Shown here: positions 1 to 20,963 of the stretch, piece after piece | Layout of the letters: the number at the start of each line of letters is the position of its first letter | Numbering within the stretch: the first letter of the stretch is position 1 | From: Candidatus Sigynarchaeum calidifontis | Lineage (GTDB): Archaea > Asgardarchaeota > Lokiarchaeia > Sigyniarchaeales > Sigyniarchaeaceae | Reading direction: 5' to 3' | DNA length: 20,963 bases | Assembly (NCBI GenBank): GCA_030587475.2 | Contig: JAUQYZ020000103.1 | Location: 1 to 20,963 of the forward strand | Notes under the pieces: generated by a model | Database searches by the model: none | Told to the model about the DNA's origin: nothing | What the model saw: the letters and a program-made list of their open reading frames with translations, nothing else | Position numbers and translations under genes: made by a program

Positions 1-1
1 C

Positions 2-1015
2 TATGGTTGGCGGGATGTTCTTCAAGACTTGTACGACTTGGTCGAAAGCGCCGAGATCGCCGGTGAAGCGCCCGTCGAGCGCGGGCAAGCTCGCGAGCAT
101 GTTTGCCGTGGCTTCCGTGAAAAAACGCAAGGTGGTCGGGCTGCCTTTGGAGATAAAAACGAGGCTGTAATTGTTCTTGATGGGATAGAACGTTATGTGG
201 ATGAATCCCTCCCGGACGGCCCCCTTGAGCTGGAGCTCGACCGAACGCATGATGGTCTTTGCGACGGACAAGGATGTCGTGATGATCGTCGAGAGTTGAG
301 CAGAAATGAGATTTTCAATGACCGAGGGCGCATCTGATCCGGCATCGATGCGTATCCGGAAAAAGCCGTCCATGTTTTCGAAGAACCGGCTAGCAACGGG
401 TACGCTACCATACATGGCGGACGCGAACAAGAACATGCAATCCCCGCCCTGGCTCGGCGGCGCGTCAAGCGAGGCGTAATCGTCCTTGAGAATCACCTGG
501 CTCGCTTGCACGACCTCTTCGAATAGATCTGTTAAAACTTGATACATCTCGAGCTTTTGCGCTTGCGAGAGCGCGGCGATGGAGATATTCTCAAAGTCGA
601 TGGCTTCGGCGAACCGCTTCGCGAAGATATCGATGAAAGCGTTCGCCTGGTTCGTGAGCTGCTCAGGCGTCAACACGGCGATGTCAAGTACTTTCAAGTC
701 GTCGTTTGACGGGTATGTCGCACACACGGCGACCGTTTCACCGGCCTTGTTGTTAAGGAATCTGAACAGGATATGTTCTTGAGTGATAAGGTGTAGTTTG
801 GTTTCCGAATACACCTTTTTCACGTCACCTTGCTGCAACGTCATGCTTGGCTCGTGCACCAGTTCCGACAGCTCGGCATCACGAACCAGATTCTTTGAAA
901 ACGAGATCGAGAATTTCGCGAGATCGAGAACAGGTCGGAGGTCTGGATCCGAGGAATATAACACGTTATCCTCGAACAAGACGCCAATGTTGACCGGTTG
1001 CTTTCGCAGCGCCAT
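2..1015 (-). CDS. Putative tandem longin-like domain protein (>=338 aa, 3' end runs off the left edge; absent from the ORF track)
   Basis: Manual translation from ATG at 1015 (in-frame TGA upstream at 1052-1054) is open to the window edge: MALRKQPVNIGVLFEDNVLYSS...CMFLFASAMYGSVPVASRFF...VIENLISAQLSTII...FIHITFYPIKNNYSLVFISKG...FTGDLGAFDQVVQVLKNIPPTI. Track ORF 29..337(+) is its antisense shadow. The CDS is well supported; the longin call is inferred from hydrophobic pattern. Confidence 0.8.
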   Translation of the reverse strand, partial: MALRKQPVNIGVLFEDNVLYSSDPDLRPVLDLAKFSISFSKNLVRDAELSELVHEPSMTLQQGDVKKVYSETKLHLITQEHILFRFLNNKAGETVAVCATYPSNDDLKVLDIAVLTPEQLTNQANAFIDIFAKRFAEAIDFENISIAALSQAQKLEMYQVLTDLFEEVVQASQVILKDDYASLDAPPSQGGDCMFLFASAMYGSVPVASRFFENMDGFFRIRIDAGSDAPSVIENLISAQLSTIITTSLSVAKTIMRSVELQLKGAVREGFIHITFYPIKNNYSLVFISKGSPTTLRFFTEATANMLASLPALDGRFTGDLGAFDQVVQVLKNIPPTI

Positions 1016-1174
1016 TCTGTTCGACTTCCATGTACTTGCACCGAGGTCGCCTCAACCAATCGCGACCAATCCCATTATTGCCGGAATTGCCCCATATGAT
1101 ATCTATGCAATGGAAGGGAATATTAGACTTGCGCTTGTGTGCAAATTAGAGCAAGGAGAAAGAATCTTTCTTGT

Positions 1175-2083
1175 TTACAAGCCGCGATACCATTCTGGAC
1201 GGAAATAGCGGCGTGGATCCTGGAGGGCCTTGTCGATCGTCGAAAGGAGGAGGCGTTTATCAGCTGCTAGCACGCCTTTCAACACGACGTAATTCGAAGC
1301 ATGATTTGACCGGAACACGCAATCATGGACGGCCTCGTCGATGTGCTCGATCATGAGCCGGACTTCTTTGACGATCTCGATCTCGTCCATCGGCAAGAAT
1401 TTTCCCTCCGAGCGAGCCTTTTCCAATGTCGTGTGCGGGGGAATCATCAAGGTCAACACGCCGATGTACCACGTTTGGTGGGCGTCCGGACACATGCGAT
1501 TGATCATCCGGGCGCTGGCGATGGCATGGTCGCGCGACTTGCGCTCGTCCTTGCCCGTGATACCGGCGATGATGGTACCGGAAAAAGTGATGCCGTTCCG
1601 CATCAACTTCCGGGCAGCCTCTACGAGCTGGTCAGCCGTGATGTTTTTCTTGATCTGCTTGAGGATCTCGTCGTCGCCGGACTCGAGACCAACGTATGCA
1701 ATGCCGAGACCCGCGTCCGCGAGTTCCTTGAGCTCGGCATCGGTCTTGCCGAGCACGTCTTCCCCGCAAGCGTAGACGCCGACTCGATCGAGGTGCGGGA
1801 AAGTTTTCTTGGCATGGCGAGTTATCTCGATGAGATCGCCGGCCGGCATGCTCAAGGCGTTGCCATCGAGAAAGAAAATGCGTTCGACACCTGGCCCATA
1901 GATTTTACGTGCCGCGTCTATATCTAGCTTGATTTCCTCGACCGGCCGGATAAGATACCTTTTTCCATAATTGCTGATGCAAAACGTGCACCGATGGGTG
2001 CAGCCCTCGGTCGCCTGGATGAGCAAGGATCCGGCTTCGCTTGGCGGGCGGAATACAGGTTCCTTGTAATAGGGACGTTCCAT
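1175..2083 (-). CDS. Radical SAM protein (RPPSE-type, COG1032-like core), about 302 aa
   Basis: CxxxCxxC (CTHRCTFC), N-terminal RPPSEAGSLLIQAT, GLESG, FRSNHASNY. Start moved to ATG 2083 (MERPYY) because the track extension to 2464 overlaps the divergent GTPase. Confidence 0.9.
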   Translation of the reverse strand: MERPYYKEPVFRPPSEAGSLLIQATEGCTHRCTFCISNYGKRYLIRPVEEIKLDIDAARKIYGPGVERIFFLDGNALSMPAGDLIEITRHAKKTFPHLDRVGVYACGEDVLGKTDAELKELADAGLGIAYVGLESGDDEILKQIKKNITADQLVEAARKLMRNGITFSGTIIAGITGKDERKSRDHAIASARMINRMCPDAHQTWYIGVLTLMIPPHTTLEKARSEGKFLPMDEIEIVKEVRLMIEHIDEAVHDCVFRSNHASNYVVLKGVLAADKRLLLSTIDKALQDPRRYFRPEWYRGL

Positions 2084-2125
2084 CAGCTTAAATAATACCA
2101 CACGGTTTAAAATTCGTGAGGCATC
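2084..2125. promoter_or_regulatory. Compact divergent promoter region with two TATA-like boxes
   Basis: 42-bp gap between divergent starts, containing TTAAATA (~2088-2094) and TTTAAAA (~2106-2112). Confidence 0.5.
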
Positions 2126-3043
2126 GTGCCGTTCAAGACTGTCAAGGCATGGGAGCTCATCTGGAATAACATACGCAAGGCCGAGCTCGTTTTGGAGGTA
2201 CTCGACGCGCGGAACCCGCAAGGCACTCGATCGCCCGAGATCGAGGCATTCGTTAGGAAACAAGAGCACCGTCGCCTTGCCATCGTTCTGAACAAGATCG
2301 ATCTCGTTCCGCGAAAGGTCGTGCAAGAGTGGCAAGCCTTGCTTGCAAAGGAGTTTCCAACCATCTGTATCAACGCCCGGCACCCTTCGAACGTGTCGGA
2401 ATTCATCGTTTTCATGAAACGCATATTGAAAGATCTTCCTCTGTGGTCGGATCCAGGGCTGCATTGCAGCGTTCTCGTCGTCGGCTATCCAAACTCGGGT
2501 AAATCAACGCTCATCCAATCACTCACGCGGAACCGGAAGAAACTAGGCATATCGAGCCAAGCAGGGTTCACGAAGGCGATCCAGAAGATCAAGCTCGACG
2601 AGAAAATCTACTTGCTCGACACCCCTGGCGTGATACCGGTTGAAGATTTCGAGGAGGAGATCCGGCAAGCTCTGGATACGGGCTCAATTTCACCGCAAAT
2701 GATCAGTGACAAGGAATCCGTGTGCGATGAGATCATCCGGCGTGTTGGCATACAAGGATTAAACGAGATCTACGGCACGACCGCGGTTGGCAAGGATGAT
2801 TTCATCGAACTTCTTGGAAAAGCACGAGGGTTTCTCGCCAAGGGTGCCACCGTGCGTGAGAATGATGTCTTCGAGCTATTGATCCGTGACTGGCAGAGAA
2901 ATCACATCGCATTCTATTACTCGCCGGATCCGGCAAACCCAACATCGAGGGGGATTCCACATGCCGGAAGGAGCCGGGGGTTTGGCACGCGCGACGTCCA
3001 AGCGGACGACGAACAAGGTACCGATCCCGCCATCGATAAATAA
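2126..3043 (+). CDS. Circularly permuted GTPase, YlqF/RbgA-Nug1/Nog2 family (large ribosomal subunit biogenesis)
   Basis: Motif order G4 NKID, G5 INAR, G1 GYPNSGKS, G2 GFT, G3 DTPG; also DARNP and C-terminal IRDWQR. GTG start. Confidence 0.92.
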   Translation: MPFKTVKAWELIWNNIRKAELVLEVLDARNPQGTRSPEIEAFVRKQEHRRLAIVLNKIDLVPRKVVQEWQALLAKEFPTICINARHPSNVSEFIVFMKRILKDLPLWSDPGLHCSVLVVGYPNSGKSTLIQSLTRNRKKLGISSQAGFTKAIQKIKLDEKIYLLDTPGVIPVEDFEEEIRQALDTGSISPQMISDKESVCDEIIRRVGIQGLNEIYGTTAVGKDDFIELLGKARGFLAKGATVRENDVFELLIRDWQRNHIAFYYSPDPANPTSRGIPHAGRSRGFGTRDVQADDEQGTDPAIDK

Positions 3044-3068
3044 TAAAGCATCCAGTTCGTTATTACGG

Positions 3069-3075
3069 TTATAAA
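3069..3075 (+). promoter_or_regulatory. TATA box of tRNA-Gln
   Basis: TTATAAA 25-31 nt upstream of the mature tRNA 5' end. Confidence 0.6.
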
Positions 3076-3099
3076 GCACCGGCGTGCGAGACCAACCAT

Positions 3100-3172
3100 A
3101 GCTCGATGGTGTAGCGGCCCAGCATCTGGGGCTCTGAACCCCGGGACGCAGGTTCGAATCCTGCTCGAGCTA
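3100..3172 (+). tRNA. tRNA-Gln(CTG), intronless, CCA not encoded
   Basis: Acceptor stem AGCTCGA/TCGAGCT plus discriminator A; anticodon arm TGGGG-CTCTGAA-CCCCG; T arm GCAGG-TTCGAAT-CCTGC. The A1:U72 pair is typical of archaeal tRNA-Gln. A T-rich tract follows. Confidence 0.96.
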
Positions 3173-3255
3173 TATCTATTTTTATCCATCATCGAATTCC
3201 TTGCAGAATGCCGGGTTATTATAACGAAAGCGATTAAAACAATGGATCCAGCACG

Positions 3256-4116
3256 ATGATTATGAGCATCGATACGAGCAAGATCATCGACGGAAAGGCA
3301 TGTAGTCTGGAATTGAAGGACAAACTCAAACTGCGCGTCGCGGCGCTGGTGAAAAAAGGAATCGTGCCAGGGCTGGCGACGGTGCTTGTCGGTGACGACC
3401 CCGCATCGAAGGTGTACGTTGCAAACAAGCACAAGGACTGTGCAGAGATTGGTATCAAATCATTCCACGTCAATCTCCCTGCTTCGACGAGCGAGGGAGA
3501 ATTGCTGGAGAAGCTGAAGGATTATAATCATAATCCGGCCATCCATGGTATCCTCGTGCAACTCCCGCTGCCGAAGCATATCGACGTGGAAAACGTCTTG
3601 TCTTGCATAGATCCTCGAAAGGATGTCGATGGCTTCCACCCGCAGAACCTGGGCAACCTCTTTCGGGGCAATGGCAAGCACATCTTCACGTCGTGCACGC
3701 CGGCTGGCATCATCTACTTGCTCAAGTGGGCCAATATTGACTTAAGGGGTTTGGATGTTGTTATTGTAAACCGCTCGAACATCGTGGGCAGGCCCCTCGT
3801 CCCATTGTTCTTGAAAGAAAACGCGACGGTGCAAGTGTGCCACACGGGAACCAGGGATCTGGCCGGTCATTGCCGGCGAGCGGACCTGGTCGTTACAGGA
3901 ACCGGCAAGGCCAAGATGTTTACCCGAGAATATTTCAAGGAAGGCGCGATCGTCGTGGACGTGGGGATGAATCGGACCGAGCAAGGACTTTGCGGGGACG
4001 TGGATTTCGCGAACGTTGTGGACAAGGTTGCCAGGATTACTCCCGTCCCGGGTGGTGTGGGTTTGATAACTAGGGCCATGCTGATGCAGAACACGGTCAT
4101 TGCAGCAGAACTATGA
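3256..4116 (+). CDS. folD: Bifunctional methylenetetrahydrofolate dehydrogenase/cyclohydrolase
   Basis: IIDGK, YVANK (YxxxK), GILVQLPLP, KDVDGFHP, SCTP, DVG, TPVPGGVG. Start could be ATG 3262. Confidence 0.96.
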   Translation: MIMSIDTSKIIDGKACSLELKDKLKLRVAALVKKGIVPGLATVLVGDDPASKVYVANKHKDCAEIGIKSFHVNLPASTSEGELLEKLKDYNHNPAIHGILVQLPLPKHIDVENVLSCIDPRKDVDGFHPQNLGNLFRGNGKHIFTSCTPAGIIYLLKWANIDLRGLDVVIVNRSNIVGRPLVPLFLKENATVQVCHTGTRDLAGHCRRADLVVTGTGKAKMFTREYFKEGAIVVDVGMNRTEQGLCGDVDFANVVDKVARITPVPGGVGLITRAMLMQNTVIAAEL

Positions 4117-4219
4117 CGTCGCCGCACGTGCGAGCTGGTTTAAAATAAAGTTTTTTTATAAGGCAGCCTCATCCCACATGCACGTATCCTTTTCCTCAAC
4201 TCTCCGAAAGTCGAGCGCC

Positions 4220-4963
4220 ATGTCCGAAATCGAGAAGATTTGCATACATTTCAAGGAAACTGGCAAGGTTGGTAATTCTGGGCAAACATTATATTACTGC
4301 GATGCTCGCGATTTCGTCCTCGGCGAGGATGCAAAGATATGCTTCGTTTGTAGTGAATACAAGCCAAGCAAGACTGATTTTGACGATAAAATCCGCCAGA
4401 ACATAATAGATTATCTCAACGGGAAGCGGAAACGAGAAGCAGTTCGCTGGAAGGGTAGCAAGCGGTCCACCAGGTCTTCATCATCACGCAAGTCCCGCGA
4501 TGATTACGACGAAGACGAGGAAGAAGAATCCGAGGCCGAGGAGGGCGAGGAAAGCGAGGAAGCCGAGGATGGTGACGAGGCCGAAGAAGGCGAGGAAGCC
4601 GAGGAGGCTGACGAGGTCGAGGATGCCGACGAAGGCGATGAATTTAGGCATAAGAAAAAGAAATCCGAGAAAAAGCCGGTCGCCAAGAAAAATACCACCA
4701 AAACCACGAAAGCATCGAAGCCAGCCAAGGAGATCGCCCTCGAGAAAGATGATCTTGAACTGTACGAGCTTATCAAGAGCAAGGGTGACGAGGGCATCAT
4801 CCAGATGAATATCAAGGATGAAAGCAAATTACCACCCAGCAAGATTTCCAAGATCATCTTGAAACTCAAGAATGCCGGGCTAATCGTCAAGGAGAATACC
4901 AAGATAAAGGACGCCAAGGGAAAAAGCATCGTCACGAACTTGATCAAGGCGGTAAAGAAATGA
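4220..4963 (+). CDS. Protein with N-terminal Cys4 domain, basic-acidic-basic linker and C-terminal RPC34/TFE-beta-like winged helix (247 aa)
   Basis: ATG 4220 lies downstream of TTTTATAA (~4153-4160). Cys at residues 8, 27, 41 and 44; long D/E tract; LYELIKSKGDEGIIQMNIKDESKLPPSKISKIILKLKNAGLIVKE fits a winged-helix pattern. Confidence 0.8.
   Translation: MSEIEKICIHFKETGKVGNSGQTLYYCDARDFVLGEDAKICFVCSEYKPSKTDFDDKIRQNIIDYLNGKRKREAVRWKGSKRSTRSSSSRKSRDDYDEDEEEESEAEEGEESEEAEDGDEAEEGEEAEEADEVEDADEGDEFRHKKKKSEKKPVAKKNTTKTTKASKPAKEIALEKDDLELYELIKSKGDEGIIQMNIKDESKLPPSKISKIILKLKNAGLIVKENTKIKDAKGKSIVTNLIKAVKK
4535..4642 (+). repeat. Twelve degenerate 9-bp coding repeats encoding (small residue)-[DE]-[DE]
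   Basis: AEE GEE SEE AED GDE AEE GEE AEE ADE VED ADE GDE; units such as GCCGAGGAG and GGCGAGGAA. Confidence 0.85.
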
Positions 4964-4990
4964 TCTCTAGCGAAAGCAGCCATTGATCCA

Positions 4991-5023
4991 CGCAGACAGC
5001 TGCGATCGCGCTTGTTTTTTTTT
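4991..5023 (+). terminator. Short hairpin plus T9 run, terminator between convergent genes
   Basis: CGCAG-ACAG-CTGCG (4991-5004), then T9 at 5015-5023. Confidence 0.6.
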
Positions 5024-5041
5024 GTGAAACGAAATTGCCTT

Positions 5042-5698
5042 TCAATATTCGGGTACATCGAGATACGTTGCAAGAAACTCGTGGAACGGCGCGAGCTTGA
5101 GCATCGCCTTCACGCGCTCCTTCAAGATCTTGAGATGGCGATAATCCGTGCTGGTAAGAGGCTTGCCTTGTTTTTTCTTCAGCAAGGCTGCAAGCTCTTG
5201 CTTGGTAAGGAGGGGATTGTCGGGGTGGAGTGAGTCATGCTGTTTCGCCTCCTTGATGAAATCAGCGATGTTGGTGAATTTTGGCACGCCTTTGTCGCTT
5301 TCTGATGGCGGCATGAGCGAACGATCGAGCAAGACGAGATTGGCGATCATTTGCTTCGCTGTCTCTATGTCTCCCCGCAAGTACGTGCGATTCCGGATCC
5401 AATCGGCGAATCTTTCGAATGCAGTGACAAAATCCTCGCTTGGTGGAATGTCCCCGGCTGGTTTGGGTACCTTGAGCCGTTGTTGCGCTGGCACATGGGT
5501 CAAGTTCTTCTCGTCGAGCAACCGCTTGAGCAAAGCGATCTTCATGCGGTCTGGCATCGGCGCCGACTCGACCATCGGCGTTGATTCATCGGGTTCGCCG
5601 GCATCGCTTGCCTTCTCTTGCGCAGGTGGCATTTTCTTCGCTTTGTGGCCCGCCTTTAAGAATTCATCGAGCGACATCGTGTCCAATCTCCGAGCCAT
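5042..5698 (-). CDS. Hypothetical protein (218 aa), helical with low-complexity linkers
   Basis: Fills the gap between its neighbours; natural composition; ordered block FERFADWIRNRTYLRGDIETAKQMIANL. No family recognised. Confidence 0.75.
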   Translation of the reverse strand: MARRLDTMSLDEFLKAGHKAKKMPPAQEKASDAGEPDESTPMVESAPMPDRMKIALLKRLLDEKNLTHVPAQQRLKVPKPAGDIPPSEDFVTAFERFADWIRNRTYLRGDIETAKQMIANLVLLDRSLMPPSESDKGVPKFTNIADFIKEAKQHDSLHPDNPLLTKQELAALLKKKQGKPLTSTDYRHLKILKERVKAMLKLAPFHEFLATYLDVPEY

Positions 5699-5753
5699 CG
5701 TTAAAAAGGAGCGTTGTTAAGCTATTAGCACGTTGATATCCCGGTTTGCCAGA

Positions 5754-6647
5754 TTAAATGCTCCTCCAATGAGCAAGGATCGCCGAGCCGACGGGCACGT
5801 TGAAGTAAGCCTCCATCACGGCACACTTCGCGAGGAGGCAAAAAAACAGGTTATCCGTCTTGGGACGATCCGACAGCGCTTCAAAATTGCCTTGCCCCTT
5901 GGAAATGATGATATCAGCCGCTTTGTACGCGTGGACGAGCTCTGGGGATGCTTCATCAAGGATCAACCCTGGAGATTGGGTACCCTCGATGATCGTTGCG
6001 ATATTATCGATGCCGGCAGCCTTTGCATCGTCAATAGTTGCATCGTTGATGATAGGGCCGGCACGAACCGAAAAGAACACGTTGATGCGGAACGAGCGCG
6101 TTATCTCTTCCAAGAAGATCTTGTCAAAAAGAATCTCTCCTGCATTGTCGGCAATGTAGAGTAACGTCCTGGCATTTCCAAGCTCGGCTTTTAACGAGTC
6201 GAAATGGTCGACAGCCAACCGTAGCGAATCGATCTCGGCCTGGAGATCAAAATCGTGATGTGTTCCAAGATCCATCACGTTCCCAGCTATTGCAATGACC
6301 GCGGCTGTCTTGAGCCGGTCGCTGCTGCCCGCTACTTTTGCTTTCGCGACGGGATAGAGCCGCCTGGCTTCATCATTCAAGCGCTGCTTGGCATCCTTGA
6401 ACATGTCCGGTTCTCCCAAGTATTCCGCAACGAGCGCGTACACGTCGCGGCCGGTCTTCGCGGGTAATTGTTCCATGACCCGGTCATCCCTCAAAATGCC
6501 CATGACGTGATTCAGCAAGCCTTTCTTGTCCATTCGAGAGAGCCGCCGGCCATTCATGTCCACGACTCGCAGTACTTGATTCAGCAAGCACGGGATGCAA
6601 TTTACGTGAAATTTCAAGCGGGACACCCATGAACCTATGGCGGACAT
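5754..6647 (-). CDS. DUF89/ARMT1-like damage-control metal-dependent phosphatase
   Basis: N-terminal CIPC, GNVMDLG, DNAGEILFD, PIINDAT, KGQGNFEAL, AKC. Alternative start TTG at 6617. Confidence 0.92.
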   Translation of the reverse strand: MSAIGSWVSRLKFHVNCIPCLLNQVLRVVDMNGRRLSRMDKKGLLNHVMGILRDDRVMEQLPAKTGRDVYALVAEYLGEPDMFKDAKQRLNDEARRLYPVAKAKVAGSSDRLKTAAVIAIAGNVMDLGTHHDFDLQAEIDSLRLAVDHFDSLKAELGNARTLLYIADNAGEILFDKIFLEEITRSFRINVFFSVRAGPIINDATIDDAKAAGIDNIATIIEGTQSPGLILDEASPELVHAYKAADIIISKGQGNFEALSDRPKTDNLFFCLLAKCAVMEAYFNVPVGSAILAHWRSI

Positions 6648-6724
6648 GTATCGCTCGTGTTCGTCCGACAGATCCTATTTATGAGAACCAGGTTTTTTAA
6701 TCAGCTGTTACCGGGGGAATAATA

Positions 6725-6739
6725 CGTGGCAATGCCACG
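6725..6739. promoter_or_regulatory. Palindrome, candidate operator
   Basis: CGTGGCA-A-TGCCACG; half-site TGCCACG recurs at 6779-6785 on the other side of an A/T-rich TATA-like element (6751-6770). Confidence 0.4.
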
Positions 6740-6803
6740 ATCAATCCTCCTTTAAAGGTTTTTTTATGAATCGCACCCTGCCACGCCCTCGATTTCAATA
6801 TCT

Positions 6804-6922
6804 GGCAAGCCCGCACGACTCGTATAAGACCAGCATATTTATTCTCCCGAAGTAAAGGAAAGGCCGGGTCTGGAGCGCTTTCGGGTCGGGCTTGCCCGAG
6901 CAAGCCTGCTCTTGAGCGCTTT
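6804..6922. ncRNA. Candidate structured RNA or leader element, family unknown
   Basis: Perfect 10-bp inverted repeat GGCAAGCCCG (6804-6813)/CGGGCTTGCC (6887-6896), with inner helices and competing hairpins. Confidence 0.35.
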
Positions 6923-7017
6923 TACAAGATAGCAACGATTATGTGCAAGAAAAAGATATCCATGCGAAATTTAAACTGGTTTAGGATAGGTTTTTTTTTA
7001 TTTTTTGTAGATCATCA

Positions 7018-7104
7018 AGCAGCATTCGTGCAGCGAATGCGAAATGCATTCGTGCATTCGTGCTGCTACAGGCATGCATCCAGCTGGCCGGCGGTGCCGG
7101 CCAG
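7018..7104. repeat. GCATTCGT micro-repeat/hairpin cluster plus 9-bp GC hairpin
   Basis: GCATTCGT three times, inverted CGAATGC once, enclosed by AGCAGCA/TGCTGCT; CTGGCCGGC-GGT-GCCGGCCAG at 7084-7104 next to an A-run (oligo-T on the minus strand). Confidence 0.6.
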
Positions 7105-7194
7105 AAAAAAGTGACAAGACGTACTGATGAAGTGCCAGGAAACCCTTTATTTCCAACCTCCTTTCGCTAGTGCTTCACCCCGTCAACTTTCACC

Positions 7195-8760
7195 TTAGGG
7201 GATGACATTCCTTTTTTTTCTTTCCCGCTGCTTGTTGATTTCTTCGAGCACGCGCGTGAATTCCTGGTAATCAGAGATGAGGACATCTTTTGCATCGATG
7301 ATTTTATTGCATTTCGCGCGCTTCAAGGCCATCGATTTCATCTGCACCGCCTTGGCCATGAGCAGCGCCTCTTCGATGCTGTTTCCCACGGGGATATTTG
7401 CCTCGTTCAAGGGTTCCTTGATCATCTCGTACTTCGCGAGCCACGGCAGGTACGTGATGATCGGCTTTCGGTAGAGACGAACCACGCTAGCAATGCGGCT
7501 TCCCAGCGACATTGAGAGCATGGGTGGATAGGGCAAGATCAAGAGCAAGACGAGCTCGACTCGCGGGTTCTTCATGAGCACCTCGAGCACGTGAACCACG
7601 TCATCGTCGCTACAGCTGCCCGTGAGGTCGATCGGGTTGCCTAGTCCAGCGATATTCTTCACGGCCGGGCTCAAAGCTTCACGAATGCTATTTATCTCGT
7701 CCTCAGAGAAGTCCAGGAGACCTAAATGGTACCTCTCAGAGATATCGGTCGAGAGCACGCCGTGGCCACCCGAAACCGTTATGATCGCCATGTTCCCGCT
7801 GAAAGTGTGCATGAAAAAGGGCTTGTTTTTGCCCGCGAGCAAGGTGAAGGCCTTGACATAGGCAACGAGCTCTTGTTCCGTGTTTACGTTGATGATCGAG
7901 AACTGCTTCAGCGCTCCTTCGAGGACCAGCTCGTTCGACGCGATCGCGGCCGTGTGTGAGGACGCTGCCTTCATTCCCCGCTCGGATTTCCCGCCCTTGA
8001 GCATCAATATCGTCTTATTCGTGTCGCGGCTCTTGAGCAAGAACTCCCGGCCGCGCTGGTTCGCAAATCCTTCGAGATAGAACCCGATGACTTCCGTTTG
8101 CGGGTCGTGCTCGAAATAATCGAGCATCTCCACCTCGTCAAGCACGGCCTTGTTGCCCAACGAAACCGCTTTCGAGATGGCAATGTCACGCTCGTAATTC
8201 TTGCAAAAGAACTGGTCAAGCAGCACTCCGCCAGACTGGGAAACGATGCCCATGTTGCCTTTCGACTTTGGAACAACGAATCTTTCGTTCGGGATGATGA
8301 TCGTGTTGATGTGGGGGGGATTGTAAACGCCAACGCAGTTAGGACCGATGAGCGGCACGCCGTGGTGGAAAGAAAGCCTGGTCATCTCGTCCTGGATTGC
8401 CTTTCCTTCCGGGCCGGTTTCCGCGAACCCGCCGGAGATGACGATGAATCCCTTCACACCGAAATCGATCGCATCCTTGAAGACCGGCAGCGTATCGCTG
8501 GCCTTGAGGCACATGACTGCCACGTCGATGTTTTTCGGGATGTCGAAGAGGGTCCTTTTGAGTTCCGTGCCCTCGATCGAGCCACCCTTTGGATTGATGC
8601 CAAAAACCTTCCCAGACGTGTAGCCCTTGATGATGAGATTCCGCTGGTAAATGATGAACCCCGGGTTGAATAGATTGGACGTGCTCACTCCGACGACCGC
8701 TATCGTGTCGGGTTCGAATATCGGCTTGAGATCAAACGAGGAATCCATGCTCATCGTCAC
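7195..8760 (-). CDS. NDP-forming acyl-CoA synthetase (acetate-CoA ligase) alpha-subunit-like protein
   Basis: CoA-binding N-terminus (FEPDTIAVVG, INPK), ISGGFAE, IGPNCVG, SQSG, SLGNKA, YLEG, LKGG, catalytic ASSHT, NPIDLTG. No ATP-grasp beta domain. Alternative ATG starts at 8754 and 8748. Confidence 0.9.
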   Translation of the reverse strand: MTMSMDSSFDLKPIFEPDTIAVVGVSTSNLFNPGFIIYQRNLIIKGYTSGKVFGINPKGGSIEGTELKRTLFDIPKNIDVAVMCLKASDTLPVFKDAIDFGVKGFIVISGGFAETGPEGKAIQDEMTRLSFHHGVPLIGPNCVGVYNPPHINTIIIPNERFVVPKSKGNMGIVSQSGGVLLDQFFCKNYERDIAISKAVSLGNKAVLDEVEMLDYFEHDPQTEVIGFYLEGFANQRGREFLLKSRDTNKTILMLKGGKSERGMKAASSHTAAIASNELVLEGALKQFSIINVNTEQELVAYVKAFTLLAGKNKPFFMHTFSGNMAIITVSGGHGVLSTDISERYHLGLLDFSEDEINSIREALSPAVKNIAGLGNPIDLTGSCSDDDVVHVLEVLMKNPRVELVLLLILPYPPMLSMSLGSRIASVVRLYRKPIITYLPWLAKYEMIKEPLNEANIPVGNSIEEALLMAKAVQMKSMALKRAKCNKIIDAKDVLISDYQEFTRVLEEINKQRERKKRNVIP

Positions 8761-8783
8761 GATTCCCGTTACCGATGCGTCAC

Positions 8784-9614
8784 CTAAAAATCATCCCCCT
8801 TCTCGGCCTCGGATCGTGGATCAGCGTCTTCGGGTTCTAGTGGGCGCTTTGACCCTTTGAAGAGATCACGTGCATTAATTTTGTACTTCTTGAAGAGTAA
8901 CGCGATGATTATCGCGATGCCAGCTCCAAGGGACAAGAATATCAATGAGATGACGAAGAAAGTGAAGTCCGAATTTGGATCGTACATGGACTCGAGAAAC
9001 ATGTGGAACTTGGCCGTGCCGTTCTGGTAGGTCATGAGAACGTCGTCCACGATTCCCTTGTCATTGAAATCGATGCGGATACGCTCGTCCGGTGCCGTCT
9101 TGTTTCTTGCATCATAGATCAAGGCGCTTTGATCCAGCGTGATGTTCCAATTCGTGTCATTGCATCGGGACGCGTATGCGATCTTGAATTGCCACATGGG
9201 TATGGCAAGATCCATTGGAAGCACGAGCATGTTATCCCCGATGGCATCGGCGGTGAGCGAATATACTTCCGTTTGAACGTCGAATTCCGCGTAGGATGTC
9301 AATGCTTTCATCGTCAACCATTGCTTTTCTCCCAGGTTCAGCTCGCGGCTGAGATTGCCGATCAGCTTTCGGGCGATTACAGTCGAGCCAGACAAGACGG
9401 GACGTATCTCGATAACGGTGAATTTCATCCTGGTATTCCGTTCAAAGATCACGGGTGATTTCTCGATGACCCACGTGAAGGACCATCCTGCCCCGAACAC
9501 CCATGGCTTCTGATCGTTTTCCTCGACACAAATACGCGCACTTCCAGGGCTAAAACACGAGCAAGCGACCAGACATGCGATCGCACACGCGATCACGGCA
9601 TTTTTTCGGAACAT
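8784..9614 (-). CDS. Secreted, single C-terminal-TM membrane-anchored hypothetical protein
   Basis: Signal-peptide-like N-terminus MFRKNAVIACAIACLVACSC, beta-rich body, TM segment FTFFVISLIFLSLGAGIAIIIALLF followed by KKYK. Confidence 0.8.
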   Translation of the reverse strand: MFRKNAVIACAIACLVACSCFSPGSARICVEENDQKPWVFGAGWSFTWVIEKSPVIFERNTRMKFTVIEIRPVLSGSTVIARKLIGNLSRELNLGEKQWLTMKALTSYAEFDVQTEVYSLTADAIGDNMLVLPMDLAIPMWQFKIAYASRCNDTNWNITLDQSALIYDARNKTAPDERIRIDFNDKGIVDDVLMTYQNGTAKFHMFLESMYDPNSDFTFFVISLIFLSLGAGIAIIIALLFKKYKINARDLFKGSKRPLEPEDADPRSEAEKGDDF

Positions 9615-9707
9615 GAGTGGCCTCGTGACATCTCGGTTCCCTCAACATTAAAGGCTTGTGGCACGTCCGCTTCATGCCCCCCTGGACGAGATGGCGGACG
9701 CGCGATG

Positions 9708-9715
9708 TTTTATAA
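9708..9715 (+). promoter_or_regulatory. TATA box of the dikinase-like gene
   Basis: TTTTATAA about 30 nt upstream of ATG 9744; GGAG at 9737-9740. Confidence 0.55.
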
Positions 9716-9743
9716 TCCCGACGGGATATATGCCGTGGAGATC

Positions 9744-12305
9744 ATGAGCCGTCAGCCCGCTAGCCAGGGCACAGGCATGCCATCGCTCGATGCCGTCATC
9801 ACCGGCTTGAGGCCCGGGGATAACGTCGTCTTTCAAGTGGACAAGGTACTCGATTATATGCCATTCGTGCGATTGTTCTGCGATGATGTTGTAAAAAACG
9901 GTCACAAGCTGATTTACTTTAGGTTTGCAAGCCATGCGCCTCTCTTGCCTGGAGACATCGCTGCGGATCGCCACGACCTCAATCCGGCGGCCGGCTTTGA
10001 GGCGTTCATCGGTTCGATCCTTTCGATCATCGAGCGAGCGGGCAAGGGTGCTTGCTATGTGTTCGATTGCATGTCCGATCTTGCCGCGGATTGGTACAGC
10101 GACATAATGCTTGGTAATTTCTTCCAATTGACATGCCCGTACCTGTTCGATTTCGATACATTCGCGTACTTTGCACTGGTTAGGAATCGCCACGCATCCC
10201 AGGTTATCGAAGCCATCCAAAACACGGCCCAAGTTATCATTGACGTGTATCACCACGGTGACGGCATCTACGTCCATCCTATCAAGGTGTTCAAGCGCCA
10301 CTCGCCGACCATGTACATGCTGCACGAGCTCCGCGGGAAGGATCTCGTCCCGATAACGCGGAGCAGCGACGTGGCCCGTTTCTTTTCGGACACGCTCCAT
10401 TCACGGTTCGATTTTACCGAGACACGCGTGGACACGTGGAAGGTAACTCTCCAGCACGCGAGCACCGTGATCGATCGCATGACCGCCGGGATAATATCGG
10501 CCGAGGAGAACGAGCGCGTGCAACAAAAACTTCTGCGGATGTTCATCGCGCGAGAACAACGGCTGCTCGAGCTTGCCTCAAAATATCTCCACTTGCCGGA
10601 ATTACTCTCCATCGGAAAGCGCATGATCGGTACTGGCTTGATAGGTGGCAAGGCGGTGGGGATGCTCCTGGCTCAGGCCATAATAAACAAGAAGGCCCCT
10701 GCACTGGCTGCAAGATTAGAGCTCCAAGATTCCTTTTTCATCGGATCGGACGTGTTCTACACTTACCTGGTGAGAAACCACGCGTGGTGGGGCCGGCGAA
10801 GGCTGTCAAACCCGGCCACCTTCTTGGAAGGAATTGAAGAAACCAGGTTACGCATCCTGGAAGGCAGTTTTCCGCCTTATATCATCGAACAATTTGTCCA
10901 CATGTTAGACTACTTCGGGCAGAGCCCCATCATCGTTCGATCCAGCAGCTTGCTAGAAGATGCGTATGGAAATGCTTTTTCTGGTAAATACACGAGTATT
11001 TTTTGTCCGAATCAAGGCACTCCCGAACAGCGTCTCGCGAAATTCGTCGACGCGGTCAAAGCCATCTATGCAAGTACCATCAACGAAAATGCACTTGCGT
11101 ATCGGCATTCTAGGAATTTGCTAGATAAAGACGAGCAGATGGCCTTGCTTGTCATGCGCGTGTCCGGCGACGTGCATGGGAAGTATTTTTTCCCTCAAAT
11201 TGCTGGCGTGGGTTATTCTTTTAATCCATTCGCGTGGAGCCGTGACATCGATCCCAAGGCGGGTCTTCTCCGCCTTGTTTTTGGTCTCGGCACGCGCGCA
11301 GTCGACAGGAAGGATGATTACACGCGTCTCGTGGCGTTGAACAATCCTACCGAGAGAATTCTCAAAAGCGAGCAAGCCATCAAGAAATATTCTCAAAAGC
11401 GGGTGGACATGCTCGATCTCCAAGAAAATACCTTCATCTCCCCTTTTTTCTACAAGGTATCGAGCGAGATACGGGGCAGCCTTCCCATGCACCTTTTCTC
11501 GGCGACGGGCGATGTGCTCACACTGGACGAAGTTCTCAGCAAAACCGATTTCCCGAAGGACATGCGCCTCTTGCTCAAGATACTAGAAGATGCATACTCG
11601 AATCCCGTCGATATAGAGTTCACGGCGAACTTTTCCAGCAATACCGAATATTCGATCAACGTGCTCCAATGCCGGCCATTCCAGGTAAAGCGTGAAATAC
11701 ACGTCGTCGATCGGCCAGGGGAGATCCACGAGGATCAATTGATTTTCAAGACAGAGGGACCAATCATCGGTACCAGCATGGCGATTGCCATCGACATCCT
11801 TGTCTACGTGGAACCCGAGCGATACGGGCAACTTGCAGAAAGAGACAGGTATCACATCGCGCGTTCGATCGGGCGGATCAACGCGCATCCATCTTGCAAG
11901 GGGCGGAAGATCGCGATCCTCGGGCCGGGAAGGTGGGGAACTGCCATGTCGTCCCTTGGCATCCCCGTGACTTTTTCCGAGATCAGCAACGTGTCCATCA
12001 TCGGCGAGATCGCAGAAATGCACCAGGGCCTCATCCCGGATGTCTCACTCGGTACGCATTTTTTCAATGATCTAGTCGAATTCGACATCCTCTATTTTGC
12101 CTTGTATCCGGGGAGGAAAGGATATATTATAAGAAAAGACACGATCGATCACCTTCCGAATTCACTGGAAGACCTCGTGGATGATGCAAGCAATCTTCGC
12201 GATGTTTTAAAGGTCATCGATACTAAGCGCTGCGGGGACCATCGCGTGATCAAGATGTACATGAACTCGATGGAGCAGCGGGGCTTTTGCTATTTGGAGC
12301 TTTGA
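9744..12305 (+). CDS. PEP synthase/PPDK-type ATP-grasp domain protein with N-terminal degenerate KaiC/RecA-like domain (about 853 aa); not a complete PEP synthase
   Basis: IGGKA, PIIVRSSSLLED..AFSGKY, FGLG..AV, DIEF, LQCRP. N-terminal TGMPSLDAVITGLRPGDNVV without a Walker A. C-terminal GPGRWG..SLGTHFF. No pyruvate-binding TIM barrel. The track start at 9705 overlaps the TATA box. Confidence 0.88.
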   Translation: MSRQPASQGTGMPSLDAVITGLRPGDNVVFQVDKVLDYMPFVRLFCDDVVKNGHKLIYFRFASHAPLLPGDIAADRHDLNPAAGFEAFIGSILSIIERAGKGACYVFDCMSDLAADWYSDIMLGNFFQLTCPYLFDFDTFAYFALVRNRHASQVIEAIQNTAQVIIDVYHHGDGIYVHPIKVFKRHSPTMYMLHELRGKDLVPITRSSDVARFFSDTLHSRFDFTETRVDTWKVTLQHASTVIDRMTAGIISAEENERVQQKLLRMFIAREQRLLELASKYLHLPELLSIGKRMIGTGLIGGKAVGMLLAQAIINKKAPALAARLELQDSFFIGSDVFYTYLVRNHAWWGRRRLSNPATFLEGIEETRLRILEGSFPPYIIEQFVHMLDYFGQSPIIVRSSSLLEDAYGNAFSGKYTSIFCPNQGTPEQRLAKFVDAVKAIYASTINENALAYRHSRNLLDKDEQMALLVMRVSGDVHGKYFFPQIAGVGYSFNPFAWSRDIDPKAGLLRLVFGLGTRAVDRKDDYTRLVALNNPTERILKSEQAIKKYSQKRVDMLDLQENTFISPFFYKVSSEIRGSLPMHLFSATGDVLTLDEVLSKTDFPKDMRLLLKILEDAYSNPVDIEFTANFSSNTEYSINVLQCRPFQVKREIHVVDRPGEIHEDQLIFKTEGPIIGTSMAIAIDILVYVEPERYGQLAERDRYHIARSIGRINAHPSCKGRKIAILGPGRWGTAMSSLGIPVTFSEISNVSIIGEIAEMHQGLIPDVSLGTHFFNDLVEFDILYFALYPGRKGYIIRKDTIDHLPNSLEDLVDDASNLRDVLKVIDTKRCGDHRVIKMYMNSMEQRGFCYLEL

Positions 12306-12584
12306 TATTGGGTGAACCGTTGGCCGTTCCGCCTTAGCTAAAACCGGCTGGTATGAACCTTGCCTTGTAAACTCACCTCACCAAATGAAACTTTTTGCAG
12401 TCGAGACATTACGATCTGGCATTTGGTCGAAGCAAAGATGAATGAAAACGATGTTTGTGCATCTGTTCAGTTACATTAAAAGAATAATCATTGTTTCTCG
12501 ATATTTTTGCATTTTATGAATCCAGCATTTATAGCTGCATGCTAATTGCCAAGCCAAGTTTTTTCAATCGATGATGGTTAATGG

Positions 12585-12654
12585 TTCATGAAAATCGCAC
12601 ATCCGGCCTTGCGGCAAGACTGCAATCCAAGTATGGATGCACGATTTTCTTGAA
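12585..12654. promoter_or_regulatory. Long imperfect inverted repeat upstream of glnA
   Basis: Arms 12585-12604 and 12635-12654 are complementary at 17 of 20 positions; inner hairpin TTGCGG-CAAGA-CTGCAA. Confidence 0.6.
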
Positions 12655-12687
12655 TAAAATTACTATAACATCCCAGGTGCAATATAC

Positions 12688-14010
12688 ATGGTATCCAAGG
12701 AAGACGTACTGCAAATCGTTAAAGAAAAAAATGTCGGGTTTATTCGAATATGGTTTACAGATGTTCTTGGTTTCTTGAAAAGCTTCGCCATCACTCCTGC
12801 TGAATTGGAGAGTGCATTTGAAGAGGGCTTGGGCTTCGATGGGTCGTCCATCCGGGGCTTTACAGGGATCGAGGAAAGCGATGTCGTCGGGTGGCCAGAC
12901 GCATCGACGTTTCAGATCTTGCCCTGGCGGCCGAAAGAACAATCGGTCGCCCGGATGTTCGCGGACATAACCAACCCCGATGGCACGCCCCTGGAGGCTG
13001 ATCCGAGGTACGTGCTCAAGAAGATGCTCAAGAAAGCGGCTGACAAGGGATTCACGTTCTATATCGGGCCGGAGCTCGAGTATTTCTACTTCCAGAACGA
13101 TGAAAGCACCGACTTCATCGAAAAGGTCGGTTATTTCGACCAGTCATCCAAGGCTTTCGATATCGAGCTTCGCCGGGAGACCGTGCTTGCCTTGGAAGGC
13201 ATGGGCATCCAGATCGAGAAGTCTCACCACGAGGTGAGCCCATCCCAGCACGAGATCGACATGCACTACGCGGACGGCTTGACCATGGCTGATTGGACGA
13301 TCACGTACAAGCACGTGGTGAAGGCAATCGCCCAGAGATTCAACGTCTCGGCCACATTTATGCCAAAACCAGTTTATGGAATCAACGGCAGCGGCATGCA
13401 CTGCCACCAGTCGCTGTTCACGGGCAACAAGAATGCATTCTGGGATCCAAATGACGAGTATCACTTGAGCAAGGTTGGAAGGTCTTACATCGCTGGCCTG
13501 CTCAAGTATGCCCCTGAATTCGCGATCATCACGAACACATGGGACAATTCCTACAAGCGCCTCGTGCCTGGATATGAGGCTCCCGTGTACCTCGCGTGGG
13601 CTCGCCGCAACCGCTCGGCACTGGTTCGGTTGCCCATGTACAAGCCCACCAAGGAAAAAGCGACCCGGTGCGAGTTGCGATGCCCGGATCCATCGTCGAA
13701 TCCGTATCTCGCGTTCACGGTCATGCTCGGTGCCGGTTTGAAAGGTATTGAGGAAAAACTCGAGCTCCCGCCACCCGTTGAGAAAAACATCTTCCATCTC
13801 GGGTGTGACGAGCGGAATGGCCTGAACATCAAGGAGATGCCGGGCAGCTTGTTGGAAGCGATCAACATCGCGGAAAAGAGCAGTTTTCTCAAGGATGCGA
13901 TTGGTGAAAGCGTTTTCAATTATTACATCACCAACAAGAAGTGTGAGTGGGATCGATTCCGCACCGCTGTCACGGACTGGGAAATCAAGGAGTATCTGCA
14001 CATGCTATAG
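12688..14010 (+). CDS. glnA: Glutamine synthetase type I (GSI-alpha-like, 440 aa)
   Basis: FDGSSI, GPELEYF, HHEV, QHEI, TFMPKP, GSGMH, NSYKRLVPGYEAP, NRSALVR, ELRCPD, NPYL; AGGTG upstream of the ATG. Confidence 0.97.
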   Translation: MVSKEDVLQIVKEKNVGFIRIWFTDVLGFLKSFAITPAELESAFEEGLGFDGSSIRGFTGIEESDVVGWPDASTFQILPWRPKEQSVARMFADITNPDGTPLEADPRYVLKKMLKKAADKGFTFYIGPELEYFYFQNDESTDFIEKVGYFDQSSKAFDIELRRETVLALEGMGIQIEKSHHEVSPSQHEIDMHYADGLTMADWTITYKHVVKAIAQRFNVSATFMPKPVYGINGSGMHCHQSLFTGNKNAFWDPNDEYHLSKVGRSYIAGLLKYAPEFAIITNTWDNSYKRLVPGYEAPVYLAWARRNRSALVRLPMYKPTKEKATRCELRCPDPSSNPYLAFTVMLGAGLKGIEEKLELPPPVEKNIFHLGCDERNGLNIKEMPGSLLEAINIAEKSSFLKDAIGESVFNYYITNKKCEWDRFRTAVTDWEIKEYLHML

Positions 14011-14040
14011 CCGCACTTTTACATTTTCTTTATTCTCTCG

Positions 14041-14076
14041 ATGAAAAATCGTGAAAATCCAAGTATGCACGAATTT
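14041..14076. repeat. Shortened copy of the glnA-upstream hairpin element
   Basis: Exact 12-mer AATCCAAGTATG at both 12624-12635 and 14056-14067, with shared ATGAAAA(A)TCG and ATGCACGA flanks. Confidence 0.6.
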
Positions 14077-14569
14077 GCTCATTCACAGCTAGAAGGACTA
14101 GGATATCAACAAGCAAATATTGTAAACAGAGGAATGAGACGCGTGCTAGTTCGTAAATAGCATTCATATTCCACGCTATTTTATGAAAGCATCGATCCAC
14201 GTTTTAATTCCTTTTGAAACCACGAGATCCTTATTGATAGACATGTACAAGGATAAAAGGGCGACATCCATTACTTGATCCAGGGATCGGTTATCGATGA
14301 AGTGCATGGCGTTCCTACGGCGTTTGCATCCACGACCGACATTTTTATCCACGTCGGTTAATAGGCGGTCAAGCATCCCTCAGATTACAGCATTACGATC
14401 GATGCCTTGATTTGGGCGAAAAGAGGGATGGACGTCAAGGGCTTCGTCGTGCGATAAATGGCATGTATTTTGCCGTGATACAATGTCTTCACCCCGGATC
14501 TGGCGGGCTCTCCTACCGAAACACGCGTTTCCCGATATCGAACACCTCGACAACAAGGCTTAATAAGGC

Positions 14570-16072
14570 ATGAACGATACGAATGCGCGATCGGGTCAAG
14601 ACAATCTTGAACAAGACAAGCTCCGCGAGCAGTGCGGCGTTCTCGCCATTATTTGTGACGATCCGTGCATGAACGTCGCGCAATTCATATATACGGGCTT
14701 GATGGCTCTCCAGCACCGGGGGCAAGAAGCAGCGGGCATTGCAGTGATGCGGCCGGGTCGTCCCATCTTCCGGTACCGGGATGTCGGCCTAGTGAACGAT
14801 GTCTTGAGCCCTGAAAAGATAACGGGTTTGAGTGGAAATATCGCGCTCGGGCACGTCCGCTATGGCACGGTATCCTCGTCAACCGACGTGGCATGCGCGC
14901 AGCCGTGGCTCTTCCAATCCAACGAGATCAACTTTGCAATCGTCTTCAACGGTACCATCACGAATTATTCAGCTCTGCGGAAAAGGCTCGAGGAGAATGG
15001 CCACGTGTTCACGACATCCGTCGATACAGAAGTGATATCCCACCTGATCGCGGATATACACAAGAAACACGGTGAATGGGTAGAGATTATCAACATCCTC
15101 ATGAAGACCCTGGATGGAAGCTATGCAATCGTGATAATGACGGAGGCAGGGGATCTTTTCGGTTTCCGTGACCCTCGCGGGTACAAGCCCTTGTGCTATG
15201 GTGAATTCACGGCGGGCAATGGCCACGAGACACGTCTCCAGATCCTTGCATCCGAGACGTGCGCGATCGACGCGCTTTCCGGAAAGGTTATGGGCCATGT
15301 CAAGCCCGGGGAAATCGTACATGTGCAAATGAACGAGTCATTGCGCTCGGAATCCACGATTAACTGCGACCGGCATGCCTTGTGTCAATTCGAATTCGTT
15401 TATTTCGCGAACAACACGTCGGAACTCGATGGTATCTCGGTCTACGAGACCCGCAAGAAACTCGGGGCCAACTTGTTCAAGATCGCGCCGGTCATGTCGG
15501 ATAACGCGATCGTCGTGCCGGTACCCGATTCTGGCCGATCGGCAGCGCTTGGTTATGCTCAAGCGTCTGGCTTGCCCTTCGAGGAAGCACTCATCAAGAA
15601 CCGGTACATCACGCGCACGTTCATCATGCCCGGTCAAGACAAGCGGCGATCGCTCGTGAACTTGAAGCTCTTTCCAGACAAGAAGACGCTTAAAGGGAAA
15701 GATGTCATCTTGATCGACGACAGCATCGTGCGGGGAACGACGACCGAGAAGATCGTGCGATTGCTCAAGAACAACGGCGCCCGCTCCGTCCACTTGCGCA
15801 TCTCTTGCCCACCGATCAAGTATCCTTGCTTCATGGGCATCGATTTCCCGACTCGCCACGAGCTGATAGCGTCGAACCATTCCGTGGACGAGATTTGCCG
15901 AATGCTCGGTGCAGACTCCCTCGCATACCAAACGATTGACGGGTTGATAGAAAGCATCGGCCTGGGAAAAAATGATCTATGCATGGCTTGCCTCGATAAA
16001 ATATATCCCCTCACGAGCCCGCCATGCATGGAATTGCTGGAGGAAACCTTCACGAAGAACCGTCAATCGTGA
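14570..16072 (+). CDS. purF: Amidophosphoribosyltransferase (Fe-S, propeptide type)
   Basis: Propeptide then CG nucleophile (REQCGV), QHRGQE, GHVRY, PVPDSG, DDSIVRGTT; Fe-S ligands CQFE, CFMG, CMAC. Confidence 0.96.
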   Translation: MNDTNARSGQDNLEQDKLREQCGVLAIICDDPCMNVAQFIYTGLMALQHRGQEAAGIAVMRPGRPIFRYRDVGLVNDVLSPEKITGLSGNIALGHVRYGTVSSSTDVACAQPWLFQSNEINFAIVFNGTITNYSALRKRLEENGHVFTTSVDTEVISHLIADIHKKHGEWVEIINILMKTLDGSYAIVIMTEAGDLFGFRDPRGYKPLCYGEFTAGNGHETRLQILASETCAIDALSGKVMGHVKPGEIVHVQMNESLRSESTINCDRHALCQFEFVYFANNTSELDGISVYETRKKLGANLFKIAPVMSDNAIVVPVPDSGRSAALGYAQASGLPFEEALIKNRYITRTFIMPGQDKRRSLVNLKLFPDKKTLKGKDVILIDDSIVRGTTTEKIVRLLKNNGARSVHLRISCPPIKYPCFMGIDFPTRHELIASNHSVDEICRMLGADSLAYQTIDGLIESIGLGKNDLCMACLDKIYPLTSPPCMELLEETFTKNRQS

Positions 16073-16159
16073 GAATGGTACTTGTTGGAATTCTTGGAAT
16101 GATAAAGGTCCCGGGAAATCTTCGTGAATAAGGTTGGATCCAACATTTCACGGCGTGCA

Positions 16160-17248
16160 TCAATCATCGTCTATAGATTGCTTTTTACTCGCCTTTTCCG
16201 ACGCCTTGAAGGCCACGCCGCCACCTGGGCAGGAACGGCAGGATCCATCCTTGTGCTTCTCGCACGCGGGATCGCCAGGCTTGAAATAGCGCGTCGGGAA
16301 GAATTCCGGCTCCACGATGCGCGTCGATATCAAGATCTGGGAATCTTTCACGCCCGGCTCCGTCTTGGGCGAGCACGTGTTGATGAAGGCTTGCAATTCG
16401 TCGATGCCCTCGGCGATGATGCCGTAGATCAGGTTGTATTTCCCGACCGACTCGAAGCAGAACAACATGCGAGGGCAGTTCTTGTAGAGCTCGATAATAC
16501 GTTGGGTGTCGACGGCGGAACCGGTTTCGAGCAGCATGATCCCTATAACTACTTTGTATTTCTGGAGATTCATGGTCGCCTGGATGCGAATCGCGTCGGC
16601 CTCCAATAACTTCGTGATACGATTCTTCACTCCGACGTGTGAATAGCCTTGCTTGTCCTCGACCGACAGCTTCTCGCCAATGTCGACGAGCTTCATCCGC
16701 CCGTCCTGGGATAGAAGGCTAATGATTTGCTTGTCAACCGGATCAATATCCGAGAGTGTTCCCCGCTCCTTGATTTTCTTTTCCAGCTGCTCGTAGTTCT
16801 CCATGATGGCTTTCACGCGTGCATCGAGGAGTTGTTTTTTCATCTCCTCCTTGGTCTCGATGGTCACCTTGAGCCGCGTGCCGATGTCACGGATGAGAAA
16901 TGTCTCGAACTCGAGAAAAGGCAAATCCTGGAGGTAGAAGATGTCTATCTCGAGACGCTTGCCTGCAATGTCGATAGCCGTGTTTAACTTGTACGGCGAT
17001 TCCTTGAAGATGGCGGTCTTGTAGACCTTCCCGCCATATTTGATTTGGCTTGTCGTCACTTCCGGATACTGCATCGCCTGCGGGATAAGCATGACGACTT
17101 CCTCAAGTAACTGCTCAACGGATTCCGCATCGTCAGCGATCTTGGAGATGCCGTACAAGCAGTTGAGTTCCTTGACACGCTCCTTTAAATCGTGTTCGGA
17201 TTTCTCGAGGCGTTCGATAAGCTTCTTTTGAGATTCCACGGTCGTCAC
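16160..17248 (-). CDS. Lrp/AsnC-family regulator with N-terminal GAF-like sensor and C-terminal Cys tail
   Basis: ERVKELNCLYGIS..IPQAMQYPE N-domain; IDPVDKQIISLLSQDGRMKLVDIGEKL..VKNRITKL HTH; CPRMLFCFESVGKYNL RAM-like domain; PACEKHKDGSCRSCP tail. GTG start. Confidence 0.88.
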   Translation of the reverse strand: MTTVESQKKLIERLEKSEHDLKERVKELNCLYGISKIADDAESVEQLLEEVVMLIPQAMQYPEVTTSQIKYGGKVYKTAIFKESPYKLNTAIDIAGKRLEIDIFYLQDLPFLEFETFLIRDIGTRLKVTIETKEEMKKQLLDARVKAIMENYEQLEKKIKERGTLSDIDPVDKQIISLLSQDGRMKLVDIGEKLSVEDKQGYSHVGVKNRITKLLEADAIRIQATMNLQKYKVVIGIMLLETGSAVDTQRIIELYKNCPRMLFCFESVGKYNLIYGIIAEGIDELQAFINTCSPKTEPGVKDSQILISTRIVEPEFFPTRYFKPGDPACEKHKDGSCRSCPGGGVAFKASEKASKKQSIDDD

Positions 17249-17680
17249 TTAAGTTTTGTAACCAATGATCAACTGTAATTTGCCAGATATGAATAAGATA
17301 TAAAGTTTTTCCGATATTTTTTCAAACATTATTTATATCTTAATGACAATTCCATCATCGACTATCTACCTTGATGAAAGAAATGTAACCCGGAGGTACG
17401 CAGTGCGTGTCCTATCGTGTAGCAGCCTTATAGCATTAACGGAAATGGAAATAATCCCGTGGAACGCGCTTTCTTTTTTACCAAGGAATACGACAAGTTC
17501 ATTTCCTTTTTGCACATCTGGAACCTTTCTAGTTTCAAATCACCAGAAGATTCCAGCATTCCTTTACATTTTGTAGGTTTTTTAGACTCCTGGCAAATCT
17601 TATAAGGGCGATGAAATTACTTAATTTTTATTGGTGATTTTCGCATATTGCGCAAGATCGTGCATTCGCAGTGATCTATA
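17249..17680. promoter_or_regulatory. AT-rich divergent promoter region (regulator / pyrG)
   Basis: 432-bp non-coding gap with TATA-like ATATAAA (~17298-17304) and CTTATAAG (~17599-17606). Confidence 0.5.
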
Positions 17681-19348
17681 ATGACAAAATTCGTTTTCAT
17701 TACCGGGGGTGTTATGAGCGGTATTGGAAAAGGCGTGACCACTGCTAGCATAGCGAAATTGCTCCAGTTCAGGGGTTACAAGATTTCTATTGTCAAGATC
17801 GACCCGTACTTCAACATCGATCCGGGCACGCTATCGCCCATCGAGCACGGCGAGACGTTCGTCACCGAGGATGTCTGGCAGTACACGCCTTTTAATCAAT
17901 GCAATGACACGTTCAAGATCGCCGAGCTCGACCAAGATTTCGGCACTTACGAGCGGTTCATCGGAAAAAACATCCATCCATCCCACAACATCACGTCTGG
18001 CCAAGTTTTCATCGAGATCATCTTGAAAGAACGCCACGGCGAGTTCCTCGGCAAGACCGTCCAGCTCATTCCCCATGCCACGGACGCTATCAAGGCGCGC
18101 TTGCATCAAATCGCCAAGGAAGAACAACTCGAAGTGCTCCTCGTCGAGTGCGGTGGAACGGTCGGGGACCTGGAAAGCATGATCTTTCTCGAAGCGTTCC
18201 GCCAGATGCGACTCGAACACGAGGGCGACACGTGTCTCATCCACGTGACTCTCGTCCCGTACAACGAGTCGGTGGGCGAGCTCAAGTCCAAGCCCACGCA
18301 GCATTCCGTGCGGCAGCTGCAATCCGCGGGGTTACAGCCCGATATCGTGATATGCAGGAGCGCGATCGCGCTGGATGATGCCTCCCGAAAAAAGATCTCG
18401 CTGTTTTGCAACGTCGCCCCGGGCCGGGTTATATCGAACCCCGACATCGGCACGATATACGAGCTGCCGCTCATATTCGAAAAACAATCGCTCGGGGATT
18501 CCATATGCTCGATCTTGAGACTCCAGCCTCGCCTCATCGAATTCTCCCCTGTCGAGAATTACTCCGAGTGGAAAAAGCTAGTCGAATTATACAAGATACA
18601 TCCTAATGGCATCATCAACATCGCAATGCCGGGCAAGTACACGAAAAACAAGGATAGTTACGTGAGCATCAACGAGGCGCTCAAGCACGCGGGTGCACAT
18701 AACGGTGTTGAGATCAAGATCAACTGGCTCGACACGGAAAACTTGGACAGCATATCCGAAATCGAAAAGAATGACGGCGTTTTGCTTACCCCTGGCTTTG
18801 GCGGCCGGGGTGTCGAGGGCATGATCGCGGCAGCCGATGCGGCGATTGCCAAAAAAATCCCATATCTAGGCATCTGCTATGGATCGCAGTTGCAGTTCAT
18901 CGCGTTGTGCCGGCGTTTCCTTGGTTATGCCGATGCGAACACGACCGAGATCGACCCGAAAACACAGCATCCCGCAGTCGACATGCTCACTGATCAACGG
19001 AGTATCAACATGCTTGGCGGGACCATGCGGCTCGGGGCGCATGCGATATATATCAAGCAAGGTACGCGATTGCACGATGCATACAAGAAAGACGTGATAC
19101 ATGAACGGTTCCGGCACCGCTTTCACATAAACAACGACTATGCAGCGCAACTAGGACGACATGGTCTCGTCATATCCAGCACGGACAAGTCTGGCGAGAT
19201 CATCAACTCGATCGAGATGGCGGGCGAGCAGTTCTGCGTCGGCGTCCAATTCCACCCCGAGTTCAAGTCCCGGCCATGGGCCCCGTCACCCATTTATGAT
19301 GCCTTCGTCAAGGCGTGCAAAGCATATCGAGATAGGTCTCGTGCGTGA
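17681..19348 (+). CDS. pyrG: CTP synthase (divergent)
   Basis: GGVMSGIGKG, KIDPY.NIDPGT.SP.EHGE, YERF, GGTVGD.ES, KSKPTQHSV, GKY, GICYG (Cys nucleophile), GGTMRLG, QFHPEF. Confidence 0.96.
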   Translation: MTKFVFITGGVMSGIGKGVTTASIAKLLQFRGYKISIVKIDPYFNIDPGTLSPIEHGETFVTEDVWQYTPFNQCNDTFKIAELDQDFGTYERFIGKNIHPSHNITSGQVFIEIILKERHGEFLGKTVQLIPHATDAIKARLHQIAKEEQLEVLLVECGGTVGDLESMIFLEAFRQMRLEHEGDTCLIHVTLVPYNESVGELKSKPTQHSVRQLQSAGLQPDIVICRSAIALDDASRKKISLFCNVAPGRVISNPDIGTIYELPLIFEKQSLGDSICSILRLQPRLIEFSPVENYSEWKKLVELYKIHPNGIINIAMPGKYTKNKDSYVSINEALKHAGAHNGVEIKINWLDTENLDSISEIEKNDGVLLTPGFGGRGVEGMIAAADAAIAKKIPYLGICYGSQLQFIALCRRFLGYADANTTEIDPKTQHPAVDMLTDQRSINMLGGTMRLGAHAIYIKQGTRLHDAYKKDVIHERFRHRFHINNDYAAQLGRHGLVISSTDKSGEIINSIEMAGEQFCVGVQFHPEFKSRPWAPSPIYDAFVKACKAYRDRSRA

Positions 19349-19352
19349 TCGA

Positions 19353-19390
19353 TTTTTTTTTACGATAATGAAGAAAGAAAAGAATATTTC
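19353..19390. terminator. Bidirectional terminator between convergent pyrG and glutamate synthase genes
   Basis: T9 at 19353-19361 (+) and an A-rich AAGAAAGAAAAGAA tract (pyrimidine/T-rich on the minus strand). Confidence 0.55.
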
Positions 19391-19393
19391 TGT

Positions 19394-20963
19394 TCAATAA
19401 CGACCCGAGAAGATCTGGTCCTTGACCTCTTCAAGATCGAGTGTATCCTGCCGCTCGACCCCGATATTCCACGTTTTACAGACTTCGTATGCGTTGTCAG
19501 ATATACATGCAATGTCACGTCGATCGATCAGGTTGAGCTTGAACTTGCGGACGCCCGCGAGAAGTTGCTTGAGGCCCGTGCCGAGGCGGTTCGTGAAATA
19601 ACTATAAACTCCCATGGCGCCACCAGATATTTGCTTGCCCGGGTACTTTCGCTTGAGCTCGTCGGCAACGATAAATGCCTCCTCCATCGTGAGCGAGGCC
19701 GGGTCCTTGGCCTTGTCAAAACCAAGGGCTTCCAGCATTGCCTTCGTGACCGAGTGTTCCTTGATAGACTTTTCGACGAAGGTGCCTTTCATAGCCGCTG
19801 TGATGGGCGCCCGAGCCATGGCTATGCACGTGACGTACGGCGCGCCCATCGCGATGGCCTTGAACATGTGGGTCTCGTTGGCGAGGCCGCCGGCGATCGC
19901 GATGGTCGGGATCTTGGCGCTGGGCGTCTTGTGCTTGATCATGTCGAGGCAGCCCGTGACCAACGCTTCGAGGTAGACGGTCGGGATGGAACCCTCGTTC
20001 ATCATCGTGACCGGGGACATGCCGGTGCCACCACCCGCGCCGTCGAACGTCATGCCGTCGACCTTGCCCTCGACACCGAGGCGTATAATCCACGCCGTTG
20101 CCGAGGGGCGATACGCGCCGGTCTTGATAAAGAGGTTTTTGATGCCCATAGCTCGGACCTTGTCTAGGCTTTCGAGGAAGGCCTCGGTTGACGTGATGCC
20201 CACGCGCGAGTGGCGCTCGAAGTCCATTATGTGTCCCGACTTGTATTGTTCGATCACGTCCGGGTTGAACGGGTCGGGGATGACCAGATAGCCGCGCTTG
20301 GCGAGAAGCTGGGCGCGCTCGAGCGATTCGAGCCGCACCTCGCCTCCGATGGCCTTGGCACCTTGCCCGAATTTTTCCTCGAGGCTCTTTACCTCGAGCT
20401 TGCTCGTGACGTACTCGAACACGCCGAGGCGCGTATCCTCGACGTTTCGCTGGATGATGATGTCCCCGTTCTTGCCATCCCAGAATTCTCGATACGTGTT
20501 CACGCGGAATTTCATGTCCTCCGTGTCGACGACGCGAGGATACTTGTTGCCGTTCTCGAACTTGGCATTTGAGTCCATGCCACACACGTTTTCGCCGACC
20601 GTTATGGAGCAGCCTGACAAGGCCGCACCATGAGCCAGGCCTATCCAGTTCCGCTTGGCGACGTAGGTCGACCCGAGACCCGCAATGACGATCGGCAGCT
20701 TTTGCGGGATATTGCCCCATCTCGTCGTGATGTCCGCGTTGGGGAAGATCGCCTTGTCCATGTCCTCGTCGATGCCCTTGGCTCCCCGGACCTCGAACTG
20801 GATCTGGAAGTCGCCGAAGGAGAGGCCGTAATCCTTTGGCGTGCCTGCGGTTGAATCGCCGAAATATTCTCTCAAGGGATACAAGGTCTCACGACCTCGA
20901 AGGGCCGACTTGCTGACTTCGCAGAACACGGGACAATCAGCGATGCAGATCGGACACAAGCCC
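19394..20963 (-). CDS. FMN-binding glutamate synthase family protein (stand-alone domain 2, COG0069-like); 5' end beyond the window
   Basis: Frame is open to the right edge (..GLCPICIADCPVFCEV). GLGST, VGENV, KFGQGAKAIGGE, IKTG, DGAGGGTGMSP, AGG, MARA. Confidence 0.9.
   Translation of the reverse strand, partial: GLCPICIADCPVFCEVSKSALRGRETLYPLREYFGDSTAGTPKDYGLSFGDFQIQFEVRGAKGIDEDMDKAIFPNADITTRWGNIPQKLPIVIAGLGSTYVAKRNWIGLAHGAALSGCSITVGENVCGMDSNAKFENGNKYPRVVDTEDMKFRVNTYREFWDGKNGDIIIQRNVEDTRLGVFEYVTSKLEVKSLEEKFGQGAKAIGGEVRLESLERAQLLAKRGYLVIPDPFNPDVIEQYKSGHIMDFERHSRVGITSTEAFLESLDKVRAMGIKNLFIKTGAYRPSATAWIIRLGVEGKVDGMTFDGAGGGTGMSPVTMMNEGSIPTVYLEALVTGCLDMIKHKTPSAKIPTIAIAGGLANETHMFKAIAMGAPYVTCIAMARAPITAAMKGTFVEKSIKEHSVTKAMLEALGFDKAKDPASLTMEEAFIVADELKRKYPGKQISGGAMGVYSYFTNRLGTGLKQLLAGVRKFKLNLIDRRDIACISDNAYEVCKTWNIGVERQDTLDLEEVKDQIFSGRY

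Follow-up and report, generated by a model that had tools for sequence, protein, structure and literature searches.

The window analysed here, a stretch of 20,963 nucleotides from an Asgard archaeal genome, carries on its forward strand a gene (P0001, 4220..4963) whose translation gives 247 amino acids plus a stop codon and contains only four cysteines, C8, C27, C41 and C44, spaced as C-x18-C-x13-C-x2-C. Since the orthologues of this protein share an MSEIEK start and since a TATA-like stretch falls within the longer, TTG-started frame, we consider the ATG at 4220 to be the right start codon. This AT-rich, TATA/BRE-like stretch (4139..4161, forward strand) lies 59-81 nt 5' of the ATG, between the folD stop codon (4116) and the ATG, and reads as a putative archaeal promoter. 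On the other side of the gene, 52 nt past its stop codon and with convergent genes on either side, a run of nine T (5015..5023, forward strand) may act as an archaeal oligo-T terminator. A radical-SAM (rSAM) gene is found about 2 kb upstream on the reverse strand (1175..2083); its start at 2083 was placed from orthologues of about 305 amino acids, and the 429-amino-acid frame that begins at 2464 overlaps the frame of a GTPase.

A Cys4 head, a charge-blocked linker and a winged helix

The original prediction, made from the sequence of this DNA, described a Cys4 domain, a basic patch, an acidic tract, a Lys-rich patch and a C-terminal winged helix (WH), and translation, composition and AlphaFold2 modelling confirmed all of them. 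It had also presented the protein as undescribed, in agreement with our literature search, which found no paper on a family with this Cys4-acidic linker-WH architecture.

The Cys4 head (residues 1-70; 4220..4429, forward strand) carries the four cysteines in a beta-rich region that is followed by a helix at residues 56-66. AlphaFold2 models of this head were poor in runs with 7 and with 40 sequences (pLDDT 59.9). The head has no relative in Pfam or in the PDB, and VIA-align, a PDB profile search and an Atlas feature search returned nothing usable for it, which is not evidence for a novel fold; the likeness of its CxxC knuckle to the rubredoxin knuckle is weak and not significant (E 1.2). Judging from its sequence, this head is probably an undescribed metal-binding module.

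The head runs into a linker made of three blocks of alternating charge. The basic Ser/Arg patch (residues 68-93; 4421..4498, forward strand) contains 12 K/R and 1 D/E (net +11), with a GKRKR..RW core that is kept in the family alignment. The acidic low-complexity block that comes next (residues 94-141; 4499..4642, forward strand) counts 34 D/E among its 48 residues and zero K/R (charge -34), and it is disordered in the AlphaFold2 model (pLDDT <50). Aromatic residues stand in an acidic context at both of its ends, as DDYDE at its start (residues 94-98) and, with F142 coming just after it, as DEF at 140-142, so that P0001 does have a long acidic disordered tract with aromatics, as found in histone chaperones with acidic disordered regions. 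At the DNA level, most of this tract is built from degenerate tandem copies of a 9-bp unit (A-E-E; 4535-4642); the length of the linker differs between relatives in the family alignment, and a near-identical fragment (P0005) has one additional 12-residue unit. Finally, a Lys-rich patch (residues 143-170; 4646..4729, forward strand) with 13 K/R (net +12) is K/A/P-rich in relatives.

The C-terminal WH (residues 171-247; 4730..4960, forward strand) was detected by AlphaFold2, by Pfam (PF04182), by a profile search against the PDB and by Foldseek. In the AlphaFold2 model, residues ~172-247 fold as a WH (pLDDT block means 79-90) made of three helices (176-191, 195-201 and 206-218) and a two-strand wing (222-230 and 236-244) at the extreme C-terminus, with the disordered Lys-rich stretch ahead of it; the N- and C-terminal dimerisation helices of MarR-type proteins are absent from this model, in which the wing is the last element. 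When the two domains were searched apart, the head gave nothing usable, while the WH gave weak, generic WH matches in Foldseek (best E 2.7e-3), where RPC39 and Lrs14/ROK/MarR types are not separated, and RPC39 WH2 as the best match of the family WH profile against the PDB (2dk5, E 2.1e-6). The same profile also matched 7a6h_P (89-151, E 5e-6), yeast 5fj8_P (E 2.3e-4) and proteins of the Lrs14-like (1.3e-5), ROK (8.5e-5) and MarR (7e-4) types, and the margin of RPC39 WH2 over these three types, as measured by such profile matches, is small.

Pfam searches gave a similar picture. PF04182 (B-block_TFIIIC) matched above its gathering cut-off of 22 bits, with 29.1 bits for the whole protein (E 1.1e-6) and 32.2 bits for the WH alone, and it matched all 11 family WHs examined; since it also matched 7 of the 14 genomes used as controls, E. 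coli and B. subtilis among them, this match shows a WH rather than kinship with TFIIIC. It is real but unspecific, and P0001 has a single WH, not the multi-WH architecture of tau138. PF05158, the TFE-beta/RPC34 model, reached 19 bits on the WH of P0001 for a cut-off of 28.4, aligning residues 174-222 only, and matched 9/11 family WHs, again below the cut-off. MarR_2 matched 6/11 family WHs (E <=0.01), the window's own WH not being among them.

A single-copy family with exchanged C-terminal modules

P0001 is a genuine gene, present as a single copy in almost all genomes of one Asgard order. A single copy of its Cys4 head was found in 142 of the 154 genomes of this order (E 1e-13 to 1e-37), with zero paralogue expansion across the order, and 0/246 other genomes of the phylum carry it. 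Loss of conservation of the cysteines had been named at the outset as a result that would speak against the original prediction; instead, C8, C27, C41 and C44 are invariant in 40/40 aligned relatives, as four putative metal ligands, while H10 is invariant only among 13 closer relatives. Since the cysteines are invariant and since the head is matched in 142 genomes, the four-Cys and charge-block pattern is not a product of chance. The protein is the WH form of a single-copy family specific to this order, which is the home of the cultivated Loki-type Asgard archaea that are used to model the archaeal ancestor of eukaryotes, and a single-copy gene restricted to one order among the phylum genomes sampled may underlie chromatin or transcription biology that defines this lineage.

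In sister families, the Cys4 head and the acidic linker are kept and one or two CCHC fingers replace the WH; the cultivated relatives have this CCHC-finger form of the protein. Among 64 relatives, 16 are WH forms, including one (L003) whose WH was shown by Pfam, and 5 have no recognised end. In 62 of these 64 relatives, D/E make up at least 50% of some stretch of 30 residues. All 24 two-finger forms and 8 of 14 WH rows have an acidic-aromatic pentamer 46-52 residues past the CxxC, the latter count covering the WH forms recognised by a regular expression and not L003 and P0025, which are WH forms as well; in one sister family, the sequence DEFEE is found at the same distance as DDYDE of P0001. 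The pentamer is absent from 18/64 relatives. On a tree of the heads, the WH forms make up one group (support 99/97), although this three-group tree, in which long branches meet, does not decide whether the WH or the finger is ancestral.

The CCHC fingers of these orthologues are spaced C-x2-C-x9-H-x3-C, and one orthologue cluster is labelled PF28519 (MTNAP1_ZnF), a label that comes from the Atlas only. The same spacing is given (PMC10445727) for the finger of human C17orf80/MTNAP1, a nucleoid protein of mitochondria. This MTNAP1-type finger is absent from P0001, which has a WH where the finger stands in the sister families. With the sister families, P0001 nevertheless shares the Cys4 head, the acidic linker and a position by the rSAM gene, as true orthologues do, which makes this family a clean case of a binding-module swap, between WH and CCHC fingers, on a conserved scaffold.

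Outside the Asgard archaea, a homologous Cys4 module was found in Bathyarchaeia, in proteins named as hypothetical (P0043, P0046, P0047 and P0049), with library-wide E-values of 3e-7 to 4.5e-5 and all four cysteines aligned. The arrangement of these proteins differs from that of P0001, as their WH comes first and the Cys4 module last, with a coiled coil in place of the acidic linker, and the WHs of the two groups are not specifically related (hhalign 2.3%). An Atlas search with a Bathyarchaeal protein returned WH-like leads only, with TM <0.4. Their genes lie between mch and fwd-type C1 genes in 4/4 loci inspected, out of 6 found, with a Pfam check for one of them (L073). Three further proteins (P0041, P0042 and P0050) were left out, as they matched profile positions 15-39 only, repeatedly, and are probably repeat proteins.

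Relation to TFE-beta and RPC34

The original prediction took P0001 for a TFE-beta/RPC34-like protein with its domains in reverse order, on account of a WH that resembles RPC34/RPC39 WH2 and archaeal TFE-beta. RPC39/RPC6 WH2 domains are by sequence the closest solved relatives of this WH, although by a small margin over Lrs14, ROK and MarR types, so that the likeness to RPC39 WH2 is supported in part. The likeness to TFE-beta is not: hhalign gave a probability of 0.08% between the WH and an Asgard TFE-beta profile. For the Cys4 head, the probability against the same profile was 0.4%, and PF05158 left the head untouched. The Fe-S motif of TFE-beta is CxxCx5Cx10C, with C92/C95/C101/C112 in the Sso protein (PMC4495717). 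Asgard TFE-beta examples carry this motif, from which the N-terminal C-x18-C-x13-C-x2-C of P0001 differs.

Moreover, a check for a separate canonical TFE-beta in the same genome yielded a candidate. A 141-amino-acid frame on another contig (C97) encodes a WH and then CFFCNKLETCGEDSIINYYNC, the order expected of TFE-beta, with E 1e-3, and a candidate in another genome of the window's family reached E 8.4e-7. While a PF05158 search found no TFE-beta in the window's family or in the one-finger family, the Asgard TFE-beta profile found WH-then-Cys candidates in 49 of 61 genomes of the order; an apparent complementary distribution between the Cys4 protein and TFE-beta is thus explained by the weakness of the PF05158 model and was rejected. 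TFE-alpha is encoded by a separate gene of this genome.

That P0001 is a permuted or derived basal factor of the TFE-beta/RPC34 type, whose head would be an Fe-S domain docking on TFE-alpha and the RNAP clamp, is consistent with its RPC39-like WH, with the sub-cut-off PF05158 matches, with the invariance of its four cysteines, and with a TFE-beta-like protein of the two-finger family (L063) that starts with a similar CCHC finger. We nonetheless find this highly improbable given the foreign cysteine spacing, both null hhalign comparisons, the separate TFE-beta candidates of the order, this genome included, and the separate TFE-alpha, and we regard the permuted TFE-beta reading as largely refuted. 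What is alike is a small protein with a single WH nearest RPC39 WH2 and a four-Cys module; what is unlike is the reversed domain order, a cysteine module unrelated in spacing and sequence, a 100-residue charge-blocked linker that TFE-beta does not have, and a WH with no profile-profile link to Asgard TFE-beta in a genome that keeps its own canonical candidate. P0001 is not a reversed TFE-beta, and its order has ordinary TFE-beta candidates that PF05158 missed.

Regulator, enzyme accessory or chromatin factor

Could P0001 be an ordinary one-component transcription regulator, whose WH would read an operator while its Cys4 head senses a metal or the redox state? The WH profile matches to Lrs14-like, ROK and MarR proteins and the MarR_2 matches in the family argue for such a role, as does the NCBI name of one family member, 'helix-turn-helix transcriptional regulator'. 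So do the positions of the genes, with the Bathyarchaeal relatives between mch and fwd-type genes and, in the window's family, the Cys4 gene directly 3' of folD in 4/4 loci. This folD adjacency, however, looks like an insertion of the GTPase and folD between the rSAM gene and the Cys4 gene, and a link to C1 metabolism drawn from folD here and mch/fwd in Bathyarchaeia, albeit suggestive, is best read as coincidence plus insertion. In addition, P0001 shares the WH fold and weak sequence matches with MarR/Lrs14-type regulators, but it does not have their flanking dimerisation helices and it adds a Cys4 head and a 48-residue acidic tract that is unusual for them. An exchange of the DNA-binding module for CCHC fingers is also difficult to reconcile with the reading of a conserved operator. 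Since the gene is present as a single copy in almost all genomes of its order and nowhere else in the phylum genomes sampled, with no paralogue expansion, a core lineage-specific function suits it better than local regulation, and we consider the regulator reading rather unlikely.

The gene neighbourhood points in another direction. An rSAM orthologue adjoins the Cys4 gene or lies within ~4 kb of it in 15/15 loci of the two sister families: in 8/8 loci of the two-finger family, a JAMM/MPN-TPR gene (JAB domain), the Cys4 gene and the rSAM gene follow each other in this order, co-directional and tightly spaced or overlapping, and in the one-finger family the rSAM gene is within ~4 kb in 7/7 loci and adjacent in 4. 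Together with the rSAM gene of the window and the weak likeness of the CxxC knuckle to rubredoxin, this could mean that P0001 is an accessory of the neighbouring rSAM and/or JAMM/MPN enzymes. Its Cys4 head might then carry electrons as a rubredoxin-like Fe(Cys)4 site, much like Dph3/Kti11, in which a small Cys4 domain bears an acidic tail, or the protein might serve as a substrate or scaffold. Yet the distribution of the rSAM family goes far beyond that of the Cys4 gene (240/400 genomes of the phylum, E 1e-40), and co-distribution does not show a dependence between the two. Outside the order, rSAM genes had no Cys4 or MPN neighbour in 3/3 loci inspected; in the window's family, the Cys4 gene of one genome is without an rSAM gene within 10 kb, and the Bathyarchaeal relatives are not beside one. 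As such a function would also leave the WH, the fingers and the Lys-rich patches without a role, we judge it improbable.

Our best guess is that P0001 is a chromatin adaptor or chaperone-like factor and not a basal initiation factor. More precisely, we give a probability of about 0.4 to its being a chromatin factor that is tethered to DNA and uses its acidic linker to bind histones or to gate the binding of DNA. This reading is favoured since the WH matches DNA-binding WH families, since the C-terminal module was swapped while the head and the acidic linker were kept, since the CCHC fingers have the spacing of a nucleoid protein, and since the acidic stretch is nearly universal among relatives and the pentamer keeps its position in every two-finger form. 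It is weakened by the ease with which acidic tracts arise by repeat slippage, without having to bind anything specific, by the relatives that lack the pentamer, by a conserved JAMM/MPN and rSAM neighbourhood that points away from chromatin, and by the Bathyarchaeal relatives, which look like local regulators. If P0001 is such a chromatin factor, the WH and the Lys-rich patches that flank it would tether the protein to DNA, while the acidic tract of ~50 residues, starting with DDYDE, would grip basic partners, most plausibly the Lys-tailed histones that abound in these archaea; alternatively, the tract may fold back on the basic patches and the WH and thereby gate DNA binding. The Cys4 head, with bound metal (Zn, or Fe/Fe-S), would be the constant partner-binding or sensing end. 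P0001 would then combine an uncharacterised putative metal-binding domain, a eukaryotic-style acidic linker and an exchangeable DNA-binding end.

In eukaryotes, histone-chaperone activity is well documented for acidic domains, for example in APLF and Npm2/Nap1, and HMGB1, SSRP1 and UBF are DNA-binding proteins with acidic disordered regions. P0001 is like these proteins in having a putative DNA- or chromatin-binding module and an acidic tract with aromatics in a similar charge layout, a likeness in the sense of 'works like' only, as there is zero homology in sequence or domains and as archaeal histones are not H2A-H2B. 'DEF/Y' is a histone-binding motif, a phrase for which our literature search returned no paper. 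It is conceivable, although improbable in our estimation, that the acidic histone chaperones of eukaryotes have in this family their prokaryotic forerunner or analogue, a DNA-anchored factor universal in the Loki-type order, with an acidic-aromatic linker that handles the abundant Lys-tailed histones and a new metal-binding head that couples the factor to a JAMM/ubiquitin-like or rSAM pathway. The accessible part of a 2026 preprint (10.64898/2026.07.02.735847) names no histone-handling factor that we could find for cultivated Loki-type archaea, and its Discussion places chaperone stabilisation of core histones after the archaeal stage; the cells of the cultivated Loki strains that it describes are rich in tailed histones, and histones make up 3.8-20.8% of their total protein. 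Seven histone-fold matches were found in the genome studied here.

The acidic tract also accounts for matches of P0001 to TFIIF-alpha, CDC45, Nop14, DNA polymerase and the like, which have this low-complexity sequence as their source, and the JGI name 'CobT' of P0002 is probably the same artefact.

A conserved Cys4 head and an exchanged C-terminal module

Translation of window positions 4220-4963 (+) gives a protein of 247 residues (P0001) with exactly four Cys (C8, C27, C41 and C44, spaced C-x18-C-x13-C-x2-C), then a basic block (residues 68-93; 12 K/R and 1 D/E), an acidic block in which 34 of the 48 residues are D/E and none is K/R (94-141) and a Lys-rich block (143-170; 13 K/R). AlphaFold2 models residues ~172-247 as a three-helix unit with a wing of two strands, at block-averaged pLDDT values of 79-90, and gives the linker a pLDDT below 50. 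Translation, residue counts and model all agree with the originally predicted order of Cys4 pattern, charge blocks and winged helix (WH). Judging from the orthologues, which begin with MSEIEK, and from an AT-rich TATA-like stretch (4139-4161, +) lying inside the longer TTG-started frame, the true start is the ATG at 4220 and not the TTG further upstream (4100); nine consecutive T (5015-5023, +) lie 3' of the stop codon. In the DNA, the acidic tract corresponds to a degenerate tandem repeat of 9 bp (4535-4642; an A-E-E codon repeat), and its length is polymorphic, as expected from slippage, since a near-identical strain fragment in the database (P0005) carries one additional 12-residue (36-bp) unit.

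A word-index search (1717 candidates) returned 10 proteins at E ≤0.01, of which the full-length ones (212-285 aa) have the complete architecture of P0001 and retain each of the four Cys; the Asgard assignment was also right, both close loci found in genome contigs being labelled 'Promethearchaeota archaeon'. Weak matches in other families of the order (Sigyniarchaeales) were restricted to the N-terminal ~50 residues: the proteins at these loci have the same head, with identical Cys spacing, plus an acidic stretch, and terminate in one or two C-x2-C-x9-H-x3-C fingers with no WH. A head profile built from 13 sequences was searched against two collections, and matched only 38 of 1.84 billion representative proteins at E ≤0.001 (26 of these at ≤1e-10) and 142 of 400 genomes of the phylum, all within the order. 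The head was thus found in 142/154 genomes of the order, the window's own counted (3/3, 1/1, 14/14 and 123/135 by family), with exactly one copy in every printed genome row with a match, and in 0/246 genomes of the phylum outside it; the 12 genomes of the order with no match are 61-95% complete. Only the four Cys are invariant in 40 aligned sequences, as predicted for homologues, L24, R30 and V43 being almost so and H10 being invariant only within the closer 13. The head matched nothing in Pfam or NCBIfam and no solved structure by sequence (best E 1.2); a model from the 40 sequences, beta-rich with a helix at 56-66, was poor (pLDDT 59.9) and returned no fold match. By its conservation, the head is the constant part of the family, with four putative metal-ligand Cys.

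Among 64 distinct relatives taken from loci and stored proteins, 24 end in two CCHC fingers, 19 in one, 16 in a WH (including P0025, as well as L003, whose WH is recognised by Pfam) and 5, mostly fragments, in no recognised module. WH forms make one group in a head tree (support 99/97) that has only three groups on long branches, from which the ancestral end, WH or finger, cannot be read. These comparisons indicate that the C-terminal binding module is exchanged, WH versus CCHC fingers, on a common head and acidic linker. The orthologues' fingers share their spacing with the finger of C17orf80/MTNAP1, a nucleoid protein of human mitochondria (PMC10445727), and an ESM Atlas cluster of orthologues (107 members, Promethearchaeota) is labelled PF28519 MTNAP1_ZnF, a label from the Atlas only.

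Winged helix affinities and the TFE-beta question

On P0001, Pfam recognised B-block_TFIIIC (PF04182; 29.1 bits, cut-off 22), with RPA_C and RNA_pol_Rpc34 (PF05158) under their cut-offs. Scanned singly, 11 WHs of the family were matched by PF04182 (11), PF05158 (9), DUF7343 (9), RPA_C (7) and MarR_2 (6), PF04182 matching also in 7/14 control genomes, E. coli included. A profile of these 11 WHs placed WH2 of human RPC39/RPC6 at the top of the PDB (2dk5, 2.1e-6; 7a6h_P residues 89-151, 5e-6), followed by an Lrs14-like regulator (1.3e-5), a ROK regulator (8.5e-5), yeast C34 (2.3e-4) and MarR (7e-4), and Foldseek gave nothing at E ≤0.001, its top rows mixing ArsR, RPC39, TFIIIC, AbfR2, TFIIE and MarR. 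Given these mixed results, the predicted likeness to RPC34 WH2 is real, in that RPC39/RPC6 ranks first, but marginal, with Lrs14, ROK and MarR matches close behind, and it does not set the WH apart from ordinary archaeal regulators. The WH subtype also circulates in other architectures, since a TPR protein of 394 aa from an ENA metagenome (P0010) ends in two tandem copies, with 55% identity to the WH of P0001. Many ~85-aa stand-alone WH proteins, often two per genome, occur in one family of the phylum, their PF05158 matches being confined to its WH2 part and several having in-frame stop codons; the PF05158 tally containing them (81/89 genomes) lumps three families together.

The claim of a reverse-order TFE-beta did not survive. 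The Fe-S Cys of Sulfolobus TFE-beta are C92, C95, C101 and C112 (PMC4495717), and four Asgard proteins matched by PF05158 in its Fe-S region have a WH, then CxxCx5Cx10C, a spacing that differs from that of P0001. A profile built from these four matches 49/61 genomes of the order, among them the window's own, through a 141-aa frame on contig C97 (WH, then CFFCNKLETCGEDSIINYYNC; E only 1e-3), a candidate for the separate canonical TFE-beta that the original prediction had asked about; TFE-alpha is encoded separately. PF05158 alone had no match here or anywhere in the window's family, the eukaryote-built model being weak on these proteins. Against the Asgard profile, hhalign gave probabilities of 0.4% for the Cys4 head and 0.08% for the WH. 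Spacing, hhalign values and the C97 candidate together make a reversed or derived TFE-beta very improbable. In the two-finger family, a TFE-beta-like protein (L063:1285-1926, +) has an N-terminal CCHC finger of the type that ends Cys4 orthologues, a WH, then CLICPFIARCNETSNDQFNPHIC; those of the one-finger family (L070, L062, L067) have a long Lys-rich N-terminal tail.

Gene neighbourhood and Bathyarchaeal relatives

All 8/8 loci of the two-finger family (L050-L057) have the order JAMM/MPN-TPR gene (JAB domain), Cys4 gene and ~305-aa radical-SAM gene, co-directional and tightly spaced or with overlapping stop/start (e.g. L052:3530-6858, -), possibly an operon. The same radical-SAM gene lies within about 4 kb in 7/7 one-finger loci, adjacent in 4. 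In the window (1175-2083, -), a YlqF-type GTPase gene and folD stand between it and the Cys4 gene, folD being directly 5' of the Cys4 gene in 4/4 loci of this family, one genome of which has no radical-SAM gene within 10 kb. The 429-aa radical-SAM frame (1175-2464, -) overlaps the GTPase frame (2126-3043, +) by about 340 nt; since orthologues are ~305 aa, its start is probably the ATG at 2083 (MERPYYKEPVFRPPSE). Because the radical-SAM family is much more widespread (240/400 genomes) and had neither Cys4 nor JAMM/MPN neighbour in the 3/3 loci inspected outside the order, the linkage is order-specific and could be functional or merely inherited. Convergent with the Cys4 gene, a 218-aa protein (5042-5698, -) with no Pfam or NCBIfam match keeps its place within the genus (77% identity) and the family (36%).

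Four of the library matches to the head profile (P0043, P0046, P0047, P0049; E 3e-7 to 4.5e-5) are proteins of 139-204 aa that open with a WH-like region, continue as a coiled coil and close with the Cys4 module; named copies come from Bathyarchaeia and are all called hypothetical. Their Cys4 module is homologous to the P0001 head and likewise joined to a WH, through a coiled coil where P0001 has its acidic linker between the two, whereas the WHs themselves show no specific kinship (hhalign 2.3%). As these proteins have the WH first and Cys4 last, the module is present in either domain order, always with a DNA-binding-type domain. A metagenome scan gave 6 loci (L071-L076; match at 6001-6612 or shorter), and in all 4 inspected the gene lies between Mch-like and Fwd-like (fwdC/A/B-type) genes, Pfam confirming MCH, GXGXG, amidohydrolase and molybdopterin oxidoreductase in L073 only. 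These proteins are candidate regulators of C1 (formylmethanofuran/methenyl-H4MPT) genes.

Functional reading

The acidic linker is conserved: in 62/64 relatives, D/E account for at least 50% of a stretch of 30 residues. An acidic-aromatic pentamer follows the CxxC by 46-52 residues in 24/24 two-finger forms and in 8/14 WH rows (found by regex, the window counted twice), and is absent from 18/64 relatives. Acidic domains of APLF and Npm2/Nap1 have histone-chaperone activity. The genome has 7 histone-fold matches, and, according to a 2026 preprint (10.64898/2026.07.02.735847), histones account for 3.8-20.8% of the protein of cultivated Loki strains, chaperone-stabilised histones being placed later in evolution.

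Conserved head, acidic linker, basic flanks, exchangeable module and histone context lead us to favour, at a probability of about 0.4, a DNA-tethered chromatin factor. The basic flanks and small C-terminal module would tether it to DNA, the linker would grip histones or other basic partners or gate the protein's own DNA binding, and the head would be the partner-binding or sensing end. With its putative metal ligands beside a WH, P0001 might instead be a metal- or redox-sensing regulator, which we consider unlikely, the WH being replaced by fingers in most relatives. A role as accessory of the radical-SAM/JAMM pair would suit the two-finger row, and is quite doubtful given the looser linkage in the window's family.

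By its domains, P0001 is of a known kind, a DNA-binding-type protein with an acidic disordered region, and its Cys4 domain is apparently undescribed; we found no description of the family in the literature searched. Members are named 'hypothetical protein', 'helix-turn-helix transcriptional regulator' or 'CobT' in databases, the last name being spurious.

Follow-up and report, generated by a model that had tools for sequence, protein, structure and literature searches.

Overall organization of the locus

Here we describe a locus of Candidatus Sigynarchaeum calidifontis (GCA_030587475.2, JAUQYZ020000103.1) that occupies positions 9744–20963 of the window, the whole 20,963-nt stretch of DNA that was analysed. 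It comprises six genes, in the order PPDKN, glnA, purF, GAF-Lrp, pyrG and a gene for a GltB-like FMN-barrel protein, together with an inverted repeat upstream of glnA. The intergenic spacers measure 382, 559, 87, 441 and 45 bp, and two of the six genes (GAF-Lrp and GltB-like) lie on the opposite strand; on account of these spacers and mixed strands, a single-operon reading was rejected. The arrangement is no assembly artefact, because the gene order is identical in three other assemblies. The locus is likely a nitrogen gene island whose two accessory proteins, PPDKN and GAF-Lrp, are tied to nitrogen metabolism; their regulatory mechanism we infer.

Three of the genes encode clear glutamine enzymes. 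The 440-aa product of glnA (12688..14010, + strand) is a type I-alpha glutamine synthetase (GS) by TIGR00653 (484.8 bits, cut-off 429), with Gln-synt_N (PF03951, 93 bits) and Gln-synt_C (PF00120, 410 bits) domains. Among solved chains it is closest to 8ufj, 8s59 and 8tfb at ~490 bits (491 to 8tfb and 8s59, which we take to be from Methanosarcina mazei), followed by 4lnf at 445 bits, against 258 bits for 1f1h-type GS; we assume that 4lnf and 1f1h represent the archaeal/Gram-positive and the enterobacterial GSI-beta enzymes, respectively. Judged from these sequence matches, GlnA is a GSI-alpha, nearer to the GS of archaea and Gram-positives than to enterobacterial GSI-beta. The region of residue 367 reads KNIFHL at what is presumably the site of the adenylylated Tyr in Escherichia coli GS, in agreement with the first-pass annotation, which had noted that this Tyr is lacking. 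The other two enzymes are the amidophosphoribosyltransferase PurF (14570..16072, + strand; 500 aa; TIGR01134, 423 bits, cut-off 350) and the CTP synthase PyrG (17681..19348, + strand; 555 aa; PRK05380, 666 bits, cut-off 308).

The sixth gene (19394..20963, − strand) is cut by the window end; the full-length protein, seen in L102, has 548 aa and a CxxCxxxCxxxC motif at its N terminus. It is annotated at source as 'FMN-binding glutamate synthase family protein', but its 40-bit match to PF01645 is partial (profile positions 185–302 of 369), NCBIfam gave no match and no adjoining GATase_2 or GXGXG gene was found. The true three-subunit GOGAT of Ca. S. calidifontis is encoded on another contig (C6:26486-30110), with an FMN subunit 91% identical to its counterpart in L095. 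By its profile matches the product of 19394–20963 is thus no canonical GOGAT subunit, only a distant FMN-barrel relative. Of the enzymes that the earlier claim takes to make or spend glutamine, GlnA, PurF and PyrG are confirmed and the proposed glutamate synthase subunit is not. The GltB-like protein is ~72% identical across Asgard archaea, with homologues close to PPDKN or glnA in six of the genomes and loci compared (G010, L145, L185, L182, G014 and G020).

Domain structure of PPDKN

PPDKN (9744..12305, + strand; 853 residues, 853/866 aa) matches PPDK_N alone (PF01326, 149.5 bits), which bears out the report of a dikinase-like protein among the glutamine genes. Its model has three domains: a KaiC/RecA-like domain without a P-loop (pseudo-KaiC, residues 1–218), a PPDK_N ATP-grasp domain (~260–650) and a C-terminal swivel-like domain (~655–853) with GPGRWGT and GTHFFND motifs that are invariant in a 30-sequence alignment (A1). 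The invariant histidine of GTHFFND, His772 in the 853-aa numbering (codon 12057..12059, + strand), is a candidate phospho-acceptor.

The AF2 model of PPDKN (pLDDT 85) was compared with solved structures using VIA-align. It matches rifampin phosphotransferase (RPH; 5hv3) at Z 25.5; 399 residues align, whereas the ATP-grasp domain of 5hv3 alone gives 281. Further matches are PEP synthase (2ols) at Z 23.9 over model residues 266–853 and 5hv6 at Z 22.2. Full-length RPH and PEP synthase align up to PPDKN residue 850–853, adding ~80–120 residues past the ATP-grasp domain, and a swivel-like C-terminal domain is supported by these predicted folds. Residues 1–218 match KaiC CII (Z ~20, rmsd ~3, ~200 residues), and the model supports a KaiC/RecA-like fold for this domain. 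The Walker A P-loop (GxxxxGK[ST]) is absent from it: the position reads GLRPGDNVVFQVDK, and the family consensus there is GxRPGDNxVWQVDS.

The swivel domain of PEP synthase and PPDK carries a TSH motif. PPDKN has neither this motif nor a Pfam match (E ≤ 0.001) to the phospho-His swivel domain PEP-utilizers, a pair of absences that we counted against the island explanation. Nor is there a Pfam match to the PEP/pyruvate TIM barrel (PEP-utilizers_C), and the model leaves no place for one because 853 residues leave no space beyond the three domains.

Structure and distribution of GAF-Lrp

In GAF-Lrp (16160..17239, − strand; 359 aa) an N-terminal coiled coil and GAF-like domain (~5–140) are joined through a long linker helix to an AsnC-type HTH and a RAM domain; the Cys-rich tail that follows has C326, C334 and C337, conserved in a second alignment (A2). 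Foldseek matches include the Lrp/AsnC structures 2dbb, 7fby, 2cg4 and 8q90 and the ST1022–glutamine complex; the PF13404 score (25.8 bits) lies just below the cut-off of 27, and the RAM module matches 2zbc (Z 11.9, rmsd 1.7). According to its predicted structure, the protein is an Lrp/AsnC regulator with an AsnC-type HTH followed by RAM. The N-domain aligns with the GAF domains 3p01 (VIA-align Z 12.3, rmsd 2.4, 129 aa) and 3cit (Z 11.4); more than 20 GAF entries score Z 9–11, and the matches include many phytochrome, Nlh and PtsP GAFs. The sequence gives no Pfam GAF match, and the modelled domain is compact, with four strands only; the GAF assignment is supported by the predicted fold, and an extra N-domain on this Lrp, first described as sensor-fused, is confirmed. 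GAF domains of the NifA, PtsP and Nlh type sense 2-oxoglutarate or glutamine. Histidine kinases as well as LuxR and sigma-54 regulators carry this N-domain too.

A search of 400 phylum genomes placed GAF-Lrp (family f1) in a few Asgard lineages only. A central nitrogen gene lies near it in four of nine lineages, in a different gene order in each, and the context is unrelated to nitrogen in the other five; the latter count weighs against the island explanation. In the closest relatives GAF-Lrp has MFS or hydrolase genes on one side and FKBP on the other.

An inverted repeat upstream of glnA

An inverted repeat, AAATCGnnCAT-N34-ATGnnCGATTT (12592..12647, unstranded), lies 41–96 bp upstream of the glnA ATG. 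The same arms, 34 nt apart in each case, stand upstream of orthologous glnA in G001, L193 and L258, which with Ca. S. calidifontis makes four lineages, and no second copy occurs in the 5-Mb genome at ≤1 mismatch. The shared operator that the first-pass annotation envisaged on the glnA, purF and pyrG promoters is not supported: no complete shared motif was found at purF or pyrG, and the full element occurs at glnA only. This restriction, together with the chance that the element is an RNA, was also counted against the island explanation.

The element is either an operator or a 5′-UTR hairpin. A cis-acting RNA hairpin to which a metabolite or protein binds, and which controls glnA independently of GAF-Lrp, is a tentative reading. 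It is favoured by the position of the element, with a conserved T-rich box on one side and the ribosome-binding site on the other, by the long hairpin into which it folds in all of the first three lineages (folding z −4.0, −2.4 and −2.0) and by an inner stem that varies in sequence among lineages and still pairs in each. However, covariation is weak and follows no clean pattern at the central 'nn' or in the inner stem (3–4 sequences), no Rfam family matches, and the strict arms with their fixed 34-nt spacer suit a two-site operator equally.

Known nitrogen regulators

As first annotated, genes for PII, Amt, NrpR and GlnE are all missing from the window and 9744–20963 contains no perfect NrpR box (GGAA-N6-TTCC); the window's single match, at 2050, is at chance level. 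In the Ca. S. calidifontis genome, PF01995 (NrpR) gave no match and GlnE was not found; PF00543 (PII) gave no match in the 89%-complete assembly. The step from these absences to a PII-less lineage fails, because relatives carry amt-glnK beside orthologous glnA and the sole amt gene found here ends at the edge of a contig (C212). PII occurs in the same genus and adjoins orthologous glnA in G001, G002, G005 and L258, with Amt inside the same hub in relatives, and its absence from Ca. S. calidifontis is doubtful. Since relatives have PII inside the same hub, PPDKN and GAF-Lrp would supplement PII control and not supplant it.

Conservation of the gene neighbourhood

PPDKN was surveyed at 80 species loci, which span more than 15 phyla, with ~12.6 kb of flank, taking gdhA, gltBD and glnA as central nitrogen genes. 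At least one lies in the flank at 46 of these loci (58%, where ~3.4% is expected, a ~17-fold enrichment) and within 600 bp at 32. The neighbours are glutamate dehydrogenase (GDH) at 37 loci, GltD at 11, GltB at 9 and GSI at 4, and PPDKN often adjoins gdhA or gltD tightly and in the same direction. GDH is thus the usual partner, and the proposal of PPDKN as a modifier of GS is not supported. PurF, PyrG and CarAB are each near PPDKN in ≤4% of the loci; both this scarcity and the predominance of GDH count against the island explanation. Characteristic orders are NadE-GltB-GltD-PPDKN-CarA-CarB-PurF-PyrG in Omnitrophota and Amt-PII-NtrC, GSIII and PPDKN-GltB-GltD in Fibrobacter. GDH adjoins PPDKN in Lokiarchaeia, two closed genomes included, and at the Asgard PPDKN–GDH loci an ADP-forming acyl-CoA synthetase is kept to the left of PPDKN and NfnAB-like genes follow GDH; in these amino-acid-fermenting archaea the GDH may be catabolic.

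Only a single species was found to have the exact gene order. The sister species (G001) has GlnA-PurF-PyrG together with GXGXG and Glu_synthase (true GOGAT), and its set is split into three parts on three contigs, PPDKN lying with gdhA while an MFS transporter and an Rce1-like gene accompany GAF-Lrp; the single-species order and this dispersal are further points counted against the island explanation. Nearly the whole gene set lies within ~27 kb in one other Asgard lineage: the Sigynarchaeota-type region (L258, L095 and an ENA contig) comprises PurF, PyrG, Amt, PII, GlnA preceded by the inverted repeat, NadE, a 60% identical GAF-Lrp, a P-type ATPase, GOGAT, CCG and PPDKN. Smaller sets occur on a Hodarchaeota-labelled contig, L185 (GlnA, PPDKN, GltB-like, orf, GAF-Lrp), and in L193 (GlnA>GAF-Lrp<GlnA). 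In the test of neighbourhood conservation set beforehand, the exact cluster was thus confined to one species, whereas PPDKN and GAF-Lrp recur beside central nitrogen genes far above chance. Because the gene set recurs elsewhere in other orders, both proteins probably belong to nitrogen metabolism.

Proposed mechanism and alternatives

We favour, at somewhat better than even confidence, a supra-operonic nitrogen island in which a glnA-purF-pyrG core and three nitrogen-recurrent genes work together as follows. The core, which exists in the genus, would have been joined by a recent rearrangement to PPDKN, the GltB-like FMN protein and GAF-Lrp. GAF-Lrp would control transcription locally, at glnA and perhaps at the divergent pyrG, binding DNA as an Lrp-type multimer; its candidate sites are the inverted repeat at glnA and half-sites close to purF and to pyrG. 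A ligand of the 2-oxoglutarate or glutamine type, bound in the GAF and RAM pockets, would convey nitrogen status to it. PPDKN would be a dikinase-type enzyme whose ATP-grasp domain loads His772 of the swivel-like domain, the phosphate then passing to an acceptor that the KaiC-like domain, devoid of a P-loop, would hold, and its output may act on the glutamate node (GDH, GOGAT and GS). Such a system would work beside PII/GlnK without substituting for it.

For PPDKN itself, a regulatory or protein-directed role comes close to an even prospect, that of a small-molecule enzyme is a substantial lesser possibility, and some other function is unlikely. As a complete alternative, PPDKN could be a metabolic dikinase whose small-molecule substrate belongs to the glutamate, 2-oxoglutarate or NADPH node and is bound by the KaiC-like domain, with GAF-Lrp alone being regulatory. 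We regard this as possible, on the unlikely side. The more than 7800 homologues share ~50% identity across bacteria and Asgard archaea and a mean column identity of 61%, values typical of core enzymes, and the tight, co-directional placing beside gdhA or gltD would suit an enzyme. To our knowledge, moreover, the characterised relatives (PEP synthase, PPDK, RPH and HpeI) all act on small molecules or glucans. However, ammonium assimilation has no known missing step, PPDKN has no recognisable substrate barrel, and its varied partners (GDH, GOGAT, GS and PII/Amt/NtrC clusters) fit a controller better than one pathway step. Improbable is a chance or housekeeping juxtaposition of six independently expressed core genes, recently brought together by rearrangement and under no common control, PPDKN serving GDH and amino-acid catabolism and the Lrp regulating another target such as the flanking MFS transporter: the species-specific order, long spacers, mixed strands, the lack of a complete shared motif at purF and pyrG, and, in the closest relatives, the MFS/hydrolase and FKBP neighbours of GAF-Lrp and the PPDKN then GDH-NfnAB order would agree with it, but independent re-clustering in differing orders in L258/L095, L185 and L193 is hard to obtain by chance, and nitrogen genes are enriched ~17-fold around PPDKN across phyla.

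Comparison with known systems

The PII/GlnK–GlnE/GlnD and NrpR systems provide models of post-translational and transcriptional GS control for the island that we favour, but neither PPDKN nor GAF-Lrp is homologous to them. GAF-Lrp resembles the haloarchaeal Lrp proteins encoded beside glnA in its gene position and HTH–RAM fold (Halobacterium salinarum OE3923F; Haloferax mediterranei Lrp, 8q90); in H. salinarum this adjoining Lrp gene activates glnA (PMC2894021). It differs from them in its N-terminal GAF-like sensor, long coiled-coil linker and Cys-rich tail. Sa-Lrp, which responds to glutamine (PMC3584215), and ST1022 'Grp' (2efq) are likewise RAM-domain Lrp proteins, with glutamine as their ligand; relative to these, GAF-Lrp has a second potential sensor in its GAF-like domain. 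The predicted N-domain fold is GAF-like and recalls the nitrogen-status sensors NifA and PtsP/EI-Ntr (the PtsP GAF 3trc, Z 10.1, and the Nlh1/Nlh2 GAFs 4g3k and 4g3v are among the matches), but in GAF-Lrp a compact four-strand version without a sequence-level GAF match is fused to Lrp, and neither to an AAA+ activator nor to PTS enzyme I.

PPDKN shares with RPH (5hv1/5hv3) and PEP synthase/PPDK (2ols) the PPDK_N ATP-grasp domain with its RSSSxxED...GxxFxGKY signature, and its C-terminal module can be aligned to their swivel-domain end (Z 24–26). Unlike PEP synthase/PPDK, it lacks the PEP/pyruvate TIM barrel and a Pfam-detectable PEP-utilizers domain and has GTHFFND in place of what we take to be their TSH motif; unlike RPH, it lacks the rifampin-binding domain. 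What sets it apart from RPH and the dikinases alike is a KaiC-like N-domain of its own, without a P-loop, and a genomic context of nitrogen assimilation.

Gene content of a probable nitrogen gene island

The metagenome-assembled genome of Candidatus Sigynarchaeum calidifontis (5.0 Mb, 89% complete) contains the window as one entire contig, C137; the organism shares its order, but not its family, with Promethearchaeum syntrophicum. The stretch under study comprises six genes. An 853-residue protein built of a pseudo-KaiC domain, a PPDK_N ATP-grasp domain and a swivel-like module (hereafter PPDKN; 9744–12305, + strand) is followed by glnA (12688–14010, +), purF (14570–16072, +), an Lrp/AsnC gene with an extra N-terminal domain (GAF-Lrp; 16160–17239, −), pyrG (17681–19348, +) and a GltB-like gene (19394 to the window end, −; 548 residues in full). 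Their spacers measure 382, 559, 87, 441 and 45 bp, so the six genes do not form one operon. Three further public assemblies show exactly this arrangement, which excludes a chimera. The stretch is probably a nitrogen gene island, and comparative genomics ties its two accessory genes, PPDKN and GAF-Lrp, to nitrogen genes.

The first-pass annotation had listed GlnA, PurF, PyrG and a glutamate synthase subunit. The first three pass their equivalog cut-offs, whereas the "subunit" is a 40-bit partial match to PF01645, named in the sources "FMN-binding glutamate synthase family protein", and the real three-subunit GOGAT lies on contig C6 (GDH–NfnAB is on C218). The GltB-like protein, which found no match in a PDB sequence search, occurs again near PPDKN or glnA in other loci. 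The glutamine synthetase (GS) scores about 490 bits against chains 8tfb/8s59, which we take to be the Methanosarcina mazei enzyme, versus 258 bits against the 1f1h type; it is of the GSI-alpha type, and the missing adenylylation tyrosine is thus ordinary for its class. No conserved small ORF was found in the 559-bp glnA–purF spacer, which shares only one 51-nt stretch (70% identity) with the sister species.

Several neighbouring features were also recorded. Window positions 7195–9614 hold the gene for an acyl-CoA synthetase (ADP-forming) alpha subunit of 521 residues and an unannotated 276-residue ORF, both conserved to the left of PPDKN in the genus and in the relatives at 70–77% identity; a fermentative ATP-yielding enzyme here adjoins PPDKN, a GDH-linked gene. 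A tRNA-Gln(CTG) gene (3099–3173) lies between a GTPase gene and folD, and the C terminus of a 287-residue protein (4100–4963) matches the TFIIIC B-block-binding winged helix (PF04182, 28.7 bits), a eukaryote-like domain in an Asgard genome. Past the window end in the same species, an RraA-like gene (L102:21845–22456) follows the GltB-like gene; in another lineage one is found 9 kb from a GAF-Lrp homologue (L186:19440–20027). In a 63%-complete single-contig genome, the GltB-like gene carries an in-frame TAG (G003:C1:61639–63279) and the GlnA orthologue matches residues 1–252 only (G003:C1:2435466–2436221); these defects may be pseudogenes or assembly errors.

Conservation of the gene set

The exact order is not conserved. 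In the sister species (G001), PPDKN has the same left neighbours (the 276-residue ORF and the acyl-CoA synthetase alpha subunit) and is then followed by GDH. There, glnA, purF and pyrG are contiguous on a different contig with the true GOGAT genes after them; the purF–pyrG gap is 25 bp with no Lrp gene in between, and the Lrp gene adjoins an MFS transporter gene. The gene order seen in the window is recent. The set itself does recur, and 46 of 80 PPDKN loci and four of nine GAF-Lrp lineages lie near nitrogen genes.

The metagenome contig L258 (GlnA 88% and GAF-Lrp 60% identical) reads P-type ATPase, GAF-Lrp, NadE < GlnA < inverted repeat < orf < PII < Amt, PyrG > < PurF. Its ATPase fragment runs exactly into the fragment opening L095, from the same metagenome, and Lrp, ATPase, GOGAT, CCG and PPDKN sit together on a single ENA contig. 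Together these define one region of about 27 kb containing PurF, PyrG, Amt, PII, GlnA, NadE, GAF-Lrp, GOGAT and PPDKN. A Hodarchaeota-labelled contig carries GlnA, PPDKN, the GltB-like gene, an orf and GAF-Lrp in that order, and L193, another locus, reads GlnA > GAF-Lrp < GlnA.

Genomic link of PPDKN to the glutamate node

We surveyed 80 species-representative PPDKN loci from more than 15 phyla, with fetched flanks averaging 12.6 kb in total. The 46 loci with a central nitrogen gene in these flanks (within 600 bp in 32) compare with an expectation of about 3.4%, derived from the 12 central-nitrogen loci of the Sigynarchaeum genome. These neighbours are GDH in 37 loci, GltD in 11, GltB in 9 and GSI in 4, and PPDKN adjoins gdhA, gltBD or glnA in most phyla sampled. 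In Lokiarchaeia, closed genomes included, GDH adjoins PPDKN in every orientation; Promethearchaeum syntrophicum, which is in culture, and the closed 6.0-Mb genome G031 are two carriers of this pair. An Omnitrophota locus has the order NadE–GltB–GltD–PPDKN–CarA–CarB–PurF–PyrG, and a Fibrobacter locus has Amt–PII–NtrC, GSIII and PPDKN–GltB–GltD. Few of the 80 loci have PurF, PyrG or CarAB close to PPDKN; the robust link is thus to the glutamate node, and grouping by "glutamine-spending" is seen in a minority.

The AF2 model of PPDKN (pLDDT 85) has three domains. Residues 1–218 adopt a KaiC/RecA fold (Z about 20) that lacks a Walker A motif. Next comes a PPDK_N ATP-grasp domain, nearest to rifampin phosphotransferase (RPH), HpeI and PEP synthase. 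For the C-terminal module, the alignable part of RPH and PEP synthase is their swivel-domain end: with RPH, 399 residues align for the full-length protein versus 281 for its ATP-grasp domain alone, and the PEP synthase alignment reaches model residue 853. There is no PEP/pyruvate barrel. His772 (in GTHFFND) and the motif GPGRWGT are invariant among 30 diverse members. An earlier reading of PPDKN as a phospho-His ATP-grasp enzyme is reasonable on these grounds (fold, swivel-end alignment and invariant His772), although they fall short of residue-level proof.

The family is very large (more than 7,800 matches; Asgard members are about 50% identical to those of many bacterial phyla), and databases give it no functional name, only 'PEP/pyruvate-binding domain-containing protein'. 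A PDB sequence search with PPDKN gave no match, and a literature search on the family, alone or with GDH or nitrogen, found nothing relevant. Paralogues exist: tandem copies 50–52% identical (G031:C1:5190722–5196031), a distant PPDK_N paralogue of about 1,000 residues that adjoins PPDKN in one genome (G021:C1:1588574–1594009), and another that is located elsewhere on the closed G011 chromosome.

GAF-Lrp and the glnA element

The C-terminal half of GAF-Lrp is a standard HTH+RAM Lrp fold. Its N-terminal domain, recognised by no Pfam model, matches GAF structures (3p01, Z 12.3, r.m.s.d. 2.4 over 129 residues; 3cit, Z 11.4; and many others), which makes the sensor-fused designation a reasonable one. 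This N-terminal domain also heads histidine kinases and LuxR-type and sigma-54-type regulators, and the Cys-rich tail is conserved. GAF-Lrp adjoins glnA or GOGAT in the four nitrogen-linked lineages and has other neighbours in the remaining five. Two lineages otherwise without nitrogen-gene context have a RimK/GSH-synthetase-like ATP-grasp gene no more than about 4 kb from GAF-Lrp (L084:90–950 and L195:3216–4052).

The nearest plain-Lrp homologues (31–39% identical, family f4) were considered as glnA neighbours and none adjoins glnA. More distant Lrp genes do so in three genomes (G023, G031 and G037), a weak association since each genome has several Lrp paralogues. One of these, in a closed 6.0-Mb genome (G031:C1:1645000–1660000), is divergent from glnA; after it come a receiver-domain ORF, the gene of a DUF1846 protein and pyrG.

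An inverted repeat, AAATCGnnCAT-N34-ATGnnCGATTT (window 12592–12647), lies about 25–100 bp upstream of orthologous glnA in four lineages (Sigynarchaeum, the sister species, L193 and L258), with identical spacing in diverged surrounding DNA. Allowing up to one mismatch, it occurs nowhere else in the 5-Mb genome. Its predicted structure is a long hairpin (z from −4.0 to −2.0) with weak covariation, and the element may be either a two-site operator or a 5′-UTR hairpin. Rfam searches gave no family match to the element and nothing meaningful at E ≤ 10 around glnA; at the gathering threshold only the tRNA was found in the window. All four element-bearing lineages have the GAF-Lrp gene, within 2.5 kb of the element in L193 and L258; we regard this link as a lead, not proof.

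Only half-sites, lacking significance, occur near purF and pyrG. As a shared motif, the 11-mer half-site at one mismatch occurs at chance frequency, and of 120 metagenome matches to the inverted repeat 119 were unrelated background. The 8-mer TCGTGCAT has four copies in the window, all non-coding; it was dropped as a regulon motif, having 385 copies genome-wide and no enrichment outside open frames. Separately, three tandem overlapping copies of GCATTCGTGCA occupy non-coding positions 7020–7065, downstream of the acyl-CoA synthetase gene, and the 11-mer TCGTGCATTCG from this site is also present 16 bp upstream of pyrG.

Relation to PII

No PII, NrpR or GlnE gene was found in the 89%-complete assembly. 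The first-pass observation had pointed to the lack of a PII gene in the window, but the argument from absence does not hold. The sole amt gene found in the assembly (C212:8–1225) ends at a contig edge, and its orthologue in another genome, G002 (65% identical), heads an amt–glnK–glnA operon; glnK may thus lie in an assembly gap. The sister genus has amt–glnK–glnA with the orthologous GS, PII is present in the sister species and in G005, a further genome, and amt–glnK sits inside the hub in L258. The organism probably has PII. Complementary presence of PII and PPDKN was rejected, as six of eight PII-positive relatives also have PPDKN, and the system is therefore no substitute for PII. The reported lack of an NrpR box was borne out by an operator scan, whose one match was at chance level and outside the six-gene stretch.

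Discussion

The first-pass observation was largely right and its interpretation partly so. We infer that PPDKN acts on the glutamate node as a His-dependent enzyme of the dikinase type. The role of a regulator seems slightly more likely than that of a small-molecule enzyme. As a switch, it would pass phosphate from the ATP-grasp domain to His772 and on to the pseudo-KaiC domain or a target enzyme. In some Asgard lineages it would be partnered by GAF-Lrp, reading 2-oxoglutarate or glutamine and acting on the conserved glnA element. That PPDKN is a new ATP-driven switch of this node, and that in some Asgard archaea it and GAF-Lrp make up a previously undescribed tier of nitrogen control alongside PII, is a rather unlikely combination.

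Asgard archaea are the nearest prokaryotic relatives of eukaryotes, and to our knowledge their nitrogen control is essentially unstudied. If PPDKN controls or serves the glutamate node, ammonium assimilation has a widespread participant that has so far escaped notice. The locus and its relatives supply three testable parts, PPDKN, GAF-Lrp and the inverted repeat upstream of glnA, the last offering binding assays a defined target, DNA or RNA. GAF-Lrp itself is a candidate for regulating glnA locally, and perhaps pyrG as well; as such it would extend the haloarchaeal Lrp–glnA theme by a second sensor domain.

Follow-up and report, generated by a model that had tools for sequence, protein, structure and literature searches.

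A P-loop-less KaiC-like/ATP-grasp protein with a candidate phospho-histidine carrier domain and recurrent nitrogen-assimilation neighbours

Introduction

The PPDK_N ATP-grasp domain is shared by PEP synthase (PEPS) and pyruvate phosphate dikinase (PPDK). In PPDK, the DIEF...LQxR motifs line the Mg/phosphate site. To our knowledge, all characterised PPDK_N enzymes use a phospho-His carrier. Rifampin phosphotransferase (RPH-Lm; PDB 5hv1, 5hv3 and 5fbu) is among the closest known systems to the protein considered here. VadK (Rv1127c) of M. tuberculosis has been described as a kinase of PPDK origin with a catalytic histidine, able to autophosphorylate and to bind enzymes of the methylcitrate cycle (PMC13400623). 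Response regulators that combine REC with "pyruvate phosphate dikinase" have been noted in Bacteroides and Heimdallarchaeota (PMC5847659). Our literature searches found no paper describing the family reported below. A "PPDK-like" nitrate-resistance gene of Desulfovibrio is a different protein, with a canonical mobile domain (PMC4001038).

We analyzed a window of 20,963 nucleotides from Candidatus Sigynarchaeum calidifontis (contig JAUQYZ020000103.1). An initial annotation of this window had proposed that one of its genes encodes a regulatory dikinase, and we find that reading plausible.

Results

ORF calling and homologue alignment identify the ORF as a real gene on the forward strand (Table 1). 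Its first ATG, at 9705, gives a protein of 866 aa and M14, at 9744, one of 853 aa. Alignments with homologues begin at residues 14-23, i.e., around M14, which agrees with the start annotated initially. Residues are numbered here in the 866-aa version, counted from the ATG at 9705. Pfam and domain comparison support the three-domain anatomy (KaiC-like N domain, ATP-grasp domain and C domain) read earlier. From approximately residue 265 on, the linker forms part of the conserved catalytic module, and variants that lack the KaiC-like domain have this stretch too.

Table 1 Features of the gene and its neighbours in the window (residues in the 866-aa numbering).
Feature	Position	Strand	Basis
Whole gene	9744..12305	+	ORF; homologue alignment start
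Pseudo-KaiC/RecA-fold N domain without Walker A, residues 20-231	9762..10397	+	Family alignment, fold
Helical linker, residues 232-311	10398..10637	+	Predicted structure/variant comparison
PPDK_N ATP-grasp domain, residues 312-672	10638..11720	+	Pfam, motifs
C domain, residues 678-866, swivelling beta/beta/alpha-type fold, candidate phospho-His carrier	11736..12302	+	Structure model, fold comparison
GPGRWGT loop, residues 740-746, R743 invariant	11922..11942	+	C-domain alignment
His785 codon in SLGTHFF, first turn of helix 784-792	12057..12059	+	Alignment, model
glnA (glutamine synthetase), downstream neighbour	12688..14010	+	Annotation
Lrp/AsnC-like regulator, N-terminal sensor domain residues 20-131	16160..17248	-	Annotation, homology

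The central domain matches PPDK_N (PF01326; E 1.8e-43, 149.5 bits against a Pfam cut-off of 27) and carries the full set of ATP-grasp motifs: GGK (314-316), RSSSLLED (412-419), FSGKY (425-429), GLGTRAV (527-533), DIEF (636-639) and LQCRP (654-658). GGK, RSS..ED..FxGK, GLG, DIEF and LQCRP align with their counterparts in archaeal PEPS/PPDK, and the nucleotide/Mg-site motifs (GGK, RSS..ED, DIEF/W and LQxR) are invariant across 45 homologues. The motifs of the PEP-synthase-type ATP site are intact, as had been described. The substrate barrel is absent, also as described: Pfam and NCBIfam recognised in the protein neither the PEP/pyruvate-binding TIM barrel (PEP-utilizers_C) nor, by sequence, the mobile phospho-His domain (PEP-utilizers, PF00391).

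The N domain has the RecA-like core fold of the KaiC/RecA-superfamily ATPases. The Walker A P-loop GxxxxGK[ST] is absent from residues 1-305 and from the family consensus, and its position reads QVDKVLDY. This agrees with the annotation of the domain as KaiC-like without Walker A. Residues D39, N40, Y51, H77, D121, S124, T174, Q176, K194 and R198 of the domain are invariant. Many invariant residues occupy the places in the sequence where KaiC has its Walker B, catalytic Glu and later motifs. We therefore prefer to call the domain repurposed rather than dead.

The C domain (190 residues, without a Pfam match) comes after the ATP-grasp domain via a linker of approximately 20 residues, as in PEPS. 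Its model (pLDDT 94) points to a swivelling beta/beta/alpha-type fold. Among solved structures, phospho-His carrier domains come closest, although these fold matches are weak and DRTGG, RraA and cyclase folds match equally well, and a Foldseek search of the PDB with the isolated domain had no hit at E<=0.001. Searching PDB chains with the whole protein sequence returned nothing at E<=1, and an ESM Atlas query with the C domain returned only its own family and nameless stand-alone C-domain clusters of about 200-218 aa. Aligned by hhalign to a profile built from 24 His domains of archaeal PPDK/PEPS, the C-domain profile reached a probability of 0.1-0.2% in global and local modes, which is a weak negative because the His-domain profile is not diverse (Neff about 3). 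A low-confidence hhalign trace placed GRWGT on the GGxTSH loop; we rejected this alignment because it would leave out the swivel fold's second parallel strand. The proposed identity of the C domain as a swivel has support at the level of fold but not at that of sequence.

The histidine singled out in the initial annotation, His785, is invariant in 236/236 C domains, and no other histidine is invariant over the ATP-grasp plus C module. In the model it lies in the first turn of a helix that follows a Gly-containing loop; confidence is lowest for the His loop (pLDDT 51-61 in the full-length model). Four other residues of the domain, R743, G752, E768 and S781, are also invariant. On the basis of the model, we consider the C domain a divergent swivelling beta/beta/alpha domain and a candidate phospho-His carrier.

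The family has thousands of members, and those of Asgard archaea are about 50% identical to those of at least a dozen bacterial phyla. Cross-domain identity of this order along 850 residues is seen more often in metabolic enzymes than in regulators, and counts against a regulatory reading. The ATP-grasp plus C module occurs fused to REC, fused to a sensor domain, or standing alone. In variants of about 1060 aa (P0216), the sensor domain is homologous to the N-terminal domain of the Lrp/AsnC-like regulator encoded in the window. The N domain of a variant of about 770 aa (P0197) was also considered and is not common to this Lrp-like ORF. The fusions to receiver and sensor domains suggest that the module is a new class of signalling output domain.

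We profiled the neighbours within 7 kb at 76 loci from many phyla. Glutamate dehydrogenase (GDH) was present at 31 of the 76 loci, and at 17 of them it lay directly upstream on the same strand; in 18 listed upstream same-strand pairs, the gaps ranged from -44 to 217 nt. The GDH neighbours that the initial annotation had mentioned, for anaerobic bacteria, are borne out. Other nitrogen neighbours were GltB (9 loci), GltD (10), NrpR (7) and GlnA (4), and about 40% of loci had no nitrogen gene within 7 kb. Asgard loci had an adjacent GDH in 8/12 cases, and one GDH class holds 38/40 of the GDH-family ORFs of the sampled loci. The usual partner of the family is a GdhA-type GDH, not GS. Adjacency to GS is the minority case (4/76) and is not common even to the same-genus relative: the sister species has gdhA in place of the downstream glnA. 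The source organism does encode a GdhA, on contig C218. The adjacency to GDH and other ammonium-assimilation genes in many phyla indicates that the protein is probably an unrecognised ATP-driven controller of nitrogen assimilation. PII protein was not found in the source Asgard archaeon. We rejected the idea that the family replaces PII, because PII is rare in the phylum sample (10/201) and 3/10 orthologue-bearing genomes also have PII.

Discussion

Starting from the observed domain folds, intact ATP-site motifs, invariant histidine, modular architectures and gene neighbourhood, we propose a "dikinase-like" enzyme of PPDK type that transduces signals and is devoted to ammonium assimilation, with His785 as carrier and an external acceptor. 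We give this reading an even chance. The ATP-grasp domain would bind ATP and transfer phosphate (beta, or beta-gamma as in PPDK/PEPS/RPH) onto His785, borne on a divergent, C-terminally tethered swivel domain. The charged C domain could then swing away and hand the phosphate to the acceptor, most likely the GdhA-type GDH encoded alongside in most lineages. Another enzyme of the Glu/Gln node may take its place (GOGAT elsewhere, and here GS, the protein acceptor suggested initially). The P-loop-less KaiC-like N domain may exert control as an input or docking module, either by serving as an oligomerisation platform or by binding a metabolite or partner. Paralogues carry receiver or sensor domains in its place.

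Other functions were weighed against this one. Database names such as "pyruvate, water dikinase" and weak NCBIfam PEPS matches would suit an ordinary PEP synthase or PPDK with the pyruvate-binding barrel on a separate subunit. However, those matches score 17-41 bits against cut-offs of 456-1350, and a canonical PPDK with a PEP-utilizers domain is encoded separately on another contig of the genome. Furthermore, the commonest recurrent annotated neighbour families at about 80 loci are nitrogen genes and LysR, and so include no barrel gene. We consider this explanation highly improbable. A metabolic enzyme deserves more weight and is still unlikely. It would be either a dikinase for small molecules or an ATP-dependent ligase, its substrate would be a metabolite of the 2-oxoglutarate/glutamate/glutamine node, and the substrate site would lie in the repurposed KaiC-like pocket or the C domain. 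The frequent co-directional, short-gap, operon-like pairing with gdhA would fit such an enzyme, as would the very high conservation across bacteria and archaea and the invariant N-domain residues at nucleotide-site motif positions of KaiC. Its relatives RPH, glucan water dikinase, PigC and HpeHI also phosphorylate small or polymeric substrates. Against it, the catalytic module recurs alone and behind receiver or sensor domains, which is typical of signalling output modules, the protein has no recognisable substrate-binding domain, and there is no known pathway gap to fill.

Phospho-His chemistry may also be lacking altogether. The C domain would then be a non-catalytic binding or oligomerisation domain with His785, R743, E768 and S781 as a ligand or metal site, and the ATP-grasp domain an adenylate-charge sensor or an enzyme of carrier-free direct transfer. 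This would explain the lack of sequence similarity to His domains, the tied fold matches, and why the invariant R743, G752, E768 and S781 have no mappable counterpart in canonical swivel domains. However, the position of the domain, its order of secondary structures and its helix-cap histidine parallel the canonical carrier domain, and we know of no carrier-free PPDK_N enzyme. We regard the lack of phospho-His chemistry as quite improbable.

Extending the dikinase-like proposal, the family could be a widespread and so far unrecognised nitrogen/energy signal transducer. A pseudo-KaiC ring would dock on hexameric GdhA (or GS/GOGAT), and phosphate would pass by PPDK-type chemistry from His785 onto the enzyme or a bound metabolite, switching ammonium assimilation between GDH and GS-GOGAT by ATP/AMP and 2-oxoglutarate. 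This extended version is speculative and rather doubtful. If it held, further signals would enter this switch through the paralogues fused to REC or sensor domains, and, where PII is not found, e.g., in the source Asgard archaeon, the post-translational control of nitrogen could depend chiefly on the family. The regulation of ammonium assimilation is understood mainly via PII, GlnD/GlnE, NtrBC, GlnR/TnrA and NrpR. The present family is physically tied to gdhA, gltBD, glnA and nrpR, and if GDH is phosphorylated or otherwise controlled by it, this would constitute a new nitrogen-control layer in anaerobes and in the archaea related to eukaryotes.

Comparison with known systems

The protein resembles PEP synthase and PPDK in its PPDK_N domain with all nucleotide-site motifs and, for PEP synthase, in the candidate carrier domain directly after it. 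It differs from both in lacking a PF00391 match and the PEP-utilizers_C barrel, and in a gene context of nitrogen assimilation rather than gluconeogenesis. Unlike rifampin phosphotransferase, it has a KaiC-like N domain and no rifampin-binding (middle) domain (NCBIfam RPH score 17.9 against a cut-off of 999), and its C domain is about 80 residues larger, without sequence similarity. In contrast to the KaiC family and the archaeal KaiC-like ATPases PH0284, Sso2452 and ArlH/FlaH, the N domain has no P-loop, reads A-x-H (with the invariant His77) at the catalytic Glu position, and is fused to an ATP-grasp enzyme.

The REC-PPDK response regulators, likewise uncharacterised, carry the same ATP-grasp plus C module with the GRWGT and GTHFF motifs (24% identity, BLASTP E 8e-40), and their N-terminal input is a receiver domain where this protein has a pseudo-KaiC domain. 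They adjoin a KaiC-type paralogue and GDH in MK-D1 and at two bacterial loci. VadK retains a canonical His domain, lacks a KaiC-like domain and acts in an unrelated pathway, the methylcitrate cycle. Likened by description rather than by sequence, VadK comes closest in function as a precedent for a regulatory dikinase, and the family, if our proposal is true, would stand alongside it in extending PPDK-type phospho-His chemistry to signalling.

Domain organization of the dikinase-like protein

The sole Pfam domain of the dikinase-like protein is PPDK_N (residues 312-672, E 1.8e-43; residues numbered from position 9705, giving 866 aa). A full-length AlphaFold2 model built on a 45-sequence alignment reached a mean pLDDT of 85 and a pTM of 0.82. 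All coordinates in the initial annotation proved correct, including the codon of His785 (12057-12059), and its proposal that a substrate barrel is absent also held, as no TIM barrel follows the ATP-grasp domain. The N domain is densely conserved, with D39, N40, Y51, H77, D121, S124, T174, Q176, K194 and R198 among the residues invariant in the 45-sequence alignment. Reading the sequences by collinearity, these residues may correspond to Walker B, catalytic-Glu and later KaiC motif positions, with H77 apparently taking the position of the KaiC catalytic Glu pair.

The C domain modelled alone (residues 668-866, 70-sequence alignment) gave a pLDDT of 94 and a pTM of 0.92. Foldseek against the PDB returned zero matches at E<=0.001; weak hits to CCT/thermosome apical domains, the carbamoyl-phosphate synthetase small subunit and PA domains headed its list. 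Structural matches, with scores in the range that the tool warns can occur without homology, included Enzyme I (5woy, 2wqd, 5t12), PPDK (2fm4 384-511; 1vbg 384-512) and the PEP-utiliser-like C domain of Bacillus stearothermophilus pyruvate kinase (2e28 475-583). Rifampin phosphotransferase (RPH; 5hv1 758-867) ranked at the top, also with weak scores. The remainder were mostly RraA, cyclase/kynurenine formamidase, LD-carboxypeptidase, LeuD, FumA-C and chaperonin apical domains. The matches all belong to the SCOP 'swivelling beta/beta/alpha domain' fold (c.8), and we conclude from the model that the C domain is probably of this fold class, with phospho-His domains as the nearest solved examples. 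If His785 is equated with the catalytic His, the order of elements (Table) follows that of canonical PPDK/PEPS carrier domains.

Table. Genes of the window, secondary structure elements of the C domain, and related architectures and loci
Feature	Position or size	Strand	Remarks
ADP-forming acyl-CoA synthetase-like gene	7195-8760	-	
276-aa ORF without annotation	8784-9614	-	N-terminus resembles a signal peptide by eye
Dikinase-like ORF, 2.6 kb	9705, more likely 9744, to 12305	+	homologues and database copy begin at M14 (9744)
glnA	12688-14010	+	
PurF-type amidotransferase	14570-16072	+	
Lrp/AsnC-like regulator, 362 aa	16160-17248	-	
pyrG	17681-19348	+	
522-aa ORF off window end	19394-20962	-	weak Glu_synthase (PF01645) match 19829-20197, E 1.9e-7
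Gly-rich hairpin (GPxxG)	residues 685-702		C domain
Helix	residues 712-727		C domain
Parallel strand	residues 736-741		C domain
Second strand	residues 763-769		C domain; then loop with S-x-G-T-H at its end
Helix	residues 784-792		C domain; His785 in first turn
Third strand	residues 796-800		C domain
Catalytic module alone	~620 aa		P0206
Catalytic module after unassigned ~160-aa domain			P0197
'ELNCLY' sensor domain, catalytic module, NTP_transf_2 nucleotidyltransferase	~1060 aa		P0216/P0232
Tandem fusion of two catalytic modules	~1500 aa		P0011-13, metagenomic; first half without KaiC-like domain
Receiver (REC) domains, then catalytic module	~1000 aa		L115-L117; 24% identity, BLASTP E 8e-40, GRWGT and GTHFF kept
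Tandem paralogues, Asgard genome taken as P. syntrophicum MK-D1	L118 (G021:C1) 8009-13699		GDH (-), 887 aa (+), REC-993 aa (+)
Tandem KaiC-type and REC-type paralogues beside GDH, Bryobacterales MAG and bacterium UASB270	L022 3969-9613; L047 3879-9589		

A widespread catalytic module with interchangeable input domains

The word-indexed search gave at least 7,876 matches among 8,000 scored candidates, most of them ~870 aa long and ~50% identical across 97-98% of the length. Their source names include Lokiarchaeia, Sigyn-, Hod- and Promethearchaeota, Elusimicrobia, Spirochaetes, Fibrobacteres, Omnitrophota and Margulisbacteria. The exhaustive representative search yielded 3,391 clusters at E<=0.001 (749 at E<=1e-30), and at least 598 stretches in the GTDB-representative collection (one genome per species) encode a relative. 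By title, the best 80 loci add Planctomycetota, Verrucomicrobiota, Lentisphaerota, Acidobacteria, deltaproteobacterial lineages, Gammaproteobacteria, Dechloromonas and one Methanomassiliicoccaceae archaeon.

The catalytic module (~residues 265-866) is found in several other architectures (Table), and a constant module behind such swappable N-terminal inputs is a hallmark of signalling output domains. In three genomes a REC-type paralogue directly adjoins the KaiC-type gene and a glutamate dehydrogenase (GDH) gene; this tandem arrangement and the two-module fusions suggest that the two paralogues act as a pair. P0216, P0232 and P0182 have a nucleotidyltransferase domain of the NTP_transf_2 (Pol-beta) type at their C-terminus. 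In classical nitrogen control, GlnD and GlnE use this fold class.

The Lrp/AsnC-like regulator of the window carries an N-terminal ~130-aa domain with the motif KELNCLY and no Pfam match. The ~1060-aa PPDK_N/C-domain/NTP_transf_2 variants begin with a homologous domain (for example P0216, BLASTP E 5e-14, 28%, 148 aa), and therefore a single sensor domain serves both a transcription factor and a dikinase-like module. By homology, this would tie the regulator and the dikinase-like protein into a common signalling vocabulary.

Association with nitrogen assimilation genes

ORFs were called in the 80 fetched loci and the window, clustered by BLASTP, and recurrent clusters were annotated with Pfam; neighbour counts are based on the 76 loci in which the target ORF was called. 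A Glu/Leu/Phe/Val-dehydrogenase-family gene (~450 aa) lies within 7 kb in 31/76 loci, and GDH is immediately upstream on the same strand in 17/76. A list of such same-strand pairs comprises 18, whose intergenic distances run from -44 to 217 nt. Other neighbours were GltB (9), GltD (10), NrpR (7), GlnA (4) and a PurF-like amidotransferase (3). At least one of GDH, GltB, GltD, NrpR and GlnA is present in 45/81 loci; by chance, one given gene would be expected inside 14 kb of a 4-Mb genome at a rate well below 1%. Of 12 additional Asgard loci, eight have GDH adjacent and two have GOGAT genes.

The partner GDH is specific, as 38 of the 40 GDH-family ORFs (42 scored, minus two in the MK-D1 locus that do not adjoin the target) fall in one class. 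Members carry an N-terminal PNQxEFHQA motif, as in E. coli-type GdhA, and are 56-68% identical to the source genome's GDH on contig C218 (same-genus copy, 89%). The second class comprises only 2/40 ORFs and is also encoded by the source genome.

The window is an entire contig (20,963 bp, G+C 44-55% in 1-kb windows) of a 5.0-Mb, 89% complete Asgard genome. In a same-genus genome (G001:C419, L125 3-3905), the target is 80% identical and the upstream genes are syntenic. Downstream, that genome has gdhA whereas the window has glnA-purF (9744-14010), and DNA similarity ends at the target stop codon. Because the congener has gdhA there and the source genome's orthologous gdhA (89% identical) lies on the 5.4-kb contig C218, beside an RraA-like gene, we interpret the glnA adjacency as a recent local swap of ammonium-assimilating enzymes; the difference between the two genomes is either a rearrangement or an assembly join. 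The adjacency is no evidence for glutamine synthetase (GS) as the family's target, yet it would still fit a role at the Glu/Gln node. The ORF at the window end is possibly one further glutamate-related gene of the cluster. PII (PF00543) was not found in the source genome and is present in only 10/201 sampled genomes of the phylum.

A single canonical PPDK (PPDK_N plus PEP-utilizers; G000:C48 ~21443-22873, L100 325-3003, minus strand) is encoded in the genome. An in-frame TAG splits it into two ORFs of 212 and 667 aa, which may reflect a pseudogene, a sequencing error or read-through.

Proposed mechanism and alternatives

Our favoured reading, to which we give an even chance, is a PPDK-type autophosphorylating enzyme. 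ATP bound in the intact ATP-grasp site would charge His785. The divergent swivel domain that bears this residue would donate the phosphate to an acceptor outside the protein, at the GDH/GS/GOGAT node, and the pseudo-KaiC domain would supply input or docking. His785 is invariant in 236/236 C domains, down to 25% identity, as are R743, G752, E768, S781 and G783, and it is the only invariant His across the ATP-grasp and C module. The C domain could instead be a sensor or binding domain, not a phospho-His domain: profile comparison with a narrow His-domain profile (hhalign) gave a probability of 0.2%, and a DRTGG domain scored equal to the phospho-His domains as a structural match. We consider this improbable.

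A small-molecule dikinase or ligase in glutamate-family metabolism, which the neighbouring genes would also suit, is a somewhat stronger contender, though still unlikely. The main argument for a regulatory over a metabolic role is that the N-terminal input domains are interchangeable on a constant module. A split PEP synthase is very improbable; the NCBIfam PEPS, PPDK, RPH and PigC models do match, at the ATP-grasp core alone, with 12-41 bits against cut-offs of 456-1350.

Comparison with known systems

Our literature searches found no paper that describes this family; one study mentions only the pairing of REC with 'PPDK' and KaiC domains that have been inactivated (PMC5847659). The protein is a new architectural variant inside the known PPDK_N dikinase superfamily, its function being predicted from sequence. 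New here are the invariance count of His785, the enrichment of swivel folds headed by RPH, the restriction of the partner GDH largely to one class, the exchange between gdhA and glnA in congeners, the adjacency of REC-type paralogues and the sensor domain shared with the Lrp-like gene. The nearest precedent for the autophosphorylating mechanism proposed here is VadK of Mycobacterium tuberculosis, a kinase derived from PPDK that phosphorylates itself and binds metabolic enzymes (PMC13400623).
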